Below are positions 1 to 64,000 of a stretch of 64,000 nucleotides of DNA, piece after piece. Source of the stretch: Alphaproteobacteria bacterium (GTDB lineage Bacteria; Pseudomonadota; Alphaproteobacteria; GCA-2731375). The stretch covers positions 335,816 through 399,815 of the forward strand of contig CBDEHK010000001.1 of NCBI GenBank assembly GCA_965238305.1, read 5' to 3'. The notes beneath the pieces are model-generated. The model had not been told where the DNA came from, did not search any database, and saw only the letters and a program-made list of their open reading frames with translations. Made by a program: the position numbers and the translations under genes. How positions within the stretch are numbered: position 1 is the first letter of the stretch; every line of letters starts with the position of its first letter.

Positions 1-1770
1 ATGGGTGAAAAAGGCACTTCAAGCCGGGTAGAAGATATCGGCGATCGCATTACTCAATTGGAGAAACAAGCAAGCTTGGTGATGTCGTCAGGGGTCGACG
101 AGCGGCCGCAATATCTTCAGTCTTTTCAACATCAGGTTAACGCCTTGTTGGCCCTATTGCGCACAGATTTGCTGGCCGACCTGCGTGAGCGCGGCGGCGC
201 CAGCCTTTCGAGTTTTCGCCAACTGGCGCGGCAACCGACTTTGGCCTTGTCGTTGATGTCCGCGGCCGCCGCACTGATTGGCGCGATGGCGGTCATTGTC
301 CTGTTACGCGGGGTGCTTTATCCGCTGACAGATATCTTGACTCAGACCAAAGCGTTGGCGAATTCATCTAGCGACGGCCTGGTCGAATTCAGTGGCGATG
401 ACGAACTAAGTCAATTGGCCGAAGCCATCAATCAAGCGTTGGAGAAACGCCGGTCGCGTGGCTTGGCGATGGAGCAGTTGGCGCATTTGGATCCGTTGAC
501 AGGACTACCAAATCGCCAGCTTTTCAGTGATCGGTTGGAAGAAATGATCGAACATGCCCGCCGGCTCGAACGCCAAGTTGCGGTCTATGTTATGGACATA
601 GACAATTTCAAGGACTTGAACGATACCTTAGGCCATGCTGCTGGCGACAGTCTATTGCTGCAAGTCAGCACCCGCTTGCAGGAAGTGTCCCGGGACACGG
701 ATATCGTCGCCAGGCTGGGTGGCGATGAATTTGCCATTATCCAAACCAATATCAATCAATCTGACGGCATTACAATTTTTGCCGACCGAATGCTTAAGGC
801 GTTGACGGAAGCCTATGAAATAAACGGCGTCCCGTTACATAGCACTGCGAGTGTCGGGATAACGGTATACCCCGATGATGTCACAGACTCACTTCAACTT
901 CTGCAAAATGCGGAGTTGGCGCTTTATCGCGCGAAAACCGAAGGGCGTGGGCGGTTTCAATTGTTCGATGCGACCATGCAAGCGGCGGTGCGGCGACGCC
1001 ACACCTTGGAAGCCGAGCTACGTAAAGCCCTGGTAGAAGGTGGACTAGAAGTTTATTATCAACCACGGGTACGCACCAAGGACCAAAACATCGTCGGCGC
1101 GGAAGCTTTGATCCGCTGGACCCATCCGGAAGAAGGCCCAATTTCGCCTGCGGAATTTATCCCGGTCGCCGAGAGCAGCGGCTTGATAACCGAAGTGACA
1201 GAGCTGGTTCTAGCGACAGCCTGCCGGCAAATGGCCATCTGGTCGGAACAATTCGCACTGCCCCTGATGATCTCGGTGAACCTGTCGCCAATCGATTTCC
1301 GCCGGGCCGATATTGTTCAATTTATTGATGGAAACCTGAGAGCAGCCGAATTGTCGCCGTCGCAGCTCGAAGTCGAAATTACGGAAGGCATGGTGATGTA
1401 TGGTGCCGAGCAGGTACGCAGCCGTCTTGGTGAAATTCGCGCCCTCGGGGTGCTATTGGCCATCGACGATTTTGGCACCGGCTTTTCGTCGATGAGTTAT
1501 CTAAAAGATTTCCCCGTCGACACGCTTAAAATTGACCAGTCTTTTGTCGCCGGTATCCCGGAACAACGCGACGACGTTGCCATCACCCAAGCGATCATCA
1601 GCTTGGCTGAAAATTTAGATCTCACCACCATTGCCGAAGGTATTGAATCAGAAGCCCAAGCACAATTTTTTGCTGAACGAAAGTGCGATCAACTGCAAGG
1701 CTATCTGTTTTCCCGTGCCGTCCCAGCAGCTGAATTTGCCGCACTGGTTAAGGCACAGGTCGAAACCTGA
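1..1770 (+). CDS. Membrane-anchored HAMP-GGDEF-EAL cyclic-di-GMP signalling protein; the ORF opens at the window edge, so the true start may lie upstream
   Basis: 589-aa ORF with a hydrophobic segment (LALSLMSAAAALIGAMAVIVLL), a GGDEF motif (RLGGDEFAII), an EAL motif (GAEALIRW) and a downstream DDFGTG motif. Confidence 0.9.
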   Translation: MGEKGTSSRVEDIGDRITQLEKQASLVMSSGVDERPQYLQSFQHQVNALLALLRTDLLADLRERGGASLSSFRQLARQPTLALSLMSAAAALIGAMAVIVLLRGVLYPLTDILTQTKALANSSSDGLVEFSGDDELSQLAEAINQALEKRRSRGLAMEQLAHLDPLTGLPNRQLFSDRLEEMIEHARRLERQVAVYVMDIDNFKDLNDTLGHAAGDSLLLQVSTRLQEVSRDTDIVARLGGDEFAIIQTNINQSDGITIFADRMLKALTEAYEINGVPLHSTASVGITVYPDDVTDSLQLLQNAELALYRAKTEGRGRFQLFDATMQAAVRRRHTLEAELRKALVEGGLEVYYQPRVRTKDQNIVGAEALIRWTHPEEGPISPAEFIPVAESSGLITEVTELVLATACRQMAIWSEQFALPLMISVNLSPIDFRRADIVQFIDGNLRAAELSPSQLEVEITEGMVMYGAEQVRSRLGEIRALGVLLAIDDFGTGFSSMSYLKDFPVDTLKIDQSFVAGIPEQRDDVAITQAIISLAENLDLTTIAEGIESEAQAQFFAERKCDQLQGYLFSRAVPAAEFAALVKAQVET

Positions 1771-1855
1771 AATAGACTGGAAAGTTTGCCGTAACACAAA
1801 GCTTTCCGGCAAACCAATCACTACTACTGGATATTTCAGCGAAAAACTTCGAAGG

Positions 1856-2398
1856 CTATTTCGGTACCACCACCATAGTCATACGGCGGCCTTCAATCTT
1901 GGGGAACTGCTCGACCTTGGTTTCGCTTTCCAGCTCATCGCGAACTTTCTGCAATAGATCGCGGCCCAGTTCCTGATGCGCCATTTCCCGGCCACGGAAG
2001 CGCAGGGTCACTTTGACCTTGTCCCCTTCACCAAGAAATTTCCGCATCGCCCGCATTTTCACATCATAATCATGTTGATCTATGTTCGGCCGCATCTGAA
2101 TTTCTTTGACATGCACAGTCTTTTGCTTTTTACGCGCAATATTGGCTTTTTTCTGCGCTTCGAAGCGAAATTTACCGAAATCCATGATTTTGCAGACCGG
2201 TGGGTCGCTGTTGCCAGCAACTTCCACTAGATCGAGCCCGGCTTGAAAAGCCTGCTCCATGGCGTCGTCCGTTGGGACTTCGCCGACATTCTCCCCAGTT
2301 TCGTCGATCAGTCGTACGGATGGATTATCGATCTGCTCGTTAACACGCGGTCCTTCGCGGACAGGTGGCGTGTTTGAATGTGGTCGACGTGCGATTAT
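1856..2398 (-). CDS. infC: Translation initiation factor IF-3, starting at a non-canonical AUA (2398) or AUC (2395) codon
   Basis: The tracked ORF (1856-2260) holds only the linker and C-terminal domain ([23 protein letters not shown]). The same frame stays open upstream to an in-frame TAA at 2410-2408 and encodes the IF-3 N-domain ([24 protein letters not shown]). No ATG, GTG or TTG occurs in that stretch. An AAGGAG Shine-Dalgarno at 2409-2404 precedes ATA/ATC. Confidence 0.85.
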
Positions 2399-2474
2399 TT
2401 TATCTCCTTAAGCTGTTTCGTCGTTCCATTGAGTATAGGTTATATCTCAAGCGCAACAAATGGTTAAGCGGCAT

Positions 2475-4388
2475 CTAATCTATAGGTGAAGCAGCTTCCT
2501 CGGCTATTGTCACCAAGGCTGCGTCCAGTGCAAGTACTTCTTGCGATTTACTTCCGAGCCGGCGCAGGGACAACGTGCCTTCTGCGGCCTCGCGTTTGCC
2601 GATCGCAGCAATTATGGGCACCTTTTTCAAAGAATGCTCACGAACTTTGTAATTGATCTTCTCATTCCTCAGATCAAGTTCGATCCGCAAACCTTGGGCG
2701 CGCATTTTTTCGGCAACTACTTGGGCGTAATCGTCGCTTTCTTGCGTAATTGTGGCCAACACGACCTGCACAGGGGCCAGCCAGAGCGGAAAACGACCGG
2801 CATAATGCTCGATTAGGACACCGATAAAACGCTCAAAAGAACCCAAAATGGCCCGGTGCAACATCACCGGGCGGTGTTTTTGCCCGTCTTCGCCGACATA
2901 ATTCGCGTCCAGCCGGTCCGGCAGCACCAAATCGACCTGCAGGGTGCCGCATTGCCAATCACGGCCAATAGCGTCGCGCAAGACAAAATCCAACTTCGGA
3001 CCATAGAACGCGCCGTCGCCCGGATTCAATTCATAGGGTAGGCCAGTGGCGTTAATGGCTTCGGTCAGCGCGCTCTCCATTTTATCCCAAAGTTCGTCAC
3101 TACCGGCACGCACCGGCGGGCGAGTTGATAGCTTGATGACCACGTCGTCGAAGCCGAGATCGCGATAGATGTCGAAAAGCAGGTTGCAAAATCGGTCGCA
3201 TTCAGAATTAATTTGAGCTTCCGTGCAAAAAATATGAGCATCGTCTTGAACAAATCCGCGCACGCGCATTAGACCATGTAACGCGCCCGAAGGCTCGTAA
3301 CGGTGACACGCTCCGAATTCCGCCATCCGCATCGGCAAGTCGCGATAGCTTTTCAGCCCTTGGTTAAATATCTGCACATGACAGGGACAGTTCATCGGCT
3401 TTAGCGCCCACATGCGCTCTTCCGACTCCGTAATATACATATGCTCTTGGTATTTTTCCCAGTGGCCGGATTCTTCCCACAGCCGGCGGTCCACCAACTG
3501 CGGGGTTTTTACTTCGCTATAGCCATTGGCATCCAATTTCGCCCGCATGTAATCCTGCAGTGCTGTATATAGTGTCCAGCCCTTTGGGTGCCAGAACGGG
3601 AAACCGGCGGCTTCTTCCTGAAAATGAAAAAGCTCCATTTCTCGGCCGAGGCGACGGTGATCGCGCTTTTCAGCTTCTTCCAAACGAAACAGGTAGGCTT
3701 TCAGCTCTTTATCATTACGCCAACAGGTGCCGTAAATGCGTTGCAGTTGCTCATTGTTAGAATCGCCGCGCCAATAGGCCCCGGCAATTTTCATCAGCTT
3801 GAAGGCTTTGCCCAACTTGCCTGTCGACGACAGATGCGGCCCGCGGCAAAGGTCCGTGAAAGTGCCTTGGGTATAAACCGAGATTTCTTCCGTCTCCGGC
3901 AGATCGGCAATGATCTCGGCTTTGTAATGTTCGCCGATGGATTTGAAATAATCGACGGCTTTGTCGCGCGACCAAACTTCGCGGACGATCTCTTCGTCGC
4001 GGTCGACGATTTCCGCCATCTTCGCTTCAAGTAACACCAGATCTTCCGGTACAAAGGGTTCGGCGCGGGAGAAGTCGTAGTAAAATCCATCTTCAATGGC
4101 TGGACCAATCGTGACCTGAATATCGGGCCAGAGTTCCTTCGCTGCCTCCGCCAAAACATGGGCGCAGTCGTGGCGAAGCAATTCCAAAGCGTCGTCATCA
4201 GTTCGCGTGACGATGGCCAAATCGGTATCTTGCGTTAAGGGCAAAGATAAATCGATTAATTCGCCATCGACCTTCGCGGCTAGCGCGGCCTTGGCGAGAC
4301 CTGGACCAATGTCTCCGGCAATTTCGCCGGCATTGATCACCCCATCGTATTCACGGACGCTGCCGTCCGGTAGCTTGATGTTGACCAT
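2475..4388 (-). CDS. thrS: Threonine--tRNA ligase
   Basis: 637-aa ORF with a TGS-like N-terminus, an editing-domain HxxxH region ([10 protein letters not shown]) and a class II core ([23 protein letters not shown]). It lies directly upstream of infC, as in many bacteria. Confidence 0.95.
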
Positions 4389-4571
4389 GATTTCGCGACG
4401 CTTTGTTTATCTAAGTTCATCCAATTTTTCCGCCCGTTTTAGAACGGTCGCGGCAACTTAGTGCGTTTCCATCGCCTGTCAAGCAAAGCCTTGATTTATT
4501 GTAGATTCAGCGCTCAAATGTGGTTGTATTGTAACGAATTTGAATAATTTATTGGTTGGAGTATTTTTCTC

Positions 4572-5695
4572 TTGGAAAATTCTGAAAATTCGTCCCCAAC
4601 AGCTATGGCGAAAACAATCGAAGTTAATCACACTGGAAAATCAGGTGAAATGCTAAAAATCGTGTTGGTGAATTTTTTGCTGAACGTGGTGACGCTTACC
4701 TTTTACCGCTTCTGGGGCAAGACAAAAGTTAGACGATATCTCTGGCGGCACACTGTCCTTGATGGCACGCCGCTTGAATACACCGGCACCGGGCTGGAAT
4801 TGTTTCTAGGCTTTCTGGTCGCGGCAGGGATCTTTTTCGTCGTCACCTTGGTCGGCCAATTTACATTGGGACAGAGCGCCGAACCAGCCCTGATCGGACT
4901 TTACAATTTGGCGTTTTTTATCTTCATCATCCTATTCACCGGATTTGCTGTCTATCGGGCCCGTAATTACCGCCTCAGCCGAACCAATTGGCGTGGCATT
5001 CGCGGCGCCATGAGCGGTTCCGCCTGGCGCCATGCGCTACGTTGGATGAGCTATTACATTTTGCTCGGTTTGAGCATGGGACTAGCTTATCCATGGGTGC
5101 GCACCCGTCTTCAAAAACCATTGACGCGACAATCCCAGTTCGGCGGGAATAATTTCGATCTAACTGCCAATGCAAAGCCACTATACAAACCTTTCTTGGT
5201 TTGTTTTGGCGCGAGTTTTTTTGCTCTTCTCGCTGCATTTACTGTTGCTGGCATACTCATAATTGTCTTGGGTTTTGGCGCGAAATATTTCGATCTCGCA
5301 GATGGCGGTTCTTATAAAGAAATTATGTCGGGCATCGGATTTATCGTTGGTATCGCAATCGTATTGTTTATGTACATCGCAGTAGCGGCAATTTACTCTT
5401 GCTACTTCGTTTTTGAGATGCGTCATTTCATTCGGCACACTAAATATGCGTCGCTGGATCTAAACTTGGAAGCGAAGGCTGGGGCGCTCATCAGGTTGTC
5501 GATAGGAAATTTTTCATTTCTTTATTGACCCTGGGGATATGCCATCCGCTGGCCCAACTCCGCACGTTCAAATTCTTTATAAATCGCCTGGGTTTCGAGG
5601 GTGGTATCGATCTCGATGCAATTGTGCAAAGTCAAGGCAACAAGCCGGCTACTGGCGAAGGCTGGGCGGAGATGTTTGATGTTGGGAATGTCTAA
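4572..5695 (+). pseudogene. DUF898/YjgN-family multi-pass membrane protein with its reading frame broken at a T5 run (5510-5514). The 0-frame stops at 5528. The conserved C-terminus continues in the -1 frame to TAA at 5693-5695
   Basis: The N-terminal part shows the DUF898 signature (GKSGEMLKIVLVNFLLNVVTLTFYRFWGKTKVRRYLW). After the break, the -1 frame reads FFISLLTLGICHPLAQLRTFKFFINRLGFEGGIDLDAIVQ...GEGWAEMFDVGNV*, which repeats the earlier LGLSMGLAYPWVRTRLQ-type DUF898 module. One extra T would restore the frame. The start could be TTG 4572 or ATG 4605. Confidence 0.75.
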
Positions 5696-5698
5696 AAT

Positions 5699-6819
5699 AT
5701 GACTGAATATGCCGGGCGCTATTTCGATGGACGAAGCGCGAAAGAGCGCCTGGTTGTCGTGCGGCTAACGGCGCAGTTTGTCGAAATCACCGGCCGCCAG
5801 GGCGATGTGCGTGAAAGCTGGCCGCTAACGGAACTTTGGACCCCGGACAAGAAACTGAAAGCAGGCGCGCCGGCGGTATTAGCCTGCCATCAGAATGACG
5901 AAGCGCGGCTTTATATCGACGACCCGACTTTCACCGGCGTATTGCTGACCCAATCGCCGCGCCTCGGACGTAGTTTGATGGCCGGGCCGGAGCGGGCAAA
6001 ACAGGTGGTGATTGTTTTTGCACTGCTTGTTTTCTGCGGCGGTGGCTTGATCGCCGGCTTGCATTTTTACGCTGCGCCGATGGCGCGGCTGATCCCGCCA
6101 GCCTGGGTCGAACCCTTGGGCGACCAGGCTTATGGATTGTTAGTTGGCAAAAGCAAAATATGCCGGACCGACGCTGCCGATCGAGCGATTGGAAAATTGC
6201 TCACGGCCTTCTCGGAACACCTAAATAATCCACCAGACATGCGGGTATTGATCGCCAAACACAAGATGGTCAATGCCTTTGCCTTGCCGGGCGGTCGGAT
6301 CGTCTTCATGCATGGGATCATCAAAAAATGGACAGCCCGAACGAATTCGCAGCCGTCCTGGCGCATGAAATGGCCCATGAGAGCGAGCGTCATCCAACGG
6401 TGTCGTTCCTGCGCTCCCTTGGCATTAGTGCCGTCATCAGCATTATTACCGGCGGATCGGATATTTTGGAAACGATCGGGGAGGCTGGTGGTCTGCTGGC
6501 AATGTTATCTTATTCCCGCTCCTTCGAACGCGATGCGGATCGTATCGCGTTCGATCTTCTGGAACGGCAGCAAATCGATCCGCGCGGCCTGGCAACTTTG
6601 TTCACAAAAATGTCCGCAAAGTCGAAAAAGAAGAAAGCCGAGGCGAAAGCAAAAAAACCCGATGATGAGGAAAAATTCAACCTCTTCGATTATTTGAACA
6701 CTCATCCCGGGACTGATGACCGCATCGCCCAAGCCGAGGCTGAATTCCACACTTTGGGATATTCAAAGGAAGCGTTGACACCGGCCGAATGGCAAGCGAT
6801 CAAAAATGTCTGTCGCTAA
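5699..6819 (+). pseudogene. M48-family Zn-metallopeptidase with its reading frame broken at an A6 run (6323-6328); the HEXXH catalytic half lies in the -1 frame (ORF 6328-6819)
   Basis: The upstream ORF ends its conserved sequence at VNAFALPGGRIVFMHGIIKK. The -1 frame continues MDSPNEFAAVLAHEMAHESERH (HEXXH), then SRSFERDADRIAFDLL and HPGTDDRI. One extra A would give a contiguous protein. The 0-frame tail (WTARTNSQPSWRMKW...) has no peptidase motif. Confidence 0.8.
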
Positions 6820-7739
6820 GATCGCACCATGTCTTGAAATTGCGCCCACACCTCCGCCACTGGCAGTTCGGCTAGATCATCCCGTTGAAGATAGCCAGCA
6901 CTGGGCCCACGGGGGGCGCAGCGAACAGGATTTGAGGCGGCGGAAAACAGCGCAACAAAGGGCGCACCGGCAAGTGCGGCGATATGAGAGGGGCCGGTAT
7001 CATTGCCGACCCCACCACAGGCGCGCGCGGCAATTGCGGCGATTTCTTGAAAACTGGTCTGTCCGCTCAAGTCGATAACCCCGGCAATATCTGCGCCGAA
7101 GGCAGTTTCGTCCTTGCCGCCAATGATCACCGGCATGATCCCGACCGCGTACAATTTGGCCGCAAACTCAGCATAATATTCTTCTGGCCAACGTTTTGCC
7201 AAACGATGGGCCGAGCCGCCGGGGATCAGGACAGCAAAGCGTTCGGGTAAATCGAACCGGCCAATATCAGCCTCGACCCAAGAGAAGTCAGTGAGCGGTA
7301 CGTTTTCTAACCCGGCAATGCGCAACTGATCCCGCTGCCGTTCCACCGTATGCATTTCCCCGCGTGTCGGTGTGTCCTGAAAATGCGAACAGCCGGGCGC
7401 AATACCGGACCATTCTGGGCGCTCCGACTTCGGGAAGAAGCGATAATAGAGATTGCTGCGGTCGGAAGTTTGCAGATCATAGACCCGGGAAAAGCCGCCT
7501 TTGCGAAATTGCTTTCGCATTTTCAAGGTTTTGCCAAGCTGGATAACCGGTGCACGCTCATCAATCCAGATCTCGTCGAAATAGCCGCTCTCTTGCGCCA
7601 AAGTTTCAAAGGGAGAGGTTGTCAGAAGAATAATCTGGGCTTTCGCGTGATGCCGGCGGATTGCCTTGCAAGGCCCTAACGCCAGGACAAAATCGCCCAA
7701 CGCGCCGTGTTTGATAATCAGAATGCGCTCGTTGGTCAT
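6816..7739 (-). CDS. Glycosyltransferase family 9 (LPS heptosyltransferase-like)
   Basis: N-terminal ILIIKHGALGDFVLALGP and C-terminal GNDTGPSHIAA motifs typical of GT9. I chose the ATG at 7739 because it forms an ATGA overlap with the stop of the upstream GT4 gene. The longest ORF reaches 7787. Confidence 0.85.
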   Translation of the reverse strand: MTNERILIIKHGALGDFVLALGPCKAIRRHHAKAQIILLTTSPFETLAQESGYFDEIWIDERAPVIQLGKTLKMRKQFRKGGFSRVYDLQTSDRSNLYYRFFPKSERPEWSGIAPGCSHFQDTPTRGEMHTVERQRDQLRIAGLENVPLTDFSWVEADIGRFDLPERFAVLIPGGSAHRLAKRWPEEYYAEFAAKLYAVGIMPVIIGGKDETAFGADIAGVIDLSGQTSFQEIAAIAARACGGVGNDTGPSHIAALAGAPFVALFSAASNPVRCAPRGPSAGYLQRDDLAELPVAEVWAQFQDMVRS

Positions 7740-8905
7740 GCCTCTGTATCCAACAAATCGCGATAGACCGCCAAGGTATCGGCGCACATCCGAGCGACAG
7801 AGAAATTTTTCTCGACATGATCACGGGCTTTTGTCGCCAGCGTTCGTCGCGCCTCGCTATCCAGGTTTAACATTTGATCGAAGGCGCCTGCCATCGCCGC
7901 CGCATCATTGTTCGCCACCAAGGCGCCGGTTACCCGATCCAAGACGATTTCCATCGATCCACCATGATTTGTGGCGACCACGGGCTTCCCCATGGCTTGA
8001 CCCTCAGCACTGACCCGGCCAAAACCTTCCGGTTCAATAGAGGCGGATACGACCACATCCGCCAACATGTAGGCCGCCGCCATGTCGCGGCAGTCTCCCG
8101 GCAAGCGCACCCGATCGGTCAACTTCAATTGCCCGATTTGCGCCTTCAACTCGTCGCTATAATGCTTGCGGCCCTGATCGTTGCCGACCAAAACTAAAAC
8201 GGCTTTTTTGTTTTGCAGTCTTGCCAGCGCTTCGATCGCCAGCAGTTGCCCTTTCCATCGGGTCAAACGTCCGGGCAGCAGGATTACCGGCATGTCATCT
8301 GTTAGCTGCCAGCTTTGTGCTAGTTTCTCGACCCGCTCTTGAGCCACTTTGGCCGGATCAAAATGATCCAGATCGACCCCGCGATGAATACGGACCATCC
8401 GGTTTTCATCGATATGATGACGCCGGCGGATGACATCAGCGACATAGTCGGAAATCGCAATCACCCGGTCACCGGACGCCATCACAGCATTGTAGGGTCG
8501 CTTCAGCCAGCTATCGCCGTAAGGACTATGATAGGTGGTGACAAAAGGGATGCTGGCGCGTCGAGCGGCAAACTTCGCACTCCAGGCCGGAGCCCGGCTG
8601 CGGGCATGAAGCAGATCAACTTGCTCTACCGCGATCAAGTTTTCCAGGCGTGTTATATTTGACCGGATCAAAAAAGGTGATTTGCCGGCCAATGGTAAGG
8701 TTACATGGCGTCCTCCCACCTGTTCCAACTCGGCCACCATACGCCCGCCAGCAGAGGCGACGACAGCGCGCCATCCGGCAGCCACCAAGGCGCGCGCAAT
8801 CTCCACCGTCCCGCGCTCAACGCCACCCTGTTCCATCGCCGGCACCACCTGCAATATGGTCTTGGACGAAGCGTCTTGGGTGTTATAGTTCGCGTCTGTC
8901 GCCAT
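7736..8905 (-). CDS. Glycosyltransferase family 4 (GT-B fold)
   Basis: 389-aa ORF with N-terminal ILQVVPAMEQGGVERG and a C-terminal E-x7-E region (EPEGFGRVSAEGQAMGKPVVAT). Confidence 0.88.
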   Translation of the reverse strand: MATDANYNTQDASSKTILQVVPAMEQGGVERGTVEIARALVAAGWRAVVASAGGRMVAELEQVGGRHVTLPLAGKSPFLIRSNITRLENLIAVEQVDLLHARSRAPAWSAKFAARRASIPFVTTYHSPYGDSWLKRPYNAVMASGDRVIAISDYVADVIRRRHHIDENRMVRIHRGVDLDHFDPAKVAQERVEKLAQSWQLTDDMPVILLPGRLTRWKGQLLAIEALARLQNKKAVLVLVGNDQGRKHYSDELKAQIGQLKLTDRVRLPGDCRDMAAAYMLADVVVSASIEPEGFGRVSAEGQAMGKPVVATNHGGSMEIVLDRVTGALVANNDAAAMAGAFDQMLNLDSEARRTLATKARDHVEKNFSVARMCADTLAVYRDLLDTEA

Positions 8906-8924
8906 TAAGCTAGGTTTTCAATCC

Positions 8925-9677
8925 ATGTCCATTGCGCCCGAGCCACGTATATTAACCCGACCTGACGGTACCGCAATCGCTTATCACCATTTCGCTGGAA
9001 AGTCCCCCGGTATCATTTTCTGCGGCGGTTTCATGTCTGATATGGAAGGCAGCAAAGCGCTGGCGTTAGAAGCCTATTGCCGCGATCACGGACGCGCCTA
9101 CACGCGCTTTGATTATCGCGGCCATGGTGCCTCCGGCGGGGAATTCCGGGATGGCACCATCGGTGCCTGGAAAGACGACGCGCTTGCCATTTTGGATGAC
9201 GTGACCGACGGCCCTCAGGTTATTGTTGGCTCCTCCATGGGCGGCTGGATCATGTTGTTGATGGCCTTGGCACGGCCGGAGCGCCTGCAGGCGCTGATTG
9301 GGATCGCCGCCGCACCGGATTTTGTCGAACGCATGTGGGAGGAGTTCCCGGCACCGGTGAAGGCGGAAATCCTGCGTGAAGGTTTTTTCGCCCGCCCTTC
9401 GGAATATAGTGAGGAGCCCTATATTATCACCAAACAATTGATCGACGAAGGCCGCGATCATGTCATTTTGGATAAACCCCTGGCCATCAAATGCCCGGTG
9501 CGCCTATTACACGGTATGCAAGACCCCGATGTGCCTTGGCAGCATTCTCTGACCATCTGCCAGGCGTTGGAAAGCGAAGATGTGGAAATTACTTTTGTGA
9601 AAAACGGCGATCATCGCCTGTCCGAACCAGCCGATTTAGAGCGACTGCTGAAGACCGTCGGACAATTGTGCGGTTAA
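8925..9677 (+). CDS. Alpha/beta-fold hydrolase
   Basis: 250-aa ORF with a nucleophile elbow (GSSMGG) and a C-terminal GDHRL histidine region. Confidence 0.8.
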   Translation: MSIAPEPRILTRPDGTAIAYHHFAGKSPGIIFCGGFMSDMEGSKALALEAYCRDHGRAYTRFDYRGHGASGGEFRDGTIGAWKDDALAILDDVTDGPQVIVGSSMGGWIMLLMALARPERLQALIGIAAAPDFVERMWEEFPAPVKAEILREGFFARPSEYSEEPYIITKQLIDEGRDHVILDKPLAIKCPVRLLHGMQDPDVPWQHSLTICQALESEDVEITFVKNGDHRLSEPADLERLLKTVGQLCG

Positions 9678-11441
9678 CGACACATAACCCCCATGTTCCC
9701 GATCCCAGACAAATAACGGGTCTGTCACTCGGTTTAGATCATAGCCTTCTTCGATCATTTTCACTTTGCTTTGCTTGAAGGTGCCGGTGACGTCGATTTC
9801 CGTCACCAAACGAAGAAACACTGGTCGGGCATAGCTTGGCAAGGCCTGCACCACGGCCCGACTGACTCCGCTTAAGGTAAAGTCGTCGTCGACAACAAGC
9901 GTCGCCATGCCGGCGCGGCCTTCATGTCCCGGCACTCCTACGCCATACACGCTTGCTTCCAAAATGCCAGCGATCCCGGCCAGGGTATCGGCGACTTCCG
10001 CGGTTGAAACATTTTCGCTTTTCCAGCGGTAGGTATCGCCACTCCGATCGACGAAAAAGATAAACCCGGCCTCGTCAAAGCGAAACAAATCGCCGGTGCG
10101 AAACCAGGCATCGCCGTCAACGAACAAATCCCTGAGGACTTTCGTCTCTGTTGCCTTTGGATCGGAATAACCTTCGAAACGCCGCCCGGCATTGTCGGAC
10201 GCGTGACCGATCAGACCAACCGCTTCCCCGATGTCGCCAATACCGCAAGCAACCCCGCGCCCGGCCTCATCCCGCAGCACCTCGCCGCTATCCGGGTCGT
10301 GTCTTATCAACCGAATTGATCCGGTATTTTTGGTGAGTTTTGGCAAATAACCACAAGCGCCAATTTTTCCTTCCATGTTCGACATCGAGACATTGCCTTC
10401 GGTCGAACCAAAAAATTCCAGCACCCACGGGATGTCAAAACGGTCCTGGAAGGCCTGCCAGATGTCGGGCCGCAACCCGGCGCCACAAAAAGCGCGGATA
10501 TGATGGCCCCGTTCCCTTGGATGGGCCGGCGCATTCATCAGATAGCGACAAATCTCACCAACATATTCGATTAGGGTGATGTCATGTTCGGCCACAAGAT
10601 CCCAAAACTTCGTCGCTGAAAACCGCTTCTCAATCACCAACATGCCGCCGGGCGCCAGCGCCAGAACCGGGGCGCAGATACCGCCGGAACCATGATACAT
10701 TGGCAGGACACAAAGCACCCGATCGTCAGCGGTCGCCGCAACCGCACCGACAATACCGATCCCCATGGTCAAAACCCGGCGATGGGTCATGCGGGCGGCT
10801 TTTGGCCATCCGGTGGTGCCGCTGGTGTAGATATAAAGCGCGACTTCGTCGATATCACCGCGCCGCCGCAGCGCCGTTGGCAACGGTCCCGCTTCGTAGC
10901 TTAGGAAAAGATCGTCGAACTGTCCCCAAACCCAAAGCGTTCGGTCCCCCTGTGGCTGCCGGGCGTACGCAGGTGAAGCGATAAGATGTTTGGCACCGGC
11001 CACATCCATTGCATGTTTCAGCGCTGCGCCGGTCAGGTTTGTATTGATCAACACGCCAATTGCGCCGATGCGATTGAAGCCGTTCCAAGCCGCAAGATAG
11101 CCGGCACTATTTTCCATCATGATGGCGACACGGTCGCCGGGTTTTATCCCCTGCGCCAGTGCCCAGCGGGCAAAACGGTTTATCATGCCGTCAAAAGCGG
11201 CGTAACTAAGACACGCTTCGCCACATATCACCGCAATTTTATCTGGCTTGTCCTGTGCGTGCGCTTCGATCAGGTCAGCGAATATCCGCCTTGGCTGATC
11301 CCGAACTTCTTTCAAGGCGCGGGCCGCACCGGCACGGGCGGCGGCTCCCTTGGCGATATCAAGTCGTTCCGACACTGCGCTAGCGGCCTTGCCAAACCGG
11401 TGGGCGTTTTTCGATAAAGGCACGGATGCCTTCCTTGGCAT
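9636..11441 (-). CDS. Long-chain acyl-CoA synthetase / fatty-acid transport protein (FATP) family AMP-binding enzyme
   Basis: AMP-binding P-loop YIYTSGTTGWPKAA, plus TGDLFRFDEAGFIFFVDRSGDTYRWKSENV. The start is uncertain: ATG 11441 overlaps the upstream crotonase gene by about 60 nt, and an in-frame GTG at 11375 would remove the overlap. Confidence 0.85.
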   Translation of the reverse strand: MPRKASVPLSKNAHRFGKAASAVSERLDIAKGAAARAGAARALKEVRDQPRRIFADLIEAHAQDKPDKIAVICGEACLSYAAFDGMINRFARWALAQGIKPGDRVAIMMENSAGYLAAWNGFNRIGAIGVLINTNLTGAALKHAMDVAGAKHLIASPAYARQPQGDRTLWVWGQFDDLFLSYEAGPLPTALRRRGDIDEVALYIYTSGTTGWPKAARMTHRRVLTMGIGIVGAVAATADDRVLCVLPMYHGSGGICAPVLALAPGGMLVIEKRFSATKFWDLVAEHDITLIEYVGEICRYLMNAPAHPRERGHHIRAFCGAGLRPDIWQAFQDRFDIPWVLEFFGSTEGNVSMSNMEGKIGACGYLPKLTKNTGSIRLIRHDPDSGEVLRDEAGRGVACGIGDIGEAVGLIGHASDNAGRRFEGYSDPKATETKVLRDLFVDGDAWFRTGDLFRFDEAGFIFFVDRSGDTYRWKSENVSTAEVADTLAGIAGILEASVYGVGVPGHEGRAGMATLVVDDDFTLSGVSRAVVQALPSYARPVFLRLVTEIDVTGTFKQSKVKMIEEGYDLNRVTDPLFVWDREHGGYVSLTAQLSDGLQQSL

Positions 11442-12156
11442 CGTCGCTTTGCATCATTTTGTTGTTGGCCTGGAACCCGGCTTGCCAAAGTTCGGCGTCC
11501 TGTTGGCTGAGGGTGTGCCGCGCCAACGCCATATTCACCTGAACCGCCAGGGGCGCGTTGGCGGCAATATCCCGCGCCAGTTTGCGGGCTTCAGGCAGCA
11601 CTTGATCCGGTGCAACAATGCGATTGACGATGCCCCAGTCTTTTGCCTGCTGGGCGTCAATCGAGATCCCGGTCAACAACAATTCCATAGTTCGATTGAG
11701 ACCGATCAGGCGCGGCAAATGGATCAGCGCCCCGCCCGAGGCGATGACACAGCGTTTTACTTCCGGCAGGCTAAAAGTCGCACCTTCGGGGGCAACAATC
11801 ATGTCGCAGGCGAGTGCGATCTCAAAACCACCGGCCAAAGCCGGGCCGTTCACTGCGGCGATCAATGGTTTTTTACGCTGCCGCCGGATCAAGCCAGCAA
11901 AACCGCCGTTGGCCCTGATGATGCCAGATTTATGGCCCGCCTCTAAAGCCAATTCGACCGCCTTCAAATCTGCGCCGGTGCCGAAATAATCTCCTGTGGC
12001 CGTGATAATTGCGCACCAGATAGCTGGATCATTATCAATCGTTTCGAACGCATCCTCCAACGCCGCTGACGTTTCACCGTCGATGGCGTTGCGTTGATCG
12101 GGACGGTCGATGGTGACCAAAGCAACCCGGTCGTCAATCTCGAAATGAACGCTCAT
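11380..12156 (-). CDS. Enoyl-CoA hydratase/isomerase (crotonase) family protein
   Basis: 258-aa ORF with a crotonase oxyanion-hole region ([19 protein letters not shown]) and [10 protein letters not shown] near the C-terminus. Confidence 0.88.
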
Positions 12157-14879
12157 GGGTCATCTTTCTCCGTCAGGATTTTTCGCAAGCGGTAGAGCGC
12201 TTCCAGTGCTTGCCGAGGGCTTAACTCATCTGGACGAATGTCCCCGAGCGCCGCTTCGACCAAAGAAGGCTCATTGTTTTTCGTGCCGACGGAAGCCGGT
12301 CGACTGGCGGCAAAGAGCGGTAGATCATCGGCGAGTTTGGTTGCCGGCGAAGATTTTTCCCCCTCACTCGATTCGAGGGCCCTTAGAACTTCAGTGGCGC
12401 GCGTGATCACAGCCTCCGGCAGGCCGGCCAGTTTGGCAACTTGGATACCGTAAGAGCGGTCCGCCGCGCCGGTGCCGACTTCATGCAGAAAAACCACATC
12501 GCCTTTCCATTCTTTGACCCGCATGGTGACATTGCTGAGCGCGTCAAGTTTTGAAGAAAGCGCCGTCAGTTCATGATAATGCGTGGCGAACAAGGCGCGG
12601 CACTTGTTCACTTCGTGGAGATGTTCGACCGCCGCCCAGGCGATCGACAGGCCATCGAAGGTGGCGGTGCCGCGACCGATTTCGTCCAAAATGACCAATG
12701 CGCGAGGGCCCGCTTGATGCAAGATCGCCCCAGCCTCAACCATCTCGACCATGAAAGTCGAGCGTCCGCGCGCCAAATCGTCCGCCGCGCCGACGCGGCT
12801 GAACAGGCGATCGACGATGCCAATTCGCGCCGCCGTGGCCGGAACAAAGGCGCCCATTTGCGCCATGATCGCGATCAGCGCATTTTGCCGCAGAAAAGTA
12901 CTCTTACCGGCCATATTGGGCCCGGTGACCAGCCAGATCCGCTGATCGGTATCGAGGTTGCAATCATTCTCGACAAAACTGCCTTCATTGCGTGCTGCCA
13001 ATGCCGCTTCAACCACGGGATGACGCCCACCAACAATTTCGAAGGCATGACTGTCATCCACTTTGGCGCGTATATAGCGATTTTTGACGGCCAGATGAGC
13101 GTTCGCCGTCGCCACGTCGAATGAAGCTATGGACTGTGCGGCGGTAGAAATCGTTTCCGCCTGGAGCAGAATTTCGCGGCGCAAATTTTCGAAAATTTCC
13201 AGCTCCAAAGCCAAGGCATTGTCTGCGGCCTGGCCGATTTTGCGTTCAAGTTCGCCTAACTCAACGGTGGTGAAGCGCACCGCATTGGCCATGGTCTGGC
13301 GGTGAATGAAAGTTTCATTGAGCGGTGCTTGCATCATGTCATCGCCGCGCCTAGCCGTCACTTCGATGAAATAACCCAAGACGTTATTATGCTTGATCTT
13401 TAGATTGTCGATCCCGGCGAGCTGACTATATTTCTGCTGCAAAGCGGCGATCAAGCGGCGGCTTTCATCGCGCAAGCCGCGAATTTCATCTAGTGCGGCA
13501 TGGAAACCGGTGGCCACAAAACCACCATCGCGGGCCAGCAAAGGTAGCTCCGGAGCCAAGGCGTGTTTCAAGCGGTCAACCAAACCTGCATGCTGGCCCA
13601 AAGCCATAAGATCCACATCAACGCCATCCGGCGGCGCTGTCAAAGCACTGCCGTCAAACAAACGGCGAAGGGCCGAGGTTGCAGCCATACCATCGCGGAT
13701 CGCGGCCAAATCTCGCGGTCCACCGCGTTCCAGGCTGAGGCGGCCGAGGGAGCGTTCGATATCCGGCACGCCGCGCAAGATGGCACGAATATCGTCACGC
13801 TGCCGCATGTCCTGAACAAAATAATCAACCATATCGAGGCGACGGTTGATCGCTGTCGGTTGCGTCAGGGGTGCCGACAGGCGTCCGACCAAAAGACGGG
13901 CGCCAGCGCCGGTAATCGTTGCATCAATTACGCTACGCAGACTGCCTTTGCTTTCGCCGGACAAAGTCGTCAGCAATTCCAAGTTCCGCCGGGTCGCTGG
14001 ATCAATCGTCATGACCAGATCGTTGCGTTGCTGCTTCGGTGCTTTCAGGCGCGGCAATTTGCCTTTCTGGGTATCGGCCACGTAAGCCAACAGTCCACCG
14101 CAAGCGGCCAGCTCCGCCCGACTAAAATCACCAAATGCCTCCAGCGCCGCCACCTGAAAGAGGTCCCGCAGGCGCCGCGCGCCGCGCTGACTATCAAACA
14201 GTCCATCCACTTCGATGGTAACACAATCCCCTAAATCGTCCCTTAAATCCTTCAATTCATCAGCGGTGGCCAAATTTTCCGAAATCAGCAATTCGCCCGG
14301 ATCAAGGCGTGCAACATCCGCTGCCAATTGCCCAAATCCGGTCAAGCAAACGGAAAAGTCGCCGGTTGAAATATCCAACCAGGCCAGCGCAAAGCGGCCT
14401 TCTGCCTGCGCCAACGTGGCCAGAAAATTGTTCGCCCGCGCATCCAACAAAGTCTCTTCAGTCAAGGTGCCGGGGGTAACCAAGCGCACAACATCCCGCG
14501 CGACGACGGATTTGTTGCCGCGTTTTTTCGCTTCCGCTGGATTTTCGGTCTGTTCGCAAACCGCAACTTTGAAACCGGATCTAATCAGGCGGGCCAAATA
14601 ACCATCGGCCGAATGCACTGGCACGCCGCACATAGGGATATCTTCACCCTGATGTTTGCCGCGTTTGGTCAACGTAATATCCAGCGCTTTCGACGCTTTA
14701 ACCGCGTCATCGAAAAAGAGTTCGTAAAAATCGCCCATGCGATAAAACAACAGACTATCGGGATGATCCGCCTTGATCGCCAAAAATTGCGCCATCATGG
14801 GCGTGACATCACTGTTTTTAGCCGGTGCGGCCATCGCTATATCGTCCAACAAAGAATCTACTCGCCCCTTGTATGCCAT
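12153..14879 (-). CDS. mutS: DNA mismatch repair protein MutS
   Basis: 908-aa ORF with an N-terminal mismatch-binding region ([30 protein letters not shown]), Walker A ([13 protein letters not shown]) and STFMVEM. Confidence 0.96.
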
Positions 14880-14977
14880 GGCCGCTGGCTTTTCGGCAAT
14901 GCAGGCTTGCCCTTTTCCCTGCAGTATGGCTTAACCGCTGTTTCCTACCGGATTTGGCGTGAAACGAGCAGAAGAAA

Positions 14978-17233
14978 ATGGACAATACCTACAAAAATGA
15001 AGAAGCCCTGCGCTTTCACACGCAAGGCCGTCCCGGCAAGCTGGAAATGGTGCCTACAAAGCCGATGGCAACCCAACGGGATCTGAGTTTAGCGTATTCT
15101 CCCGGCGTCGCCGCGCCCTGTCTTGAAATCGAAAAAGACCCCAGCAAGGCCTATGACTATACCTCCAAAGGCAATCTGGTTGCGGTCATTTCCAATGGCA
15201 CCGCCGTCCTAGGTCTCGGAAATCTAGGGCCCCTCGGCGCCAAACCAGTGATGGAGGGGAAGGCCGTTCTGTTCAAACGTTTCGCTGACGTCGATTCCAT
15301 CGATCTGGAACTCGATACCGAAGACGTTGATGAATTTGTCAATTGTGTTCGTTTTTTAGGGCCCGCCTTCGGTGGCATCAATCTGGAAGATATCAAAGCG
15401 CCTGAATGTTTCATTATCGAACAGCGCCTGCGCGAAATGATGGATATTCCGGTATTTCACGACGACCAACACGGTACCGCGATTATTGCAGCGGCCGGTC
15501 TGATCAATGCCTGTCATTTGACCGGGCGCAATCTCGAGGATGCCCGGGTTGTCGTCAATGGCGCCGGCGCCGCTGGCGTGGCCTGCACGGAACTGATGAA
15601 AGCAATGGGCCTTCGAAGCGACAACGTAATAATGTGCGATACCCGCGGCGTCATTTATCAAGGCCGCGAGGACGGCATGAACCAGTGGAAATCGGCCCAC
15701 GCCGCCAGCACCGACCTGCGCACCTTGGAAGATGCGATGCGGGGCGCCGACGCCTTTTTTGGGCTTTCCGTCAAAGGCGCGGTCACACCTGAAATGGTCC
15801 GCAACATGGCCGATAACCCGATCATCTTTGCGATGGCGAATCCGGAACCGGAAGTGACACCGGAAGAAGTTGCGGAAGTGCGCGGGGACGCCATTGTCGC
15901 CACCGGGCGCTCCGACTATCCCAATCAGATCAATAATGTGCTGGGTTTCCCCTATATCTTCCGGGGCGCCCTTGATGTCCGTGCGACCACCATCAACGAA
16001 GATATGAAGATCGCCGCCGCCAACGCCCTGGCCGATCTGGCCCGCCAGGAAGTGCCGGACGAAGTTGCCGCCGCCTATGGTACTGCCGATCTGCGTTATG
16101 GGCCGAATTATATAATTCCGACCCCCTTCGATCCGCGTCTGATCAGCCACGTTCCGGCAGCGGTTGCCGATGCGGCCGTCAAAAGCGGCGTAGCGGGGCG
16201 GGAAATCCCCGATCTCGACGCTTATCAAATGGAACTGCGCGCACGCCTGGACCCGACCGCCAGCAGTTTGCAGCGGATTTTCGATCAGGTCCGGGCCCAA
16301 CCCAAACGCGTTGTGTTTGCCGAGGGCGAAGAAGAAGCGGTTCTGCGGGCGGCGTTGAGCTACCGCGATAGCGGTTATGGCGCCCCGATCCTGGTGGCCC
16401 GCGAGCGCCGGGTGAAAGAAACCATGGATCGCATGGGGATTTCAGATCTCGGCGACATTGTCATCGACAATGCCAAATTCTCCGACAGCAATGAGCGCTA
16501 TACGGATTTCCTGTATGACCGGCTGCAACGCAAAGGTTATCTGCATCGCGATTGCCAACGTTTGGTGAACCAGGATCGTAACGTCTTCGCCGCCTGCATG
16601 GTGGCGCTGGGCGACGCTGATTGCATGGTCACCGGCATGACGCGAAATTATTCCGTCGCCTTCGAAGAGGTCTCCAGGGTTTTGGATCGCCAACCGGGCA
16701 AGCGGGTATTCGGTATTTCCATCATCGTCGCCCGCGGCCGCACGGTATTTGTCGCCGATACCAACGTCCATGAGCTGCCGTCATCAGTGGAAATGGCCGA
16801 TATCGCGGCGCAGACCGCTGATGTGGCCCGCCGTTTTGGCCACGAACCGCGGGTCGCCTTGTTATCTTATTCAAATTTCGGCAATCCGACGTGGGAGACG
16901 GCTGATCGGGTCCGCGATGCGGTTTCCCTGCTCGATAGCCGGGTCACCGATTTTGAATATGACGGCGACATGTCCGCTGATACCGCCTTGAACCCGGACA
17001 TTCAGCAGCTTTACCCATTCATCCGCCTTTCGGGACCGGCGAACGTATTGATTATGCCGAACCTGCATAGCGCCAATATTTCCTCCAAGTTGCTGCAGGA
17101 ATTGGGTGGCGGCACGGTTATCGGCCCGATGCTGGTGGGGATGAGCCAGTCGGTCCAGATCGTCCCCATCGGGGCCACTGTCACCGACCTCGTCAACATG
17201 GCCGCGCTTGCCGCTCACGAAGCGGCACGGTAA
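14978..17233 (+). CDS. maeB: NADP-dependent malic enzyme with a C-terminal phosphate-acetyltransferase-like domain
   Basis: 751-aa ORF with a malic-enzyme N-terminal half (VFHDDQHGTAI, NGAGAAG) followed by a roughly 330-aa PTA-like domain. Confidence 0.93.
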   Translation: MDNTYKNEEALRFHTQGRPGKLEMVPTKPMATQRDLSLAYSPGVAAPCLEIEKDPSKAYDYTSKGNLVAVISNGTAVLGLGNLGPLGAKPVMEGKAVLFKRFADVDSIDLELDTEDVDEFVNCVRFLGPAFGGINLEDIKAPECFIIEQRLREMMDIPVFHDDQHGTAIIAAAGLINACHLTGRNLEDARVVVNGAGAAGVACTELMKAMGLRSDNVIMCDTRGVIYQGREDGMNQWKSAHAASTDLRTLEDAMRGADAFFGLSVKGAVTPEMVRNMADNPIIFAMANPEPEVTPEEVAEVRGDAIVATGRSDYPNQINNVLGFPYIFRGALDVRATTINEDMKIAAANALADLARQEVPDEVAAAYGTADLRYGPNYIIPTPFDPRLISHVPAAVADAAVKSGVAGREIPDLDAYQMELRARLDPTASSLQRIFDQVRAQPKRVVFAEGEEEAVLRAALSYRDSGYGAPILVARERRVKETMDRMGISDLGDIVIDNAKFSDSNERYTDFLYDRLQRKGYLHRDCQRLVNQDRNVFAACMVALGDADCMVTGMTRNYSVAFEEVSRVLDRQPGKRVFGISIIVARGRTVFVADTNVHELPSSVEMADIAAQTADVARRFGHEPRVALLSYSNFGNPTWETADRVRDAVSLLDSRVTDFEYDGDMSADTALNPDIQQLYPFIRLSGPANVLIMPNLHSANISSKLLQELGGGTVIGPMLVGMSQSVQIVPIGATVTDLVNMAALAAHEAAR

Positions 17234-17250
17234 CAGATTAATGTAACCCT

Positions 17251-17823
17251 ATGGGTGAGTTTCTTGAGGCCCAAACGCGGATGTGGGCTCTTGTCCAACA
17301 ATTTACTGACCAAGTCGGATATGAGCGCGGCGCAAAAGCCGCAGGGCTGTTTTCAGCCCCACCGGTGATAGATTGTTCCGGTTGGGTCGCATTCTTACTT
17401 CGCGAGGCCTTGCAAGCAGAAAATGCTGCCAGCGGAAAACGGATTTTCGATCCAACCATATTCGACGTTGAAAGCCCGTGGTCGGACCGAATCATTTTGG
17501 ACATCGAAGCGGCTGGCTCAAACGTTCTCGAAGGAGCCGAAATTACTGCCGGGAACCTTCCCCGATACGCGACAATCGGACTAAACGAAGGCCATGCCGG
17601 ATGGGAGAGCAACCGACCCCGCACCCGCGGCATCAATCACATCGTCCAAATCGTCAGGCGGCCATCGGACGATGCTGTTTTTGTCAGCGAATCATATGGC
17701 GCTGCCCCGGCCGGTATACGCATTTCCGCAATAGGTGACTGGCTTATTCGGTGGCAATCTGAAATTGCCACTGGGAACGCCTGGGCCGTAGATCCATTCG
17801 CGCCGATTAACCTGGATCATTAA
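17251..17823 (+). CDS. Hypothetical protein, possibly an NlpC/P60- or CHAP-like cysteine hydrolase
   Basis: 190-aa ORF with a DCSGWV motif resembling the catalytic-Cys context of NlpC/P60 enzymes and a later INHIVQIV histidine. The functional call is weak. Confidence 0.45.
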   Translation: MGEFLEAQTRMWALVQQFTDQVGYERGAKAAGLFSAPPVIDCSGWVAFLLREALQAENAASGKRIFDPTIFDVESPWSDRIILDIEAAGSNVLEGAEITAGNLPRYATIGLNEGHAGWESNRPRTRGINHIVQIVRRPSDDAVFVSESYGAAPAGIRISAIGDWLIRWQSEIATGNAWAVDPFAPINLDH

Positions 17824-18778
17824 CGCGCACGTCCGTGACTTGAAGGATATGGGCGACTAAATCTTTTATGAGTAACGGATTTTGCCACGCCTGCAATCCG
17901 TCAACGCGGAATATTAACGCCATGACACACCGCAAGACGACATAATAAGACAAATTTTCACGCTCCAACGGTCGCTGACTTTCATAGACAGCTATAAATC
18001 GGTCGACATAGTCATCCCAATCTATCAAATCCGTCCTGCCGTCCGGCATGGGAAAATATTTCGCTGCGAAGGTGAATGTCATCACGGTCTTGGCAATATC
18101 AAAGACCGGATCGGCAATCGCAAAACCGGACCAATCCAACAAACCAGTAACCTGGCAATTGTCATAAAGGATATTCAGTTCATGGATATCCCCGTGGCAG
18201 ACAGACAATCGAGACGGCTCGGCAGGTAGATTGTCGGTAAGCCAATCAACAATCTCTATAAGCCAAGGCATTTTCTTCGATTTCTCCGCGATCCAGTCGA
18301 ACCGATCCGCCAGTCGATATCCACTGATCCCCTTGTCGATTAGAATTCTGTTGAGGGCGCTTGGGTCGACGTCATGAAGACCGGCTTGCGTTTCACCCAG
18401 CACTTCTGGACTGGGACCCGGTAAAGCGGTCAGCAGTTGCTGCCCCGGCAAATAATCCATAATGAAAAAGGCACCGCCCAGGATCGATTGATCGGTCGAG
18501 ACAAAATGCACTTTGGCAACCGGCGGGCCTTGTCCTAAAAGCGCGTTTTGCACAACGCTTTCGATGACCGCGCTGTTAGAACCGGGTGGATAAAGACGTA
18601 GGACCAATGGTATCGCATATTCCGCCGGCGCGTCGCGCAAGCAGAAACGATAAATCGACGTATGAAATCCGCCTAACAAAGGGGTAAATGGCGCCGATAT
18701 CTGCACATTCGGATTGTTGAGTTGACAACGCAGATAAGAAAGCAATTTGTCCGATATTTCGGAATGTGATGAGGTCAT
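17807..18778 (-). CDS. Aminoglycoside-phosphotransferase (APH)/choline-kinase-like phosphotransferase family protein
   Basis: Kinase catalytic loop VCHGDIHELNIL and a Mg-binding DWSGFAIADPVFD motif. I chose the ATG at 18778; the longest ORF starts at a TTG at 18799. Confidence 0.8.
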   Translation of the reverse strand: MTSSHSEISDKLLSYLRCQLNNPNVQISAPFTPLLGGFHTSIYRFCLRDAPAEYAIPLVLRLYPPGSNSAVIESVVQNALLGQGPPVAKVHFVSTDQSILGGAFFIMDYLPGQQLLTALPGPSPEVLGETQAGLHDVDPSALNRILIDKGISGYRLADRFDWIAEKSKKMPWLIEIVDWLTDNLPAEPSRLSVCHGDIHELNILYDNCQVTGLLDWSGFAIADPVFDIAKTVMTFTFAAKYFPMPDGRTDLIDWDDYVDRFIAVYESQRPLERENLSYYVVLRCVMALIFRVDGLQAWQNPLLIKDLVAHILQVTDVRVNDPG

Positions 18779-19033
18779 GATAATACCCAGTAACGGCAAA
18801 CAAAAGCGATGCGCGCTTCACGGAAGTGAAGTTCGCAACAGTTGTGTCTATTCGCGCTACTGAACTATCATCGTATTCCCATTGATAATTCCTGACAGGG
18901 ACCGCCAGGATAACCGAAGATGGTGACGTGTCAAATGCTGATACAATCGATTGTAACGTACACAGGCACTATTGCGGATGCGACAATCATGTGTCGTGTT
19001 CCCCAGCGCACAAATTGACGAGACAGCGAAGAA

Positions 19034-20527
19034 ATGCAGATCGTAAAACAGTACAGCATAACTTTTTCTTTTTGCCTTTTTGTGCTGGCAGTATTTTTTA
19101 GCGTTTTTCCGATCGATTTCCTCAATCACGATACCGCCTGGTTTAGTTATATGGGGCGACGGATTTTGGACGGTGCCATTCCCTATGTCGAGATTGTCGA
19201 CCCGAATGCACCGCTCGCTTGGCTGAGCTTGCTGCCCGCGACATTAATTCAGAGAATGACCGGTTGGCAGTTACCGACTTCGGTGACGATTTGGGTGCTG
19301 GGGATTGCCGCCTGGAGCATCCTAATATCTAGTGTGGCGCTGCGCCGATTTGCGCTCGGTCCAGTACGACGATCGCTCATTATTGCAGCATTTTTGTTTA
19401 TCGCAACGGTCATCGCCGGTTACGATTTTGGCCAGCGTGAACATTTGTTTTTTGTATTGGTCACGCCTTATGTTCTTGCCGTCGCACTGCGGGGATCAGC
19501 AGGTCAATTGGGGCCTGTATTTGCCGTTATGGTTGGTGTTTCCGCCGCCCTAGGGGTCGGGATCAAACCGCCCTTGATCTTTGTTATCGCGGCCCTTGAA
19601 GTTGCTTCATTATGGTGGAGCCGGCGAATTCTATTCTCTGAACTGATCGCTCTTGTTGTCACTTTAATTAGTTATGTCGGGGCCACGTTCATCTTTTTTC
19701 CTGCCTATTTTGAACTGTTCGACGAAAGGTTGGTGAAGCTCTACCTGCACTACAACGTTCCGCCGGCGGGGATTAACCCGATCCTGCTCTATGTTGCCCT
19801 GGGCTGCTTGCCACTGTTGTTTCGAAATCCGGACTTGCCCGTGCCGCTCAATCGAGCGCGCTGGGCTTTTGCGATTGCAGCACTTGGCGCCTATGGCGGC
19901 TACTTTATCCAACAGAAAGGTTGGTATTATCAGGCGACGCCGGCGCTCTACTTCTCTATTTTGGTCGCGGCAATCAGCGCCGTCGCGCTCGTATCGACCA
20001 CTTGGCAGGGTATTGTTGCCGCCCTGACCGGTATAGCGGTCTGTTTACCCCTCACTTACTTCAGCCTAACCGCAAAAGCCGCCCGCCCTGATGAAATAGC
20101 GGCCGAACTCAAATCGGCGGTAGCCAAAAGCGCGGGTCCGTATCTTGCATTGTCGACCAGCACCCATGCCGGCTTCCCAATGGCCGCCTTGCACGCAGAA
20201 GGCTGGGGCTATCGTTATCCAACACTCATTTTTCTTCCGGGCCTGGTGCAGGTGTCGAAGGCGAATGGCGGCATCGTCCCCAAGCAATACCAAGACTTGG
20301 AACAGAAATTTCGTAACGATATTGTCACCGATATTCGTCATTATAATCCGGCCACGATTGTCGTTCGACGTCGCGGTGATCAATCGCTGCCCAAGGATTT
20401 CAATGTCCTTGACTGGCTTATGCAAGACTTGGAATTTGTTGCTGTGCTTGACACTTATCAAGAAAAAACCGGCACCAAAAATTACCGGATCTTCGAACGT
20501 AATAACTCGGCATTGAGGTCTGACTAA
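19034..20527 (+). CDS. Polytopic membrane protein, GT-C-fold glycosyltransferase-like (ArnT/PMT_2-like)
   Basis: 497-aa ORF with many hydrophobic helices. The first loop (HDTAWFSYMGRRILDGAIPYVEIVDPNAPL) resembles the conserved periplasmic loop of GT39/GT83 enzymes. The gene is visibly more AT-rich than the flanking core genes. Confidence 0.6.
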   Translation: MQIVKQYSITFSFCLFVLAVFFSVFPIDFLNHDTAWFSYMGRRILDGAIPYVEIVDPNAPLAWLSLLPATLIQRMTGWQLPTSVTIWVLGIAAWSILISSVALRRFALGPVRRSLIIAAFLFIATVIAGYDFGQREHLFFVLVTPYVLAVALRGSAGQLGPVFAVMVGVSAALGVGIKPPLIFVIAALEVASLWWSRRILFSELIALVVTLISYVGATFIFFPAYFELFDERLVKLYLHYNVPPAGINPILLYVALGCLPLLFRNPDLPVPLNRARWAFAIAALGAYGGYFIQQKGWYYQATPALYFSILVAAISAVALVSTTWQGIVAALTGIAVCLPLTYFSLTAKAARPDEIAAELKSAVAKSAGPYLALSTSTHAGFPMAALHAEGWGYRYPTLIFLPGLVQVSKANGGIVPKQYQDLEQKFRNDIVTDIRHYNPATIVVRRRGDQSLPKDFNVLDWLMQDLEFVAVLDTYQEKTGTKNYRIFERNNSALRSD

Positions 20528-20613
20528 TAGGTATGGAACCCGATCGACAGGTTCTACTATGGCTCCGATAGTCCCGTTTTGTTAGCGACGTTTTTCAGGG
20601 GAGTCGCAGAATG

Positions 20614-22839
20614 TTATTTTGTGGTCGCCACGTAGATTCCGGCCCAGTCAGGACCTGGTGGATCCGCACGGAATTGCAAAATACGCGCCGCCGTCAGGTC
20701 ATAATAACCATCCAACGGTCGCGGCAGGAAATCGTCCAAGGCCCGGCACTCGGCAATCAAGATATCCGCTTCATCCCAAACTTGATTGCGGTAAGCCTTG
20801 ACTAGCTTCTCGTGATGAGTTTGCAACGCCCCGAACGCCGCCGACAACGCTAATTCCTGCCGTCCCAACAAAGTATATATCCGCACCGCACCGTGACGAC
20901 CTTTTACGGCGATCAAATCGAGTTCCAGAGTGGCGAAATCCGGCAGTTGGGCGGCGGTATCCTCACCTATGACAATGCCAACACCGTAGGTCTTCGATTG
21001 CCCTTCCAGGCGGGAGGCCAGATTGACCGGATCGCCCAAGACGGAATAGTCAAAACGTTGGGTCGAGCCCATATTGCCGACACAGGCCTGCCCGGTGTTG
21101 AGGCCGATACCGATCTCGAGCGGCAGAAACAACTCACCCGCAGCCTCTCGTTCCTGTTTAATATCCAGGTTCAAATTTTCTAACGCCGAAAACATCGCCA
21201 GCGCCGCATCTGCTGCATGATGGGCGTGATCGGGATCGTTTAAAGGCGCATTCCAAAAAGCCATGATGCAATCGCCCATATATTTGTCGACGGTACCGTG
21301 GCGGGCCAATATCATGTCGGTCATGGGACTCAAAAATCGGTTGATCAGACCGGTCAAGCCTTGCGGGTCGTCTTTGAATTGTTCCGATATGGTGGTGAAG
21401 CCGCGAATATCCGCAAACAATAAAGTCATCTCGCGCATTTCACCGCCGAGGACCAGGCGTTCGGGTTCTGCCGCCAATTGTTCAACCAATGCCGGCGCCA
21501 GATAACGGCCAAAAGCGGTGCGAACCTGTCTCTTTTCCAGCTCCGTCCGCATGAAATTCATCAAACTGGCGACCGCATAAATGACGATAACAACGAGGGC
21601 CGGAAAACTGGCGTCAAGCAACAAGCGGTAAGATGAAAACGCCGTCCAGGATACCGCGACAATTCCTGTTAATCCGATCAATGCGATCAGCGCGCCCCAT
21701 ACCGCACCACGGAAAGGGATGGCAAAACTCAAAATCAGCCCGAAAACTAGAATAAAGGCCAATTCCGCCCCCAAGGACCAGTCTGGATGGGCCAGATAAT
21801 GTCCGCTCAAAATCTGCTCTATTGCCTGAACATGCACCAAAGGTCCAGGCAGCGCTACGTCCAACGGGGTGGTATGGCGATCCTGCAAGCCGGTGGCGCT
21901 GACGCCTAAAATTACGATCTGCCCCGCAAGCGCCGAAGCGTCGAAATCGCCCTCTAATAAGCGCCAAGCCGGTATTGTGCGGGTCGCCACCGGCTCAGTG
22001 AAATGCAGCCAAAGTCGGCCCGCGGCGTCGGTCGGTACGGCAAAGGCACCGATCTTGATATGGTTGATACCGGTGTCCTGACCAAACGCCAGCTCTCCGC
22101 TGGCACCGGAAGCTTTGACGACATAGGTGCCAGCTCTCTGGGCGGTTCGCAAAGCTTCCGCCGTCAGTGATGGAACGATAGTTTGCCCCAAGCCAAGGAT
22201 AAGCGGGACCCGGCGGACGATGCCATCGCGATCCGGCGAAACATTGATCGATCCGTTGCCGCTGGCCGCTTCTGACAGCGCCGCTAGGGTGACCACCGCA
22301 CCATTGAAGCTTGTTAGAAATTGCTGCGGTGGGTCACCTGTTTCGGCCATACCAGCTTTGATCTTCGGGATTACGCCATTTCCGTCATTGCTCAGCGCAA
22401 AACCTGTACTGACGTTGAGCTGCGTAATTGTGTCAGCCAGTATTTCATCGTGATCCGGCAGCGTCGATTGCCGCGCCTGAAGTTCTCTGGTCAGCGGCGT
22501 TGCCGGCCAAAGCGGTAAAATATTCGCCGGTGAGGTGCGGTCCGGTTCGGCAAACACGATATCCAAGGCAATCGCTGCGGCACCGGCATCCCCTATGTGT
22601 TGCAGCAGCGCGGCCACAAGCGTCCGAGGCCAGGGCCACTGGCCGTATTTTGCCAAGGTCTGATCATCGATATCGACAAATCGAACCGGACTATCGACAT
22701 AAATTCTGGGCTGAATGCGTTGATAGAGGTCGAACGACTTGAACTGGAATTCTTCGATATAGCGAGGGAAAATCACCCGTACGGACAACGCGACAAACAA
22801 AATCATAAACGGAATGATGATATGAATTCGGCTGCCCAT
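20614..22839 (-). CDS. CHASE2-sensor class III adenylate/guanylate cyclase
   Basis: 741-aa ORF with an N-terminal TM, a periplasmic CHASE2-like region, three TM helices and a cyclase domain (LTLLFADIRGFTTISE, GDCIMAFWNAP, VGNMGSTQRFDYSVLGDPVNLASRLE). Confidence 0.9.
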   Translation of the reverse strand: MGSRIHIIIPFMILFVALSVRVIFPRYIEEFQFKSFDLYQRIQPRIYVDSPVRFVDIDDQTLAKYGQWPWPRTLVAALLQHIGDAGAAAIALDIVFAEPDRTSPANILPLWPATPLTRELQARQSTLPDHDEILADTITQLNVSTGFALSNDGNGVIPKIKAGMAETGDPPQQFLTSFNGAVVTLAALSEAASGNGSINVSPDRDGIVRRVPLILGLGQTIVPSLTAEALRTAQRAGTYVVKASGASGELAFGQDTGINHIKIGAFAVPTDAAGRLWLHFTEPVATRTIPAWRLLEGDFDASALAGQIVILGVSATGLQDRHTTPLDVALPGPLVHVQAIEQILSGHYLAHPDWSLGAELAFILVFGLILSFAIPFRGAVWGALIALIGLTGIVAVSWTAFSSYRLLLDASFPALVVIVIYAVASLMNFMRTELEKRQVRTAFGRYLAPALVEQLAAEPERLVLGGEMREMTLLFADIRGFTTISEQFKDDPQGLTGLINRFLSPMTDMILARHGTVDKYMGDCIMAFWNAPLNDPDHAHHAADAALAMFSALENLNLDIKQEREAAGELFLPLEIGIGLNTGQACVGNMGSTQRFDYSVLGDPVNLASRLEGQSKTYGVGIVIGEDTAAQLPDFATLELDLIAVKGRHGAVRIYTLLGRQELALSAAFGALQTHHEKLVKAYRNQVWDEADILIAECRALDDFLPRPLDGYYDLTAARILQFRADPPGPDWAGIYVATTK

Positions 22840-22848
22840 GATTTCGAC

Positions 22849-23577
22849 TTAGCGCCCCGCGCCGCCGCCGCCATCACCACCACCGCCTTCGCCACCGCCC
22901 ATGCGATCCATCGTTTGATTGTTCCACGCCGGCAAATCGTCAGACAATCCAGGATCGTTGGAAATGCTGCGGCCGGTCGTGATGCCGATCCGGTCACTGC
23001 CGTTCAAAATTGTTGCAATCCGCCCGGCAATCAAGGTTTCTGCGGCGCTTCGGTTCAATGTCGTGATCTCCACTTCACCTTCAAGAACTTCAACCCGGGT
23101 ATCGCCGGTCACCGCCACCAGAACAATGAAATCGGTGCCGCGAACGCCGATCACAACCGTTGGTGTTTCCACACGTATGGCTTTTTTCTGCATCTTGCCG
23201 GAGATAAACCTTGGTGCCCCTTTGGTGATGCGAGTAACCATTTCGCCTGCATCATTCGCTGGATCATAAACAAATCGATCCAAAATAACGGTGCTGCTGG
23301 AGCCAAGGCGAAGTGTTGTGTCATCTGCAAAACTAAGGTGCAGGGCACCGTCCGTTACGGTTTCGACAGTTTCTTGCATAAAAACATTGTCGCGGGAAAA
23401 CAGGCTGGCACGGCTTTCTCCCGCTGGCGTTCCATAGGCGAAAATATGTACATTGGACACTTGCCCGATAGAGGCCTGCTCGGTCGAAGACTGCGCCGCT
23501 ATTTCGGACACAAACAACAAAGTCGTTGTTATGAACAAAACAAATATTTGGATGACCTGGTATGGCCTTACCTTCAC
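22849..23577 (-). CDS. Secreted FecR-domain protein with a glycine-rich C-terminal tail
   Basis: Signal-peptide-like N-terminus, a FecR-type beta region (GVRGTDFIVLVAVTGDTRVEVLEGEVEI) and the tail MGGGEGGGGDGGGGAGR. The stop lies 9 nt upstream of the CHASE2 cyclase start. Confidence 0.8.
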   Translation of the reverse strand: MKVRPYQVIQIFVLFITTTLLFVSEIAAQSSTEQASIGQVSNVHIFAYGTPAGESRASLFSRDNVFMQETVETVTDGALHLSFADDTTLRLGSSSTVILDRFVYDPANDAGEMVTRITKGAPRFISGKMQKKAIRVETPTVVIGVRGTDFIVLVAVTGDTRVEVLEGEVEITTLNRSAAETLIAGRIATILNGSDRIGITTGRSISNDPGLSDDLPAWNNQTMDRMGGGEGGGGDGGGGAGR

Positions 23578-23640
23578 CCCAAGGTAACTACCCCCTATCC
23601 GATATCAGTTCGACAAATCGCTAATGGTCGGTAAGGTCTA

Positions 23641-24525
23641 TTATGCCGCTTGTGGATATCTGAAGGCAAAGCTTTTAGTGATTTGTTTGGCAAGTTCGAG
23701 GGAAATATCGCTTGGATCCGTCGGCGCCACATAGAGATTGATAAAAAACGCCGGCAGGATCGGCAGCCCATGCTCCGCGCCTAGAATTTCCAAGTCTTCC
23801 GGTACACTTTGCATGAGCAACGGCGCCACCGCCAAGTCCGCATCCAAGGTGGCACGAAAGGCCGACATATTGCTGGCGACACAGGTAAATCGCCAATCCC
23901 GCCCCATCTCGCTTAAACCTTTTACGGCGGCGGCGCGAAAGGCACAATCATCGTCACCCAAGGTCACCGGCAGGGGGCTCCGTTCATAGGCCGTGCCGCC
24001 CGACGCACCAACCCAAACCAACTGATCGGGCAACAAAACTTGACTGTCGTTATTGGGCGCGGCTTCGGTGGTGAGGATGACATCGACGTCGCCCCGATCC
24101 CGCGCCCGTAATAATTCATTGGTATGATTACAGAGCAACGATAGTTCAACCCGTGGCCACGCCTTAGAAAACTCGCGCAAAGCCTGCGGCAGAAAAACAT
24201 TGATCAGATCGTGCGGCGCCCCAATGCGAATACACCCCTCGTAACCGCGTGACGTCATCAGTCCCCAAATTTCGTCATTCAAAGACAGAATTCGTTCGGC
24301 ATGCGCCATCAAACGATCGCCGTCCGATGTAAAGGCCAAGCGGCGCTGGCGGCGGTCGAAAAGCGCCGTACCAAATTGCTCTTCCAGGCGCTTGATCTGC
24401 TGGCTGATGGCGGCTTGGGTCAAATTCAGCTGTCGCCCGGCAGCGGTCATGCCACCGGTTTCCGATACCGCGACAAATGCGCGAAGGAGAGAAAGGTCTA
24501 TTTCTCGAGCCATCGTCCTATCCAT
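23641..24525 (-). CDS. LysR-family transcriptional regulator
   Basis: N-terminal wHTH (LRAFVAVSETGGMTAAGRQLNLTQAAISQQIKRLEEQFG) plus a substrate-binding domain. An alternative start at ATG 24513 (MAREIDL...) is equally plausible. Confidence 0.9.
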   Translation of the reverse strand: MDRTMAREIDLSLLRAFVAVSETGGMTAAGRQLNLTQAAISQQIKRLEEQFGTALFDRRQRRLAFTSDGDRLMAHAERILSLNDEIWGLMTSRGYEGCIRIGAPHDLINVFLPQALREFSKAWPRVELSLLCNHTNELLRARDRGDVDVILTTEAAPNNDSQVLLPDQLVWVGASGGTAYERSPLPVTLGDDDCAFRAAAVKGLSEMGRDWRFTCVASNMSAFRATLDADLAVAPLLMQSVPEDLEILGAEHGLPILPAFFINLYVAPTDPSDISLELAKQITKSFAFRYPQAA

Positions 24526-24527
24526 AA

Positions 24528-24540
24528 TGATAATTTATCA
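24528..24540. promoter_or_regulatory. Candidate LysR-type T-N11-A binding box
   Basis: TGATAATTTATCA is a dyad (GATAA-T-TTATC) framed by T and A. It lies in the 100-bp divergent region between the LysR gene and the DUF1127 gene. Confidence 0.45.
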
Positions 24541-24624
24541 TCAGCATAATAAACATTCATTTTCATTATGCAAGGCGGCGACCTATCTTTTCTTCAGGTA
24601 ACAATCACAAGTGGAGCAAATGTC

Positions 24625-24888
24625 ATGTCGATGCTGACACATTATACGAAGAGACAATATCTCAGCCACGGCCAAACCGTCCGGGCCTTCATGCATTATG
24701 GATTGAGCTTCGCGCGTTATTATTTGGCCTGCGTCAATGTCGCGAAACAGCGGCAAAGTTTGAGCGATTTGAGCGCGCGCGAACTGCAAGACATCGGCAT
24801 CACCCACGCCGACGCCCTGCGGGAAGCTGATCGCGACTTTTGGGATATTCCCGAAGAATTGATTCCGCGCCAATTTAGGACAAAATGA
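24625..24888 (+). CDS. DUF1127-domain small protein
   Basis: Contains the DUF1127 signature LSDLSARELQDIGITHADAL. I chose the ATG at 24625, which is preceded by GGAG at 24613-24616. The longest ORF starts at 24568. Confidence 0.75.
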   Translation: MSMLTHYTKRQYLSHGQTVRAFMHYGLSFARYYLACVNVAKQRQSLSDLSARELQDIGITHADALREADRDFWDIPEELIPRQFRTK

Positions 24889-24940
24889 ATAGTCTAATTA
24901 GGTGAGCGCCGAAGTCTCACTAATCCTTGCTCGTGCCTGA

Positions 24941-26032
<1,092 letters not shown>

Positions 26033-26146
26033 TCGCAATGTTGCGGCTGTTGGTTGCATGATTTTGAAGGTTACCTTTAACATCATGACTGACAGGCGCG
26101 ATTCGATTTGCCGAGTAGTAAATTTGCCAAAATTTAAGGGACGAAC

Positions 26147-27316
26147 ATGAACATTCATGAACACCAGGCGAAAGCCCTTCTGGCCAAATATGGGGTCGCG
26201 GTGCCAATTGGGAAAGTCGCTTTCAGCGTCGATGAAGCGGTGGCCGCAGCCGACGAATTGTCGGGCCCAGTCTATGTCGTCAAAGCGCAAATTCACGCTG
26301 GTGGACGGGGGAAAGGTGGCGGCGTCAAAGTTGTTAAATCCGTCGACGAGGTACGCAGCGAAGCCGACACCATTTTGGGCATGAACCTGGTCACCCACCA
26401 AACCGGCCCAGCGGGCAAAGAAGTCGGCAGGCTTTATATCGAAGACGGTTGTGACATTGCCCGGGAATTGTATCTGAGCATGATCGTCGATCGCGGCACC
26501 TCCCGCGTTGCCATCATGGCCTCGACCGAAGGCGGCATGGATATTGAAGAAGTGGCCGCCCAGACGCCAGAAAAAATTGTCACGGTCTTCATCGATCCGA
26601 TCACTGGTTTGCAAGGTTTTCACGCCCGACAGATTGCCTTTGCATTAGGGCTGGAAGGTAAGCAAGTCGGCTCCGCCGTGAAGCTGATCAGCGCCTTATA
26701 TAACGCCTTCATCGATACCGATGCCAGTCTGGTCGAGATCAACCCGTTGGTGGTAACTGGCAGCGGCGAGGTTATTGCTTTGGATGCAAAAATGAATTTC
26801 GACGATAACAGCCTCTATCGGCATAAAGACGTTGAAGAAATGCGCGATCCGACGGAAGAAGATCCGGCCGAATTGGAAGCCGCCCAGGCAGAACTGAATT
26901 ATATTAAGCTTGATGGCAATATCGGTTGCATGGTCAACGGCGCCGGCCTGGCCATGGCAACGATGGATATTATCAAACTTTGTGGTGGCGATCCGGCCAA
27001 CTTCTTGGATGTGGGCGGCGGCGCGACCAAAGAGCGCGTCACCTTAGCCTTCAAGATCATCCTTTCGGACGACAATGTCGCCGGCATCCTGGTCAATATC
27101 TTTGGCGGCATCATGCGCTGCGATGTGATTGCCGAAGGCGTTGTTGCCGCGGCCCGGGAGCTGGGCATGACCAAACCGTTGGTGGTGCGGCTGGAGGGCA
27201 CCAATGTAGAAATGGGCAAACAAATCATGGCCGAAAGCGGCCTGGCGATCATTCCCGCCGACGATCTAGGCGACGCGGCGGAAAAAATCGTCAAAGCCGT
27301 GAAGGAGGCCGCGTAA
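26147..27316 (+). CDS. sucC: Succinate--CoA ligase (ADP-forming) beta subunit
   Basis: Reads [17 protein letters not shown] and has an ATP-grasp domain. Its TAA stop overlaps the sucD ATG (TAATG at 27314-27318). Confidence 0.96.
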
Positions 27317-28191
27317 TGGCTGTTCTGGTCGACAAAAACACCAAAGTAATCTGCCAGGGTTTCACCGGCAATCAAGGCACCTTTCACTCCGAACAAGCGA
27401 TTGCCTATGGCACCCAAATGGTTGGCGGGGTCTCACCAGGCAAAGGCGGCAGCGAACATCTGGGCCTACCGGTTTTTGATACGGTCGGCGATGCGGTGGC
27501 GACAACTGGTGCCAATGCCAGTGTGATCTATGTGCCCCCGCCCTTTGCCGCGGACGCGATTTTGGAAGCGATTGACGCCGGCATCGAACTAGCCGTTTGC
27601 ATTACCGAAGGGATTCCAGTTTTGGACATGGTGCGGGTCAAACGCGCCCTGCAAACCTCTAACACCCGTCTGATCGGCCCCAATTGTCCGGGCGTGATCA
27701 CGCCGAACGAATGCAAAATCGGCATTATGCCGGGCCACATTCACACCCGTGGCAAAATTGGCATCGTTTCACGTTCCGGCACCTTGACCTATGAAGCGGT
27801 TGCGCAGACAACAGCGGCCGGCCTCGGTCAAAGTACCTGTATTGGGATCGGCGGCGATCCGATCAATGGAACCAATTTTGTTGACTGTTTAGAAATGTTT
27901 TTAGGCGACGATGAAACTGAAGGTATCGTCATGATCGGCGAAATCGGCGGCGACGCGGAAGAGCAAGGGGCGGATTTCCTGACCCAGTCGAAGGTCAAGA
28001 AACCGGTCGTTGGTTTTATCGCAGGTGTAACAGCGCCGCCGGGACGACGCATGGGTCATGCCGGTGCAATTATTTCGGGCGGCAAAGGTGGTGCCGAAGA
28101 CAAGATGGAAGCGATGCGTTCGGCCGGAATTACCGTCGCCGACAGCCCCGCAACCCTTGGCACTAATATGCTGGACGTAATGAAAGGCTGA
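27316..28191 (+). CDS. sucD: Succinate--CoA ligase alpha subunit
   Basis: Reads [24 protein letters not shown], then SRSGTLTYE and the phosphohistidine loop MGHAGAI. The tracked ORF beginning at 26926 is an out-of-context upstream extension. Confidence 0.95.
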
Positions 28192-28279
28192 AATACCGGC
28201 ATGGGGTCGGTATCCGAAGGCCGAAACAAATAGGGGGCGGCAACCGCAGTCCTTGGGATATGGCGTTGCCGAATTTCGT

Positions 28280-31192
28280 ATGACAACACAAGAACACGAA
28301 GGCTCCTCCTTCCTGTTCGGCACCAATAGTGCCTTTATTGAGCAGCTGTATCAGAAATATCTGACCAGCCCGCATTCCGTCGACGCCAGTTGGCAGCAGT
28401 TCTTTTCCACTCTCGGGGACGAAAGCGAAGACGTTTCGGCAGAAGCGCGTGGCGCTAGTTGGGCCCCGCGGGCGCAACTGGATTCGCCTTCGGACCCCTA
28501 TGGAGTGTTGGAAAGCCCGCCGGCAATGTTCGAAACGGCGTCGCGCGCACCAGGCGCGGTCGGTGCCGTTAGTGCCGGCGACGTCCGCCGGGCCACCATG
28601 GATAGTTTGCAAGCCTTGATGATAATCCGCTTGCATCGGGTCCGCGGTCATCTGCACGCCAACTTAGACCCTTTAGGCTTATGGAAATTTCCGCCCCATA
28701 GTGAACTGGATCCCCGGACCTATGGATTTACCGATGCGGATATGGATCGGCCGATCTTTATTAACTTCGTCCTCGGTTTGGAAACCGCCACGTTACGGGA
28801 AATTCTCGACATCCTGAACCGCACCTATTGTTCGACCATCGGTGTCGAATTCATGCATATCCACGATGCGGCGGAAAAAGCCTGGATCCAGCAACGCATC
28901 GAAGGACGGCAGAAAGAAGTTAGTTTCACCGATAATGAAAAACGCAAAACCTTGCGTGTGTTGGTCGAATCCGAAGGCATCGAACGCTTTTTGCATGTTC
29001 GTTATACCGGCACCAAGCGCTTTGGGCTGGAGGGTGCGGAATCGATGATGGCGGCATTGGATGCGGTGGCTTATCGCGGCGCCCAATTGGGCGTAAAGGA
29101 TATCTCCCTCGGGATGCCCCATCGCGGTCGCTTAAACGTATTGACCAATTTCATGATGAAACCCTTCACCGCGATTTTCAGCGAATTCGAAGGGATCTCA
29201 TCACACCCTTCCGACGTACAGGGCTCGGGTGACGTGAAATATCACCTCGGCACCTCCACCGATCGGGATTTTGGCGGTCACATGGTGCATTTGTCGCTAT
29301 CCGCCAACCCCTCGCATCTTGAACTGGTCAATCCAGTCGCGTTGGGCAAAGCGCGGGCCAAGCAAACCCAGTTACTGGATCATGACCGCAGCGAAGTGAT
29401 GGCCGTGCTGATGCATGGCGATGCCGCTTTCGCCGGTCAGGGCCTGGTCGGGGAATGTTTTATGCTGTCGGATTTGGCTGGCTATACCAGCGGCGGCACG
29501 ATCCACCTTATTGTCAATAATCAGATCGGTTTCACCACCAATCCTCATGCCAGCCGTTCTTCGCCCTATACCTCCGATGTGGCAAAACAGGTGGCGGCGC
29601 CGATTTTCCATGTCAATGGCGACGATCCCGAAGCGGTCTGTCACATGGCCAAACTTGCGGTCGAATTTCGCCAGCAATTCAAAAAAGACGTTGTCCTGGA
29701 TATCGTCTGTTATCGCCGCTTTGGCCATAACGAGAGTGACGAGCCCGCCTTCACGCAGCCACATATGTATCGGGTGATTGCCAACCATCCAACGACCCGG
29801 AAAATTTATGCCGACAAGCTGGTCGGTGAGGGGGTGATCAGCGCCGAAGAAGCGGAAAACATGGTGGCCGATTTCCATGCCCGATTGGATCAAGACTTCG
29901 AAGCCGCCAAATCCTTCCGCGCCAACAAAGCAGATTGGTTGGAAGGCGAATGGTCCGGTCTGGAAGTCGCCAAAGGCGAAGCCAGGCGCGGCACCACCGG
30001 TGTTCGCCTGGACACCTTGAAGAAGATCGGCGAACGGCTAACCCATGTGCCCGAGACCTTTAACATGCACCGCACCATCCGCCGGCAGGTCGAGACCAAA
30101 CGGAAAATTTTCGAAACCGGCGAAGGCGTCGACTGGGCAACGGCAGAGGCTTTGGCTTTTGCCTCGTTGCAACTGGAAGGTTTCCCGGTGCGATTGTCCG
30201 GCCAAGATTCAGCCCGCGGCACTTTTTCACAACGCCACAGCCAGTGGATCGACCAGGAAGACGAACATGTCTATACGCCGCTGGAAAACATTTCCAAAAA
30301 GCAGGCCAGCTTCGAAGTCATCAACAGCCCGCTTTCCGAACTCGCGGTGCTGGGTTTCGAATATGGTTATTCGATGGCGGAGCCGAATGGTCTGACCCTC
30401 TGGGAAGCGCAGTTTGGCGATTTTGCCAATGGGGCGCAGATGATCATCGACCAGTTCATCTCCTCCAGCGAAAGCAAATGGTTGCGGATGAGCGGCTTGG
30501 TGATGTTGTTACCGCATGGCTTCGAAGGGCAAGGGCCGGAACATTCCTCGGCCCGCCTGGAGCGCTATCTGCAACTTTGCGCTGAAGACAATATGCAAGT
30601 GGCGAACTGCACCACGCCGGCGAATTATTTCCATGTCCTGCGCCGACAATTAAACCGCAAGTTTCGCAAACCGCTAATCATTATGACGCCGAAATCACTG
30701 CTGCGGCACAAGCTTTGCGTCAATACCTTGCCAGAACTTGCTGCAGGCTCGACATTCCATCGGGTTTTGTGGGATGACGCTGATTTGGAGCATATCCCTT
30801 ATCAACTGAACGCCGACAACAAGATCAAGCGCGTGGTCGTTTGTAGCGGGAAAGTCTACTACGATCTACTTGAGGCGCGGGAGAAGGCAAACAAGAAAAA
30901 TGTCTACCTGTTGCGGGTCGAGCAACTTTATCCCTTCCCCAGCCGGCCATTGGTGAAAGAAATCAAACGCTTCCCAAATGCGGAAATTGTCTGGTGTCAG
31001 GAAGAACCGCAAAACATGGGCGCCTGGACCTTTATGGAGCCGAGGTTAGAAAGCGTTTTGACCCGCTTCAAACACAAATACAAACGCGCCAGTTATGCCG
31101 GACGACCGGAAAGTGCCTCAACCGCAACCGGGTCTGGAAAACAACATACTGAACAACAAAACCAACTTGTAAACGAGGCATTGGGGCTTTGA
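28280..31192 (+). CDS. sucA: 2-oxoglutarate dehydrogenase E1 component
   Basis: Roughly 970-aa ORF with SFLFGTNSAFIEQLYQKY at the N-terminus and a ThDP-binding region (HGDAAFAGQG). I chose ATG 28280 (MTTQEHEG); the ORF is open from 28253. Confidence 0.94.
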   Translation: MTTQEHEGSSFLFGTNSAFIEQLYQKYLTSPHSVDASWQQFFSTLGDESEDVSAEARGASWAPRAQLDSPSDPYGVLESPPAMFETASRAPGAVGAVSAGDVRRATMDSLQALMIIRLHRVRGHLHANLDPLGLWKFPPHSELDPRTYGFTDADMDRPIFINFVLGLETATLREILDILNRTYCSTIGVEFMHIHDAAEKAWIQQRIEGRQKEVSFTDNEKRKTLRVLVESEGIERFLHVRYTGTKRFGLEGAESMMAALDAVAYRGAQLGVKDISLGMPHRGRLNVLTNFMMKPFTAIFSEFEGISSHPSDVQGSGDVKYHLGTSTDRDFGGHMVHLSLSANPSHLELVNPVALGKARAKQTQLLDHDRSEVMAVLMHGDAAFAGQGLVGECFMLSDLAGYTSGGTIHLIVNNQIGFTTNPHASRSSPYTSDVAKQVAAPIFHVNGDDPEAVCHMAKLAVEFRQQFKKDVVLDIVCYRRFGHNESDEPAFTQPHMYRVIANHPTTRKIYADKLVGEGVISAEEAENMVADFHARLDQDFEAAKSFRANKADWLEGEWSGLEVAKGEARRGTTGVRLDTLKKIGERLTHVPETFNMHRTIRRQVETKRKIFETGEGVDWATAEALAFASLQLEGFPVRLSGQDSARGTFSQRHSQWIDQEDEHVYTPLENISKKQASFEVINSPLSELAVLGFEYGYSMAEPNGLTLWEAQFGDFANGAQMIIDQFISSSESKWLRMSGLVMLLPHGFEGQGPEHSSARLERYLQLCAEDNMQVANCTTPANYFHVLRRQLNRKFRKPLIIMTPKSLLRHKLCVNTLPELAAGSTFHRVLWDDADLEHIPYQLNADNKIKRVVVCSGKVYYDLLEAREKANKKNVYLLRVEQLYPFPSRPLVKEIKRFPNAEIVWCQEEPQNMGAWTFMEPRLESVLTRFKHKYKRASYAGRPESASTATGSGKQHTEQQNQLVNEALGL

Positions 31193-31238
31193 GTGCCGCT
31201 GCCGACTTGAATGTAACCAGAAAAGATAGGCCGGAAAA

Positions 31239-32552
31239 ATGGCAGATATAGTAGTTCCCGCCCTGGGCGAATCGATTACTGAAGCGACCGTCGCGCAATG
31301 GTTTAAAAATGTCGGCGATGCGGTCAAGCGTGATGAGCCCTTGGTCGAGTTGGAGACTGACAAAGTGGCCTTGGAAGTCGCTAGTCCGAGCGACGGCGTG
31401 TTGACGGAAATTGCTGCCGGACCGGACGCAACGGTGGCCCCGGGCGCGATCCTGGGCCAAGTCGCCGAAGGTGAAGGCGCCGCGGCGGAGCCGGCGGCCG
31501 CAGCAACACCCGCACCGGCACCCACACCCACTCCTGCAGCGACCCCGGCGCCAGCGCCGGTTGCCGCAGCTGCCCCTGCACCGGCACCTGCTGCACCGGT
31601 CTCGGCGGCGAGCCCGGCCCTGTCTCCGGCAGTGCGGCGCCTGGTGCAAGAACACGGTTTGAGCGCCGCCCAAATACCAGCAACTGGAAAAAATGGCCGA
31701 TTGTCTAAAGATGACGTGCAACGCTTTGTCGATAGCGGTGCGGCGGCGCAACCAGCGCCAGCGCCTGCCACTGCACCCGCTCCAGTCGCCCAGGCGCCAG
31801 CACCGACATTGGCACCAGCCGACCATCAACCCGCCAGCACGCGTCCCCATGCGGCGCGGGAAGAAATCGTCCGCATGACCCGCTTGCGCAAAACCATCGC
31901 CAGGCGCCTGAAGGATGCCCAGAACACGGCAGCAATGCTGACCACCTATAACGAAGTCGATATGTCCGGGGTGATGAATGCGCGGAAGAAATATCGCGAT
32001 CTGTTCGAGAAACGCCACGGCGTTCGCGTCGGGTTCATGAGTTTCTTTGTCCGCGCCTGCGTCCTGGCTTTAAAACAAGTACCGGCGGTGAATGCGGAAG
32101 TCGACGGCGACAACCTGGTTTATAAAAACTACTACAATATCGGCGTTGCTGTGGGCACACCAAATGGCCTGGTCGTGCCGGTTCTGAATGACGCCGATAA
32201 TATGAGTTTCGCCGACATTGAAGGGACAATTTCCGATTACGGCCGCCGCGCCCGCGATGGCAAATTGTCGATTGATGAAATGCAGGGCGGGACGTTCACG
32301 ATTTCCAATGGCGGTGTCTATGGCTCGCTAATGTCGATGCCGATCTTGAACCCACCGCAATCGGGAATTCTGGGCATGCATAAAATTCAGGAACGCGCGA
32401 TGGTCGTCGACGGCGAAATAAAGATCTGTCCGATGATGTATCTGGCGATGAGTTACGATCACCGCATCATCGATGGCAGCGAAGCCGTCACCTTCCTTGT
32501 GAAGGTCAAAGAATATGTGGAAGAGCCGGAACGTTTGCTGCTGGAAGTCTGA
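31239..32552 (+). CDS. sucB: Dihydrolipoyllysine-residue succinyltransferase (2-oxoglutarate dehydrogenase E2)
   Basis: Lipoyl domain ([12 protein letters not shown]), a long Ala/Pro linker, a peripheral-subunit-binding domain and a catalytic DHRIIDG motif. Confidence 0.95.
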
Positions 32553-32580
32553 TTGAGACGATCGCATTGGGAATTGAGAG

Positions 32581-33993
32581 ATGAGTGAAGATAACTTCGA
32601 CGTCATATTTATAGGCGGCGGCCCGGGTGGTTATGCCGGGGCGATTAAAGCGGCGCAGCTGGGTCTGAAAACGGCTTGCGTTGAAAGCCGCGGCAGTTTG
32701 GGCGGCACCTGCCTGAATGTAGGCTGCATTCCCTCGAAAGCGCTGCTGGAAAGCTCGCATCACTATGCGACGGCAAAAGAGGAATTCGCCGAACATGGCA
32801 TCAAAGCGGACGGCTTAACCGTCGACCTGCAAGCGATGATGAAACGCAAAGACGATGTCGTCTCCGGCCTGACCGAAGGCATTGAAGGGTTATTCAAGAA
32901 AAACAAAGTTGAATATATCGAAGGTCATGGAACCATCGAAACTGCCGGTAAAGTCGCGGTTAAGATGAACGATGGCGATGATCGCACGTTAGAAACGGAA
33001 AACATTGTGATCGCCACCGGCTCTGATGTCATGGGGTTGCCGGGCATTAAAATCGACGAGAAAAAAGTCGTTTCCTCCACCGGCGCGCTCGCCCTCGACA
33101 AAGTGCCAAAACATCTTGTTGTTGTTGGCGGCGGTTATATTGGCCTTGAAATGGGATCGGTTTGGGCCCGCCTGGGATCGAAAGTTACCGTTGTTGAATT
33201 TCTCGACCGGATCACGCCGGGCATGGATACCGAATTGTCCCGCCACTTGATGCGGGCGCTCACCGCCCAAGGCATGGAGTTCCGCCTGAAAACCAAAGTC
33301 ACCGGCGCTGCGGTCACGAAATCCGGTGTCGACCTAACCGTTGAGCCGGCCGCCGGCGGTGATGAGGAAGTCATCAAGGCGAACACAGTCCTTGTCTCTA
33401 TCGGTCGCAAACCCTTCACCGATGGCCTGGGTCTGAAAGAAGCGGGCGTCGAAATGGATGCGCGTGGTTTTGTCCCGGTCGACGAAGATTATCAAACCAA
33501 TATAACCGGCATCTTCGCCATTGGCGACGTGATCCCGGACAAGCCGATGCTGGCCCATAAGGCGGAAGAAGAGGGCGCGGTCGTCGCCGAACTGCTGGCC
33601 GGCCATGTCGGTGCGGTGAATTACGGCGCCATCCCCGGCGTCGTCTATACTTGGCCGGAAGTCGCCACGGTCGGCAAAAGCGAAGACGAATTAAAAACCG
33701 ACGGGATCAAATACAACAAGGGCCGCTTCCCCTTTGCCGCCAATAGTCGGGCCCGCGCCACCGGCGACCAGGAAGGATTTGTCAAGATCCTGGCCGATGC
33801 CACAACCGACCAGGTGCTGGGTGCGCATATCATCGGTCCCGACGCCGGCACCATGATTGCGGAACTAGTCCTAGCGATTGACGCCGGCTTAAGTGCGGAA
33901 GATGTTGCCCTGACCTGTCATGCCCACCCGACCCTGAACGAAGCGGTCAAAGAAGCCGCCATGTCAGTGAACGGCAAACCGATCAATATGTGA
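32581..33993 (+). CDS. lpdA: Dihydrolipoyl dehydrogenase (E3)
   Basis: FAD motif (DVIFIGGGPGGY), redox-active disulfide (GGTCLNVGCIPSK) and C-terminal HAHPTLNE. Confidence 0.95.
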   Translation: MSEDNFDVIFIGGGPGGYAGAIKAAQLGLKTACVESRGSLGGTCLNVGCIPSKALLESSHHYATAKEEFAEHGIKADGLTVDLQAMMKRKDDVVSGLTEGIEGLFKKNKVEYIEGHGTIETAGKVAVKMNDGDDRTLETENIVIATGSDVMGLPGIKIDEKKVVSSTGALALDKVPKHLVVVGGGYIGLEMGSVWARLGSKVTVVEFLDRITPGMDTELSRHLMRALTAQGMEFRLKTKVTGAAVTKSGVDLTVEPAAGGDEEVIKANTVLVSIGRKPFTDGLGLKEAGVEMDARGFVPVDEDYQTNITGIFAIGDVIPDKPMLAHKAEEEGAVVAELLAGHVGAVNYGAIPGVVYTWPEVATVGKSEDELKTDGIKYNKGRFPFAANSRARATGDQEGFVKILADATTDQVLGAHIIGPDAGTMIAELVLAIDAGLSAEDVALTCHAHPTLNEAVKEAAMSVNGKPINM

Positions 33994-34003
33994 TTTCCCG
34001 CGC

Positions 34004-34468
34004 ATGGCCGAAGATGGACTAAAATTTGTCTGGGGTGAATTCGACGATCTGACAAATCGCGATCTGTATGCGACTTTGCAACTGCGTCAGAACGTTTTTG
34101 TGCTGGAGCAGAAGTGTTTCTATCCCGATATCGATGGCCTGGATCCCGAAGCGTTCCATTTGCAGGCCCAGGATCGACAATCGGGGGCGCTTGCCGGATA
34201 TCTTCGGGTGCTTTGGGAAGACCCTGACCTGGCGCGTATCGGCCGGGTCGTGGTCGATCCGGCTTTTCGCCGCCGTGGTTTATCCGACAGCATGTTACAA
34301 GTCGCCATCCGGCGAATTCGCGGCGAGCAGCCGGCGGCGACGATTATGTTATCGGCGCAAAGTTATCTGATCGAAATGTATGCCCGCGCCGGTTTCCAAG
34401 TTACCTCGGAAGAATATCTCGAAGACGGTATTCCCCATACCGACATGTCGTTACCGCCCGCCACCTGA
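34004..34468 (+). CDS. GNAT-family N-acetyltransferase (ElaA-like)
   Basis: Reads DLYATLQLRQNVFVLEQKCFYPDIDGLD, as in ElaA-type GNATs, with an acetyl-CoA loop (RRRGLSDSML). Confidence 0.8.
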   Translation: MAEDGLKFVWGEFDDLTNRDLYATLQLRQNVFVLEQKCFYPDIDGLDPEAFHLQAQDRQSGALAGYLRVLWEDPDLARIGRVVVDPAFRRRGLSDSMLQVAIRRIRGEQPAATIMLSAQSYLIEMYARAGFQVTSEEYLEDGIPHTDMSLPPAT

Positions 34469-35449
34469 GCGGGCCCGGGGATGAGATTTATTGTAGATAT
34501 CCAACAGCCGTTGCGTGTCGACTTCGGTATAGCGTTGGGTCGTCGAAAGGCTGGCATGGCCAAGCAATTCCTGGATCGTTCTTAAATCACCGCCACCGCC
34601 GAGTAGATGGGTAGCAAAGGAATGACGCAAAGCGTGCGGTGTCGCCGTTTCCGGCAAACTCAGCAACCGGCGGACCTCCTGCAGGCGGCCTTGAATGATA
34701 CGCGGGTTCAGACGTTTGCCGCGAATTCCGACAAAAAGCGGCCCCTCAGCGGACAATAGATGTGGGCAGAGATCGACATATTCATCGACCGCCTCGCGCA
34801 CCACCGGCAGCGTTGGCACCAACCGGTCTTTGCCGCCTTTACCACGAATATGCAACGCCTCACCCAGCGGCGCATCTTGTCGGTCCAATAACAAGGCTTC
34901 CGAAATCCGCAAGCCACAACCATAAAGCAGCAAAATTACCGCCAGGTCGCGGGCCTGCACCCAAGCCCGCGGGTCCAGCGACGGCAATTCATCCTGCACC
35001 GCTTGAGTTTCGGAAACGGACAATGGTTTCGGGATCGAATGCGGCAGCTTCGGCGTTCGGACATTGCTGATCGCCGCATTTTTGAATATTTGATTGCGCT
35101 CGCCATAGCGAAATAGACTGCGCACCGCCGAAAAACCGCGGGCGATGGAGGTCGTGGTCATGCCGGCGTTATGCTGTCGGCTCAAATAGGCGCGGAAGTC
35201 CATCGTCGACAGATCCGCTAGGGCTGCAAGCGAGATTTGCGCGGCCAAATGATCAAACAGGAAGGTGTAAAATGTCAGCAGATCGTGGGCATAAGCGGTT
35301 TGCGTATGCGCGGCGACCCGGCGCTCCGTTTGCAACCAAACAAACCAGGCTTGGGTAAGTTTGATAATGTCCCGATCACCATATACCGCCAGGCGGTCGT
35401 TATCGAACTCGATTGCGGGCTGGCCCGCTATACCGGCAGATCCAACCAT
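34451..35449 (-). CDS. xerC: Tyrosine recombinase XerC
   Basis: 332-aa ORF with the catalytic RHxxR...Y set (GLRISEA, HALRHSFATHLL, LGHASLSTTQRYT). It lies immediately downstream of a DUF484 gene, matching the yigA-xerC arrangement in E. coli. Confidence 0.85.
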   Translation of the reverse strand: MVGSAGIAGQPAIEFDNDRLAVYGDRDIIKLTQAWFVWLQTERRVAAHTQTAYAHDLLTFYTFLFDHLAAQISLAALADLSTMDFRAYLSRQHNAGMTTTSIARGFSAVRSLFRYGERNQIFKNAAISNVRTPKLPHSIPKPLSVSETQAVQDELPSLDPRAWVQARDLAVILLLYGCGLRISEALLLDRQDAPLGEALHIRGKGGKDRLVPTLPVVREAVDEYVDLCPHLLSAEGPLFVGIRGKRLNPRIIQGRLQEVRRLLSLPETATPHALRHSFATHLLGGGGDLRTIQELLGHASLSTTQRYTEVDTQRLLDIYNKSHPRARSGGGR

Positions 35450-36156
35450 GCCCGAAACTGTTGTTCAATCACATTAACCAGAAAGCGTAAAAGTTCGGTT
35501 CCCTGCCCCGATTGGAATTTATCTTTGTCCCGGGAACCGAGCGCCAAGACCCCAACCGATGCTTTCGAGGATATATTCATCCGCGCGAGCGCAAAACTAT
35601 TGACCACGCCACTGGCCGGACCAAAGATAACAGTGTCTGGCGGCGAGCCTTCTTGCAGTAAAAATTCCTCGCCCGGGCCCAAAATATTGTCGACCGCATC
35701 TTGCGGCAAAACATAAACGGCGGAGCGGCCGACCTGACCCAAAGGATCATTGTTCGCGGCTTCCACACAAAGACTGACCACATCGATACGCAGAATATCG
35801 GCCAAATCATTGGTGATGATATTGACCATGCGTTCAAAACTATCGGCGGACAGGATCGACAAAATCCCGTCTTGCACTTCCGTCTGCGCTTTCACGTTGG
35901 CGCGCCACGCTTCAACAATATCGCCTTGCGAGCCTTCCAGGCGACCGACATCTTGACGCAGGCGCTCGACCATGAATTGTTGCAAGTCGACAACCTGACG
36001 CTCCTGATAACGTTCTGCCGGCGTCAATTGACGTAGAATATCGGCATTTTCATCAAAGAATTGCGGGTGGTCGAGGAGATATTGGCGAACCAGGTCCGCC
36101 GACACAGTACTCGCTACCGCGATTTCCGATTTCTTCTGTTTCTTTTCACTCGACAT
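35428..36156 (-). CDS. DUF484-family protein (YigA-like)
   Basis: 242-aa ORF with N-terminal VRQYLLDHPQFFDENADIL and a GAF-like C-terminal half. It overlaps the xerC start by 22 nt. Confidence 0.8.
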   Translation of the reverse strand: MSSEKKQKKSEIAVASTVSADLVRQYLLDHPQFFDENADILRQLTPAERYQERQVVDLQQFMVERLRQDVGRLEGSQGDIVEAWRANVKAQTEVQDGILSILSADSFERMVNIITNDLADILRIDVVSLCVEAANNDPLGQVGRSAVYVLPQDAVDNILGPGEEFLLQEGSPPDTVIFGPASGVVNSFALARMNISSKASVGVLALGSRDKDKFQSGQGTELLRFLVNVIEQQFRAWLDLPV

Positions 36157-36172
36157 TTACAAAACCACCACG

Positions 36173-36832
36173 CTAATCAACAATCTTCTGTCCGGTTTTT
36201 TCCCAATCCGCCAAGAACGCTTCCAAACCTTTGTCGGTCAGCGGATGCTTGGCCAATTGCCGGATCACATTCGCCGGCATCGTCGCGACATCCGCGCCCA
36301 AGCGGGCGGACTGCAAAACATGCTCTGTATGACGAATAGAGGCGACCAACACTTCGGTGGTGAATTCGTCATAATTATCATAGATGTCAACAATATCGGC
36401 GATCAATTCCATCCCATCCAGACCAATATCATCGAGGCGTCCGACAAATGGCGAGATGAAAGTGGCGCCGGCTTTAGCTGCCAACAACGCCTGATTGGCA
36501 GAGAAACACAAGGTCACATTGACCATCTTGCCTTGATCCGACAGGGTCCGACAGGCCTTGAGGCCAGCCATGGTCAAGGGAACTTTGATACAAATATTGT
36601 CCGCTATTTTGGTCAAACGCGCCGCTTCCGCCAACATCCCATCAGTATCCAAGGCCGTAACTTCGGCACTCACCGGACCTTCGACGATGTCGCAAATCTC
36701 CGCCACGACTTCAAAAAAATCGCGGCCTGTTTTGGCGATCAAAGAGGGGTTGGTTGTAACCCCATCCAACAGCCCAGTTGCCGCCATATCCCGGATTTCT
36801 GCCGTGTCGGCTGTGTCGACAAAAAACTTCAT
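36173..36832 (-). CDS. tal: Short-type transaldolase / fructose-6-phosphate aldolase family protein
   Basis: Reads [34 protein letters not shown], with the Schiff-base lysine context ICIKVP and SPFVGRLDD. Confidence 0.9.
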
Positions 36833-36893
36833 ACGAAAGACCCTTTGTACCGTTACCCTATGATTGATTCGAATCTTGAAAAGAGTTTAACCG

Positions 36894-39110
36894 ATGGCGG
36901 ATGCACAAGCCAGCATTTGGGAAGACCGGCGGCAACGTTGTCACGTGTTATTGCCGTTGCCCTTGGGCACCGCCTATGATTATGCCATACCAAGCGAAAT
37001 GCCGGTGGAAGTCGGCAGTTTTGTCCGCGTACCGCTTGGCAATCGTATGGTCAACGGGGTGATTTGGGGATTAGGCAGCGCCGATCCCGAAAATGCCGTC
37101 GGCGACAATCGGCTGCGCGATATCGCCGACGATCATCCGGTGCCTCCGATGCCTGAAGTTACGCGCCAGTTCGTCGAATGGGTGGCGAATTACACCTGCA
37201 ACGATGTCGGTTCGGTCTTGCGGATGGCGATGAGTGCGCCTGCCGCCCTGGAAGTGCCGAAACCGCGGCTTGCGTTCGAACTTTCCGGTCCCCCGCCTGA
37301 TCGCATGACCCCGGCGCGTAGCCGGGTGATCGATTTATTGGCGGCACAACCGTCCCCGACCCCCCTGTCGATGGCAGAAATCACCACCCATGCCGGCGTC
37401 GGCAATAGCGTGGTTCGTGGCCTTCTGAGCGCCGGCACCATTGCCGAAGTGTTCTTGAGTGGCGAAGCGGCTTATCCCCGCCCCGACCCAAACTGCAAAG
37501 GCCCCATATTAACCGCCGATCAATCGTCGGTCGCGGAAGCTTTGGTCAAAGAGGTCAATAAAGGCGGATACAAAGCCGCCCTCATTGACGGTGTTACTGG
37601 GGCCGGCAAAACCGAAGTTTATTTCGAAGCCGTCGGCGAAGCGCTGCGGCAAAACAAACAAGTAGCGGTCTTGTTGCCGGAAATTTCATTGACCTCGCAA
37701 TGGCTTACACGTTTTGAGGATCGCTTCGGTGTGGCCCCGACGCTTTGGCATTCAGAACTGAAAACGGCGGAACGCCGACGCAACTGGCGGGCCATTGCCG
37801 ATGGCCGAGCTCGCGTCGTGGTCGGCGCCCGCTCCGCTTTATTCCTGCCCTATAATGCCTTGGGCCTGATCGTCGTCGACGAAGAACATGATCGCGCCTT
37901 CAAGCAGGAAGATGGGGTTATTTATCATGCCCGTGACATGGCCGTGGCCCGTGCCTCCCTCGCGGATATTCCAATTATTCTCGCCTCGGCCACCCCCAGC
38001 CTGGAAAGCTTGATGAATGCAGAGCGCGGCCGCTATGACATACACCGGCTCAGCAAGCGGGTCGGCGGCGCCGAGTTACCGGATATCGAAGCCATCGACA
38101 TGCGCGTTGCTCCGCCGTTGCGGGGCGAATGGCTGTCGCCCATCCTCATCGAGGCGGTCAGCGAACGGTTGGAGAAACAGGAGCAATCCCTGCTGTTCCT
38201 GAACCGCCGGGGATACGCGCCATTGACCCTATGCCGAACCTGTGGGCATCGTTTGGAATGCCCTCATTGCAGCGCCTGGCTGGTCGAACATCGGTTTCAT
38301 GGCCGACTGCAATGTCACCATTGCGGTTTCTCCATGCGCCAACCCGATACCTGCCCAGAATGCGAATCGGAAGCGTCCTTAGTCGCCTGCGGCCCTGGTG
38401 TCGAGCGCTTGTTGGAGGAAGTCGGCGTGCATTGGCCCGACGCCCGGGCCATGGTGATCGCCAGCGACACGGTCTACAAACCGGCGATGGTGGTCGAAGC
38501 CATCCGCCGGATCAAGGATCACGAAGTCGATTTGATCATCGGCACCCAGATCATCGCCAAGGGTCATCATTTCCCGCTTTTGACCCTGGTCGGTGTGGTT
38601 GATGCCGATCTTGGTTTGAATGGCGGCGATTTGCGGGCCGCAGAATTGACCTTTCAACTTCTGTCACAAGTTTCCGGACGGGCGGGACGGGCGGAAAAAC
38701 CAGGCCAAGCCATGTTGCAGACCCATATGCCGGAACATCCGGTGATGCAGGCCATGGTCTCCGGCGATCGCGATCGCTTCCTGGCCCAAGAGCAGGAAGC
38801 CCGAAAGCTGCAAGGGCTGCCTCCATTTGGGCGTTTGCTGGCATTAATCATCTCCGGGCCGGACGAAGCACTGGTGCAGGAGACGGCAAACCGGTTCGCC
38901 CGCCAGGCACCGCGAAATTCAGCGGTCAATGTCCTTGGCCCGGCGCCCGCACCCTTAACCTTGTTAAGAGGTCGGTTTCGCTATCGCTTGTTAATGAAAG
39001 CAACGCGTTCGACCGATATTTCCGCGTTGGCGCGGCAATGGCGGGCAAGCGTCGACGTCCCCAACAATATCAGGGTTGCGGTTGATATCGATCCCTATAG
39101 CTTCCTTTAA
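36894..39110 (+). CDS. priA: Primosomal replication-restart helicase PriA
   Basis: 738-aa ORF with Walker A (GVTGAGKTEVY), DEEHD and Cys-rich zinc fingers (CRTCGHRLECPHCSAWLVEHRFHGRLQCHHCG). Confidence 0.94.
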   Translation: MADAQASIWEDRRQRCHVLLPLPLGTAYDYAIPSEMPVEVGSFVRVPLGNRMVNGVIWGLGSADPENAVGDNRLRDIADDHPVPPMPEVTRQFVEWVANYTCNDVGSVLRMAMSAPAALEVPKPRLAFELSGPPPDRMTPARSRVIDLLAAQPSPTPLSMAEITTHAGVGNSVVRGLLSAGTIAEVFLSGEAAYPRPDPNCKGPILTADQSSVAEALVKEVNKGGYKAALIDGVTGAGKTEVYFEAVGEALRQNKQVAVLLPEISLTSQWLTRFEDRFGVAPTLWHSELKTAERRRNWRAIADGRARVVVGARSALFLPYNALGLIVVDEEHDRAFKQEDGVIYHARDMAVARASLADIPIILASATPSLESLMNAERGRYDIHRLSKRVGGAELPDIEAIDMRVAPPLRGEWLSPILIEAVSERLEKQEQSLLFLNRRGYAPLTLCRTCGHRLECPHCSAWLVEHRFHGRLQCHHCGFSMRQPDTCPECESEASLVACGPGVERLLEEVGVHWPDARAMVIASDTVYKPAMVVEAIRRIKDHEVDLIIGTQIIAKGHHFPLLTLVGVVDADLGLNGGDLRAAELTFQLLSQVSGRAGRAEKPGQAMLQTHMPEHPVMQAMVSGDRDRFLAQEQEARKLQGLPPFGRLLALIISGPDEALVQETANRFARQAPRNSAVNVLGPAPAPLTLLRGRFRYRLLMKATRSTDISALARQWRASVDVPNNIRVAVDIDPYSFL

Positions 39111-39274
39111 TCAACTGTTGCGTACTATTTCAATTACGTCTCACGTATTCGTCAGGCCAGTTGATTGGTGTTTTTGGTCCTAAAAGCGCAAGTCTAAAAT
39201 GTTGGTAGACCGGGGAACAAAATTGGCCTGGCAACACTATTAAAACAATCACAACAAATAAGAGGCGAACTCGA

Positions 39275-39679
39275 ATGTTGAACAAAAAAACCATTGCGGT
39301 TGCGGCCCTTTTGACGATGGCTGCCGCCGCCCCGCTGCCGATGGCTTATGCCAGTTGCGCGCCCAAAGGCTGCGGTGCCAAAAAATCCTGCAATGCCAAT
39401 CCGTGCGCAACAACGAAAAAAGGCTGTGGCGCCTGCAATCCAAGCGCAACGGCGAAAAAGAAGTGCAACCCCTGTAATCCGTGCGCAACAACGAAAAAGG
39501 GTTGTGGCGCCTGTAATCCGTGTGCAACGGCGAAAAAGAAGTGCAACCCCTGCAATCCGTGCGCAACAACGAAAAAGGGTTGTGGTGCCTGTAATCCATG
39601 CGCAACGGCGAAAAAATGCAACCCCTGCAATCCGTGCGCGACGAAGAAAAAATGCAATCCTTGCAAACCTAAGTCCTAA
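39275..39679 (+). CDS. Secreted, highly basic, cysteine-rich CNPC-repeat protein of unknown function
   Basis: AGAGG lies 9 nt upstream of the ATG. The N-terminus is a Sec-type signal (MLNKKTIAVAALLTMAAAAPLPMAYA). The mature part consists of CNPCNPCATTKKGCGACNPCATAKKK units. A hairpin plus T-tract follows at 39738-39770. Confidence 0.75.
   Translation: MLNKKTIAVAALLTMAAAAPLPMAYASCAPKGCGAKKSCNANPCATTKKGCGACNPSATAKKKCNPCNPCATTKKGCGACNPCATAKKKCNPCNPCATTKKGCGACNPCATAKKCNPCNPCATKKKCNPCKPKS
39398..39660 (+). repeat. Coding tandem repeat: units of 78, 78 and 75 bp plus a partial fourth unit, near-identical
   Basis: Units begin with AATCCGTGCGCAACAACG at 39398, 39476 and 39554, with a degenerate copy at 39629. 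They differ only at a few mostly synonymous positions and by one Lys codon. Confidence 0.9.
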
Positions 39680-39737
39680 TCCCGACTTCCTCCATCGATT
39701 TGGGACATACCAAGACAATATTGGCCAAGTCGATTTC

Positions 39738-39770
39738 GGGCTCGCGCCGGCACAGCGCGGGCCCATTTTC
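39738..39770 (+). terminator. Putative Rho-independent terminator of the Cys-rich gene
   Basis: GGGCTCGCGC (39738-39747) pairs with GCGCGGGCCC (39755-39764) with one G-U pair. The loop is 7 nt, and ATTTTC follows. Confidence 0.6.
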
Positions 39771-39857
39771 ATAACCTCGCTCTTTTCCGTGGCCGTCACC
39801 GATCAGACCGCGTAATCTGCCGCCCTTATTGGTTGCTTATTTGTGGGTTTGAGATTG

Positions 39858-40838
39858 ATGCGAATTGTTATTTATGGAGCCGGCGCCATTGGCGGGGTGA
39901 TTGGCGCCGAACTGTTTGAAGCCGGGCATGAGGTTTTGCTGATTGCCCGCGGCGCGCATTTTGCCGCCATCAAAGAAAACGGGCTCCATTATCAAACGCC
40001 AAAAAAGTCGACCGTTCTTGCGATTCCGGTCGCAGCGCATCCGAATGAAGTTACTTTTGGAACCGATGACGTTGTTTTTTTATGCATGAAATCACAACAT
40101 ACGACAGCCGCATTACAAGATCTACGCGCCGCCGCCGGCGACCAGATCCCCGTAATCTGCTGCCAAAACAGCGTTGCCAACGAACGCATGGCGGCAAGGT
40201 TGTTTGCCCATGTCTATGCCATGTTGGTATATTTGCCGGCGGAAGCCCTGGAACCGGGAAAAGTCGTCACTCACGCGGCTAACAAAATTGGCGTGCTGGA
40301 TGCCGGTTGTTATCCAAGCGGTGTCGACGAACTGATTACCGATGTCACGGCTACGTTGGAAAGCGCAAATTTTAGCGCCCAACCAACTGAACAAGTGATG
40401 CGATTTAAGTATGCCAAGATGTTGACCAATCTATCGAACGCCTTGAACGCCGCCTGTCCGTCAAGTGACCAAGCGAAATCAATTCGCAAAATACTTCGCA
40501 CTGAAGGTGAAGCAAGCTTAACGGCCGCTGGTATCGATTTCGCCAGTCGGACGGAAGAGGCGGCAAGGCGTGGCGATCTGATGAAATTCGGCGAAGTTGA
40601 TGGGCATCCGCGCGGCGGCGGCTCGTCGTGGCAAAGCATCATGCGCGGCACTGGCGATATTGAAACCGATTATCTGAATGGCGAAATCGCCCTCTTGGGT
40701 CGGCAGTTTGGCGTCCCAACACCGGCGAATATGGTCCTGCAACGCACCGCCAATCAACTTGCCCGCCAGCAAGGTACGGCGCAAAGTATCGCCGCCGGTA
40801 TTTTGCTGGATGAAATCGAAGCCCTGTCGGGCACGTAA
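39858..40838 (+). CDS. Ketopantoate reductase (PanE/ApbA) family oxidoreductase
   Basis: Reads MRIVIYGAGAIGGVIGAELFEAGHEVLLIARG (Rossmann fold). The ORF is open from a GTG at 39843. Confidence 0.85.
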   Translation: MRIVIYGAGAIGGVIGAELFEAGHEVLLIARGAHFAAIKENGLHYQTPKKSTVLAIPVAAHPNEVTFGTDDVVFLCMKSQHTTAALQDLRAAAGDQIPVICCQNSVANERMAARLFAHVYAMLVYLPAEALEPGKVVTHAANKIGVLDAGCYPSGVDELITDVTATLESANFSAQPTEQVMRFKYAKMLTNLSNALNAACPSSDQAKSIRKILRTEGEASLTAAGIDFASRTEEAARRGDLMKFGEVDGHPRGGGSSWQSIMRGTGDIETDYLNGEIALLGRQFGVPTPANMVLQRTANQLARQQGTAQSIAAGILLDEIEALSGT

Positions 40839-40901
40839 TATCATCTGGCCAAGAAATGCGTTAGGCTGAACACCGCAAACCAAAGATTATCGAGGATAAG
40901 T

Positions 40902-41036
40902 ATGCCCGATACCATCGATTACCCCGAAGGCGCCCGATTTATCCGCATCACCGGTACGGATATCGACGATTTGCCGATCCGGCTGTTCAAAGATGTGGAT
41001 GTGCGAAAGACCATCGAAAAATATCTAGGGGCCTGA
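40902..41036 (+). CDS. Candidate 44-aa small protein (MPDTIDYPEGARFIRITGTDIDDLPIRLFKDVDVRKTIEKYLGA)
   Basis: It falls below the ORF-track cutoff. GAGGA lies about 5 nt upstream of the ATG. Its TGA (41034-41036) is 1 nt before the TTG start of the downstream amidohydrolase. Confidence 0.35.
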   Translation: MPDTIDYPEGARFIRITGTDIDDLPIRLFKDVDVRKTIEKYLGA

Positions 41037-41037
41037 T

Positions 41038-42039
41038 TTGGTTGTCGATTTCCACACCCACTGGGTGCCGCCGGCACTTGCAGATTGTCTTCGCCAACGC
41101 AAGATCGCGCCATGGATAGAAACCCAAGGGGATGGCAGCGAACGCCTGCATATGCCGGTCGGTGTCTTGCCTTATGATGAAAGTTATAGCGATATCCAGG
41201 CCCGCCTTCGTTTCATGGACGAACATCGGATCGCGACCCAGGTGCTGTCTTTTCCTGGGCTATTTGGTTTGGATACACGACCGGCTGCGGAAGCCATGCC
41301 GCTGTTGGAACTTTACAACGATGCCACCGCCGCCGTGGTGAAGGCGTATCCGGGGCGCTTCATCGGCCTAGCTTCCCTGCCGCTTGCGGATCTGGATTTG
41401 GCAGCGCAGGTTTATCGCCGGGCGCGCCGGGACCTGGGTATGTCAGGCGCAATTCTGTCGAACAATTTTTTCACATCGCTTCAGCACGCGGCGTTATTGC
41501 GACCGCTGCTGACCGCTGCGAATGACGAAGGTGGACATATCTTTATCCACCCGGGCCGCCGCCCGGACGAAGTCGAAGCCATGGATGCCGCCGGTACCGA
41601 TCGATACGTCGACAATATTATGGCCCGGCGCCAGCTAGAAATTCAGCACGATGTCGCCCAAGCGATGGTGACTTTGTTGTGGGGCGATCTACTGGATGGG
41701 CTGAACGATATCACCCTGCATATCGCCAATATCGGCGGCACCTTACCGCTGGTGATCGAGCGCATGGATCAGAACGTCAAATTACGCGCGCCGGAGCCGA
41801 TCTTGCCGTCGGCGCGATTACGGAATAGCCAAATCTATGTCGATTGCTCATCCATGGGTCCCGACGCTATCACCGCGGCAGTACGTTGTTATGGCGCCGA
41901 CGGGGTGCTCTTCGGCAGCGACTGCCCGATCTACCGCAGCGATTGGACCCTGGCGGCGGTGCACGACGCCGCAATTTCAACGGCGGACAAACAACTATTG
42001 TTGAATGGGAACGCGGAGATATTGCAGAAGGCCTGGTAA
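41038..42039 (+). CDS. Amidohydrolase_2 (ACMSD-like decarboxylase/hydratase) family protein
   Basis: N-terminal metal-binding VVDFHTHWVPP, then FIHPG and a C-terminal VLFGSDCP motif. The apparent start is TTG. Confidence 0.85.
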   Translation: MVVDFHTHWVPPALADCLRQRKIAPWIETQGDGSERLHMPVGVLPYDESYSDIQARLRFMDEHRIATQVLSFPGLFGLDTRPAAEAMPLLELYNDATAAVVKAYPGRFIGLASLPLADLDLAAQVYRRARRDLGMSGAILSNNFFTSLQHAALLRPLLTAANDEGGHIFIHPGRRPDEVEAMDAAGTDRYVDNIMARRQLEIQHDVAQAMVTLLWGDLLDGLNDITLHIANIGGTLPLVIERMDQNVKLRAPEPILPSARLRNSQIYVDCSSMGPDAITAAVRCYGADGVLFGSDCPIYRSDWTLAAVHDAAISTADKQLLLNGNAEILQKAW

Positions 42040-42046
42040 GCCCAAA

Positions 42047-43222
42047 TTAATCAGCTGCGCTATCGCCGGCCTTTGTTTGCCGCAGGATCGCATCGTAAAT
42101 CTCATAATCACCGATACACCCGACCATCTGTCCGTCGGCCAGCAAAATCACCGGCACCATCGTGCGGTGATGAATTTCGATAATTTGCCGCAGACTGAGC
42201 TCGGTTGGCACCGCGACCAGAGTACCCGACGTGATGCTGTTCAAATCGCTGTCACCATCTAGGTAAGGTAGCGCCTCAACTGGTCTACTCTTGTCATCGA
42301 GGGTGATGGTGCGATCGCCATGCTCGTCCAGCCGCACCTGGTTGCCTTGACGCTGCAAGTCCGCAAGCGGGGTCATCAACGTACCGGCCCGCAAGACGTT
42401 TAGCGGGTTCATATGGGCGACAAATTCAGCCACATATTCATTGGCCGGGTTCTGGACGATTTCTTCCGGCGTCCCATATTGCACAATCCGCCCGGCCTCC
42501 ATGATCGCGATGTGACTGCCGATTTTTAGCGCTTCGTCCAGATCATGACTGACAAAGATGATGGTTTTACGCAGACTACGTTGCAATTCCAGCAACTCAT
42601 CCTGCAGATAATTTCGGATCAGCGGATCAAGAGCTGAAAACGGCTCATCCATCAGCAGGATATCCGCATCGGTCGCGAAAGCCCGCGCTAGCCCTACCCG
42701 TTGCTGCATCCCGCCGGAAAGCTCATGGCTGTATTTGTCCCGCCATTCGGTCAATTGTACCATCGCCAATTTTTCGTCGACGATGGTCTTGCGCGCTGTT
42801 TTCGAAAGACCGCGCAGCTCCAGCCCGAAACCGACATTTTCTTCCACGGTACGCCATGGCAGCAAGGCAAATTGTTGAAATACCATGGCCACGCGTTCCA
42901 TGCGCATGCGCCGCAAGGTCGTTGCATCGCAGGTCGCGACATCCACTTGATTACTACCGTCATGGACCAAGACCCGGCCGCGGCTAACTTTGTTTAGACC
43001 GTTAACGGCGCGCAGCAAGGTCGATTTTCCGGATCCGGAAAGGCCCATTAGGACGCAAATTTCCCCTTCCTCAATCTGTAAATTGGCCGCCGCGACGCCG
43101 ATCACCGCGTCTGTTTGTTCAAGTATTTCAGCCCGGCCCAAGCCGTTGTCGAGTAGCTTCAAGGCTTCGCTTTGACGCTCGCCAAAGACAATATCGACAT
43201 TATCAAATTGTACCGCCGCCAT
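42047..43222 (-). CDS. Choline/glycine-betaine ABC transporter ATP-binding protein with a tandem-CBS C-terminus (ProV/ChoV-like)
   Basis: Walker A (GLSGSGKST), signature (LSGGMQQRVGLARA), Walker B (ILLMDEPFSALD) and a roughly 120-aa regulatory tail. Confidence 0.92.
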   Translation of the reverse strand: MAAVQFDNVDIVFGERQSEALKLLDNGLGRAEILEQTDAVIGVAAANLQIEEGEICVLMGLSGSGKSTLLRAVNGLNKVSRGRVLVHDGSNQVDVATCDATTLRRMRMERVAMVFQQFALLPWRTVEENVGFGLELRGLSKTARKTIVDEKLAMVQLTEWRDKYSHELSGGMQQRVGLARAFATDADILLMDEPFSALDPLIRNYLQDELLELQRSLRKTIIFVSHDLDEALKIGSHIAIMEAGRIVQYGTPEEIVQNPANEYVAEFVAHMNPLNVLRAGTLMTPLADLQRQGNQVRLDEHGDRTITLDDKSRPVEALPYLDGDSDLNSITSGTLVAVPTELSLRQIIEIHHRTMVPVILLADGQMVGCIGDYEIYDAILRQTKAGDSAAD

Positions 43223-43225
43223 GAC

Positions 43226-44074
43226 CTAACTCCGGTCCGTTGGGTCACGCTGTTTGCAGACCCGATCAAGCAAGATAGCGACAATCACGATGGCCAGACC
43301 GGCTTCGAAACCCTTGGCGATATTCACCGTGTTCAGGGCACGTAGGACCGGTACACCCAATCCAGGTGCGCCGACCATGGCGGCAATCACCACCATCGAA
43401 AGCGACAACATGATGCATTGGGTGATGCCCGCCATGATCGTCGGCATGGCATGCGGCAGTTCCACTTTCCACAAGAGCTGTCGTTTTGTCGCACCGAAAC
43501 TTTCGCCGGCTTCTTTTAAGGCGGTCGGGACCCCGGAAATGCCTAGATAGGTCAGGCGCACCGGTGCCGGGACAGCAAAAATCACCGTTGAAATCAAACC
43601 CGGGACCACGCCCAGACCGAACATGATCATGGTCGGGATTAAATAGACAAAGGTGGGGATCGTCTGCATCAAGTCCAAGATCGGGCGCAGCCAGACATAA
43701 AGGCGTGGGCGATGGGCCGCAGCAATCCCCAACGGCACGCCGACAATCACACAAACCAGCGTCGCAAAGATGATCAGACCGAAGGTTCGAATGGTTTCTT
43801 CCCAATAACCCAGATTGATCACCAGCAATAATGATACGGCGATCAATGCGGCCAATTTCCAGGATCGATGCAGCCAGAAAGCAAGACCCGCAAATATCGC
43901 CATTAACAGCAGCGGCGGGCACCAAAGCATCGTATCGACGAAGCCTTCGAGCAGAAATTTCAGGCCATCGGAAAAACCGTCAAAAAACCAGGCCCCGTGG
44001 TCGAGAAGAAAATCAACGAATGATTTGATCCATTTCCCCAACGGAATCTTGTTGTCAGTTAGCCAATCCAGCAT
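43226..44074 (-). CDS. Choline/glycine-betaine ABC transporter permease (ProW/ChoW-like)
   Basis: Reads MLDWLTDNKIPLGKWIKSFVDFL from ATG 44074, which is preceded by AAGGGGAGG. It has an EAA-like loop (LKEAGESFGATKRQLLWKVELP). The longest ORF reaches 44101. Confidence 0.9.
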   Translation of the reverse strand: MLDWLTDNKIPLGKWIKSFVDFLLDHGAWFFDGFSDGLKFLLEGFVDTMLWCPPLLLMAIFAGLAFWLHRSWKLAALIAVSLLLVINLGYWEETIRTFGLIIFATLVCVIVGVPLGIAAAHRPRLYVWLRPILDLMQTIPTFVYLIPTMIMFGLGVVPGLISTVIFAVPAPVRLTYLGISGVPTALKEAGESFGATKRQLLWKVELPHAMPTIMAGITQCIMLSLSMVVIAAMVGAPGLGVPVLRALNTVNIAKGFEAGLAIVIVAILLDRVCKQRDPTDRS

Positions 44075-44109
44075 CTCACGCCTCCCCTTTTCAGGCAGCA
44101 TAAACGCAA

Positions 44110-44134
44110 ACGGCCGGGCGTAAAGCCCGGCCGT
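44110..44134 (-). terminator. GC-rich intercistronic hairpin between the substrate-binding-protein gene and the permease gene (attenuator or mRNA stabiliser)
   Basis: ACGGCCGGGC (44110-44119) and GCCCGGCCGT (44125-44134) form a perfect 10-bp stem with a 5-nt loop, located between the stop at 44154 and the start at 44074. Confidence 0.5.
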
Positions 44135-44153
44135 GCATTAAACACAGTAGATA

Positions 44154-45113
44154 TTAGAGGCCCAGATGTTTTTTCACTGCCGCCGCGCCATCGCTACCGC
44201 TAAGGGTAGACACACCGGCAACCCAAGCCTGTGCGACATCCGGGTGTTTTTTCAACCACGCCGCCGCGGCTTTTTCCGGATCGACGCCATCGTCCAAAAT
44301 CGCCCCCATGATTTCGTTTTCCATGGCTAGGGTAAATTTCAGGTTACCCAGCAGTTTGCCGACGTTTGGGCAAGCCGCGCTATAGCCCTTGCGGGTGTTG
44401 GTAAAGACTTCGGCACCACCGAAATTCGGGCCAAAATAATCATCGCCACCTGACAAATAGGTCAATTTGAAGTTGGCATTCATCGGATGCGGCTCCCATC
44501 CTAAAAAGACAATCCATTCTTTCTTGCGATTGGAGCGGGCAACCTGCGCCAACATGCCCTGTTCGCTACTTTCGACGACTTCAAAACCCTTTAGGTCGAA
44601 GGCGTTTTTATCGATCATATCCTGGATCAGGCGATTGCCGTCATTGCCAGGCTCGATGCCGTAGATCTTGCCACTTAACTGATCACGATGTTTGGCAATA
44701 TCGGCGAAACTTTTGATCCCACCGGCGGCCGCCAATCCGTTGACAGCAAGGGTATATTTTGCCCCAGCCAGGTTCATGCCTGTGGTTTCAACTGAACCTT
44801 CTTCGCGATATTTCTTGATATCGCCTTCCATAGTCGGCATCCAATTGCCAAGGAAGATATCGATGTCGCCATTTTTCAGGCTCGCATAGGTGACCGGAAC
44901 GGACAGCACGGTGGCGCTTGGTGCATAACCGAGGCCTTTCAATACCACGGAGGTTGCCGCAGTCGTCGCGGTGATATCGGTCCAGCCGACGTCGGAAAAT
45001 CGAACCGCTTTGCAACTGGCTGGGTCGGCCGCCTGAGCGGCCGCCGCCAAAGCCGAAAGACCCGCCGCAAGAACCAGCGCTGTGAAACGAATTGGATGAT
45101 TGGAAAACTGCAT
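44154..45113 (-). CDS. Choline/glycine-betaine ABC transporter periplasmic substrate-binding protein (ProX/ChoX-like)
   Basis: 319-aa ORF with a signal peptide (ALVLAAGLSALAAAAQA), then DVGWTDITATTA and FLGNWMP motifs typical of the OpuAC/ProX family. Confidence 0.9.
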   Translation of the reverse strand: MQFSNHPIRFTALVLAAGLSALAAAAQAADPASCKAVRFSDVGWTDITATTAATSVVLKGLGYAPSATVLSVPVTYASLKNGDIDIFLGNWMPTMEGDIKKYREEGSVETTGMNLAGAKYTLAVNGLAAAGGIKSFADIAKHRDQLSGKIYGIEPGNDGNRLIQDMIDKNAFDLKGFEVVESSEQGMLAQVARSNRKKEWIVFLGWEPHPMNANFKLTYLSGGDDYFGPNFGGAEVFTNTRKGYSAACPNVGKLLGNLKFTLAMENEIMGAILDDGVDPEKAAAAWLKKHPDVAQAWVAGVSTLSGSDGAAAVKKHLGL

Positions 45114-45311
45114 TGTAGAACTCCCCTTCTCCCTGTCTGGGAATAGAATTTTTATTCAGTACGCAAGAGCAACAAATAAACCGTCGACTGGCATTCAAAA
45201 AGCTCAGGCGATCGATGCCTAATCTTCGACCGCGCGATGCAAATGCCTCAAACACCACGGAATATCTAACGGAATAATCAGGTTACTCATCTTTGAGCTT
45301 ACTATTCGAAA

Positions 45312-45359
45312 TATTATCATCTTTTTTAATTGGTCATTCAATAAAAAAAGATGATAATA
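45312..45359. promoter_or_regulatory. 16-bp perfect inverted repeat flanking an ATTG...CAAT core; candidate operator (BetI?) in the divergent transporter/betI control region
   Basis: TATTATCATCTTTTTT (45312-45327) and AAAAAAGATGATAATA (45344-45359) are exact reverse complements. The 16-nt spacer is AATTGGTCATTCAATA. The site lies about 90-135 nt upstream of betI. Confidence 0.45.
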
Positions 45360-45447
45360 AAAATAATGCCTTAACAGGCAGTACTTTTTGGGGCGAAACC
45401 GAGCCTACATTCGACCGAAATACTGCGTAGACAAGAGGACTTTGCGG

Positions 45448-46032
45448 GTGCCGAGAGTAGGAATGCAGCCAAAACGACGTCGCCAGCTGATCGATGCGAC
45501 CATCGCTTGCATTGACGCCGACGGTTATAGCGGCACCACAGTGGCAAAAATCTGCGGCCGGGCCGGCGTCTCTGCCGGTCTTGCGCATCACTATTTCCGT
45601 AACAAAGACGAATTGCTTTACGCTGCGCTGCTTGATCTGTTGAAGGAATTGCGTCAGGTCGGGATTTTGCGCTTGCGGCAGGCCAAAACGCCGCTCGAAC
45701 GTGCCGGTGCGATCATCGATGCAAACTTTGACGAGGAATTTTTTACCAAACCGAAAGTCGCGGCCTGGTTATCTTTTTGGGCCGAAGTGAACCGCTCGTC
45801 GCAATTGCAACGCCTACAGCAAATTAATGGCCGCCGCATGCGAAGCAATCTACATGACGCAATCAAACAATTGCTGCCTGGAAAACAAGCCGGCGACGTC
45901 GTCACGGGATTGTGTGCTTTGATCGACGGCCTATGGCTGCAATGGGCGGTCAATGATGGCAAATTCGACAGCGCCTTGGCTAAGCGTCTGTGTCACGATT
46001 ATCTGGACAAACAAATCGCGGCGAGCGGATAA
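45448..46032 (+). CDS. betI: TetR-family choline-responsive repressor BetI
   Basis: From GTG 45448 the protein reads (M)PRVGMQPKRRRQLIDATIACIDADGYSGTTVAKICGRAGVSAGLAHHYFRNKDELL, which is collinear with the E. coli BetI N-terminus. AGAGGA lies upstream, and betA follows directly. Confidence 0.88.
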   Translation: MPRVGMQPKRRRQLIDATIACIDADGYSGTTVAKICGRAGVSAGLAHHYFRNKDELLYAALLDLLKELRQVGILRLRQAKTPLERAGAIIDANFDEEFFTKPKVAAWLSFWAEVNRSSQLQRLQQINGRRMRSNLHDAIKQLLPGKQAGDVVTGLCALIDGLWLQWAVNDGKFDSALAKRLCHDYLDKQIAASG

Positions 46033-46035
46033 ACC

Positions 46036-47664
46036 ATGGCGACAGAGGCAAGTTTTGACTTTGTGATTATCGGCGCCGGCTCCGCCGGTTGCGTCCTGGC
46101 CAATCGATTGAGCGAAAATCCCAAAAATCGTGTCTTGGTTTTGGAGGCGGGCGGCGGTGATGGCAGCATCTTTATCCAAATGCCCACCGCGCTTGCCGGC
46201 CCGATGAATAGCCATCGCTACGATTGGCAGTATTATTCCGAGCCGGAGCCACAATTGGATGGCCGACGCCTGCATTGTCCGCGCGGCCGCGTCATCGGCG
46301 GCTCGTCCTCCATCAACGGCATGGTCTATGTACGCGGCAATCCCCATGATTTCGACCGCTGGCAAACGGAAGGCGCTAGTGGCTGGTCCTACGCCAATGT
46401 CCTGCCCTATTTCAGAAAATCCGAGACCTTCCAGGAAGGCGGCGACGATTACCGCGGCAGCGGCGGTCCAATGCACACCAAACGTGGACTTCGGATCAAC
46501 CCGCTTTACCAGGCTTTCATCGATGCCGGCGCCGAGGCCGGTTACGATGTCAGCAGCGATATGAATGGCTGCCAACAGGACGGCGTCGCCGCGATGGACA
46601 TGACGGTTCATAACGGCCGACGCTGGAGTACGGCGAACGCGCATTTGAAACCAGCCATGGTCCGCCCAAACCTGCGGGTCGAAAAACGCGCAATCGCACA
46701 ACGGCTTCTGTTTGACGGCAAAACCTGTCGCGGCGTCGAATATACCGTTGGCCAGGAAAAAAACACCGCCTTGGCGCGCCAGGAGGTCATTGTCGCCAGT
46801 GGTCCGATAAATTCACCCAAACTGCTGGAACTTTCGGGCCTCGGCAATGGTGAGATACTGCAAAATTTTGATATTGATGTGGTTCACCATTTGCCCGGTG
46901 TTGGAGAAAATCTGCAGGATCATTTAGAACTTTATGTGCAACAGGCCTGCAGCCAACCGATCACGCTTTATGGACAGATGACGCCGTTTCGAAAAATGCT
47001 GATCGGAATGGAGTGGCTGTTGTTCAAAACCGGCCTGGGCGGCTCCAATCATTTCGAAAGTGGCGGCTTCATCCGCTCCCGCCCCGATATCCCATATCCC
47101 GACATTCAATTTCATTTTCTGCCGATCGCGGTTTCCTATGACGGCAGCGCCATGGCCTCGCAACATGGATTTCAGGCCCATGTCGGGCCGATGCGGTCGA
47201 AATCGCGCGGCCATGTGCATATCCAATCCATCGATGGCAAAGTGCCGCCGGCAATTCAGTTCAATTATATGTCGCACGAAGATGATTGGCGTGAAATGCG
47301 TGCTTGCGTCCATTTGACTCGGCAGATATTCGCCCAGCCGGCGTTTGCCGAATTCAGCGCCGGCGAATTGGCACCGGGCCCGGATGTGCAATCGGACACG
47401 CAGATCGATGAGTTTATTCGCCGGACCGTGGAAAGTGCCTATCATCCGTCCTGTACATTAAAAATGGGCACCGATGAGATGGCCGTGGTCGACCCGGAAA
47501 CCCGCGTCCATGGCATCGACAAACTACGCGTCGTCGACAGTTCGATCATGCCGTCGATTACCACTGGCAACTTGAATGCGCCGACCATCATGGTCGCCGA
47601 ACGCGCCGCTGATATAATCCTCGGCAAGGAGCTGTTGCCACCGTCGAATGCACCTTATATCTAA
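46036..47664 (+). CDS. betA: Choline dehydrogenase (GMC oxidoreductase)
   Basis: Reads FDFVIIGAGSAGCVLANRLSE (FAD fold), then GGSSSINGMVYVRG and a C-terminal HPSCTLKMG motif. Confidence 0.9.
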   Translation: MATEASFDFVIIGAGSAGCVLANRLSENPKNRVLVLEAGGGDGSIFIQMPTALAGPMNSHRYDWQYYSEPEPQLDGRRLHCPRGRVIGGSSSINGMVYVRGNPHDFDRWQTEGASGWSYANVLPYFRKSETFQEGGDDYRGSGGPMHTKRGLRINPLYQAFIDAGAEAGYDVSSDMNGCQQDGVAAMDMTVHNGRRWSTANAHLKPAMVRPNLRVEKRAIAQRLLFDGKTCRGVEYTVGQEKNTALARQEVIVASGPINSPKLLELSGLGNGEILQNFDIDVVHHLPGVGENLQDHLELYVQQACSQPITLYGQMTPFRKMLIGMEWLLFKTGLGGSNHFESGGFIRSRPDIPYPDIQFHFLPIAVSYDGSAMASQHGFQAHVGPMRSKSRGHVHIQSIDGKVPPAIQFNYMSHEDDWREMRACVHLTRQIFAQPAFAEFSAGELAPGPDVQSDTQIDEFIRRTVESAYHPSCTLKMGTDEMAVVDPETRVHGIDKLRVVDSSIMPSITTGNLNAPTIMVAERAADIILGKELLPPSNAPYI

Positions 47665-47702
47665 CGCTTGGTAATGAATTACTTTTTGCAGGAGCCACCT
47701 TC

Positions 47703-48476
47703 ATGAGCCGCCAAATCGTCGATATCTCCATGCCGTTGGAAAATGACGTGATTTCCGATCCGAAACCCTTTGGCCCAAAGATCGACTATATCGATCATGA
47801 AATGTCGCTGGCGCAAATGCTGCCGTTTTTTCCGGGACTAAAAGCGGAAGATTTACCCGATGGCGAAGCCTGGGCGATTGAGCGGGTTGAGCTGATCACC
47901 CATAACGGTACTCATTTGGACGCGCCCTATCATTTTGCCTCGACCATGAACAAAGGCGAACGTGCCATCACCATTGACGAAGTGCCGCTTAACTGGTGTA
48001 TGCAGTCGGGCGTCAAGCTTGATTTCCGTCATTTCGACGATGGCTATGTGGTTACCGCCGATGATGTCGCGGCGGAACTGATTCGGATCGAACACGACCT
48101 GCAAGCGCTGGATATCGTCGTCATCAACACCCGCGCCGGCAGCGCCTATGGACAGGATGATTATGTCGATGCGGGCTGTGGCATGGGTTACGAAGCAACC
48201 ATGTATCTGTTGGAACGCGGCGTCCGGGTCACCGGCACCGATGCCTGGTCCTGGGATGCGCCGTTCAGTTATACGGCGGAGAAATATGCCGAAGGCAAAG
48301 ATCCGTCGATCATCTGGGAAGGCCACAAGGCCGGCCGTGACATCGGCTATTGCCATCTGGAAAAACTACATAATCTAGAGGCACTACCCGGCGATGGATT
48401 CACCATCTGTTGTTTCCCGGTGACAATCCGCGGCGCCAGCGCCGGCTGGACCCGGGCCGTCGCTTTGATGGATTAA
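47703..48476 (+). CDS. Cyclase-family protein (kynurenine-formamidase-like metallohydrolase)
   Basis: Contains the HNGTHLDAPYHF motif (HxGTHxDxPxH). Confidence 0.85.
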   Translation: MSRQIVDISMPLENDVISDPKPFGPKIDYIDHEMSLAQMLPFFPGLKAEDLPDGEAWAIERVELITHNGTHLDAPYHFASTMNKGERAITIDEVPLNWCMQSGVKLDFRHFDDGYVVTADDVAAELIRIEHDLQALDIVVINTRAGSAYGQDDYVDAGCGMGYEATMYLLERGVRVTGTDAWSWDAPFSYTAEKYAEGKDPSIIWEGHKAGRDIGYCHLEKLHNLEALPGDGFTICCFPVTIRGASAGWTRAVALMD

Positions 48477-49540
48477 TCCGGCAGCAGGTCCAATCCCGGT
48501 ACCGCATCACCGCGCTCCACCCGCTGGACTACTTTTTGCATGGCCGCATTTGTCGGTACCGCGATGCCCAATTCCTGGGCCCGGCGCACCACTTCGCCAT
48601 TCAATTCATCAATTTCGGTGCGCCGTTGTTTGGCAATATCCTGGGCCATCGAAGGTCTGGCCCCATCGCTCATCCGCGCCGCCCCGGCAAGCAAGATTTC
48701 TTCCGCTTCCTTCAGCGCCGCCGCATCATTGACCCCGTCGGCCATTGTTTTGCCGGCCTCAACCCACTTTTCTGCCGGCAGGCCGTTGATGGTTTCCAGC
48801 TGATGACCAAGCGCCAGGCCGATCGCGGCCGCTTCGGCGGCCAGGCGGATTGAAACATGGCGGGATCGCGGTTCGTTCAAATAAGCCTTCACCGGCAAAC
48901 CGGTGGCCGCGGAAACGCAGTTCGACATCGCATTCTGCACCAATTTGGTCCAGCGCTCGCCCGACAAATTCGGTGTCACTTTAGCGCTGTCGATGTGGCT
49001 TAAAGCCGCCGCCAGCGCTTCCGTCCGGGGCCGGATTTCATTGTCGCATTCACCGACCCGAAAAACCGTATGTTTGGCGCCGCCCTTGGCGACACCGCGG
49101 ATGATATGGCCTGGCGCCACCAGTTCGACGACAATCTTGCTGGCGATGCAGCCAAGGGTCCGCTGCCAGCCGACCAGCGCTGCAATTTTGTGTTCGTTGA
49201 TGGCGTTTTGCAAAGACACCATGCAGCCGTCATCGGCCAAATAAAGCGCCGCCAATTGTGCCGCCCAACTGGTATCATAGGATTTCATTGACAAAAGAAT
49301 AGTTTGAAAAGGCGCTTCCCGGCTGAGGCCCTGAAGTTCCGTCAGGTGAAGGGCGCGGGGATGGCAGGTGACCGCTTCCTCAGGCGTCGTACCTTCTAAT
49401 CGCAGACCCTGGGCGCGGATCGCTTCGATATGGTCGGGCCAAGGATCGGCCAAGGTAATATCGTAACCCGCTGCCTGCAGATGGCCGCCAACATAGCCAC
49501 CGACCGCGCCGGCGCCCATCACCAGAATGCGCTTGTCCAT
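48473..49540 (-). CDS. Ketopantoate reductase (PanE/ApbA) family oxidoreductase, second copy in the window
   Basis: Reads MDKRILVMGAGAVGGYVGGHLQAAGYDITL from ATG 49540. The longest ORF reaches 49576 and would overlap the upstream gene. Confidence 0.85.
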   Translation of the reverse strand: MDKRILVMGAGAVGGYVGGHLQAAGYDITLADPWPDHIEAIRAQGLRLEGTTPEEAVTCHPRALHLTELQGLSREAPFQTILLSMKSYDTSWAAQLAALYLADDGCMVSLQNAINEHKIAALVGWQRTLGCIASKIVVELVAPGHIIRGVAKGGAKHTVFRVGECDNEIRPRTEALAAALSHIDSAKVTPNLSGERWTKLVQNAMSNCVSAATGLPVKAYLNEPRSRHVSIRLAAEAAAIGLALGHQLETINGLPAEKWVEAGKTMADGVNDAAALKEAEEILLAGAARMSDGARPSMAQDIAKQRRTEIDELNGEVVRRAQELGIAVPTNAAMQKVVQRVERGDAVPGLDLLPD

Positions 49541-49548
49541 AGCGCCGC

Positions 49549-50391
49549 TCAATGGACGCAGACGGTGGCCCGCCACATGCGGCGGCGCTGACCCGGATAA
49601 TCGTTCAAAGCATAATGTTGCGTACAGCGGTTATCCCAGATTCCCAAGGTGTCGACTTCCCAACGCATGCGACAGGTGAATTCGGGGCGCACCGCGTGTT
49701 GGGCCAGGAAATCGATCATCGGTTTGCTTTCTTCTGGGCTCATGCCCTCGAAACTGACCGTATGCGGGCGATTGAGATAGAGGGCGCGGCGACCGGTATC
49801 CGGATGCATCAGGGCGATCGGGTGCACCGCCTCAAGCGCATCGGACGAGGCCATATTTTGCCGTTTCATCTGGCTATTCTGCTTGGTGATCGCCGCCCGG
49901 CCCCCGGCGCCGGCCAAGGCGGCACTATTGACCCCATTCAAGTCCTCCAACAAAGCGCGCATCCCATCCGACAATGCCTCATAAGCAAGTGTGGTACTGG
50001 TATAGAGGGTATCGCCACCAATCGCCGGCACTTCCTTGGCATGCAGCATGGTGAAAGCCGGCGGTTCGTCCAGATAGGTCGAATCAGAATGCCAGGCACC
50101 GCCAAAATTTCGCTCGTCATTTTCGGATTTTAAGATTTCAAAAATTTCCGGGGCCTCCGGCAAGCCCTCGACAAAAGGATAAACATTAGGTTTGCCCAAC
50201 ATGCGGGCAACTTGAACTATTCCCGGACCGTCAAGATCCTGATCCCGGACAAAGACCACTTGATGATCGCGTAGGGCATCCCGCAGGGTGGCAATTGTGT
50301 GATTGCTCGGCTCACCGGATAAATCCATTCCGGTGATGACCGCGCCCAGCGCACCGGCCACCCGCTCGATTTCAATCTCCTGCGTTACCAT
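49549..50391 (-). CDS. TauD/TfdA-family Fe(II)/2-oxoglutarate-dependent dioxygenase
   Basis: 280-aa ORF with an HxD facial triad (AWHSDSTYL) and a C-terminal IWDNRCTQHYA motif. Confidence 0.88.
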   Translation of the reverse strand: MVTQEIEIERVAGALGAVITGMDLSGEPSNHTIATLRDALRDHQVVFVRDQDLDGPGIVQVARMLGKPNVYPFVEGLPEAPEIFEILKSENDERNFGGAWHSDSTYLDEPPAFTMLHAKEVPAIGGDTLYTSTTLAYEALSDGMRALLEDLNGVNSAALAGAGGRAAITKQNSQMKRQNMASSDALEAVHPIALMHPDTGRRALYLNRPHTVSFEGMSPEESKPMIDFLAQHAVRPEFTCRMRWEVDTLGIWDNRCTQHYALNDYPGQRRRMWRATVCVH

Positions 50392-50443
50392 CGTCTTCTC
50401 CTATTATCGACTGCCGGTAACCTAGCGGAATATGCCGAGCGCT

Positions 50444-51307
50444 TCAATCTTCCGCGATCAGAACACGTTTGGCCAATTCGCCAAGCTGCTGATTTCGGGT
50501 CCAACGCTCGATGGCAGCATTTTCCGCCAGCCCCGGCATAGCGGCCGGATCGCCCCGTTGCTGCGCCAGCATCGCCTGATAAGCGGCTTGCATAGCCGCC
50601 ATAAAGGGTTGGTGCCCGGCCAGGCAAATACGCACCCCCAATGCCGCTAGATAATCTTTGTCCCGTAAATCCGCTGCTACTCCACCCAACATGATCGGAA
50701 GTTCTGTTGCGGCACAGAGCGCTTCAAGCTCGTCTTTCGTCCGCACCCCGATCAGGGCGATGGCATCGACCCCGGAGGCTGAATAGGCTTGCACTCGGGC
50801 GATGGCGTCGTCCAGGCCGTTGATGCGGATAGCGCTGGTCCGCGCAATAACCACCAAATCATCGCCCGCGCGCCCCTCAATTGCCGCCGTCATTTTACCA
50901 ACGCCTTCGGCGATCGAGATCAGACTTGGCCCGGCTGGACCAAAGGGTTGCGGCAAAGCGGTATCTTCCAAGGTCAGGGCGGCAATGCCGGCGTGATCCA
51001 ACAGGGCCACGGTCCGCGCCACGTTCAAGGCATTGCCATAACCATGATCGGCATCGACAATCAGCGGCACCTCGCCGGCCCGGCAAATCCGATGCGCCAG
51101 TTCGGCAAACTCGCTGGCGGTGATCAGGATGCGGTCGGGCGCCGCCGCTACCGTCATGGCGGAGATCGAACCGGCCAGCATCGCCATCTCAAAACCCAGT
51201 TCCTGGGCCATTCGCGCCGTCATCGGATCGAATACGGAAATTGGAAAATGACATTGTTCGCCGGCCAGCAGCTGGCGGAAGGCCCGGCGCTGCGGCTGCC
51301 AATTCAT
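50444..51307 (-). CDS. Isocitrate lyase / PEP mutase superfamily protein (oxaloacetate-decarboxylase or lyase-like)
   Basis: Has VFDPMTARMA and IVDADHGYGNALNV motifs. It lacks the KRCGH loop of true isocitrate and methylisocitrate lyases (it reads LEDTALPQPFG instead). Confidence 0.8.
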   Translation of the reverse strand: MNWQPQRRAFRQLLAGEQCHFPISVFDPMTARMAQELGFEMAMLAGSISAMTVAAAPDRILITASEFAELAHRICRAGEVPLIVDADHGYGNALNVARTVALLDHAGIAALTLEDTALPQPFGPAGPSLISIAEGVGKMTAAIEGRAGDDLVVIARTSAIRINGLDDAIARVQAYSASGVDAIALIGVRTKDELEALCAATELPIMLGGVAADLRDKDYLAALGVRICLAGHQPFMAAMQAAYQAMLAQQRGDPAAMPGLAENAAIERWTRNQQLGELAKRVLIAED

Positions 51308-52446
51308 AGCAAATCCTCAATGATCTTTTTATCCAGCAGGGGAAAAGCGCTGAAGACATGCGGGTCTCTTGTCGCCGGCGCCGCCATCACCCGCTCCGGC
51401 GTCAGTTCGGCCAGGCAGGTGACACCCAACAGACCCATGGAGGTCCAAATCTCCTCCAACAGCAGATCGAGGGCGCGAACCACGCCTTCTTCGCCACCTG
51501 CGCCCAACGACAAGGCGTTCAGGCGGCCAACCGCCACTGCATCGGCACCCAGGGCCAACGCTTTCAATACATCGCTGCCACGCCAGATGCCGCCGTCGAA
51601 GATGATGCTGGCCCGGCCAGCCACCGCCTCGACGATCTCCGGCAACACCGTCAAGCTGCCGACCGCATGGTCGAGCTGCCGGCCGCCATGATTGGACACC
51701 CAGATCGCTTCGACCCCATGCTCGACCGCCAGCAGGGCATCTTCAGCCGTCATGATCCCCTTCAGGGCCAGCGGGATATCGTGGCGTTCCTTAAACCGTG
51801 CGACCTGTCGCCATGAAAGCTTGTCGAGATAACTCTCGACGACCTTGTTATTGCGCCAAGGTTTGACGAAACGGTTGGCGATGTCGCGTTCCCGGCGGCT
51901 ATAAAGCGGCACATCGATGGTCAGGCAAAAGGCGTCGTAGCCGGCGGCAATTGCACGGGCGGCGCGCTCGTCAACCCAGGCATCGTCGCCTTTGACATAA
52001 AGTTGATAGATCCGTGGAGCGCCGGGCGCACTGGCCGCGGTTTCTTCCAGATCCGGCTGCGAAACCGAACTGAGCGCCATCATAACCTGCTGTCGGGCCG
52101 CCGCCCGCGCCACCGCCGCCGCGCCTTCGGGATGGAAAGATTCTAACGAGCCCACCGGCGCCATGATCACCGGCGCCCGCAGCTGCCGGCCAAAAAGTGT
52201 GCAACTCAGATCAATGCTGGAGACATCGACCAAATAACGCGGTCGGAAGGCGAGCTCATCAAGGGCCAGGCGATTTCGCCTGAGCGCGGTTTCAGTTTCC
52301 GTCCCGCCGATCAAATAGCCCCAGATATTCCGCTCCAGCCGCGCCTTGGCCAGTGGGATCAACTCGTGCAAGGCCTGCACCTTGTCCTGCCATTCCGCAG
52401 TGGCCCGCGGCTTTGGTGCCTGTGTTTCGATTTTATGCTCATTCAT
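51304..52446 (-). CDS. FMN-dependent alpha-hydroxy-acid dehydrogenase/oxidase family protein
   Basis: Contains VSNHGGRQLD and DGGIWRGSDVLKALALGA motifs. An ATGA overlap links it to the downstream gene. Confidence 0.88.
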   Translation of the reverse strand: MNEHKIETQAPKPRATAEWQDKVQALHELIPLAKARLERNIWGYLIGGTETETALRRNRLALDELAFRPRYLVDVSSIDLSCTLFGRQLRAPVIMAPVGSLESFHPEGAAAVARAAARQQVMMALSSVSQPDLEETAASAPGAPRIYQLYVKGDDAWVDERAARAIAAGYDAFCLTIDVPLYSRRERDIANRFVKPWRNNKVVESYLDKLSWRQVARFKERHDIPLALKGIMTAEDALLAVEHGVEAIWVSNHGGRQLDHAVGSLTVLPEIVEAVAGRASIIFDGGIWRGSDVLKALALGADAVAVGRLNALSLGAGGEEGVVRALDLLLEEIWTSMGLLGVTCLAELTPERVMAAPATRDPHVFSAFPLLDKKIIEDLL

Positions 52447-52587
52447 CCGCCAAGTGTAGGCGGCGAAAATCGACCTGACCAGCCCCTTCGCATCCCAAGC
52501 GGGCCAATCGCAGGCCCAAAATCATCCCTTGTGAGGACCAGACCGACAGCGTATATATCCCCCCGTCTATTCCAGAACCAACCCTAA

Positions 52588-52664
<77 letters not shown>

Positions 52665-52752
52665 ATGATTTCAGGGGGTTAGCCAAAATTTCGATTTAAA
52701 CAGTTTTATCTAGGGCACCTATAGGGCACCCGGGGGGCGATTAATCGCAATC

Positions 52753-54849
52753 TCAAGACATATCCAGATCAGCAAAAAATTCCGACGCTGGTTTGATGCC
52801 TGTAACTAAAAGACGATCTCTTGCGCGGGTACAGGCGACGTAGAAGAGATGGCGTTCGGTTTCGTAAACCACGTCTAATTCTGTTTCGTCGGCGACGGTT
52901 TCGATACGTCGTTGCAAGGGCAAGATATCATCATCGCATTCAATGACCGCCACGGCTTTGAATTCCAGCCCTTTGGCTAAATGCATGGTGCCGATAGAGA
53001 CACGGCCTTCTCGTTCTTCTACCCGATCGGAAAGTTCCAGCGTCTTTTGACCGGCTTGCTTCACAACTTTACGCGCCCGCAGCAGTTCATCATTGCTGCG
53101 TACAAAGATGCCAATCTCGTCCGGTCCGATCCCATCGTCGATGGCCTGGCGCAGCCACCTTTCGACGCCCGCAGTTTCCTCGGCTAAGTCAGGAAAAATT
53201 TGCACTTCTGGTTCTGGCCCGTTGAAAATCGAAACCGTGCCTGAGCGATCTTCTTCGTTGCCATCGACATCGCGTACAACGGGGGGCAACAGACCATCTA
53301 CGGCTTGGCGGATTTGGTGCGACGTCCGGTAGTTGACCTTCAGCGTGTGCGATCGCCCACGAATATCGACGCCTAATGCCTTCCAGGAAAAGGGTTCCTG
53401 AAAAATGCGTTGCCCCAGATCGCCAGCGAAGAACAGGGCGCCTGGCTTTGGATCGGCGATGGCCGCGAGCATACGTAACTCAGACACGCCTAAATCCTGG
53501 GCTTCATCGACAATGATGTGGGTAAACGGTTTGTCTTGTCGTTCGGCAAAATGCGCTGTTACCTTGGCAAATACACTCGGCCAGGTGTCGAGGAGGTGAG
53601 CGCCCAATATTTGGCGCGCCTTTGCGAAGACAGGCCAGACGCGTTCACGCTGCTTCGATCCCAGTCGGTTCTTGCGACCTAGACGGCGAACATCGCGGTA
53701 GGCTTCCAGATCATTAAGTTGCCAGGCATCTACAACGTTGTTCCATTCTGAGATCAGGAAGCGATCGGTAAAACCTGTCAGCTTGAGTTCTTCGGCAGCG
53801 CCTTCAAGGGCCGCCTTTACATGTTTAGGTGTCGCCAGGTGGGGATGACGGGCAAAAGCCAGGGTAAATAAATCATCGGCGACGCCTTGGAATGGCAGGA
53901 TGGTCGCCTGACCGCCCGTTCCGTCCTTTCCGGTTAATAGTTCAAGTTTATGCTCAAGCGCGTTGGCAAGCGGCGACGAAAACGTCGTCAGCAACACTTT
54001 CGCCCGCTTGTCTTTGTTCATGATCGCGGCTGCCCGGTGTAACGCCACAACGGTCTTGCCGGTGCCGGCGGAACCGGATACGCGGGCCGGACCGCCAAAA
54101 GCTTGATCGACAATCCGGCGTTGGGATGGATGCAGAAAAATCGTCCATTGTTCCCATGGATAATCGAGCGCCCTTTGCAATTCTTCGACGTCGTCCAGTA
54201 CCCGGAAGCGACGCTGGGCATCGGGATGCTCGAAAGGATCAATATCGACCGGCGCAGTTTCAGCCAACCGCAGGACGCCGGTTGCGGCATAATCCAGCAA
54301 CGCTTCCGCCGCTTCTGCCGGCATATGGTCAGCGAGTTCGAAGAAGTTTTCTTCGGACGCTTGCAAAATATCGCCAATCCAATCTTCCGGCACCCCGATG
54401 TCCAGCAACTGATCGGCCGATAGATCCTGGAATAGCGGCGGCAGGTACTTTTCCTGCGGCACATCGCTGGCCGGAACGGGTTCAGGCGCGACATAAACCG
54501 GCAGGGTTATTTCCTCGACCCGCTCCCGCACTTCGACAATTTGCGCGGCGCCGGTCTTCGGGTGGGCCTCGATCCGCCGCCGTTCCGCCCATTTATAAGC
54601 GTCATCATGATGGTCGGCGTAACAAACCAGAAAGCTTTTCGCCGTTTTGTGGACGATGACGCGGATATCGCGGTTAACCCGGATCGACCAGAAGTTCGGG
54701 TCCTTCGATTTGTCAATGCGATGGAATTGCAACCCCGGCGACGACGGATCCTGCTGCATGTCGAAGACAGTGATCTTGACCGCCGATTGCTCTTGTGCCG
54801 TCAACCGCGCTAGGGCTTTGGAGAAACTATCAGCAAGGCGGAAAAGCAT
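52753..54849 (-). CDS. RelE/ParE-like N-terminal domain fused to a UvrD/Rep-like SF1 DNA helicase; last gene of the island operon
   Basis: SF1 motifs: GSAGTGKT, IIVDEAQDL, FFAGDLGQRIF, LKVNYRTSHQI, TMHLAKGLEFKAV and FYVACTRARDRLLV. Residues 1-95 read ...FHRIDKSKDPNFWSIRVNRDIRVIVHKTAKSFLVCYADHHDDAYKWAERR. Confidence 0.85.
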   Translation of the reverse strand: MLFRLADSFSKALARLTAQEQSAVKITVFDMQQDPSSPGLQFHRIDKSKDPNFWSIRVNRDIRVIVHKTAKSFLVCYADHHDDAYKWAERRRIEAHPKTGAAQIVEVRERVEEITLPVYVAPEPVPASDVPQEKYLPPLFQDLSADQLLDIGVPEDWIGDILQASEENFFELADHMPAEAAEALLDYAATGVLRLAETAPVDIDPFEHPDAQRRFRVLDDVEELQRALDYPWEQWTIFLHPSQRRIVDQAFGGPARVSGSAGTGKTVVALHRAAAIMNKDKRAKVLLTTFSSPLANALEHKLELLTGKDGTGGQATILPFQGVADDLFTLAFARHPHLATPKHVKAALEGAAEELKLTGFTDRFLISEWNNVVDAWQLNDLEAYRDVRRLGRKNRLGSKQRERVWPVFAKARQILGAHLLDTWPSVFAKVTAHFAERQDKPFTHIIVDEAQDLGVSELRMLAAIADPKPGALFFAGDLGQRIFQEPFSWKALGVDIRGRSHTLKVNYRTSHQIRQAVDGLLPPVVRDVDGNEEDRSGTVSIFNGPEPEVQIFPDLAEETAGVERWLRQAIDDGIGPDEIGIFVRSNDELLRARKVVKQAGQKTLELSDRVEEREGRVSIGTMHLAKGLEFKAVAVIECDDDILPLQRRIETVADETELDVVYETERHLFYVACTRARDRLLVTGIKPASEFFADLDMS

Positions 54850-56024
54850 TAGTGGGATTTTTCGTTTTTGTCGTTTGAATTGCGTTTCAAGGCTGTAGTC
54901 AATTTCTCAAGGAGAGAATTGACCATCGCATCTTCGTCGCGATTTTGGGCAAGTTCGATCGTTTTTTCATCCTTGCGCATAATGATATTTCGTTCTGATT
55001 GAAGCAGTTCTTTAGATAACTCACTCACCTGTTTGAGCGTCCCATGCTCAATTGCCAAAAGCGCACCGGCCTGGCGAAGGCTTAAAGTAGTTGCTTCGTT
55101 GGAAAAGTAGCGCATCATCTCCAAAGCCTTGGACTGATAGCGGAACATTATCAATGCCAGAACTTCTGCCAAAATTATGAAAGGAAGAGTGAAGGGGAGG
55201 TGACGAAACATGAACAATACTGAACTGCGCCCGCCTGGTTCGTTAGCGGAAACGGCATTCGTAAGGTCTCGTACGGTGCCAGACAACGTCGCATCTTCGC
55301 TGAAGTATAATATCAAGCTGTATGCGGCTATTGCAATCCCAGACAAAGAGAGCGCTAGTCCGATGAGGCGAAATAGAACAGCGGTGCGTTGTGCGGCAAG
55401 TGTCTGATCTAGAATACGGATTCGGTTAAGGTTGAATAAATCCGAAATACTTTGAATTAATCTTATTCGATCGGCATGATCTTTCGCCTGCTTTGCAACA
55501 CGCTCGCCTAGCGCAGCAACGATATCGCTGCCAAGCTCTTCATCCAATTTCACCTCAATTATTGCGTCTGCATTCGCCGTCAATTCACTAATATCAAGAT
55601 TGTTCGTTTTCTTCTCTAAGGAATCAATACGAGAAACAAGATCCCGGCGAAGACTTTCTATTGCAGATGACTGCTCTCGTTCTGCACTTGCAAGTTCAGA
55701 AAAATCTGCAGCACCTCTCCGAAGAATAAACTGACGAACAAACCTGAAAAAAATAACTGAAATTGTAAAAACTCCAATGGCCATCAATCCGAGAAAAGTT
55801 AGAAGAAGAAATGTGTCTGTGAATATAGTGCTGTCGCTCTTTCTATTTTTGTCCTTCTCCAGAATCGAGCCAACTTCTGAGAAGAAACTTTCGAGTTCGT
55901 TGCCGATTGAGAAGACCACCGCCACAATAGCAATTGCGATAGCGGCGGCGATTAACACATATTCAATAGCTGTGTTTCCTTTTATGTCCGAAAGGAAATT
56001 GCTACGTTGATTAATTCGTTCCAT
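54849..56024 (-). CDS. Four-TM coiled-coil membrane protein with an Flp-pilin-like N-terminus; function unknown
   Basis: 391-aa ORF, AT-rich, with an N-terminal KGNTAIEYVLIAAAIAIAIVAVV segment. Three further hydrophobic helices are separated by charged heptad-like segments. A TAATG overlap links it to the downstream helicase gene. Confidence 0.7.
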   Translation of the reverse strand: MERINQRSNFLSDIKGNTAIEYVLIAAAIAIAIVAVVFSIGNELESFFSEVGSILEKDKNRKSDSTIFTDTFLLLTFLGLMAIGVFTISVIFFRFVRQFILRRGAADFSELASAEREQSSAIESLRRDLVSRIDSLEKKTNNLDISELTANADAIIEVKLDEELGSDIVAALGERVAKQAKDHADRIRLIQSISDLFNLNRIRILDQTLAAQRTAVLFRLIGLALSLSGIAIAAYSLILYFSEDATLSGTVRDLTNAVSANEPGGRSSVLFMFRHLPFTLPFIILAEVLALIMFRYQSKALEMMRYFSNEATTLSLRQAGALLAIEHGTLKQVSELSKELLQSERNIIMRKDEKTIELAQNRDEDAMVNSLLEKLTTALKRNSNDKNEKSH

Positions 56025-56027
56025 ATT

Positions 56028-59015
56028 CTATACCCCAAAAACTTTCATCACTTCGTCACCGAAGTGGTTGATGACTTTGACGGCGAAGCGGCCGGTGGAG
56101 GGGCGGGCGAAGGGGATGCTTTTGTCGCGGTAGAGGGTTTGCCAGGCTTCCTCATCGATCTCCGCCTTCAGCGTAGTCTTCAGTGATTTGTACGGGTCCT
56201 GGGCGCCCATGAAATAGGCATGGCGGACGAAAAAACTTTCTTCGTCATAATCGCTGTCGATGAACCAGGCGGCGATGTCGTCCTTGCCGCTGGCGCGCAC
56301 CTCGCCGGTCTTGGGATCGAAGACGTCGACGCCCAGAACTTCGACGGTGATCATGCCGTCGTCACCGAAGGCCCATTCGATGTCCGGTTCGCCAAAAACG
56401 ACGAACAAATTGCCGGCTCCGGTATTTTTTAACTCGTCCGACATATGTAGGTCCGGGTTCATCTTCGCCTTTAGGATCGGCAATGGACCAAGCTTGCTCA
56501 GCTCCGACGTATGGGCATCGAAGTTGAAGCCGCAGGCGATCAAGGTATCGAAGCGGGCATCCAAGGCTTCGCGCGCCGCCGCCGTCAAATCGGCGCGGGT
56601 GATCGAGCCGAATTCAGGGCCGATGAAGATGGCGCCCCGGCGTTCGGTCTCGCCCTCCATATAGCGGCCTTCGGCGGCGATATAGTTGCCGGGCCAACCG
56701 TCGATGGTGGTGAAGCTTACGCGATCTTCCTTGGCGGCTTGATGGACCCCGGCGGATTTCAAATTGTCCAAGACCATCGTTGTGAAATCGTTCAGCGGCG
56801 CCGGCGTGTCGCGTTTTTCCTTCCGGCCTTCGGCGGCATCGACCAATTCGATCAGTTCTTCGTTATCCGATGTCTGCATGCGGTGCGGCGACAGGCTTTC
56901 GACCGTGAAAGGCCCGGCGACGCGGACCTTGGCCTTGTCCTCGTAAGGCCGATCATAGAGATATTCGACGTCTGCTTTTTTCGCGATGGAGGCGTCGATT
57001 TCCCGCTGCCGGGCGATCCGCTGTTGCCACCAGTCGCCGTGTGCCTTCAATACTGCAGCGGACCAACCTTCGCCGGCTTCGCGGGGAATTTCCCATTCCT
57101 CCCAGGCTTCGCCCAGGGCATCTTTCAGCGCCACCCGCAACGATTCCAGTTTTTCCTGATAACTTTCCAAGATCACATCGATTTCGGCGTTGTTGGCGAT
57201 GACGCCGGATGTAATGTACCTAGACCTTTTATAAACAAAGCCTTGGCGGATATCGCCCTGGGTCGAAGTATCCGGCTGAATGACGCCGGAAAGCTCCTGT
57301 TCCTTTGTTTGGCCTTCGGCGCTGTCGGCAAGCAGATAATAGGGATAACGCGCGCCCATCAAGCGCGCCCGCGCCAGGGCCAGCGAGACCCGAGAGGTAT
57401 CGACGGTGATCCAGCGCCGCCCCCACTGCTCCGCTACAAACGCAGTCGTGCCTGAGCCGCAAGTAGGATCGAGCACGATGTCCCCTGGGTCCGTGGCCAT
57501 GAGAATACAGCGTTGCACCAGGCGCTCATTTGTTTGAACAATATATACTTGGCTGGAAGCCCCCCCAAATCCATCCCACCAATTCGAGATGCTCTTAAAA
57601 GGAAAATCCTCCAAATATCTCCTATAATCTAGGCTTGTCTTTGATGGGATTAACCGCCCAGCAAGTTTTACTCGTTCCATCCCAGTAAGGCCGACCATCG
57701 TATCCTTGGACGTATGGCTCCAACAACGCCCCTTTGGCGGATCAAAAGACTTACCTGACAAAACAATCGGGGCCATTTGGTTTTCACGGAATCCACCGTT
57801 GGTGATTGGCCATGGTCTGAATAGTCTAGCGTTCGGGTAATCTTCCTGAATTCGCTTTGGGTAAAGGCGGTAATCTATGTATTCGCCATCAATATCTTCA
57901 TTGGACTTGAGGTTAATAGTTTTTCCATCAGGCAATTCCAGTCTAGAAAACTCGTCGATCGTTTCATTATCAAGAAGTCTGTCAACGAATAGACTTCTGT
58001 ATTTAGTTACGCCCCTTGCGCGTTCTGATTTCCCGTACCACAAAATGAAATCATTAACGGGATCTATCATTGAGCTTTTTTGTGATCCTTTTTTCTTGAC
58101 AAGAATTTCAGTGATAAAACTCCCCTCCCCAAACACCTCATCCATCAGCGCGCGGACCCGGTGGACGTTTTCGTCGCCGATTTGCACGAAGATGGAGCCG
58201 CTGTCCGTGAGCATGTCGCGCATTACGGTCAGACGGTCGCGGAGATAGGTGAGATAGGAATGGATGCCGTCTTTCCAGGTATCGCGGAAGGCTTTGACCT
58301 GTTCCGGTTCGCGGGTGATCTGATCCAGCTTGCCGTCCTTCACGTCGCGGCTGCGGGTCGAAACCTGCCAATTGGAATTGAACTTAATGCCATAAGGTGG
58401 ATCGAAATAGATGCATTGCACTTTGCCGCGTAGTTGTTCCCGCTCAGCCAGGCTGGCCATGACCTGCAGACTGTCGCCCAGGATCATGCGGTTTTGCCAA
58501 TTGCGGTCGTGCTGATAAAACTCGGTCGCCGCTTCCGGATCGATGCCGTTGAAATCGCCGAACAAGTCCGGCATTGCCGCTTCCTGTTCCCGCCGTTCGT
58601 CGGTTTGGCGTTTCAAATCGTCAATGATTGCCTTGGGGTGAATTTTTTCCTGGATATAAAGCGGCGGTGCCTGCACCACCAGGTCAGACCAGTCTTGTTC
58701 ATCCTTGCCGCGCCAAACCAATTGCGCATCGCCGATTTCTAGCTTGCCGGTTTCCTTTAATTCTTCGATCTGCGCCGGATTCAGACGCAGGGTCGCGCCC
58801 TTCCAGATGATTTGCGGGTCCAGATCGCCTTCGCGCGGCCGTGTTGCCCCTTCCATCAACGGATCTTCGCGGGCATAAGTCACCGGCTCCACCGGCGCCA
58901 TCTCCTCCGCCCGCTGCGCCACCGTCTGCAACTCCGCCGTTGGAATATTCTTCCGCCGCGCCTTCTCATGCTTCAGCGTCTCGACTTGCTTAGCTTTTTT
59001 TGGCTTACGCGCCAT
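56028..59015 (-). CDS. Large beta-class DNA amino-methyltransferase (N6-A or N4-C), Type III Mod-like
   Basis: 995-aa ORF. Motif IV (IYFDPPYG) precedes motif I (VLDPTCGSGTTAFVAEQWGRRWITVD), which is the beta permutation. An AT-rich central segment between the two motifs is the presumptive target-recognition domain. Confidence 0.88.
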   Translation of the reverse strand: MARKPKKAKQVETLKHEKARRKNIPTAELQTVAQRAEEMAPVEPVTYAREDPLMEGATRPREGDLDPQIIWKGATLRLNPAQIEELKETGKLEIGDAQLVWRGKDEQDWSDLVVQAPPLYIQEKIHPKAIIDDLKRQTDERREQEAAMPDLFGDFNGIDPEAATEFYQHDRNWQNRMILGDSLQVMASLAEREQLRGKVQCIYFDPPYGIKFNSNWQVSTRSRDVKDGKLDQITREPEQVKAFRDTWKDGIHSYLTYLRDRLTVMRDMLTDSGSIFVQIGDENVHRVRALMDEVFGEGSFITEILVKKKGSQKSSMIDPVNDFILWYGKSERARGVTKYRSLFVDRLLDNETIDEFSRLELPDGKTINLKSNEDIDGEYIDYRLYPKRIQEDYPNARLFRPWPITNGGFRENQMAPIVLSGKSFDPPKGRCWSHTSKDTMVGLTGMERVKLAGRLIPSKTSLDYRRYLEDFPFKSISNWWDGFGGASSQVYIVQTNERLVQRCILMATDPGDIVLDPTCGSGTTAFVAEQWGRRWITVDTSRVSLALARARLMGARYPYYLLADSAEGQTKEQELSGVIQPDTSTQGDIRQGFVYKRSRYITSGVIANNAEIDVILESYQEKLESLRVALKDALGEAWEEWEIPREAGEGWSAAVLKAHGDWWQQRIARQREIDASIAKKADVEYLYDRPYEDKAKVRVAGPFTVESLSPHRMQTSDNEELIELVDAAEGRKEKRDTPAPLNDFTTMVLDNLKSAGVHQAAKEDRVSFTTIDGWPGNYIAAEGRYMEGETERRGAIFIGPEFGSITRADLTAAAREALDARFDTLIACGFNFDAHTSELSKLGPLPILKAKMNPDLHMSDELKNTGAGNLFVVFGEPDIEWAFGDDGMITVEVLGVDVFDPKTGEVRASGKDDIAAWFIDSDYDEESFFVRHAYFMGAQDPYKSLKTTLKAEIDEEAWQTLYRDKSIPFARPSTGRFAVKVINHFGDEVMKVFGV

Positions 59016-59931
59016 CTACTTGCCCCGTAGTTACAAACATCGGCTTTTGGTGCGGACCCGGCGAGTGGCCAAGAACTTCCACTATTTCATAACTGTCATT
59101 AACCCATGCGCCGATCATTTCATCTTTTTTTTGATGGATGCGGAGCATAACTCGCAATGTATCACCAGTTCCAATGACGTATTCATGGCTAGCTAATTTG
59201 TCGTAAAACATGTCATCTAGGATCGGCGCTGATATCTTTATCCCGTCACGCCAGACAAACTGCCATTTACGTGGCCCGCGTTCAAAGATTGCGCGGATAA
59301 TCAGAAGTTCGGTTTTTTCATATTTGTTGCGACGATTTTCTTGAGAAATGACGATATCACGTACTTCGGAAAGGCGAGGGAATTGAGCGCGCGGAACATT
59401 TACGAGAAGTTGCTCATCCTTAATGTCCTTAGCAATTCCAAAATTCTGTACGTCTTGGTCTTTTTGCAATATTTCGAACGCATTCGAGACCCTTTGTTCA
59501 AGCTCAAGATTTTTAGAGATTTTCTCTTTCTGCTCGCCAACTTCTTTTGGAAGAATAACCCTTTGGTTGCCAGATTCTACGACGTAATGATCGTCGTTCA
59601 CGTAGATGTTAATGTCGGGATCGTCTGCGATAAATTTCTCATAAATAAAGGCCGTAAGTAATCCAAGTACGATCGTCAACGCAGCCGTGCGAATGAGTGG
59701 AGTCGCTCGTTTCGATAATGTCCTTATACGTGCCCTAAAAGAGCCTTCGCCCAAAGCATCAATGTAAATCTCAATCTCAAAATCAGGATTAATCGCCCTA
59801 CTTATTTCCTTTATTGCCGAACTGACTTCGAGCAAGGTATTGGCAAATGTTTCTGCGTTAATTCGGCCGAACTCACCACCAAAGTGAATTACAAATTCGT
59901 CGCCTAGACTTGTAAGGTCAACGGTTTGCAT
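59005..59931 (-). CDS. Orphan 308-aa protein with one predicted TM helix, inserted between res and mod
   Basis: AT-rich ORF. Its start overlaps the res stop (TGATG), and its stop lies 8 nt inside mod. It has one hydrophobic helix (LIRTAALTIVLGLLTAFIY). I recognise no family motif. Confidence 0.65.
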   Translation of the reverse strand: MQTVDLTSLGDEFVIHFGGEFGRINAETFANTLLEVSSAIKEISRAINPDFEIEIYIDALGEGSFRARIRTLSKRATPLIRTAALTIVLGLLTAFIYEKFIADDPDINIYVNDDHYVVESGNQRVILPKEVGEQKEKISKNLELEQRVSNAFEILQKDQDVQNFGIAKDIKDEQLLVNVPRAQFPRLSEVRDIVISQENRRNKYEKTELLIIRAIFERGPRKWQFVWRDGIKISAPILDDMFYDKLASHEYVIGTGDTLRVMLRIHQKKDEMIGAWVNDSYEIVEVLGHSPGPHQKPMFVTTGQVDGA

Positions 59932-62900
59932 CAGCTACCACCCTTCTGCGCGGCTTTCTCGATCAACGCCTTAAACCGCTCATCCATCTTGAACACCTCA
60001 CCGAATTCTTCGAAAGACCAGCGGCCGTAGGTGCCAAGATTATTGACGCCGGGGATCCACTGGGTCTTCATTGTTTCGGATTTCAGTTTGACGTTTTCGT
60101 TGCGGTAACCTTTCACTTCGACGATCAAGTGCAGCGGATCGTCCGCGCCATGGCCGTCGTCGATTTGGACGATGAAGTCGGGGATATAGTGTCGGGCGGT
60201 TGAGCCGTCCTTGTATGGCACTTCCAGGCCCAGGCCCTGGTTCTTCACATAGGAAATGACCTGCGAATGCTGTTCCGCGACACGAGCGAATTCACCTTCC
60301 CAGTCGCTGTCTTCCACGACGAAGTTGATGTGGCATTTATCGGCTGCGGTCTTCCAAAGGTCTTTGGTGGTACGAAAGCCGACATGGGCGGTGGAGCCAT
60401 TGGGGTTATAGGGATCTAATACGGCTTTGATCTTTTGCTGATCGCCGATGGAGCGGATGATGGCGTGATAGATGCGTTCAGAGGCTTGATTGGCGATGTT
60501 CAGATATTCCAACATCCAGGCGCCGGTATCGCCGGTGCAAACAAGATACCCACCTTCAATCCATTGTCGAGCAATACGGCGTAAAGGCCAAAACAGGTGC
60601 AACTTGGGCTCGCCATCCTGGTCAGTGTAATATTTGTACATCAAATGTTTGGCGAGATCGTAGGCGATGGTGCTGGGTCGTTTGCTTTGCGCTTCCGCTG
60701 CCGTGATTGTCATGCCTTCACCGACGATACCTTCCATCCGCGTTTGGCCGGGTCCGACCAATTCGGGCGTCAGCACGAATTTTGAATCCTCGGTGAATTC
60801 CGCCGTCAATTTTTCTTCCGGCATTTCGACGCGATAGCCGGTGACGCGCGGGAAGGTAATTTCCAATGCGGCGCGTTCCTTCACCGCCGCGACCCAGGTC
60901 GACGGCTTGGGTGGTTTCACAGGGGCGACTTGCGGTTTGGCGGTGAAATCAAACGGGATGCCTAGAATGTCGGCATATTCAACGTCGAACAGATCTTCGT
61001 CATTCAGATCATAAGAATAACGACGTAATCCGCGGCCGACCACCTGTTCGCAAAGCAATTGGGTGCCAAAGGCGCGAATACCAAGGATATGGGTAACGGT
61101 GTTGGTATCCCAACCTTCAGTCAACATGGATACGGAGACAACACAGCGCACTTGCTCGCCCAAGCGTCCGGTTTTGCCGACCGTGTTCATCACTTCACGC
61201 AACAGGTCGGCATCGGTTTCGTCCGCCAGTTCGCCCCGTTGTCGGCGTTCGCGGCGGAACTGTTCGATTTCGCCTGCCGCCATAGTTCGAAAGTTCTTAT
61301 CCAGCGCTTCGCCGGATTCCAATTGAAAGCTGTCGATTAGCAGCGTGTTCGGTCTGGCCAGCGGCTCGCCATATTCGTCGTAATTACGAAATAGTTCCAG
61401 ATGGCCGTGATGCTCAAAAACCATCTCACCATCTTCGTTCGACCGTTGCCAGCCGGAAATCCATTCATGGACCAATTTTGATGTCGAGGTATTGTTGCAG
61501 ACGACGATGAAGACTGGTGGTGTTTCAATCCCCGCACGCTGCCATTCCGCATCGGTTTCTTGATAGTGTTTATAGAGCGCATATAGCGCTGTTTTAAGCG
61601 TGTCGTGGATCAACAGGGGATCGCTAGTGGTTCGCCCCTTCTTCGGCATATACTTGCCGATATGTTCCCAAAGATCGCGGAAGATCGGCATGTCTGCGCC
61701 GGGGATATTGTCGGCAACCGGGACGCGCGGCAGCTTGACGATGCCGCATTCAATGGCGTCCATTAATGAGAAGTCGCAAACCGTCCAGGGGAACAAGGTG
61801 CCTTCGGCCCAGCCCGACCCGCTTAAGAAAAACGGTGTGGCAGAGAGATCGTAAACGGCACGGACGCCTAGCTTGCGCTTGAAGGCTTCTAGGCCGCTGA
61901 TCCAAACGCGCGCCGCCTTGTTGTCCGCTTCCGCTTCTTTTTTTTCGTCACCCCTTAGATCCGCAACATCATCCGTGCCTGTTTTCGCGCGGTAACAATG
62001 ATGGGCTTCATCATTGATCACCAAGATATTTTTCAGGCCCATTAGGGGATCGGCGACACGGCGGATCATCTGACCTTCGGTTTCCTGTGTCTTTGGCGCT
62101 TCACCACGGCCCTGCAGCAGCGAGCGGCCAATTTTATTGGTTGCCATCTGCTCGCGCAGCTGAAAGGCGTGGTAGTTGGTGATGACGATCTTGGCCTTAT
62201 GGACGTCCGGCAACATATCCGCAGGTACCAGTTCGCGTGACTGATAGTAACTGTCGACATCGTTGGGCTGCAGGACCCGCAAACGGTCTTTAATAGTAAT
62301 ACCCGGCGTGACGACCAGAAAACCACGCGTGAAAAGTCGGCTGGTGGGTGAGCGCACCGCATTCACGGTCTGCCAGGCGATCAACATCGCCATCACCGTG
62401 GTCTTGCCAGCACCGGTGGCCATTTTCATCGCCAGGCGGATCAGTTCCGGATTGGCTTGCTCATTGGCGCCATGGACATGATCCCAATACCCCTTGTGCG
62501 TCTTTTGCGTCCGCGCCACTTCGGTTAGCCAAATGATCGTCTCGACCGCTTCGATCTGGCAGAAGAAAGGGCGGATGCCCTGGAACTCGTGATGACGCCA
62601 ATGCTGCAGAAGTCGAGCGGTCGCCGGGGTGACACCCCAATCGGACTGGCTTGGCAGTCTTCGCCAATTGGCAACATGCGTGCGGATCTCATTAATGATC
62701 GGCGTTGGGTTGTATTCCTGCTCTTCCGATGAAATGCCATCATTGCCAGCCAAATCCATAGCCGCCTGCTTCGGGTCGGCTTTCTGGCGCCGTTTCCTGG
62801 GTTTTGGCACCGGCGTGATAAACTCCGATCGTCGGCGGCCAGCGTTGGGCGGATTGTCTGTCGGTTGCCCTTCATCGTCCAAGTCGTGATAGCGGCCTGG

Positions 62901-62951
62901 CTCCTCATAAGGGGAGTTGAGAATTGGCTGTTCGTAAAAGCTATGGGCCAT
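59931..62951 (-). CDS. Type III-like restriction enzyme Res subunit (SF2 helicase/translocase plus a C-terminal PD-(D/E)xK nuclease)
   Basis: 1006-aa ORF whose N-terminus (FYEQPILNSPYEEPGRYHDLDDEGQPT) is typical of this Res family. It has Walker A (MATGAGKTTV), DEAH (VINDEAHHC) and motif VI (QVVGRGLRR), plus a C-terminal YIPDF...LIVEVKGY nuclease motif. Confidence 0.88.
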   Translation of the reverse strand: MAHSFYEQPILNSPYEEPGRYHDLDDEGQPTDNPPNAGRRRSEFITPVPKPRKRRQKADPKQAAMDLAGNDGISSEEQEYNPTPIINEIRTHVANWRRLPSQSDWGVTPATARLLQHWRHHEFQGIRPFFCQIEAVETIIWLTEVARTQKTHKGYWDHVHGANEQANPELIRLAMKMATGAGKTTVMAMLIAWQTVNAVRSPTSRLFTRGFLVVTPGITIKDRLRVLQPNDVDSYYQSRELVPADMLPDVHKAKIVITNYHAFQLREQMATNKIGRSLLQGRGEAPKTQETEGQMIRRVADPLMGLKNILVINDEAHHCYRAKTGTDDVADLRGDEKKEAEADNKAARVWISGLEAFKRKLGVRAVYDLSATPFFLSGSGWAEGTLFPWTVCDFSLMDAIECGIVKLPRVPVADNIPGADMPIFRDLWEHIGKYMPKKGRTTSDPLLIHDTLKTALYALYKHYQETDAEWQRAGIETPPVFIVVCNNTSTSKLVHEWISGWQRSNEDGEMVFEHHGHLELFRNYDEYGEPLARPNTLLIDSFQLESGEALDKNFRTMAAGEIEQFRRERRQRGELADETDADLLREVMNTVGKTGRLGEQVRCVVSVSMLTEGWDTNTVTHILGIRAFGTQLLCEQVVGRGLRRYSYDLNDEDLFDVEYADILGIPFDFTAKPQVAPVKPPKPSTWVAAVKERAALEITFPRVTGYRVEMPEEKLTAEFTEDSKFVLTPELVGPGQTRMEGIVGEGMTITAAEAQSKRPSTIAYDLAKHLMYKYYTDQDGEPKLHLFWPLRRIARQWIEGGYLVCTGDTGAWMLEYLNIANQASERIYHAIIRSIGDQQKIKAVLDPYNPNGSTAHVGFRTTKDLWKTAADKCHINFVVEDSDWEGEFARVAEQHSQVISYVKNQGLGLEVPYKDGSTARHYIPDFIVQIDDGHGADDPLHLIVEVKGYRNENVKLKSETMKTQWIPGVNNLGTYGRWSFEEFGEVFKMDERFKALIEKAAQKGGS

Positions 62952-63308
62952 TGATAGTCATTATTCGCCATTTGTGTGATTAAGTTGGACGAACAAGATG
63001 AATCGCGCAACTAGTAAAGCTGGAATTCTAAACACCTATCGAGAATTTGGGCAATAGCGCATATTGAATGTCGACTGATAAAAAACAATCCTAGATCCGT
63101 AGGGTAGACTTGTGACGATATGAATAACCGGCGAGCTGCAGTTGAGCATCGCTGGCGGCATCGCAAAAAGCATTAGGCGCGTGAACTTGACGTGGCTATT
63201 TCCACAAAAACACTCGTCGTATTATGTCTGATATGTTATGTTATTACATAGCTAATTGTGTTAATATCGACACATGTACGATGCGTACGCGTCATGGGGT
63301 TTTAGAAA

Positions 63309-63623
63309 ATGCGGGTCAGAACGCAAAGCCGATTGAAAACGGGCTATATCTGTGGCGCCAAGACGCGCAAAGGTACCGCTTGCCTTGGCATGCCGTTGGA
63401 AAATGGCCGTTGCCTACATCATGGCGGCCTCAGTACCGGCCCGAAATCGTCGGAAGGTCGGGCCAGGATCGCCACCGCGCAAAGTCAACGTCACGCTGCG
63501 GCAAGGCAACGCGCCAAACTCCTACGCGACGCTGAAATGTGGTACACGCAATTTTTGGCCCAATATGACCCATCAAAACTGTCCACGTTTAAGTCATTGA
63601 TTTATGAGGAGAAATCAGATTGA
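63309..63623 (+). CDS. HGGxSTG-domain small protein (a type common in mobile and integrative elements)
   Basis: Reads CGAKTRKGTACLGMPLENGRCLHHGGLSTGPKSSEGRARIA, containing the eponymous HGGxSTG motif. It is surrounded by AT-rich non-coding DNA. Confidence 0.7.
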   Translation: MRVRTQSRLKTGYICGAKTRKGTACLGMPLENGRCLHHGGLSTGPKSSEGRARIATAQSQRHAAARQRAKLLRDAEMWYTQFLAQYDPSKLSTFKSLIYEEKSD

Positions 63624-64000
63624 TTTGACATAATGCCAATTATGCGCTTATTGGTTGCGCTGCACAAAGCAGTGATTACCGTAACAACCCCAGTTACTTA
63701 CACAAATATACCGTAACATTAGTTGTCATATTGCATCGCATCATTTGGCGCCTAATCTCGTGTTGCGATCATTTTTTGCCACGTCAGTGAATTCGAATTA
63801 GGGTCCCATATTTGGCCTTTGGGGGGCGGGGCGCATCGAAATATCAACCCTAAAGGCCTTGTGACAGCGTGACTGCGTATCAGTTACATAAACTTGTCAT
63901 TAAGCATATGTTTTCGGCGTCCAGAATAATTCAATGATTGCGGCAATATTCCCAAGCCGAATTGGCAACCGATTCGCAGCGACAATACCCAGGTTTCGCC

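Follow-up and report, generated by a model that had tools for sequence, protein, structure and literature searches.

A putative exported cysteine/lysine repeat protein as a stand-alone member of the CNP-array family and candidate client of an FGE-fold system

The open reading frame 39275-39679 of the window, that is, of the whole 64-kb stretch of alphaproteobacterial DNA analysed here (64,000 nucleotides), is a genuine, independently expressed-looking gene for a Sec-exported, polycationic Cys/Lys repeat protein. Judging by sequence comparison, its product is a minimal stand-alone member of a large and uncharacterised family of CNP-array proteins, unlinked in this case to the usual partner genes. 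The family itself is large and has never been described before in the literature searched. As a best guess, with a probability of about one in three, the protein would be a periplasmic thiol array serving as a client of a system based on the fold of formylglycine-generating enzymes (FGE). The features on which the description is based are the following.

36894-39110: PriA gene, flanking the gene under study
39260..39265, + strand: Shine-Dalgarno sequence AAGAGG, read from the sequence, 9 nt before the ATG
39275..39679, + strand: Cys/Lys-rich open reading frame, ATG start, 134 aa
39275..39352, + strand: signal peptide, aa 1-26, MLNKKTIAVAALLTMAAAAPLPMAYA; Sec-type (KK, no RR), with a conserved N-terminus
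39353..39676, + strand: mature protein, 108 aa, predicted to be disordered (AlphaFold2)
39397..39651, + strand: tandem repeat of 3.3 copies with a 78-bp period and a 39-bp sub-period (TRF score 412, 90% matches)
39617..39679, + strand: conserved C-terminal tail CNPCNPCATKKKCNPCKPKS plus stop codon, from orthologue comparison
39738..39774, + strand: intrinsic-terminator-like hairpin (GGGCTCGCGCC...GCGCGGGCCC) followed by ATTTTCATAA
39843-40838: gene for an ApbA/PanE-family reductase, flanking the gene under study

The whole product contains 23 Cys and 24 Lys. Its signal peptide, which aligns with those of the small family members P0092 and P0100 (MLKKTVTA...), is probably cleaved between AYA and the following Ser, a site that also fits signal peptidase I. 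The mature part is restricted to eight kinds of residue (23 Cys, 21.3%; 22 Lys, 20.4%; 16 Ala, 13 Pro, 12 Asn, 10 Thr, 8 Gly and 4 Ser), with no aromatic, His or acidic ones. Its 12 overlapping CxxC motifs (nine CNPC and three CGAC) take in 19 of the 23 Cys. The four most N-terminal Cys (28, 33, 39 and 44) have a spacing of 4-5, and one degenerate unit carries NPS, not NPC, at residue 56. With 14.7% Cys, the reading frame ranks first when the 187 stretches of the window that stay free of stops for 100 codons or more are compared; the median is 1.9% and the next-highest value 8.0%, and chance is a very poor explanation of such an outlier. AlphaFold2, run with a 75-sequence alignment, predicts a disordered protein without a fold (mean pLDDT 46.5, pTM 0.16, no secondary structure).

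The DNA repeat encodes (CNPCNPCATTKKG-CGACNPCATAKKK)n, the unit being read as CNPCNPCATTKKG + CGACNPCATAKK(K). The third unit has 75 bp, one Lys codon short, and units 1 and 2 differ at five codons, four of them synonymous and one nonsynonymous. The unit lengths of the original prediction (78, 78 and 75 bp plus a partial unit) are borne out by Tandem Repeats Finder and the unit listing. Its signal peptide followed by a CxxC protein with 23 Cys (21.3% of the 108-aa mature part) and its location between priA and a reductase gene are confirmed as well.

Positional orthologues were located through PriA homologues in two relatives. That of the PriA-80% relative (L164) has 78 aa and no DNA repeat, and that of the PriA-71% relative (L165) has 128 aa with a different unit, of 42 bp x 5.5, indicating that the gene is conserved while its arrays expanded separately in each lineage. 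Thus, the repeat number of the window gene has grown in its own lineage, and the expansion that had been proposed for it is supported in this lineage-specific form. The N-termini of the orthologues are conserved (MLTKKTIAAAALLTMAAAVPAPITAYAGC and MSLKNTVAAVAVLAMAAAIPATTVYAGC), and in all three proteins a Cys lies two residues past AYA (mature position +2 in the window protein, AYA-S-C). The C-terminal tail is nearly identical in L164, CNPCNPCATKKACNPCKPKS, and L165 terminates in CGACNPCKPKPKS. Scanning of metagenomes for close orthologues returned repeat-level relatives only, none of them in a priA context.

The expression signals also recur. Ribosome-binding sites GAGAGG and AAGGAG precede the L164 and L165 orthologues, respectively, and G+C-rich hairpins followed by T runs lie 3' of both, so that the Shine-Dalgarno sequence and terminator previously assigned to the window gene are not only found there. 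The window hairpin (39738-39764) has 10 pairs, 9 of them G-C, with ATTTTC directly after it; since one terminator-like site was observed and 2.0 +/- 1.4 are expected in shuffles, the hairpin alone is not significant. The existence of a real gene is argued by the conservation of the ribosome-binding site, signal peptide, tail and terminator in the priA-linked orthologues, together with the mostly synonymous differences between units.

Homologues of the window protein are abundant, with 350 protein matches (E-values down to 1e-27) and 350 representative clusters at E<=1e-3, and at least 441 array loci were confirmed in species-representative genomes. The carriers, numbering hundreds, are mainly marine Proteobacteria, many of them from oxygen-minimum zones, sediments and vents. 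As in the family, the window protein consists of a signal peptide followed by tandem (C/x)NPC units with Ala/Lys spacers; other members have a spacer of 15-40 residues before the first Cys, some contain up to about 110 Cys, and Zetaproteobacterial arrays include Met (NPCNPCSMKKM). In 326 proteins with 6720 Cys, CNPC accounts for 83% of the CxxC motifs and 59% of the Cys follow Asn-Pro, and the C, N and P columns of the family alignment are invariant. This conservation of Asn-Pro is stricter than metal chelation alone would need.

Most arrays extend periplasmic c-type haem domains at the N- or C-terminus, these domains being either cytochrome P460-like or SoxA-like. The former belong to the cytochrome P460 family, and a phmmer search of the P460-like domain against the PDB matched no solved P460. 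The latter resemble the N-terminal domain of SoxA (1H31, E 3.7e-9) and conserve the His of CxxCH and the Cys of 'QMINxC', which we take to align with the SoxA haem ligands His80 and Cys114.

Neither Pfam nor NCBIfam gives a match to the window protein at E<=10, and the PDB gives nothing below E 0.2, only insignificant matches to a CXXC finger (TET3, E 0.22) and to SMYD2; the literature searched contained nothing relevant on CNPC-array proteins or on DUF6969 (PF22308), a domain encoded beside many of them. The original statement that no characterised family with this architecture was known thus holds, and the homologue search it called for leaves the protein uncharacterised; the picture of a lone protein is not maintained, taking into account the size of the family and its usual neighbours, an FGE-fold protein and DUF6969.

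A protein with an FGE-sulfatase domain (Pfam E 4e-42) is encoded by 43 of 79 loci from genomes and by 18 of 30 loci from metagenomes (at least 6 kb). Of the family loci, 88 reach at least 8 kb. Among these, 48 encode both FGE and DUF6969, 9 only DUF6969 and 1 only FGE, and the other 30, a Zetaproteobacteria locus being one of them, encode neither; the pattern is common to P460-type, SoxA-type and small stand-alone arrays. The FGE-fold partner has a signal peptide and an invariant GGSWDD.GCG[VI]CR.AAR (37/37), in the loop that matches the catalytic Cys loop of FGE. In the PDB, the proteobacterial partner finds its best matches in ToxD, CalU17, OvsA and SUMF2, which is inactive; FGE follows only at about 1e-12, and the NCBIfam scores of the partner fall far under every cut-off. 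It is a divergent FGE-fold protein and a putative enzyme. Only two sulfatase-like signatures, both weak, were found in 175 loci, which leaves no other obvious FGE client nearby. DUF6969 has no signal peptide and about 5,700 homologues; its fold is predicted confidently, has no solved relative, and its model gave no Foldseek match in the PDB.

In a distant locus (L174), a canonical CxxxxC FGE gene directly follows the gene for an NPC-array-P460 protein, and genes for TlpA-like, thioredoxin, CcdA, Rieske and cytochrome b proteins are also present; the CcdA/Trx/TlpA cluster is a supply of reductant to the periplasm. Plastocyanin-like genes lie directly downstream of the arrays in 7 of 79 genome loci, and cupredoxin-like genes are adjacent in 12 of 79. 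In some loci there are genes for YeeE/Sulf_transp, DUF302, MsrB, Redoxin or glutaredoxin. Other neighbours were set aside as synteny, each being confined to a single clade: SufB/Rrf2, MCP, histidine kinase, MFS and LLM monooxygenase, as well as ApbE, L,D-transpeptidase-like and GlnA.

The window gene has neither the usual family neighbourhood nor a haem fusion, and tblastn with all locus ORFs plus DUF6969 found no FGE-fold, DUF6969, P460 or cupredoxin-like gene in the 64 kb. Its further neighbours are genes for an amidohydrolase, an ABC ATPase and a transaldolase.

It is proposed that the array cysteines are the working parts of the protein, present in the periplasm as reduced thiols or thiolates, and that the array would act as a multivalent client, its enzyme being the secreted FGE-fold protein found with arrays in most genomes. 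FGE works on unfolded chains, and the motif it recognises in sulfatases is C-x-P-x-R. The invariant C-x-P of the array would correspond to the core of this motif, and the predicted disorder of the array is a supporting detail. The invariant CGxC loop of the partner would be located where FGE holds Cu(I), and these two coincidences lead to the chemistry proposed, in which array Cys would be captured as Cu(I)-thiolates and then oxidised, the product being formylglycine or some other oxidised or cross-linked form. Electrons could come from the low-potential haem domains and cupredoxins fused or adjacent in other loci. In the genome studied here, the FGE-fold enzyme would be encoded outside the 64-kb window.

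Some facts weigh against this client reading. C-x-P occurs nine times in the window protein, each time with Ala or Asn at +4 and thus with neither Arg nor Lys in that place; Lys at +3/+4 is found only after Cys without Pro. No array Cys combines Pro at +2 with a basic residue at +4, the arrays reading C-N-P-C-A and C-A-A-K-K, and at least one third of the array Cys (those of CGAC and the last Cys of a block) lie outside a C-x-P context. The partners, moreover, are absent from the window, and both are absent near 30 of the 88 family loci.

A live alternative, somewhat less probable and one of the roles suggested originally (beside a thiol buffer and a polycationic peptide), is a metallothionein-like periplasmic sponge, in which reduced CxxC/CxxCxxC motifs would chelate Cu(I), Zn or Cd in thiolate clusters, Lys would balance the charge and capacity would scale with repeat number. 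The composition of the protein, with Lys beside the Cys, fits well, the apo form is predicted to be disordered, and repeat number differs between lineages. The CGxCxxC-x5-CGxCxxC spacing is that of the Zn-binding core of CXXC zinc fingers, which is reflected in the weak TET3 matches and in the precomputed PF02008 flags on two homologues only (P0036 and P0115); hmmscan gave no PF02008 match to the window protein. Met, found in the Zetaproteobacterial variants, is a typical Cu(I) ligand of the periplasm, cupredoxin-type neighbours occur, and L174 has a dedicated CcdA/Trx/TlpA reductant system. However, no genes for copper, zinc, cadmium or mercury resistance and no metal regulators recur in the 175 loci, no metallothionein model of Pfam or NCBIfam matches, and Asn-Pro is near-invariant, whereas metallothioneins tolerate variable residues between Cys. 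Furthermore, the periplasm is oxidising and, to our knowledge, the characterised bacterial metallothioneins are cytoplasmic. A sponge would also leave unexplained the P460-like and SoxA-like fusions and the FGE-fold and DUF6969 pair. Taking into account the strict C-N-P, the FGE-fold neighbour, the low-potential haem fusions and the CcdA/Trx/TlpA cluster of one locus, the family context points to enzyme-coupled thiol chemistry at least as strongly as to a metal sponge, as far as sequence can tell.

Rather unlikely is a haem-coupled thiol/disulfide or sulfur-carrier relay, in which the array would exchange electrons or sulfur with periplasmic haem enzymes of low potential, in the manner of SoxY-Cys and SoxAX, cycling between dithiol and disulfide or bearing persulfide, thiosulfonate or nitroso adducts; the stand-alone protein would then be a diffusible version of the module. 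Fusion to two unrelated types of low-potential haem domain speaks for it, as do the plastocyanin-type genes directly downstream, the sulfur and redox genes of some loci, the thioredoxins, CcdA, TlpA-like protein and Rieske/cytochrome b of L174, and the Lys residues, which would lower the thiol pKa. C-x-P-C is also the active-site pattern of thioredoxins, but no thioredoxin fold is predicted for the window protein (pLDDT 46.5, no secondary structure) and no Pfam thioredoxin model matches. In addition, one Cys suffices for a catalytic carrier, whereas arrays have 20-110, sox, dsr and tsdA genes do not recur beside them, the sulfur and redox neighbours are lineage-specific, and no haem partner is encoded in the 64-kb window.

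A broader form of the client reading can be put forward as a speculation with little probability of its own: arrays of 20 to about 110 Cys would constitute a new periplasmic module, in which an FGE-fold copper/thiol enzyme and DUF6969 service a poly-Cys scaffold wired to low-potential haems and cupredoxins, and where the enzyme would turn many array Cys into formylglycine aldehydes, which together with the abundant Lys would give a self-cross-linking or amine/hydroxylamine-trapping polymer. Were this so, FGE would have in the arrays its first multi-site client outside the sulfatases, and bacteria would have an analogue of the copper-dependent cross-linking by lysyl oxidase.

It is improbable that the protein is a structural or surface-active peptide, either a disulfide-laddered polycationic component of the envelope (possibly a lipoprotein, cf. 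the Cys-rich proteins of the chlamydial envelope) or a cationic antimicrobial peptide released by the cell. It is strongly cationic, Cys-rich and secreted, and the Cys following AYA could in principle be lipidated in the three orthologues; compared with the lipobox ([LVI][ASTVI][GAS]C), the window protein reads Y-A-S-C and the orthologues Y-A-G-C, with the Cys present but an unusual Tyr at -3. The 15-40 residue spacer of other members speaks against this reading, neither the haem-enzyme fusions nor the conserved enzyme neighbourhood would be expected, immunity or export genes are not adjacent, and no regular fold is predicted.

That the reading frame is non-functional, a stop-free by-product of the tandem repeat or the shadow of a true gene in another frame or strand, is very hard to credit: other frames are open (39194-39799, - strand, 201 aa; 39348-39815, + strand, 155 aa; 39346-39666, - strand, 106 aa), the L164 orthologue is not annotated as a gene by its source, and exact look-up in a gene-position collection has neither the window protein nor the neighbouring transaldolase on record, but only the 39275-39679 (+) frame has a ribosome-binding site, a signal peptide, hundreds of homologues and mostly synonymous changes between units, and the repeat-free L164 orthologue keeps the same protein architecture. 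The alternative frames were rejected as by-products of the repeat.

Other candidates were also discarded: an Fe-S protein, on account of Sec and not Tat export; a RiPP precursor, as no radical SAM or cyclodehydratase-type enzymes recur in the 175 loci, arrays are fused to haem proteins, and the window neighbours are PriA, the ApbA-like reductase, the amidohydrolase and the ABC ATPase. DNA binding is unlikely in an exported protein.

Whatever their role, hundreds of mostly marine Proteobacteria export proteins with tens to about 100 Cys, often fused to haem domains, and DUF6969 gains its first genomic context through association with them. Should the FGE-fold neighbour have the arrays as its clients, the chemistry of formylglycine would reach beyond sulfatases. 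As metal sponges, they would be, as far as is known, the first Sec-exported bacterial proteins of metallothionein type, with a bearing on how copper, zinc and cadmium cycle in seas poor in oxygen; as redox or sulfur relays, they would be a further component of nitrogen or sulfur oxidation in the periplasm. The small stand-alone gene of the window offers a convenient minimal member for biochemistry.

Some known systems resemble the window protein in part. The spacing shared with CXXC zinc fingers (PF02008) belongs there to nuclear domains of eukaryotes that bind DNA, adopt a defined fold and have two more Cys. SoxY and SoxAX, like the arrays, tie a periplasmic Cys polypeptide to a His/Cys-ligated c-type haem, and one of the fused domains is homologous to the N-terminal haem domain of SoxA; however, SoxY is a folded carrier whose GGCGG arm bears only one Cys, while arrays lack sox genes and no haem partner lies near the window gene. 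Csp1, the exported copper storage protein of methanotrophs, also has many Cys, and the window protein could likewise buffer Cu(I) outside the cytoplasm, but Csp1 is a folded four-helix bundle exported via Tat, and the window protein, a repeat predicted to be disordered and exported by Sec, shows no similarity to it.

Metallothioneins (SmtA/BmtA, MymT and the eukaryotic ones) are similarly small, with a Cys content above 20%, CxxC motifs and Lys next to Cys, with neither aromatic residues nor His, with a predicted unfolded state without ligand and with a variable number of domains or repeats, and the window protein has this composition (108 aa mature, 21.3% Cys, 12 CxxC). It differs from them in showing no sequence similarity to any metallothionein family, in its Sec export, in the rigid Asn-Pro spacer of the array and in the fusion of the array module to haem enzymes elsewhere.

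From the FGE/sulfatase system the arrays differ in having neither Arg at +4 nor a sulfatase fold, and in the number of motifs on each chain, dozens against one; the proteobacterial partner, with CGxC in place of CxxxxC, is nearer in the PDB to ToxD, CalU17 and SUMF2 than to active FGEs, and no FGE-fold gene lies in the window. Even so, the FGE-fold protein is the most widespread neighbour of the arrays and keeps a Cys pair in its catalytic loop, the C-x-P of the arrays has the Cys and the Pro of the motif that FGE recognises, and the array is, like FGE substrates, unfolded, by prediction, and exported.

The CNPC-array gene was found exactly as the original prediction had described it, including mature protein length, Cys count, repeat period, a Shine-Dalgarno sequence, a hairpin and flanking genes (priA on one side, on the other a reductase gene, here assigned to the ApbA/PanE family):

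39275-39679 (+), CNPC-array ORF, 134 aa, 23 Cys, 24 Lys
39397-39651, tandem DNA repeat (Tandem Repeats Finder), period 78 bp, 3.3 copies, 90% matches, sub-period 39 bp
9 nt 5' of the ATG, Shine-Dalgarno AAGAGG
39738-39764, hairpin of 10 pairs, 9 of them G-C, then ATTTTC

The protein begins with a signal peptide (MLNKKTIA...) and ends in ...CNPCKPKS. After the likely cleavage between AYA and S, the mature form of 108 aa consists only of C (21.3%), K (20.4%), A, P, N, T, G and S. Its 12 overlapping CxxC motifs (9 CNPC and 3 CGAC) cover 19 of the 23 Cys, and one degenerate unit carries NPS at residue 56. With a Cys content of 14.7%, this is the strongest outlier among the 187 stop-free stretches of the window (median 1.9%). 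AlphaFold2, supplied with 75 homologues, gave a pLDDT of 46.5 and no secondary structure. The protein is exported, polycationic and poly-cysteine, with no predicted fold.

Since the repeat leaves other frames open, independent support for the gene was sought. ORFs of 106-201 aa overlap it at 39194-39799 (-), 39348-39815 (+), 39346-39666 (-) and 39249-39605 (-); these were rejected as stop-free stretches that the repeat produces and that could be mis-called as genes, and antisense ORFs of this kind formed a cluster of their own in related loci. Two contigs, L164 and L165, share the order DUF484, transaldolase, priA with the window and carry an orthologue in the same slot.

Genes following priA in the window and its two relatives
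Window: 134 aa; DNA repeat 78 bp x 3.3
L164 (PriA 80% identical): ORF 7368-7604, between priA and an ApbA-like gene; 78 aa; no DNA repeat; MLTKKTIAAAALLTMAAAVPAPITAYAGCAPKACSAK...CNPCNPCATKKACNPCKPKS
L165 (PriA 71% identical): called gene; 128 aa; DNA repeat 42 bp x 5.5, coding (ACGACNPCAAKKKK)n; same head and tail

Each of the three is preceded by a Shine-Dalgarno sequence and followed by a G+C-rich hairpin and T run, and at the five codons where units 1 and 2 of the window array disagree, four of the changes are synonymous. Taking into account these orthologues, their common signals and the mostly synonymous differences, the gene is real and kept in a narrow alphaproteobacterial clade, the closest named PriA matches being Alphaproteobacteria and Rhodospirillaceae MAGs. 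The recent expansion proposed from the sequence is upheld, the arrays having grown independently in each of the three lineages. Other genes fill the slot in relatives whose PriA is 65-66% identical, and the region 3' of priA seems variable; phage tail sheath/tube genes (Phage_sheath_1, T4_gp19-like) occupy it in L166 (5259-6668), L167 and L168 (PriA ~66%). The 78-aa orthologue was left uncalled by its source annotation and the window protein has no entry in the gene-position collection; small members are probably under-annotated.

Pfam, NCBIfam, PDB and the literature searched returned nothing on the window protein, in agreement with the claim that no characterised family has this architecture. 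The database search for CNPC-repeat proteins that had been proposed as a check did recover homologues, whose taxonomy and neighbourhoods were recorded, and these matches show that the protein is not a singleton. A large protein collection contains 350 homologues (a profile search of 1.84 billion representatives gave 350 clusters at E≤1e-3, 101 of them at E≤1e-10), and at least 441 loci were confirmed in species-representative genomes. Carriers are mostly marine Alphaproteobacteria (Rhodospirillales, Kiloniellales, Hyphomicrobiales and Sneathiellales, including the cultured Sneathiella sp. HT1-7), with some Gammaproteobacteria; array-bearing matches annotated as Zetaproteobacteria/Mariprofundaceae and Acidobacteria also appeared in the protein search, and the analysis covered their loci too. 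Across 326 proteins and 6720 Cys, CNPC makes up 83% of CxxC motifs and Asn-Pro precedes 59% of Cys. The arrays are composed of C (22%), A (19%), P (17%), N (16%) and K (12%), while no aromatic, acidic or His class reaches 1%.

Small stand-alone arrays (~80-190 aa), such as the window protein, are one form of this CNP-array family. More commonly, the array makes up the N-terminal portion of a bigger exported protein, sometimes present at both ends, whose usual C-terminal domain belongs to the cytochrome P460 family (PF16694; 68 of 79 genome loci); some of these proteins reach ~110 Cys by naive ORF calling. By the same calling, giant proteins (L040 3401-5725, L039 3653-5728, L018 5428-7245) have ~600-770 aa and 81-110 Cys, with pure (CNP)n runs and a P460-like domain at the C-terminal end, and include cases of two arrays parted by a conserved C-[YVF]-[VI]-P-R-[LM] segment. 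In Gamma- and Zetaproteobacteria, the fused domain is instead of the mono-haem SoxA/TsdA type (PF21342). It matches SoxA 1H31 (E 3.7e-9), its CxxCH His and 'QMINxC' Cys aligning, by residue count, with His80 and Cys114, which we take to be the SoxA haem ligands. P460-type and SoxA-type haems are known as low-potential types.

Two genes recur across lineages and architectures: DUF6969 (PF22308; 51/79 genome loci, 17/30 metagenome loci ≥6 kb) and a secreted protein with an FGE-sulfatase domain (Pfam E 4e-42; 43/79 and 18/30, respectively). Among 88 loci of at least 8 kb, 48 have both, nine DUF6969 alone, one the FGE-fold gene alone and 30 neither, a pattern common to P460-type, SoxA-type and haem-less loci. 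In several, a small stand-alone array gene lies directly upstream of DUF6969, and the signal peptides of such arrays (MLKKTVTA...) align with that of the window protein. The array module is repeatedly coupled by evolution to periplasmic haem domains and to this gene pair.

The FGE-fold protein is divergent, its best PDB matches being ToxD, CalU17, OvsA and SUMF2, with FGE itself at only ~1e-12 and every NCBIfam score far below cut-off. GGSWDD.GCG[VI]CR.AAR is kept in all 37 copies examined; the loop corresponding to the catalytic Cu(I)-binding Cys loop of FGE has CxxC, whereas FGE has CxxxxC. The CGxC subfamily (e.g., L038 4531-5415) was seen in 56 loci. DUF6969 (e.g., L002 8413-9138, L001 8586-9353 and L003 8400-9173, all outside the window) has ~5,700 homologues, none named, and a His-rich invariant core, WDHYP...HSQYYYHAHP...EHGHFHTF. 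It has no signal peptide, yet is tightly paired with a secreted partner. AlphaFold models it with confidence (pLDDT 89, pTM 0.90), and the model has no match in PDB (best E 0.72, TM 0.19).

Of the 79 genome loci, 12 have cupredoxin-like genes and 7 have plastocyanin-type ones. At L174, a locus of Acidobacteria type, a canonical FGE (GGSWFCSENYCGAYR) comes after an NPC-array-P460 gene, among genes for a TlpA-like protein (CGPC), thioredoxin, CcdA, Rieske protein and cytochrome b. At the Zetaproteobacteria locus there are a multihaem cytochrome, Redoxin and glutaredoxin, with FGE-fold gene and DUF6969 both absent. A second recurrent context (L009, L010, L015, L048, L054, L063), also without the pair, runs class II aldolase (-), array-P460, plastocyanin-type blue copper protein, methyl-accepting chemotaxis protein. 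In Kiloniellaceae-type loci (L051, L057, L069, L075, L083), the array gene is divergent beside an Rrf2 regulator and sufB; the adjacency is probably clade-specific synteny, and an Rrf2-regulated promoter is possible. None of the family partners (FGE-fold, DUF6969, haem, cupredoxin-like) was found in the 64 kb of the window, and the priA context was found at no other family locus. The sole Rfam match in the window is a tRNA gene at 52588-52661 (+) (71.6 bits), and a 44-aa ORF (40902-41036, +) lies between the reductase and amidohydrolase genes.

We infer three readings, given in rank order. The array may be a client of the FGE-fold enzyme, to which we assign a probability of roughly one in three. 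The motif recognised by FGE has C-x-P at its core, and FGE works on unfolded exported chains via a Cu(I) tris-thiolate intermediate; recognition by an enzyme accounts for the nearly invariant C-N-P better than chelation does. No other client was found nearby, with only two sulfatase-like signatures, both weak, in 175 loci. The haems, cupredoxins and reductant system would provide the electrons and reduced thiols needed by FGE-type chemistry. However, the +4 Arg is absent, the partner enzyme is divergent, and a third of loci, like the window itself, have no FGE-fold gene nearby.

A metallothionein-like sponge is a possible, tentative second choice. The composition and predicted disorder fit it, as do a spacing like that of CXXC fingers, variants that contain Met, and scalable repeats; the lack of a metal-resistance context and the rigid Asn-Pro argue against it, and it leaves the haem fusions unexplained. 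These fusions, with some sulfur/thiol-redox neighbours, would fit a haem-coupled thiol or sulfur relay, a reading made somewhat doubtful by the very high Cys count and the lack of sox genes. A structural or antimicrobial role is unlikely, and that the ORF is no gene at all far more so.

Compared with known systems, the window protein has the composition by which metallothioneins are defined but is not one by sequence, and it matches the FGE substrate motif in part. Its assignment as a CXXC finger, a thioredoxin or a RiPP precursor was rejected in each case, and the Y-A-[SG]-C around the likely cleavage site raises the question of a lipoprotein. That it belongs to a categorically new multi-site formylglycine scaffold system is quite doubtful; it is rated as a variant of either the metallothionein-like or the FGE-client-like kind.

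Follow-up and report, generated by a model that had tools for sequence, protein, structure and literature searches.

Type I restriction–modification (R-M) operons nest extra independent defence genes, such as PrrC in EcoprrI and TgvAB in V. cholerae VPI-2 (PMC12707154; PMC11411939), and the embedding of defence genes has already been published for Hma, BREX, DISARM and Type I R-M (10.1101/2024.01.29.577857, PMC11232893, PMC11411939, PMC12707154). Hma is a DUF499-centred, BREX-related system comprising HmaA (Snf2+NOV_C nuclease), HmaB (DUF1156 methylase) and HmaC (DUF499 ATPase); defence genes are located between its core genes in ~63-66% of loci (10.1101/2024.01.29.577857; PMC11232893). In MANTIS / Gao_RL (MtsABCD), which is methylation-based, defence involves a helicase-nuclease effector together with a second ATPase (10.64898/2026.09.23.753747). 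GajB of Gabija is a UvrD-like helicase which is reported to sense DNA ends (10.1101/2023.05.02.539174). In the literature, we did not find a Type III-like res–mod–helicase trio described as a carrier of embedded defence genes.

The locus presented here lies in a window of 64,000 nucleotides (the whole stretch of DNA analysed). It is probably a three-gene Type III-like R-M unit with two intra-operon cargo slots, each holding an independently mobile single-gene defence candidate. The PADLOC search gives no match to a named multi-gene system (BREX, DISARM, Gabija, Zorya etc.), in agreement with the original prediction. The logic of a helicase-nuclease, a methylase and a second NTPase is shared with Hma, but the three core proteins have no family-level homology to those of Hma, and no Snf2/NOV_C, DUF1156, DUF499 or PADLOC Hma match is found. 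The operon resembles MANTIS / Gao_RL in being methylation-based, with a helicase-nuclease and a second ATPase, although no PADLOC match in the window points to that system.

Layout of the operon and its near edge

Five ORFs run head to tail on the minus strand (62951-52753), all with ATG starts as read from the window DNA (Table 1); coordinates and junctions agree exactly with those first predicted.

Table 1. Features of the operon and its surroundings, in window coordinates
Feature	Position	Strand	Description
Promoter-like site 5' of res	63025-63054	-	Consensus match only, TTGCCC-18-TAGAAT, 9/12
Res	62951-59931	-	1006 aa; SF2 helicase-like ATPase and C-terminal PD-(D/E)xK endonuclease, BPTD_3080 family; core gene 1
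308-aa protein	59931-59005	-	Embedded cargo, slot 1; PDC-S42 / "LAPAL" family
Mod	59015-56028	-	995 aa; beta-class N6/N4 DNA methyltransferase; core gene 2
391-aa protein	56024-54849	-	Embedded cargo, slot 2; four hydrophobic segments, central coiled coil, strongly conserved C-terminal region
Flp/Fap pilin-like N-terminal module of 391-aa protein	55866-55997	-	Residues 10-53; Pfam PF04964
Helicase	54849-52753	-	698 aa; UvrD/Rep/PcrA-like SF1 helicase, RelE/YoeB-like N-terminus; core gene 3
Helicase N-terminal domain, RelE/YoeB-like	54505-54849	-	Residues 1-115
tRNA-Arg(CCG)	52588-52664	+	ARAGORN; island near edge

Read from the DNA, the res/308-aa junction (GGTAGCTGATGCAA) has one A common to TGA and ATG, the 308-aa/mod junction (GTAGATGGCGCGTAAGCC) is an overlap of 11 nt, the mod/391-aa junction (GGGGTATAGAATATGGAA) is a gap of 3 nt (AAT), and the 391-aa/helicase junction (CCCACTAATGCTT) has one A common to TAA and ATG. 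Concerning the start codons, homologues of Res, Mod, the helicase and the 308-aa protein align from residue 1, and the 391-aa start is backed by the Flp_Fap match near its N-terminus (40.3 bits, cut-off 32.2). Across the whole region, promoter-like consensus matches are fewer than in shuffles, hence the site 5' of res is weak evidence.

The core genes are similar in composition (GC: Res 54.7%, Mod 54.9%, helicase 55.3%; GC3: 59-65%), whereas the 308-aa and 391-aa genes are clearly more AT-rich, as had been noticed (43.6% GC each; GC3 42-43%). The suggestion that these two were inserted later is upheld; their composition is foreign, and both are also found outside the operon.

The locus had been described as an island flanked by tRNA-Arg. 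This is correct for the near edge, as the tRNA lies 88 nt from the helicase stop. Neither a second copy of the tRNA-Arg 3' end nor an integrase gene is found within the 64-kb window, and therefore the far boundary is placed beyond position 64000. In related loci, a tRNA lies within 10 kb in 10 of 50 cases, and several different tRNA kinds are represented.

The res–mod–helicase trio

Res matches the BPTD_3080 family (NCBIfam NF046055) over its full length (1296 bits, cut-off 800). It contains the Pfam domains ResIII (131-322) and RE_endonuc (877-964), a Walker A motif (MATGAGKT) and a DEAH-like motif (NDEAHH); D925, E945 and K947 are invariant in the three homologues compared. Mod contains N6_N4_Mtase (199-542, E 2e-32) and matches PADLOC MTase_III (PDLC03632) over its full length with 1139 bits; its best PDB relatives are the Type III Mod 6k0w and EcoP15I Mod 4zcf. 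The original assignment of a Type III-like pair is thus sustained: as in Type III R-M (EcoP15I/EcoP1I), a beta-class Mod accompanies a Res which joins an SF2 helicase-like ATPase to a C-terminal nuclease. There are also clear differences. Res reaches 23 bits on the canonical Type III endonuclease model (cut-off 564), and EcoP15I Res is not among its PDB sequence matches; the order is res-mod instead of mod-res, Mod is ~350 aa longer, and the operon has two cargo slots as well as the SF1 helicase as a conserved third gene.

The helicase contains UvrD-helicase and UvrD_C, and in the PDB it is related to Rep, UvrD and PcrA. In PADLOC, GajB models match it best, over partial stretches (E 3e-23), and activation by DNA ends from a partner nuclease, by analogy with GajB, is plausible. 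Unlike in Gabija, no GajA is present in the window, and the helicase has an N-terminal domain which the GajB descriptions consulted do not mention. This N-terminus is tentatively RelE/YoeB-like on weak scores: it matches a Pfam HigB-like toxin with E 0.009, and a profile of 21 sequences matches YoeB (2a6q) with E 0.91, the invariant R63 and H81 aligning with YoeB R65 and H83. Some homologues are named "SF1 helicase/mRNA-degrading endonuclease RelE" by JGI. The RelE/YoeB-like domain is found in 2157 clusters, and is N-terminal in nearly all among the 150 matches listed.

Relatives of Res are found in >582 species-level genomes, of which the best-scoring 80 loci (many from MAGs) were sampled. 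With 61-79% identity, they are distributed across Alpha-, Gamma- and Deltaproteobacteria, Nitrospirota, Acidobacteriota, Planctomycetota, Cyanobacteria, Clostridia and others. Mod is found wherever a related locus has sufficient sequence. Among the 60 loci with full, intact Res and Mod, 49 have a helicase homologue (50-77% identity) downstream of Mod; it is complete in 37 and partial in 12, the partial ones being decayed or cut by a contig end. Identity to the window proteins co-varies across loci (n = 39) for Res and helicase (r = 0.94), Mod and helicase (0.85) and Res and Mod (0.82). This co-variation and the downstream presence indicate that the helicase is a core third gene and not, as first proposed, one of three extras. 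Six loci (L010, L026, L028, L035, L077, L079) have "naked" trios, in which no junction is longer than 122 nt, and a Pseudomonas amygdali plasmid has the identical gene order in its PGAP annotation. The comparison across genomes thus shows a trio that is conserved, co-oriented and co-diverging over many phyla; judged by its predicted domains, it is a widespread restriction-methylase-helicase unit without a name.

A narrower reading limits the R-M system to res and mod, and takes the helicase as a very frequent, self-contained passenger defence parked at the operon's 3' end. Some loci do lack the helicase: at least two (L047, L061) have housekeeping or recombinase genes after Mod, and up to three more may lack it, as it is not found in the >5 kb downstream in L033, L049 and L087. 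In ~7 loci it is truncated, frameshifted or split by an IS while Res and Mod stay intact, so restriction may not require it. On Thermus plasmids, a helicase of this family comes after an unrelated pair (a giant methylase and an 1838-aa DEAD/DEAH helicase); the family comprises at least 8000 clusters, far more than the Res family sample, and the GajB-like segments also suit a passenger. However, in the 49 loci the helicase is always 3' of Mod on the operon strand and never in slot 1, it overlaps or abuts Mod where cargo is absent, its GC content is like that of the core, and it diverges in step with Res, unlike the cargo (the 391-aa homologue in locus L092 is 44% identical, against 70-78% for the core genes). 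We therefore regard the narrower reading as unlikely and retain the three-gene unit.

Cargo slots and their fillers

Slot 1 (res/mod junction) is filled in 35 of 60 loci, and slot 2 (mod/helicase junction) in 41 of 49. The junctions range from direct adjacency to ~4-6 kb of highly diverse genes; the 142 slot proteins form 104 clusters and nearly all are encoded on the operon strand. Based on Pfam, slot 1 contains HATPase_c_4/AlbA_2, Bro-N, 23S_rRNA_IVP, YhcG, GmrSD, HepT, Fic and RhuM, and slot 2 contains AAA_15/21, AAA with S8 protease, SIR2, HerA and ABC-3C. Based on PADLOC, PDC-S13, S05, S02, S04 and S42, whose definition rests on being embedded in BREX, DISARM and Type I R-M, are found again in slot 1; LmuB (4.6e-172) and IetA (6.7e-76) are found in slot 2. 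Known defence systems among the fillers include Lamassu, IetAS and GmrSD, PDC-S candidates are numerous, and the pool overlaps that of Hma in ABC-ATPase systems and GmrSD-like genes. In three loci (L001, L064, L088), a GajA-like AAA_15 ATPase in slot 2 adjoins the helicase; a GajA-like ATPase beside a GajB-like helicase is suggestive, but is not the rule.

The window's own cargo is rare at these positions. The 308-aa gene is found beside a BPTD_3080-family Res in 2 of 62 related Res-bearing loci plus the window, and the 391-aa gene in none of the 80 scanned loci, with a homologue in one further locus (L092). Thus, of the three genes first taken as extras, the helicase alone is co-conserved with res and mod, and the five genes do not form one set. 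A single obligate novel defence machine of all five proteins, with the membrane proteins physically linked to Res, Mod and the helicase and acting as sensors or effectors, would explain the very tight coupling of the ORFs and the presence of the 391-aa homologue in the corresponding slot of L092, with the corresponding overlap into the helicase. Against it stand these counts, the cargo-free trios, the occurrence of both small genes alone elsewhere, the difference between small and core genes (>10 points in GC, ~20 in GC3) and the wholly different cargo of the nearest relatives: the nearest one (L010, Res 79%) is cargo-free, L092 (Res 78%) has a 269-aa protein and NYN in slot 1, and L095 (helicase 76%) has HTH and GmrSD in slot 2. 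The comparative data largely refute such a machine, and we give it hardly any credence. The 308-aa and 391-aa genes are better seen as candidate swappable passenger defences in two insertion hotspots inside the operon.

In the three-gene unit with cargo, Mod would methylate host sites and Res would cut unmethylated incoming DNA using ATP and its PD-(D/E)xK domain. The helicase could then load on DNA ends or stalled complexes made by Res, and either finish the destruction of the invader or switch on its RNase-like N-terminal domain. The 308-aa and 391-aa proteins may act as second-line, probably membrane-acting abortive-infection effectors, and riding in the operon would give them co-expression through tight translational coupling, as well as co-transfer. 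This riding can be likened to prrC, TgvAB and the "embedded" genes of Hma, BREX and Type I R-M; the prrC analogy of the original prediction fits in this respect. The carrier, however, is Type III-like, and guarding against R-M inhibition is a feature of PrrC.

The 308-aa and 391-aa proteins

The 308-aa protein, at first considered an orphan, matches PADLOC PDC-S42 (E 2.7e-16 over 13-299) and NCBIfam NF053583 (169 bits, cut-off 60). A hydropathy scan agrees with the predicted single hydrophobic helix (77-102), which is central and is accompanied by a beta-rich C-terminal domain with partial OB-fold-like matches. Foldseek matches to its AlphaFold model (pLDDT 83) are limited to phage proteins of uncharacterised type and weak OB-fold similarities, from which no mechanism was found. 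Most of the 71 homologues lie outside the res–mod–helicase operon: alone, beside IS elements or, in one case and as in Type I embedding, directly after an hsdMSR operon.

The two small genes could also have no part in defence and be regulators, or leftovers from phage structural or pilus genes, trapped in the operon. NF053583 is named "putative phage structural protein", and the Foldseek matches, the PHROG matches (phrog_3243, and phrog_5157, of unknown function, for the 391-aa protein, E 1e-8) and the Flp_Fap match point the same way. However, in the one annotated phage, a temperate phage of Listeria, the 308-aa homologue belongs to the lysogeny module, where it is flanked by the integrase and a superinfection-immunity gene, and is thus away from the head and tail genes; in bacteria, homologues are found in defence islands, after Type I R-M or inside the trio operon; both slots otherwise hold known defence systems and PDC candidates; and none of the 10 homologues of the 391-aa protein, whose N-termini differ, has the Flp/Fap module. 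A non-defence role is thus very unlikely, and genomic context suggests a defence role of PDC-S42 and, likewise, of the 391-aa protein.

The 391-aa protein has only 10 homologues in 5.8e9 proteins. Its low-confidence model (pLDDT 63) gave no match in a structural search. The four predicted transmembrane segments agree with the hydropathy scan (16-48, 65-101, 214-242, 268-296), and the Flp-like module holds a G/xxxxEY prepilin-type motif (KG|NTAIEY). Apart from the homologue in L092, others are located on a plasmid-like MobC/NikA contig and among IS elements.

Layout, composition and edges of the operon

The locus is a Type III-like three-gene restriction–modification (R-M) family carrying embedded defence cargo; the three genes (the trio, or core) are res, mod and a UvrD-like SF1 helicase gene. 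Five minus-strand ORFs, all with an ATG start, are found at exactly the coordinates of the original prediction, and the four junctions it claimed can be read from the DNA; the positions of these and all other features are presented in the table. The starts of Res, Mod, the helicase and the 308-aa protein are backed by homologues which align from residue 1, and the start of the 391-aa ORF by a Pfam match at residues 10-53. The 308-aa and 391-aa genes, which had been described as more AT-rich than res and mod, have a GC content of 43.6%, compared with 54.7-55.3% in Res, Mod and helicase; their GC3 is 42-43%, against 59-65% in the core genes.

Positions of the features in the window and in compared loci (L-numbers are handles for the latter)
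Sequence	Feature	Position	Strand	Remark
Window	104-aa ORF	63309-63623	+	upstream of res
Window	res	62951-59931	-	core
Window	res–308-aa junction	59931	-	TGATG, common A
Window	308-aa gene	59931-59005	-	slot 1
Window	308-aa–mod junction	59005-59015	-	11-nt overlap
Window	mod	59015-56028	-	core
Window	mod–391-aa junction	56025-56027	-	3-nt gap, AAT
Window	391-aa gene	56024-54849	-	slot 2
Window	Flp/Fap module of the 391-aa protein	55866-55997	-	residues 10-53
Window	391-aa–helicase junction	54849	-	TAATG, common A
Window	helicase gene	54849-52753	-	core
Window	tRNA-Arg(CCG)	52588-52664	+
L001 (Sneathiella chinensis)	AAA_15/AAA_21 ATPase	14635-16332		slot 2
L064	AAA_15/AAA_21 ATPase	16608-18251		slot 2
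L088	AAA_15/AAA_21 ATPase	17263-18960		slot 2
L033	VWA and Tubulin_2 genes	16051-20610		downstream of mod
L094 (Listeria phage vB_LmoS_188)	308-aa homologue	5989-6876
L090 (Thermus thermophilus plasmid NZ_AP025610.1)	locus with helicase homologue	3462-10995

The tRNA-Arg(CCG) gene is located 88 nt past the helicase stop. Neither an integrase nor a second copy of the tRNA 3' end was found across the window, so the far boundary of the island is out of sight, and the island evidently runs on beyond the window end. Promoter and terminator scans of the region were no better than shuffles. On the opposite strand to res, in a stretch of 45-49% GC, the 104-aa ORF contains a Cys-rich segment and an HHGGLSTGP motif; a Pfam search with it gave no match. 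A tRNA gene (Gly, Lys, Ala, Arg(CCG), Met, Pro or Val) is found within 10 kb in 10 of the 50 related loci scanned, among them L014, L019, L021, L028, L029, L049, L061, L082 and L095, which fits spread of the trio on integrative elements with differing tRNA sites. In Sneathiella (L001) the trio is preceded by an integrase, an HTH_17 protein and a Toprim/DUF3987 primase.

The conserved trio

Res is a full-length restriction endonuclease of the BPTD_3080 family (NCBIfam NF046055: 1296.2 bits against a curated cut-off of 800 bits, residues 7-996 versus model positions 2-969 of 970), with the Pfam domain ResIII, a C-terminal endonuclease domain and the PD-(D/E)xK nuclease residues D925/E945/K947. 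It is not a canonical Type III endonuclease, since NF012027 gives only 23 bits versus a cut-off of 564. The REase_III models, which are the sole model type in the complete PADLOC list for Res, cover only a 45-68-residue stretch, and a sequence search of Res against the PDB found no relative, EcoP15I Res included. Mod is a beta-class N6/N4 methyltransferase in which the DPPY motif stands ahead of the SAM-binding DPTCGSGTT. It matches one PADLOC MTase_III model end to end (1139 bits), and its best PDB matches are the Type III Mod 6k0w (5.6e-16) and EcoP15I Mod 4zcf (7.5e-13).

The helicase, a diverged SF1 enzyme of the UvrD/Rep/PcrA type, retains its motifs intact (Walker A GSAGTGKT). Its N-terminal 115 residues show a weak match to the RelE superfamily: the Pfam HigB-like hit (E 0.009) is below the cut-off, a 21-sequence profile reaches YoeB in the PDB only at a sub-threshold E of 0.91, and a single-sequence PDB search with the same region found nothing. 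In the weak YoeB alignment, the invariant R63 and H81 line up with the catalytic R65 and H83 of YoeB. JGI names some homologues 'SF1 helicase/RelE endonuclease' at source. PGAP labels many members of the family '3'-5' exonuclease'; we detected no exonuclease domain, and the label is likely an annotation artefact spreading through databases.

The Res alignment was scanned against one genome per species; more than 582 genomes contain a relative, and the best 80 loci were taken, where tblastn of the five window proteins defined the core and cargo counts. These best 80 of the more than 582 Res-family loci cover many phyla at 61-79% identity, and Mod is found downstream of Res in every one with enough sequence. 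Among the 60 loci with intact Res and Mod, 37 contain a helicase homologue over its full length, the N-terminal domain included, at 50-76% identity, 12 a partial one, cut by a contig end or decayed, and 11 none, about five of which have too little downstream DNA to judge; L047 and L061 possess unrelated genes after Mod in place of the helicase. The three core genes are directly adjacent in six loci, and the PGAP annotation of a Pseudomonas amygdali plasmid shows the same order. The identities of Res and helicase to the window proteins co-vary (r = 0.94, n = 39). The original prediction had counted the helicase as an 'extra' gene; because it is conserved (49 of 60 loci) and tracks Res, it is instead a core partner of the Res/Mod family and not an add-on. 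Type III R-M is a two-gene mod-res unit that hemimethylates an asymmetric site, its cleavage requiring ATP and a pair of unmodified sites in inverse orientation. The present family has in common with it a methyltransferase of the beta class (N6-adenine) akin to Type III Mod, and differs in its order (res, mod, helicase) and in its conserved third gene, a helicase fused to a putative toxin-like domain.

About seven loci with apparently intact Res and Mod (L025, L032, L038, L043, L048, L054 and L064) carry a helicase that is truncated, frameshifted or interrupted by an insertion; all that is left of it in L054 is a 113-aa ORF of the N-terminal domain. Free-standing N-terminal domains or domain swaps were considered for the partial matches and rejected, as these look more like truncations, frameshifts or an IS split. 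The decay could reflect a dispensable or counter-selected gene, or MAG assembly errors. L033 has no helicase within 7 kb downstream of Mod; a VWA-domain protein and then an 802-aa tubulin-like (Tubulin_2) protein are found there, an unusual cargo for a defence operon.

Two variable slots and their cargo

The architecture is that of a conserved trio with two variable slots, the res–mod junction (slot 1) and the mod–helicase junction (slot 2). Slot 1 measures 6-4215 nt, with more than 200 nt in 35 of 60 loci, and slot 2 6-5838 nt, with more than 300 nt in 41 of 49. The gap ORFs encode 142 proteins in 104 clusters, nearly all on the operon strand, and the slot contents are in general of defence character. 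Slot 1 contains, by Pfam, HATPase_c_4/AlbA_2, Bro-N, 23S-rRNA-IVP four-helix proteins, YhcG/DUF1016, GmrSD, DUF4062, HepT, Fic, RhuM and PIN, and, by PADLOC, the single-gene candidates PDC-S13, S05, S02, S04 and S42. Slot 2 contains, by Pfam, AAA_15/AAA_21 ATPases, AAA plus S8 protease, nSTAND, SIR2, HerA and ABC-3C, and, by PADLOC, LmuB (E 4.6e-172, five loci), IetA (E 6.7e-76, four loci) and AriA/PtuA/GajA-like ATPases. The cargo is wholly different among the closest relatives of the window: L010 has none, L095 has HTH and GmrSD-like proteins in slot 2, and in L092 slot 1 is occupied by a 269-aa protein and an NYN protein and slot 2 by a 391-aa homologue.

The 308-aa protein, described earlier as an orphan, matches the PADLOC PDC-S42 HMMs (PDLC05015 E 2.7e-16, residues 13-299 versus 6-299 of 302; PDLC05016 E 2.8e-15), a class predicted by embedding (10.1101/2024.01.29.577857), and NCBIfam NF053583 (169 bits, cut-off 60; residues 13-291 versus 1-292 of 292), named 'LAPAL motif-containing putative phage structural protein'. 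The family has 71 members in a large protein database. Within this operon it is found only in the window, S. chinensis and one metagenome contig (L005); elsewhere its members stand by themselves in islands, next to IS elements, or immediately behind a Type I hsdMSR operon. In Listeria phage vB_LmoS_188 the homologue lies in the lysogeny module, between the integrase and a 'superinfection immunity' gene. As this one annotated phage has it outside the structural module, the name looks a misnomer, and 'phage structural protein' is probably wrong for PDC-S42. The confident AlphaFold model (pLDDT 83) combines a small N-domain of alpha/beta type with a hydrophobic helix (residues 77-102 approximately) and a C-terminal domain rich in beta structure. 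Foldseek with this model gave no significant PDB match, the C-terminal domain being only weakly OB-fold-like, and the significant structural neighbours in BFVD are all uncharacterised phage proteins. Literature searches for PDC-S42, BPTD_3080 and the LAPAL motif returned no paper.

The 391-aa protein has only 10 other family members, whose conserved part is the last TM segment and the C-terminal helical region. It has two library matches: phrog_5157, an uncharacterised family, over the conserved C-terminus, and a Flp/Fap pilin module at the N-terminus (Pfam PF04964, 40.3 bits versus a gathering threshold of 32.2). The latter includes a prepilin-peptidase-type motif, KG|NTAIEY (G/xxxxEY); the likeness is at domain level, and a protein of 391 aa is not a pilin. 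The module is present only in the window protein, the N-termini of the 10 other members being unrelated; it could have been captured as a signal or anchor, or could indicate that a Tad-type peptidase processes the protein. In L092 the homologue occupies the same slot; it starts 5 nt past the stop codon of Mod and runs over the start of the helicase gene. Its identity to the protein of the window is 44%, against 70-78% for the flanking core genes. A second homologue lies next to a Gabija-like pair on a plasmid-like MobC/NikA contig, and a third among IS elements. The family is too rare for abundance filters, yet occurs twice in the same defence slot. The model, from a shallow 11-sequence alignment, has a pLDDT of 63; its fold search found generic coiled coils only, and a PDB profile search gave no match.

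The two small genes are of foreign origin and independently mobile, which bears out the earlier suggestion of later insertion. Both occur elsewhere alone and the closest relatives carry different cargo, so the five genes do not form one system.

Relation to known systems and proposed function

Searches of the five proteins with PADLOC, Pfam, NCBIfam and PHROGs identified no BREX, DISARM, Dnd/Ssp, Zorya, Hachiman, Wadjet, Hma or MANTIS, in line with the earlier inability to map the gene set onto the first six of these. Hma is alike by name (helicase, methylase, ATPase) and is the closest analogue in logic; it is ruled out by definition and is not homologous, as HmaA is Snf2+NOV_C/DUF3883, HmaB a DUF1156 methylase and HmaC a DUF499 ATPase (PMC8565338, PMC11232893, PMC12839542), whereas the Pfam domains here are ResIII/RE_endonuc, N6_N4_Mtase and UvrD. 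Gabija requires GajA (ABC ATPase plus TOPRIM) beside GajB; none of the five proteins is GajA-like, and the window helicase matches the GajB models in parts only.

It is established that defence genes nest in multi-gene defence operons. Of 1,485 Hma loci surveyed by Payne et al., 62.7% had embedded genes; the same study drew 145 'PDC' candidates from among the genes nested in BREX, DISARM and Type I R-M (10.1101/2024.01.29.577857). A hotspot for insertions in hmaABC was reported by Liu et al. (PMC11232893), and TgvAB is nested in a Vibrio cholerae Type I operon (PMC11411939). The trio is another common carrier operon beside Hma, BREX, DISARM and Type I R-M, and 'guilt-by-embedding' is therefore applicable to hundreds of further loci. 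Embedding as a principle is already in the literature; what is new is the carrier family, its helicase with the putative toxin domain and the very rare membrane cargo. A literature search gave no paper on the BPTD_3080-type trio, its helicase partner or its carrier role, an absence which is no proof. The locus thus reads as modular, not as an unclassifiable five-gene system: of the original interpretation, later insertion and the prrC analogy stand, and the 'three extra genes' and the single system do not. PrrC senses the state of the R-M enzyme (PMC12707154). A guard of this type becomes active once the host R-M enzyme is inhibited; what the cargo here shares with such a guard is position alone, that is, embedding in an R-M operon.

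From knowledge of the families, Mod would mark host DNA and Res (SF2 ATPase and PD-(D/E)xK nuclease) would cut unmarked DNA. GajB is, in the account of 10.1101/2023.05.02.539174, activated by DNA ends that GajA makes; by analogy with that account, the helicase may work on Res products or stalled complexes, with a possible RNA-directed or growth-arrest output from its toxin-like domain. The cargo proteins would be independent second-line effectors, probably membrane-acting, expressed by translational coupling to the carrier operon. A bolder reading, which we consider conceivable but rather unlikely as a whole, takes the trio as a distinct, widespread, unnamed three-component defence system with the SF1 helicase and its RelE/YoeB-like domain as a true third subunit, which might, for example, answer DNA ends or stalled restriction complexes with abortive infection driven by RNase activity. 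The junctions would then be a dedicated docking platform recruiting and co-expressing interchangeable second-line effectors; the four-TM 391-aa protein (Flp-pilin-type N-terminus) and PDC-S42 would count as new effectors acting at the membrane, with R-M state as a possible trigger, as for PrrC.

In L001, L064 and L088 a GajA/OLD-like AAA_15/AAA_21 ATPase is located in slot 2 directly upstream of the UvrD-like helicase; the pair resembles Gabija and raises the question of whether the helicase could serve both Res and a slot-2 nuclease/ATPase. In the T. thermophilus plasmid, next door to a type III-A CRISPR locus, a full-length homologue of the helicase (35% identity, N-terminal domain included) comes after a DEAD/DEAH helicase of 1838 aa and a very large N-6 methylase; the helicase family thus pairs with another kind of methylase system as well.

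What the first reader, a model, noticed from the sequence alone, without database searches (positions are those of the whole stretch)
54849..56024. Four-TM coiled-coil protein carrying an Flp-pilin-type N-terminal motif inside a defence operon
Residues of about 14-40 read DIKGNTAIEYVLIAAAIAIAIVAVV. This matches the hallmark of Flp/Fap pilins: a G followed by xTAIEY and a hydrophobic helix, which is the class III signal-peptide site cut by TadV/CpaA-type prepilin peptidases. Here the motif heads a 391-aa protein rather than a pilin of about 60 aa. Three more hydrophobic helices and long charged heptad-like segments follow. No tad/cpa genes lie nearby. The gene is AT-rich and shares its stop with the start of the helicase gene (TAATG). 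Such a protein could be a pore-forming or membrane-depolarising effector, or a sensor, within the operon.
Basis: partly seen in the sequence, partly recalled or inferred. Interest (0 to 1): 0.7.

Follow-up and report, generated by a model that had tools for sequence, protein, structure and literature searches.

The report
Flp-pilin-headed membrane protein in restriction operon
A 391-residue inner-membrane protein of an uncharacterised phage-associated family has had its first membrane helix replaced by a complete Flp pilin precursor. It sits as swappable cargo inside a restriction-modification operon, and this fusion was found in no other sequence, so it is a curiosity whose function is still unknown.

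Summary
The gene lies on the minus strand at 54849-56024. Its residues 10-53 pass Pfam's Flp_Fap threshold (40.3 bits against a cut-off of 32.2). Residues 1-60 align without gaps to genuine 57-96-aa Flp prepilins and keep the cleavage glycine, Glu+5 and Tyr+6. Four hydrophobic helices and the TAATG overlap with the helicase gene are real. Heptad periodicity is not significant.

Residues ~70-391 belong to a 2+2-transmembrane family (PHROG 5157, function unknown; about 480 cluster representatives). None of 97 other members scanned carries the Flp module, and two targeted searches for other large Flp-headed proteins found none. In the orthologous operon (helicase 76% identical) the membrane gene starts at the same position but has an unrelated N-terminus.

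Among 80 further res-mod-helicase loci none has this family. The mod-helicase gap is either empty or holds unrelated conflict-type genes (GmrSD, Macro, OLD-like ATPase, Mrr and others). The gene is therefore exchangeable cargo in an intra-operon hotspot.

The most likely role is a membrane-acting accessory defence or exclusion protein, with the Flp module serving as signal anchor.

The parts
54849..56024 (-). Whole gene, 391 aa plus stop (P0001): a chimera of an Flp prepilin module and a PHROG-5157-type 2+2 TM membrane core
55977..56024 (-). aa 1-16: basic prepilin-type leader (MERINQRSNFLSDIKG) ending in the conserved Gly (-1)
   Evidence: aligns with the leaders of six real Flp prepilins
55959..55979 (-). 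aa 16-22: G/NTAIEY, the putative TadV/CpaA processing site with Glu+5 and Tyr+6
   Evidence: motif definition from PMC3244431
55866..55997 (-). aa 10-53: Pfam Flp_Fap match (profile 1-44 of 46). It includes TM1 (aa 17-39) and the C-terminal pilin segment GNELESFFSEVGS
   Evidence: 40.3 bits, GA 32.2
55725..55802 (-). aa 75-100: TM2, the first segment shared with the wider family
55380..55724 (-). aa 101-215: charged helical cytoplasmic stalk. AF2 predicts long helices; heptad periodicity is not significant
55137..55379 (-). aa 216-296: TM3, a short periplasmic loop, and TM4 with a membrane-embedded Glu287 that is invariant among the 11 closest homologs
54852..55136 (-). aa 297-391: the most conserved part of the family (FRYQSKxLEMMRYFSNE ... 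ERNIIMRKDEKT). Predicted cytoplasmic
   Evidence: phrog_5157 matches aa 268-365
56028..59015 (-). Upstream gene: type III-like DNA methyltransferase (mod). Its stop lies 3 nt before the P0001 start
   Evidence: (PADLOC MTase_III 1139 bits)
52753..54849 (-). Downstream gene: UvrD-like SF1 helicase with a weak RelE/HigB-like N-terminal match. Its start overlaps the P0001 stop (TAATG)
59005..59931 (-). Cargo gene in the other slot (res-mod): PADLOC candidate PDC-S42 / NCBIfam LAPAL family. It is also AT-rich
59931..62951 (-). res: BPTD_3080-family restriction endonuclease (SF2 helicase plus C-terminal nuclease)
   Evidence: 1296 bits
52588..52664 (+). tRNA-Arg(CCG), marking the boundary between metabolic genes and the island

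Best explanation
P0001 is an evolutionary chimera. A complete Flp prepilin coding unit (leader, G/xxxxEY site, hydrophobic Flp helix and the short C-terminal pilin segment, aa 1-60) occupies the place of the first transmembrane helix. The recipient is a 2+2-TM inner-membrane protein of the uncharacterised family that PHROGs calls phrog_5157. [shown]

The swap keeps the topology. An Flp prepilin inserts with its N-terminus in the cytoplasm and its C-terminus in the periplasm, as TM1 of this family must. The stalk (aa 101-215) and the conserved C-terminal domain (aa 297-391) therefore stay in the cytoplasm. [inferred from hydropathy and the positive-inside rule]

The whole chimeric gene has one low-GC composition, unlike the operon backbone, so it arrived as a unit. 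[shown] It sits in an exchangeable cargo slot between mod and a UvrD-like helicase in a type III-like restriction operon. In other loci that slot is empty or holds typical conflict genes. [shown]

My commitment on function [inferred]: it is an autonomous accessory protein acting at the inner membrane against incoming phage or mobile DNA. It would either exclude entry or collapse the membrane on infection. The conserved TM3-TM4 hairpin, with its buried Glu, and the C-terminal domain would be the working part. The highly variable N-terminal hairpin would be the specificity or anchoring part. In this copy the Flp module most probably serves simply as the signal anchor. It would be trimmed by a TadV/CpaA peptidase if the host has one, but it could not be built into a pilus, because three further membrane helices hold it in the membrane.
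For: Flp homology: Pfam score above the gathering cut-off; real Flp pilins retrieved from 1.84e9 representatives; gapless alignment from the leader to the pilin C-terminus, with G-1, E+5 and Y+6 kept (criteria from PMC3244431).

Family core: about 480 representatives match aa ~70-390. phrog_5157 matches 90 of 98 members. The 2+2 TM architecture is found in 68 of 98. The conserved positions are E310, E344-R345-N346 and T355.

The module is a replacement: only 1 of 98 members has Flp_Fap. Two region-restricted searches among 100-684-aa proteins found no other Flp-headed protein. The L003 ortholog starts at the same stop+3 nt+ATGGAA junction but has an unrelated N-terminus, and its remainder is 44% identical. 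The flanking helicase is 76% identical, and the two mod proteins end in the same C-terminal residues.

Imported as a unit: GC is 0.42 for the Flp module and 0.44 for the whole gene, against 0.55 for res, mod and helicase.

Cargo slot: none of the 80 helicase-anchored metagenome loci has the family. 13 of the 47 loci in which the slot could be measured have a gap of 115 nt or less, too short for a gene. The others hold DUF4062, NOV_C+MTaX1, AAA_15/21, DuOB+DUF488, radical SAM, GmrSD, M78, Macro or Mrr_cat genes that end at the helicase start.

Phage or mobile-element link of the family: membership of phrog_5157; L097 lies beside a prophage endolysin and holin; L002 lies beside Gabija and Mob genes; L007 has a resolvase and a C5-MTase; L008 follows an AAA_21/DUF4435 gene.

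The sequence is real: identical contigs in two runs.
Against: There is no functional evidence at all, and no PADLOC, Pfam, PDB or BFVD relative for the core.

Several homologues sit alone among housekeeping genes, so the family may not be dedicated to defence.

The chimera is a singleton (cluster of 1 sequence on 1 contig). Purifying selection on the Flp module therefore cannot be assessed.

Asn at +1 and Val at +7 differ from the six closest pilins (Ala at +1; Gly or Ala at +7), so cleavage competence is not assured.

It is unknown whether the genome has any Tad system or A24 peptidase (genome search was shut).

Tight translational coupling to the helicase could instead mean a functional partnership.
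Confidence: 0.5

Rival explanations
1. The Flp module is functionally exploited. It makes the protein a substrate of, or decoy for, the Tad pilus machinery (TadV peptidase, TadB/C platform). The membrane-locked pseudo-pilin would then poison, cap or sense Tad pilus dynamics and exclude phages that use Tad pili as receptors.
For: The entire prepilin is retained, including the leader, G-1, E+5 and Y+6, and not just a hydrophobic helix. In the one orthologous pair available, the N-terminal hairpin is unrelated while the rest is 44% identical, as expected of a specificity element. The gene sits in a defence-cargo slot.
Against: It is a singleton and no tad genes lie within about 13 kb. The presence of a Tad system in the genome is unknown. 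Asn at +1 and Val at +7 differ from the six closest pilins. Nothing links the family to pili in any other context.
Confidence: 0.12
2. P0001 is the membrane partner (sensor or anchor) of the downstream RelE-like/UvrD-like helicase. It would tether or activate the helicase at the site of DNA entry, in the manner of the membrane components of Zorya or Kiwa.
For: The TAATG stop/start overlap is conserved in the window, L003 and L004. The long cytoplasmic stalk and conserved cytoplasmic C-terminal domain could dock a partner.
Against: 80 of 82 orthologous helicase loci lack the family. 13 of the 47 loci in which the slot could be measured have no room for a gene in it (gap of 115 nt or less), and unrelated soluble cargo in other loci is just as tightly joined to the helicase. 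The family also occurs without any helicase.
Confidence: 0.13
3. The family is a general membrane protein (housekeeping, stress or lysis-related) with no role in defence. Its presence in the operon is incidental hitch-hiking, and the Flp head is a neutral accident.
For: Solo homologues lie among core metabolic genes in Thalassospira, Methylosinus/Methylocystis and a Rhodospirillales MAG. There is no PADLOC model.
Against: The slot otherwise holds conflict-type genes only. The family equals a PHROG. The distribution is patchy, the composition is AT-rich and foreign, and sequence divergence is high. The ORF is intact and translationally coupled.
Confidence: 0.2
4. The Flp resemblance is chance similarity of an ordinary hydrophobic signal anchor, or the long ORF is an assembly artefact joining a small flp gene to a membrane-protein gene.
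For: Short hydrophobic profiles can give spurious matches. The protein is a singleton in a 15-billion-protein collection.
Against: Pfam E = 2.7e-10 and the score is above the gathering cut-off. A six-pilin HMM scores 79.5 bits, and similarity extends through the polar leader and the polar C-terminal pilin segment. Contigs from two runs are identical with no gaps. The family needs two N-terminal TM helices (68 of 98 members), and without the Flp helix only one would remain.
Confidence: 0.03

Closest known systems
Flp/Fap prepilins of Tad (type IVc) pili (Pfam PF04964)
   Same: aa 1-60 has all sequence hallmarks: a basic leader, Gly at -1, TAIEY with Glu+5/Tyr+6, a ~20-aa hydrophobic Flp motif and a short amphipathic C-terminal segment. 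Identity to real Flp pilins is 48-62% in local matches and 41-53% over the full aligned overlap.
   Different: Flp pilins are about 50-90 aa, end where this module ends, and are encoded in tad loci with TadV. Here the module continues into 330 more residues with three further membrane helices. No tad genes are nearby, and incorporation into a filament is topologically implausible.
[quoted passage not shown] S. sanguinis PilB/PilC; archaeal sugar-binding proteins)
   Same: A pilin-type N-terminal module is joined to an unrelated functional body, the 'cut and paste' described in PMC10191384.
   Different: In known cases the grafted part is a soluble extracytoplasmic domain displayed on a filament or surface. 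Here it is a polytopic membrane protein with large cytoplasmic parts. I know of no described Flp-type (T4c) example, and two database searches found none.
PHROG family phrog_5157 (unknown function)
   Same: The core of P0001 (aa 268-365) matches it (E = 1.1e-8), and so do 90 of 98 relatives (best E = 1e-43). The 2+2 TM architecture is shared.
   Different: The family has no assigned function or Pfam model, and its other scanned members lack the Flp head.
Restriction-linked accessory genes such as PrrC in the EcoprrI type Ic locus, and RloC
   Same: A non-R-M gene is embedded between R-M subunit genes and co-transcribed with them. In PrrC it acts as a second-line abortive-infection device (PMC1484252, PMC2610378). 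The mod-helicase slot here carries a comparable variety of conflict genes.
   Different: PrrC is a soluble ABC-ATPase/anticodon nuclease silenced by its R-M partner. No dependence of P0001 on the R-M enzyme is shown, and its family also occurs away from R-M genes.
Four-helix membrane components of phage defence or exclusion (RexB, Kiwa KwaA, CBASS 2TM/4TM effectors, Sie proteins)
   Same: A small to mid-size polytopic inner-membrane protein encoded in a defence context.
   Different: There is no detectable sequence or fold relationship. PADLOC gave no match for P0001, and only stray sub-threshold hits for a few relatives. Foldseek gave nothing below E = 0.1 in the PDB.

Membership tests
Flp/Fap pilin (PF04964) | Profile match above Pfam's gathering score | tested here: met
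   40.3 bits against 32.2, E = 2.7e-10, profile positions 1-44 of 46
Flp/Fap pilin (PF04964) | Processing motif: Gly at -1, Glu/Asp at +5, Tyr at +6, then a ~20-aa hydrophobic Flp motif (PMC3244431) | tested here: met
   G16 / N17-T-A-I-E21-Y22 followed by VLIAAAIAIAIVAVV. Asn at +1 and Val at +7 differ from the six closest pilins.
Flp/Fap pilin (PF04964) | A small protein (~50-90 aa) that ends after the short C-terminal segment, so it can be extracted from the membrane into a filament | tested here: not met
   391 aa with three further hydrophobic helices
Flp/Fap pilin (PF04964) | Encoded in or with a tad/cpa locus that includes a TadV/CpaA peptidase | tested here: inconclusive
   None between 39.8 and 63 kb of the window.
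Flp/Fap pilin (PF04964) | Cleavage by the prepilin peptidase and polymerisation into a pilus | not testable with these tools
   Needs N-terminal proteomics or mobility-shift assays with and without TadV
phrog_5157-type 2+2 TM membrane family | Profile match to the conserved TM4 plus C-terminal region | tested here: met
   phrog_5157 E = 1.1e-8 over aa 268-365. 90 of 98 relatives match. phmmer finds 487 representatives at E <= 1e-3, a count that also includes the small Flp pilins.
phrog_5157-type 2+2 TM membrane family | Two N-terminal TM helices, a helical cytoplasmic stalk, two more TM helices and a conserved C-terminal domain with E..ERN..T | tested here: met
   (68 of 98 members are 2+2)
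Known anti-phage defence proteins (PADLOC-DB v2) | Match to any curated defence or candidate model | tested here: not met
   No family for P0001 at E <= 0.1. Among 98 relatives there are only stray weak hits (LeoBC in 6, E = 1e-5).
Modular pilins | A pilin N-terminal module followed by a soluble extracytoplasmic grafted domain | tested here: not met
   The grafted part has three TM helices and predicted cytoplasmic domains
Restriction-linked accessory (PrrC-like) genes | Embedded between R-M subunit genes, in an operon with them | tested here: met
   The gene starts 3 nt after mod and overlaps the helicase start by 1 nt. The slot is variable across 47 loci.
Restriction-linked accessory (PrrC-like) genes | Activity silenced or triggered through the R-M enzyme | not testable with these tools
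   Needs genetics. The family also occurs without R-M genes.

The most novel reading that the evidence does not exclude
A membrane-locked pseudo-pilin: the intact Flp prepilin head makes this cargo protein a TadV substrate that docks into the Tad pilus platform. A restriction island would then carry a device that blocks or senses Tad-pilus-mediated phage entry. This would be the first polytopic non-pilin client of the Flp/Tad pathway and the first defence protein that mimics a pilin.
Probability: 0.1. Interest if true: 0.8.

Novelty: new variant of a known kind. Interest (0 to 1): 0.45.

Why it matters
If the Flp head is processed or recognised, this would extend the substrates of TadV-type prepilin peptidases from pilins and pseudopilins to a polytopic membrane protein. 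It would also suggest a pilin-mimicry route to phage exclusion.

Independently of that, the survey shows that a widespread res-mod-helicase restriction operon (more than 80 loci here) has internal cargo slots. These slots collect AT-rich conflict genes such as GmrSD, Macro, an OLD-like ATPase, Mrr, DUF4062 and PDC-S42. That places the uncharacterised PHROG-5157 membrane family among candidate defence or exclusion genes and gives a simple positional handle for finding further ones.

Against this, the Flp fusion itself is a single occurrence with no functional data, so at present it is a well-documented curiosity rather than a system.

Tried and rejected
(1) Known fold or family for the core. 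The Pfam, NCBIfam and PADLOC scans, hmmsearch against the PDB, and Foldseek against the PDB and BFVD with a pLDDT-79.8 model gave only non-specific helical matches (ClyA E = 0.17, chemoreceptors, Smc arms, ExbB at rank 41). Rejected as evidence of relationship.

(2) Coiled coil. A heptad-periodicity test against shuffles was not significant.

(3) Other Flp-headed large proteins. Two region-restricted searches found none. Sensitivity is limited to sequences that share 5-residue words.

(4) Homologues in annotated phages and plasmids. There was no phage match, and one weak plasmid-collection match (28.6% identity, E = 4e-4).

(5) Tad locus or TadV in the same genome. The genome search was shut. 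The look-up of encoding contigs does not hold P0001. Housekeeping proteins of the window are singletons without organism names, so neither the taxon nor its Tad status could be established.

(6) A resident donor flp gene. No other contig of the source runs matches the Flp-coding part at 85% or more, and its GC equals that of the cargo gene rather than the host. A recent in-situ fusion with a host flp gene is rejected.

(7) RNA evidence. No RNA runs were found.

(8) A direct repeat of the tRNA-Arg 3' end, to delimit the island. None is present in the window.

(9) The idea that the family is obligatorily paired with the helicase. Rejected by the 80-locus survey.


Full report
**1. What is there**

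The ORF at 54849..56024 lies on the minus strand and encodes 391 aa. It is the fourth of five head-to-tail genes:
- res (59931-62951): NCBIfam BPTD_3080 restriction endonuclease, 1296 bits.
- A 308-aa gene (59005-59931): PADLOC candidate PDC-S42 and NCBIfam LAPAL family.
- mod (56028-59015): PADLOC MTase_III, 1139 bits.
- The target gene.
- A UvrD-like SF1 helicase (52753-54849) with a weak HigB/RelE-like N-terminal match.

The target starts 3 nt after the mod stop (TAG AAT ATG). Its TAA stop overlaps the helicase ATG as TAATG. A tRNA-Arg(CCG) at 52588-52664 separates the island from betaine-transport and oxidoreductase genes.

**2. The Flp motif is real**

Pfam Flp_Fap (PF04964) matches residues 10-53 over nearly the whole profile (positions 1-44 of 46). 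The score is 40.3 bits against a gathering cut-off of 32.2, with E = 2.7e-10.

An exhaustive phmmer search of 1.84 billion cluster representatives returned two kinds of hit. Long proteins matched residues ~70-390. Genuine small Flp pilins (57-96 aa) matched residues 3-63 at 48-62% identity. JGI names two of these pilin clusters 'pilus assembly protein Flp/PilA'.

Aligned with six of them, residues 1-60 run without a gap from the basic leader to the natural end of the pilin. The alignment passes through the glycine at -1, TAIEY (Glu+5, Tyr+6), the hydrophobic Flp helix and the polar segment G-N-E-L-E-S-F-F-S-E-V-G-S. These are the features that define Flp prepilins cleaved by TadV (PMC3244431).

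An HMM built from the six pilins alone scores the ORF at 79.5 bits. It hits nothing else in the window or in the other fetched loci. The only departures from the six closest pilins are Asn at +1 (Ala in all six) and Val at +7 (Gly in five, Ala in one).

**3. The rest of the protein**

Hydropathy gives four membrane helices, at about aa 17-39, 75-100, 216-242 and 274-296. Basic residues follow TM2 and TM4. The leader, the stalk (aa 101-215) and the C-terminal domain (aa 297-391) are therefore predicted to be cytoplasmic.

AlphaFold2, run with a 98-sequence alignment, gives an all-helical model (mean pLDDT 79.8). Very long helices run from the membrane into the cytoplasm and back. Heptad periodicity is not significant, so 'coiled coil' is not established.

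Residues ~70-391 belong to a diffuse family. There are 487 representatives at E <= 1e-3, a count that includes the pilins. The family equals phrog_5157, of unknown function, which matches 90 of 98 members. It has no family-wide Pfam model and no PADLOC model. It has no sequence relative in the PDB and no significant fold relative in the PDB or BFVD.

The typical architecture is 2+2 TM helices, found in 68 of 98 members. The conserved part is TM4, with a buried Glu287 that is invariant among the 11 closest sequences, plus the following domain (…FRYxSKxLExxRYFxNE … ERNxIxxKxExT). The N-terminal hairpin shows no conservation across the family.

**4. The Flp head is a one-off replacement of TM1**

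- Only the query carries Flp_Fap among the 98 members scanned.
- None of the ten closest homologues has it in the precomputed annotation.
- Two searches restricted to the N-terminal module, among proteins of 215-684 aa and of about 100-320 aa, found nothing but the query.
- The query's 90%-identity cluster has one member on one contig.

The clearest comparison is L003, an orthologous operon from a metagenome. Its helicase is 76% identical. Its mod ends with the same FAVKVINHFGDEVMKVFGV. The membrane gene begins at the same stop+3 nt+ATGGAA junction, but its first ~105 residues (two helices) are unrelated and not Flp-like. The remainder is 44% identical.

The Flp-coding part has the same low GC (0.42; GC3 0.47) as the rest of the gene (0.44). 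The backbone genes are at 0.55, with GC3 of 0.59-0.65. No other contig from the source runs resembles the Flp-coding part. The chimera was therefore formed elsewhere and imported whole.

Contigs from two runs of the source sample agree base for base over 54600-56300. This argues against an assembly artefact.

**5. The operon context: a cargo slot**

Using the helicase as an anchor, I fetched 80 metagenomic loci (52-76% identity). mod lies upstream in 62 of the 82 other helicase-bearing loci (the 80 plus L003 and L004). res is also seen where the contig reaches far enough.

The membrane family is present in none of the 80. It occurs only in L003/L004 and the window. The HMM recovered all known members in the control loci, so the search was sensitive enough.

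In the 47 loci in which it could be measured, the distance from the mod end to the helicase reading frame is 115 nt or less in 13. In the other 34 it is 0.4-2.7 kb. The inserted genes are mutually unrelated, mostly AT-rich and mostly soluble, and many end right at the helicase start. Pfam identifies the following:
- DUF4062
- NOV_C + MTaX1
- an AAA_15/AAA_21 (OLD/AbiEii-like) ATPase
- DuOB + two DUF488
- radical SAM
- a nucleoside deoxyribosyltransferase-like protein
- GmrSD
- an M78 peptidase
- Macro
- Mrr_cat

The res-mod gap varies likewise. In the window it holds the PADLOC candidate PDC-S42.

This is the pattern of an intra-operon hotspot for accessory conflict genes. It recalls restriction-linked genes such as prrC in the EcoprrI locus (PMC1484252, PMC2610378). 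Position therefore argues that P0001 is an accessory defence or exclusion gene. It also shows that P0001 is not a required partner of the helicase or the R-M enzyme.

**6. Contexts of the family elsewhere are mixed**

| Context type | Loci |
|---|---|
| Mobile or defence-like | L001 (IS elements and a 1569-aa PIN-associated protein); L002 (Gabija and Mob genes); L007 (resolvase and a C5 methyltransferase); L008 (follows an AAA_21/DUF4435 gene) |
| Prophage edge, right after an endolysin and a holin; this member has N-terminal pentapeptide repeats | L097 |
| Solo, among core metabolic genes | Thalassospira tepidiphila ('hypothetical protein'), Methylosinus sporium (L012), a Rhodospirillales MAG (L011) and L005; Methylocystis (L014) holds a homologue, but its neighbours were not examined |

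**7. How it most likely works**

Shown:
- It is a chimera of an Flp prepilin and a phrog_5157 core.
- The swap conserves topology.
- It was imported as a unit.
- It sits in a cargo slot.

Inferred:
- The conserved TM3-TM4 hairpin, with its buried glutamate, and the cytoplasmic C-terminal domain are the working module.
- The variable N-terminal hairpin gives anchoring or specificity.
- The protein acts on its own at the inner membrane against incoming phage or mobile DNA, either by exclusion or by membrane collapse.
- Here the Flp head serves as the N-in/C-out signal anchor. A TadV/CpaA peptidase could remove its leader if the host has one. Extraction into a pilus is implausible, because three more helices anchor the protein.

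I put about 0.5 on this overall package. That breaks down as roughly 0.9 for the chimera and cargo parts, 0.4 for a defence or exclusion role, and 0.6 for 'signal anchor only'.

Rival explanations:
- Exploitation of the Flp head to engage Tad machinery: 0.12.
- Partnership with the helicase: 0.13.
- A non-defence membrane protein: 0.2.
- Chance or artefact: 0.03.

**8. Limits**

The whole-genome tools were shut. Neither the presence of a tad locus or prepilin peptidase nor the taxon could be determined. No RNA data exist. No experiment bears on function.

**9. Verdict**

The finding is a new variant of known kinds, namely a pilin-headed modular protein and a restriction-linked cargo gene. Interest is moderate. 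The fusion is striking but unique and of unknown function. The more general result is the cargo hotspot inside a widespread res-mod-helicase operon.

Noticed in passing
window 52753-62951; loci L015-L094: The res-mod-UvrD-like-helicase operon is a conserved chassis in more than 80 metagenomic loci. It has two variable internal slots (res-mod and mod-helicase) filled with unrelated, mostly AT-rich conflict genes: GmrSD, Macro, OLD-like ATPase, Mrr, DUF4062, NOV_C+MTaX1, DuOB+DUF488, radical SAM and M78. In 13 of the 47 loci measured, the mod-helicase gap is 115 nt or less, too short for a gene.
   Followed up: partly
window 59005-59931 (-): The gene between res and mod matches PADLOC candidate PDC-S42 (E = 2.7e-16) and NCBIfam 'LAPAL motif-containing putative phage structural protein' (169 bits). 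It is as AT-rich (GC 0.44) as the target gene. The corresponding slot in L003 holds an unrelated 269-aa gene plus a NYN-domain gene.
   Followed up: partly
window 57216-58115 (-), inside mod: GC drops to 0.39-0.48 in the fourth and fifth 300-nt blocks of mod, against 0.56-0.60 in the other blocks. This is consistent with a swapped target-recognition segment.
   Followed up: no
window 52753-54849 (-), aa 32-81: The N-terminus of the helicase gives a weak HigB/RelE-like Pfam match (E = 0.009). The whole protein matches phrog_1967 'DNA helicase' strongly (E = 1.6e-76). This N-terminal region is conserved in the L003 ortholog.
   Followed up: no
L097 5055-6269: A family member with N-terminal pentapeptide repeats in place of the TM hairpin lies directly after a prophage endolysin (Hydrolase_2) and a GTA-type holin, at the prophage/host boundary. 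Five of the 98 members have pentapeptide repeats.
   Followed up: no
window 55154-55304: A 151-nt contig identical to this stretch occurs at depth 2 in a run labelled as a different organism and study (X3). It could be carry-over or a rare occurrence of the same strain.
   Followed up: no
window 26147-47664 (several genes): Housekeeping proteins of this genome (for example 32581-33993 and 31239-32552) are singletons at 90% identity in a 15-billion-protein collection. The organism appears to be a sparsely sampled lineage.
   Followed up: no

Follow-up and report, generated by a model that had tools for sequence, protein, structure and literature searches.

The gene at positions 52,753–54,849 of the window (the whole 64,000-nt stretch of alphaproteobacterial DNA analysed here) encodes an ArmD-type protein, in which a genuine N-terminal RelE/ParE fold precedes a complete UvrD/PcrA-type SF1 motor. 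The helicase is the constant third component of a mobile three-gene type III-like operon, the two junctions of which serve as slots for swapped-in defence genes. The RelE-like/helicase fusion is already known from two preprints and from the JGI automatic names of relatives. On balance, the product is probably an ArmD-type defence protein in which an SF1A DNA motor carries a RelE/YoeB-like domain on a flexible tether of approximately 25 residues, and which acts, by the mechanism proposed below, as the fixed third part of a mobile Res–Mod–helicase system. The features of the locus are listed in Table 1. The start codon of the helicase gene was confirmed by 37 homologues, which start at the equivalent residue.

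Table 1. Features of the helicase gene, its operon, and the island boundary in the window
Feature	Coordinates	Strand	Evidence or remarks
tRNA-Arg(CCG), island integration site	52588..52664	plus	ARAGORN
Left copy of the 41-nt exact direct repeat bounding the island	52632..52672	plus	Right copy outside the window, at G000:C1:409248-409288
Whole gene, RelE-like/UvrD-like (ArmD-type), 698 aa	52753..54849	minus	ATG start; ORF and translation; BLASTP to ArmD
SF1A UvrD/PcrA/Rep-type motor, residues 236–698; Walker A K265, DEAQD 448–452	52756..54144	minus	Pfam, Foldseek, profile search
Conserved helical middle domain and lead-in to motor, residues 136–235	54145..54444	minus	AF2 helices, invariant residues
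Variable low-confidence linker (tether), residues 111–135	54445..54519	minus	pLDDT, indel-rich alignment
Conserved helix end and β-hairpin extending the RelE-like domain, residues 89–110	54520..54585	minus	Predicted secondary structure, invariant columns
RelE/ParE-fold domain, residues 1–88 (β-strand, two helices, then β-sheet)	54586..54849	minus	AF2 model, VIA-align, Foldseek, Pfam, invariant residues
Cargo gene in Mod/helicase slot, 391-aa membrane protein, Flp/Fap-like N-terminus	54849..56024	minus	Pfam Flp_Fap E 2.7e-10; phrog_5157 E 1.1e-8; GC 0.444
Mod, 995-aa type III-like DNA methyltransferase	56028..59015	minus	PADLOC MTase_III PDLC03632 1139.5 bits, full length; Pfam N6_N4_Mtase E 2.3e-32
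Cargo gene in Res/Mod slot, 308-aa LAPAL-family / PADLOC candidate PDC-S42	59005..59931	minus	NCBIfam LAPAL_fam E 1.4e-49; PDC-S42 E 2.7e-16; GC 0.444
Res, 1006 aa, SF2 helicase and C-terminal endonuclease	59931..62951	minus	NCBIfam BPTD_3080 family restriction endonuclease 1296.2 bits; Pfam ResIII, RE_endonuc 877–964

The first-pass annotation saw a resemblance to RelE/ParE toxins in the N-terminal sequence (the string that it quoted corresponds to residues 40–91 of the translation) and suggested a structure prediction. The fold was recovered in an AF2 model of residues 1–235, and the resemblance was borne out by Foldseek and by an all-against-all structure search. In the model, block pLDDT was 78–92 across residues 1–100, and the elements E2–6, H7–14, H18–33, E42–44, E53–57, E62–68, and E72–80 formed the compact fold of approximately 85–95 residues, with two N-terminal helices on an antiparallel β-sheet, that characterizes the RelE/ParE superfamily. 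Among 48,161 chains, RelE/ParE-type toxins accounted for 22 of the first 24 ranks, the other two being an insecticidal toxin domain and the RelE-like domain of Cami1. The top match in VIA-align was YafQ (4q2u_B; Z 9.3, rmsd 2.1, 85 of 90 residues aligned), with RelE at Z 8.5, YoeB at Z 8.2, and six chains at Z of at least 8; Foldseek retrieved YoeB (2a6r_C, E 7e-4) and RelE (3bpq_B, E 9.4e-4). The RNase members of the superfamily (YafQ, RelE, and YoeB) outranked the ParE members. Fold comparison was used because a profile of the N-terminal 235 residues, searched against PDB sequences, gave no RelE-family chain, only two chance-level rows. In Pfam, HigB-like_toxin (PF05015) matched residues 32–81 below the curated cut-off of 27 bits (full protein, 16.9 bits and E 0.0089; N-terminal part on its own, 18.9 bits). 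Even so, the resemblance exceeds chance: at E up to 1, the same Pfam family was also recovered with 27 of 28 family members (best E, 9.4e-6).

In terms of catalytic residues, which the first-pass annotation had proposed to check, the set sought consisted of a general base, the Arg transition-state stabilisers, a C-terminal His (general acid), and Tyr/Phe, with the roles of the YoeB residues taken from PMC3814384. Pfam YoeB_toxin was found in only 4 of 41 related genomes, too few for a YoeB profile to be built, so YoeB and YafQ of E. coli K-12 were aligned directly with MAFFT, at 12–23% identity. In this alignment, five of the six YoeB residues have retained counterparts (R59, E63, R65, H83, and Y84 align to R57, D61, R63, H81, and Y85), but the general base E46 is unmatched and falls on G39, in a loop where the alignment is unreliable. 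R63, H81, and Y85 were kept in all 48 full-length relatives examined (35–76% identity) and R57 and D61 in 46 of them, and the counterparts of R57, R63, H81, and Y85 (R, R, H, and Y) are also retained in ArmD. In the AF2 model, H81 and Y85 lie at the start of a helix that runs into the conserved hairpin (H81–89, E91–95, E102–106), and W87, A88, T99, and Q103 of this helix–hairpin element are invariant among the relatives. The YoeB counterparts of H81 and Y85 are described as sitting on a free C-terminal tail (PMC3814384), so the active-site geometry may differ from that of YoeB.

The second claim of the first-pass annotation, a full SF1 motif set, also held: every motif that it quoted is present in the translation (GSAGTGKT, 259–266; DEAQD, 448–452; GDLGQRIF, 476–483; NYRTSHQI, 506–513; KGLEF, 626–630; VACTRAR, 671–677), and the SF1 motifs, including K265, were all invariant in 48 sequences. 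Pfam assigned UvrD-helicase to residues 240–483 (E 1.4e-14) and UvrD_C to residues 607–683 (E 1.9e-17). With Walker A, a DExx Walker B, motifs III–VI, and two RecA-like domains, the motor belongs to SF1A of the UvrD/PcrA/Rep type. The nearest structures found by Foldseek were likewise UvrD, PcrA, and Rep (D. radiodurans UvrD 4c30_F, E 7.4e-22), and a motor profile searched against PDB sequences matched UvrD (2.2e-33), PcrA (4.3e-31), HelD (3.2e-18), and GajB (1.7e-10). The best PADLOC matches to the motor were GajB models (E 3e-23).

Between the two modules, pLDDT was below 50 at residues 111–132 in the AF2 model, and the alignment is indel-rich there, with a length that varies among relatives. 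The middle domain has helices at 145–190 in the AF2 model and invariant G152, P154, E179, D210, R213, F215, and W235; residues 136–200 gave weak fold matches (Z 3.0–3.5) to polymerase X/lambda N-terminal and helix-hairpin-helix/SAM-like domains, from which nothing was drawn. When residues 1–110 were docked on residues 136–698 by complex prediction, the score was 0.60 (runs 0.52, 0.63, and 0.60), compared with 0.00 for the best of three controls; the runs shared at least 96% of contacts, and the pLDDT of the partner was at least 84. In calibration, 116 of 157 solved complexes scored at or above the pass mark, as did 2 of 215 mismatched pairs, and scores of 0.60 or less occurred in only 18 of the 157 solved complexes and in both passing mismatches, counts that are approximate given the custom alignment. 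This prediction faintly suggests that the RelE-like domain may dock on its own C-terminal body.

These features are also compatible with a helicase-only accessory, in which the RelE-like domain would no longer be an RNase but would bind nucleic acid or a partner (a Res/Mod dock or single strands). The ParE-type members of the fold are not RNases, the position of the YoeB general base is unmatched, and the active-site His and Tyr are embedded in an invariant helix–hairpin that could be a binding surface. The motor would then work in the manner of GajB, sensing DNA ends and burning nucleotides, or in the manner of UvrD, unwinding cleaved invader DNA for degradation; the GajB models are its best matches in the defence library, and GajB is described as a sensor of DNA termini that hydrolyses (d)ATP/(d)GTP. 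ARMADA type II, the defence system to which ArmD belongs, is reported to act directly and non-abortively, without metabolic shutdown (PMC12458937), which also suits this explanation. However, an adaptor would hardly need five of the six YoeB counterparts, three of them invariant in all 48 relatives and present in ArmD, and the fold matches place the RNase members above the ParE members. We therefore hold this alternative to be possible, although on the less probable side.

Five genes, Res and Mod among them, are tightly packed on the same strand. The helicase gene closes the row, and its ATG is overlapped by 1 nt by the stop codon of the 391-aa cargo gene, whose product had no match in PADLOC. 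Its description in the first-pass annotation as the terminal gene of an R-M-containing operon proved true both here and in 61 of the 62 related loci for which 4 kb or more of flank was available, in which Mod lies upstream on the same strand. Minimal versions of the operon with empty slots also occur, in loci such as L002 and L058. Res was found upstream in 49 of 52 loci with at least 9 kb of flank, and Mod was upstream in 12 of 14 IMG/VR loci. The sole locus with neither Mod nor Res (L063) was considered as an alternative context and rejected, because IS disruption has left only a remnant there, with 321 aa of a methylase alongside transposases. In 44 loci, related to one another and hence not independent, the identity of the helicase tracked those of Mod (rho 0.89) and Res (rho 0.87). 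The operon resembles a type III R-M system in having a Mod methyltransferase and a Res with SF2 ATPase and endonuclease domains, although the PADLOC REase_III models matched only weakly (E 7.3e-8), but departs from the two-gene plan of such systems in its third gene, which is conserved in 61 of 62 loci. No Res–Mod–helicase operon was described, and no paper on BPTD_3080 was found, in the literature searched. A promoter and terminator scan gave fewer sites than in shuffled sequence and was uninformative.

The operon is carried on a 20.8-kb integrase-bearing island at the tRNA-Arg gene, which follows the helicase gene after 88 nt in the window. The 25-nt core of the bounding repeat was found once in L093, against 0 expected; the 41-nt extent of the repeat was read from the sequence. 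The nearest solved structures being UvrD, PcrA, and Rep, one might see in the protein a UvrD/Rep paralogue that serves routine repair or replication and adjoins an R-M system by chance, but this is scarcely credible. The gene is single-copy and island-borne, and a search of 61 related genomes found its N-terminal part in only 4, the same-genus genome searched (87% complete) not being one of them. All scores against the NCBIfam UvrD/Rep/PcrA equivalogs were far under their cut-offs (e.g., pcrA, 63.8 vs 911 bits). The view of the first-pass annotation that this is not a repair helicase is upheld by these results and by the requirement for the homologous ArmD in E. coli phage defence; nor is it the widespread stand-alone housekeeping helicase that was named as grounds for dropping that view, given that it is linked to Mod in many phyla (61 of 62 loci). 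In blastn, the gene had no counterpart in 5,426 E. coli genomes.

A RelE-superfamily fold on a mobile island also brings to mind an addiction module, in which the domain would act as a classical toxin, post-segregational killing would keep the island or operon in place, and the helicase fusion would be incidental. Type II toxin–antitoxin systems have an adjacent cognate antitoxin gene, but no such gene was conserved upstream, where 23 of 70 loci have a gap of 250 nt or less between Mod and the helicase, or downstream, where no small ORF was conserved within 700 nt in 68 loci (the largest cluster comprised two loci). Furthermore, the domain has stayed fused to a motor whose motifs are all invariant, across phyla and at 50–76% identity, and an addiction module is very improbable. 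A fusion of an RNase-type domain with an NTPase, located in or behind an R-M operon that lacks an antitoxin gene, parallels PrrC of the EcoprrI locus; this parallel, along with the strict linkage to Res and Mod, raises the alternative of a guardian: a latent RNase, restrained by Res–Mod, that would fire when a phage anti-restriction protein disables R-M, so that the infection is aborted. This reading is quite unlikely. ArmD does not appear obviously toxic without its partners, in that single deletions of armA, armB, and armC were made in two studies and the growth of EHEC without phage was unchanged (PMC12458937; 10.1101/2025.09.22.677730), and the non-abortive action reported for ARMADA II also argues against it.

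In the mechanism that we favour, Res–Mod would tell unmethylated incoming DNA apart, and the helicase would load on the resulting DNA ends, nicks, or stalled complexes and translocate. The latter step draws on the precedents of GajB and UvrD and on the genetics of the ArmD Walker A motif, because deletion of armD and the K266A substitution are described as abolishing ARMADA II defence (Bell et al. 2025 preprint; PMC12458937). The armD constructs in the plasmid table of that preprint are the deletion, K266A, and D454N only, both substitutions lying in helicase motifs (PMC12458937), and in native EHEC the armD deletion mutant is reported to be less affected than other arm mutants (10.1101/2025.09.22.677730). 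As the conserved residues of the RelE-like domain suggest, DNA engagement might license the tethered domain to cut RNA, with ribosome-bound or nascent invader transcripts as its most likely targets. In uninfected cells, the RNase would be kept inactive within the protein itself, because an antitoxin gene is absent. A general translation toxin fits poorly, because ARMADA II is reported to act without metabolic shutdown. A more specific version, in which Res–Mod marks unmethylated DNA as foreign, the helicase tracks along it, and the self-inhibited RelE/YoeB-like domain cuts the mRNA in ribosomes trailing RNA polymerase, would put a ribosome-dependent toxin fold under the guidance of DNA and amount to local, non-abortive silencing of invader genes; we regard it as rather doubtful. 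To our knowledge, such DNA-guided silencing is a function of no R-M system described so far.

Free-standing RelE-type toxins are familiar growth inhibitors, and Cami1 provides a case in which the toxin fold serves as an effector under CRISPR control. In the present protein, a RelE fold with its key Arg, His, and Tyr residues is joined to a DNA motor and accompanies restriction systems that are based on methylation but unrelated to one another, at least two in all (ARMADA II and the type III-like operon), and the RelE–helicase protein has spread on mobile islands over many bacterial phyla. Should the RelE-like domain prove to be an active RNase, the protein would tie DNA-level self/non-self discrimination to RNA cleavage within a single restriction complex; otherwise, it would illustrate how a toxin fold can be co-opted as an adaptor. 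The operon is of practical use as well: defence genes accumulate at its junctions, and of the 92 slot ORFs scanned, 56 lacked any Pfam family at E up to 1e-4, so that it offers candidate defence genes in the way that Hma, BREX, and type I R-M did.

Compared with known systems, the N-terminal domain shares its fold with the mRNA interferases YoeB, YafQ, and RelE (Z 8.2–9.3, covering nearly the whole toxin chains). It differs from them in lacking an antitoxin gene, in being fused to a C-terminal body of 590 residues, in having a conserved helix–hairpin after the His and Tyr instead of a free C-terminus, in its unmatched general base, and in its sub-threshold Pfam score. Cami1, a CARF–RelE protein of type III CRISPR systems, is likewise an anti-phage protein with a RelE-like domain on a sensor module (8phb_A, Z 7.8; 8phj_X by Foldseek) and, according to PDB titles, has been solved on the 70S ribosome; its sensor, however, is a cyclic-oligoadenylate-binding domain rather than a helicase, and the relationship is in fold only, not in sequence. 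GajB of Gabija is also a UvrD-like SF1 accessory to a defence nuclease, but it lacks a RelE-like domain, and UvrD and PcrA are nearer by profile. The GajA (OLD nuclease) partner that defines Gabija had no match among the operon proteins in PADLOC.

The classical type III systems EcoP1I and EcoP15I share the N6_N4-type Mod and the SF2 ATPase Res with a C-terminal endonuclease, whereas here the classical gene order, mod–res, is reversed to res–mod, both proteins are approximately 1,000 aa, the third helicase gene is obligatory, and two junctions accept cargo. Like this operon, Hma and other embedding hosts (Payne et al. 2021, 2024; Liu et al. 2024) are described as three-gene helicase/methylase/NTPase operons that hold defence genes at their junctions, ABC ATPases, GmrSD-like proteins, and RNases among them, and the Hma families are given as HmaA (DUF3883/Snf2-NOV_C), HmaB (DUF1156), and HmaC (DUF499) (PMC11232893). 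Identity of the operon with Hma was rejected, because DUF3883, DUF1156, and DUF499 are absent from its proteins in Pfam and PADLOC. PrrC of the EcoprrI locus is an NTPase–RNase fusion encoded with a type I R-M system and without an antitoxin gene; it has another fold and the reverse domain order, and its R-M system is type I rather than type III-like.

The full-length relationship to ArmD (known from E. coli NCTC 12900; here ECs_5264 of E. coli O157 Sakai, NC_002695) has 31% identity in BLASTP (E 2e-100, query 5–684 vs subject 10–693). Both proteins have a RelE-like N-terminal domain, a helical middle part, and a UvrD/GajB-like motor, with Walker A K265 equivalent to ArmD K266, and both are encoded by the terminal genes of methylase and helicase–nuclease defence operons. 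ArmD differs at H43, D61, H67, and H80, which are all near-invariant in the R-M-linked clade. The partners of ArmD in ARMADA type II are given as a Snf2/BrxHII-like ArmA, a PglX-like ArmB, and a YprA-like/DUF1998 ArmC (PMC12458937), whereas a BPTD_3080-type Res and a type III-like Mod are found here, and Snf2, PglX, and DUF1998 had no match among the operon genes in Pfam and PADLOC. What sets this case apart from ARMADA is the place of an ArmD-type protein within a type III-like Res–Mod operon.

The helicase gene was single-copy in its own genome, and its start codon was confirmed by 37 homologues in the fetched loci that begin at the same residue. Pfam placed UvrD-helicase at residues 240–483 and UvrD_C at residues 607–683, and the six SF1 motifs quoted in the first-pass annotation were all present in the translation, as was its N-terminal string, at residues 40–91. 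In the full-length model (pLDDT 85.9, pTM 0.77), a linker of variable length and low model confidence (residues 111–132) was followed by a conserved helical domain (residues ~136–235) and then by the motor. The best Foldseek matches of this model were D. radiodurans and E. coli UvrD, PcrA, and Rep (E = 7e-22 to 4e-19), and the family profile matched UvrD (2.2e-33), PcrA (4.3e-31), HelD (3.2e-18), and GajB (1.7e-10); the best PADLOC matches were GajB models (E = 3e-23). Such matches could be read as those of a housekeeping helicase, which we consider unlikely; every NCBIfam repair-helicase equivalog scored far under its cut-off.

The claim that the N-terminus resembles RelE/ParE toxins was borne out by structural modelling and comparison. 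In the window protein, Pfam HigB-like_toxin (residues 32–81) was matched only below threshold (E = 0.0089, 16.9 bits vs 27), and among 28 family members aligned over their first 235 residues and individually scanned, it was matched by 27 (best E = 9.4e-6) and ParE_like by 14; run against PDB sequences, the profile of this alignment picked up no RelE chain. In the AlphaFold2 model of residues 1–235 (mean pLDDT 78.9; 10-residue block means 78–92 over residues 1–100), a short strand is followed by two helices, a sheet of four strands, a helix (81–89), and a hairpin (91–106). When the N-domain model was searched with VIA-align against 48,161 representative chains, ranks 1–24 comprised 22 RelE/ParE-type toxins, the Cami1 RelE-like domain, and one insecticidal toxin domain, and unrelated rows had Z ≤4.2 from rank 26 on. 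The best match was YafQ (4q2u_B; Z 9.3, rmsd 2.1, 85/90 residues), followed among others by the RelE proteins of M. jannaschii (Z 8.5) and T. thermophilus (Z 8.2) and by YoeB (Z 8.2), bearing in mind that Z values of 7–8 can reflect a common arrangement. Foldseek agreed (YoeB 2a6r_C, E = 7e-4; RelE 3bpq_B, E = 9.4e-4). The predicted RelE/ParE fold is a sound assignment because the matches span nearly whole target chains, make up a single consistent family, and outscore the unrelated rows.

To examine the catalytic residues, E. coli K-12 YoeB and YafQ were aligned with seven N-domains and that of ArmD. YafQ H87 and F91, which we take to be active-site residues, corresponded to H81 and Y85 of the window protein. 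Five YoeB residues (R59, E63, R65, H83, and Y84) had counterparts in R57, D61, R63, H81, and Y85, but the general base E46 was unmatched, aligning with G39 within a loop. In YoeB, E46 acts as general base and H83 as general acid, R65 and Y84 stabilise the transition state, and R59 and E63 contact the mRNA (PMC3814384). Across 48 full-length relatives (35–76% identity), R63, H81, and Y85 were each conserved in 48/48 and R57, D61, and H43 each in 46/48. From these alignments, an RNase-type site looks largely retained except for its general base, and the residue matches are suggestive, short of proof, since the toxin alignment has only 12–23% identity. The His and Tyr lie in the helix–hairpin element of the window protein, whereas those of YoeB are on a free tail. 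The unmatched general base and this remodelled C-terminal element leave room for a non-catalytic adaptor, a reading we hold to be rather improbable; a domain that would act as a latent, self-controlled RNase agrees better with the flexible tether and with the conservation of the Arg/His/Tyr set and, mechanism included, is our best guess at slightly better than even. In complex predictions, the RelE-like domain (1–110) and the body (136–698) scored 0.60 (runs 0.52, 0.63, and 0.60, sharing at least 96% of contacts, partner pLDDT at least 84), and the best of three controls scored 0.00. Of 157 solved complexes, 116 attain the pass mark, vs 2 of 215 mismatches, and only 18 of those 157, together with both passing mismatches, score 0.60 or less, counts that apply only roughly because a custom alignment was used. 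These predictions weakly suggest that the domain may dock on the helicase body.

The helicase is, as first annotated, the terminal gene of a restriction–modification operon, with Res and Mod ahead of it on the same strand. The five genes lie close together, neighbours overlapping by 1 to 11 nt or being separated by 3 nt, and the two inserted genes have a GC content of 44% vs 52–60% for the core genes.

Coordinates of the operon and island genes (plain numbers, window; L093, stretch of the same genome beyond the window end)
Feature	Position	Strand	Remarks
Res	59931-62951	minus	NCBIfam BPTD_3080 family restriction endonuclease, 1296 bits; Pfam ResIII + RE_endonuc
LAPAL-family / PADLOC PDC-S42 gene between res and mod	59005-59931	minus	44% GC
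Mod	56028-59015	minus	PADLOC MTase_III, 1139 bits
391-aa protein, mod|helicase slot	54849-56024	minus	Flp/Fap pilin-like N-terminus, more hydrophobic stretches, 44% GC
RelE-like/UvrD-like helicase	52753..54849	minus	ATG start, 698 aa, exactly one ORF
Caspase-like (Peptidase_C14) protein, just past window end	L093:1718-3337	minus	539 aa
EACC1 (effector-associated constant component) protein	L093:3349-3729	minus	126 aa; adjoins caspase-like gene
Prim-Pol/DUF3987 primase	L093:5282-7690	minus	
Tyrosine integrase	L093:9247-10554	minus	

The LAPAL family carries the NCBIfam label "putative phage structural protein", whereas PDC-S42 is a defence candidate in PADLOC, so the functional hints conflict. 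The 391-aa protein, which matched phrog_5157 weakly and nothing in PADLOC, is a candidate membrane effector.

A full-length search returned at least 8000 matches, the best 120 of which each shared 71% identity or more with the query across no less than 99% of its length; some of these bear the JGI name 'superfamily I DNA/RNA helicase/mRNA-degrading endonuclease RelE'. With the N-terminal 235 residues alone as query, 2667 clusters (50% identity) were matched at E ≤0.001. The 150 such matches listed were mostly fragments or proteins of ~690–700 aa; in two of them, P0218 (1951 aa) and P0236 (2017 aa), the RelE-like/UvrD front is retained and is joined by a PD-(D/E)xK (PDDEXK_1) nuclease and by another SF1 helicase, of Upf1/DNA2-like type (AAA_11/AAA_12). 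With one genome per species searched, 176 stretches encoded a relative, and the best 80 of these (50–76% identity) came from Alpha-, Beta-, and Gammaproteobacteria, Planctomycetota, Nitrospinota, Verrucomicrobiota, Acidobacteriota, Dehalococcoidia, Desulfobacterales, and one cyanobacterium. In these closest relatives, and the locus counts describe that clade only, Mod lay upstream on the same strand in 61 of the 62 loci that have 4 kb or more of flank, and Res in 49 of the 52 that have 9 kb or more. The exceptions were L044 and L062, both of which contain very large inserts, and an IS-disrupted remnant (L063:1481-8227), in which three transposase genes break the operon and leave a methylase fragment of 321 aa alongside an intact helicase gene and two intact cargo genes (PIN and M78 peptidase). 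Divergence of the helicase correlated with divergence of Mod at rho 0.89 and of Res at rho 0.87, no worse than Mod and Res correlated with each other (rho 0.77; 44 loci, which are kin and non-independent). In IMG/VR, 14 contigs carried the gene, with Mod upstream in 12; the other two have <900 nt of upstream flank.

Cargo genes sit at both junctions of the operon in this clade: more than 250 nt separate Res from Mod in 26/56 loci and Mod from the helicase in 47/70. Among 92 same-strand ORFs scanned in these slots, 36 had a Pfam match at E ≤1e-4 and 56 had none. The families included GmrSD (6), ABC-type AAA_15/AAA_21 ATPases (5), PIN (4), DUF488 (4) with DuOB (2), and PD-(D/E)xK (2), and, once each among others, GIY-YIG, NYN, PLD, M78 peptidase with DUF4411, NOV_C/MTaX1, and SNF2. 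A three-gene cassette of a DuOB-domain protein and two DUF488 proteins recurs in the Mod–helicase slot of two distant loci (L003:8213-9970 and L011:3326-5127). A toxin-like domain could also mark an addiction module, which is unlikely here: when the slots are empty, Mod and helicase are merely 6–19 nt apart, and no conserved small ORF was found 3′ of the helicase across 68 loci, which together argue that there is no antitoxin gene.

A tRNA-Arg(CCG) gene lies 88 nt past the helicase stop, and its 3′ end lies in the left copy of a 41-nt exact direct repeat (52632-52672) whose other copy is outside the window, at contig positions 409248-409288 (L093:10749-10789), ~20.8 kb away. The 25-nt core was found once vs 0 expected, and the 41 nt were identical by reading. 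Because these repeats at the tRNA-Arg bound a stretch with an integrase and a primase, the operon is cargo of an integrative element, whose layout resembles that of a satellite-like mobile element. The caspase-like gene and its EACC1 neighbour are probably a second conflict system on the island. The helicase N-terminal part was found in 4/61 genomes related to the window's organism, and a search of a genome of the same genus (87% complete) did not find it.

The window protein aligned over its full length with E. coli Sakai ArmD (ECs_5264; 31% identity, E = 2e-100), the terminal gene product of ARMADA type II. It is securely an ArmD-type protein, and its gene is the obligatory third member of a mobile restriction operon of type III-like kind; the first-pass observation was confirmed and its interpretation supported. 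In the preprint of Bell et al. (PMC12458937), the RelE part of ArmD rests on an HHpred match to 3BPQ_D (E = 8.5e-3), armD deletion or the Walker A mutation K266A abolished defence, D454N caused partial loss, and the plasmid table contains no RelE-site mutant. By homology and context, the window protein would likewise work in phage defence and need its ATPase. ARMADA protection is reported there as direct and non-abortive (PMC12458937), a phenotype that also speaks for the adaptor reading; in EHEC, the armD deletion mutant was less affected than other arm mutants (10.1101/2025.09.22.677730). A role as a PrrC-like guardian of the restriction system is improbable. No description of the Res–Mod–helicase operon was found in the literature searched, which covers a minority of subscription journals. 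The classic "embedding" host, Hma (Payne 2021, 2024; Liu 2024), consists of other protein families than this operon. The RelE-like/UvrD fusion has already been described in ArmD; what is new is the different system that it serves and the putative role of its toxin-like domain.
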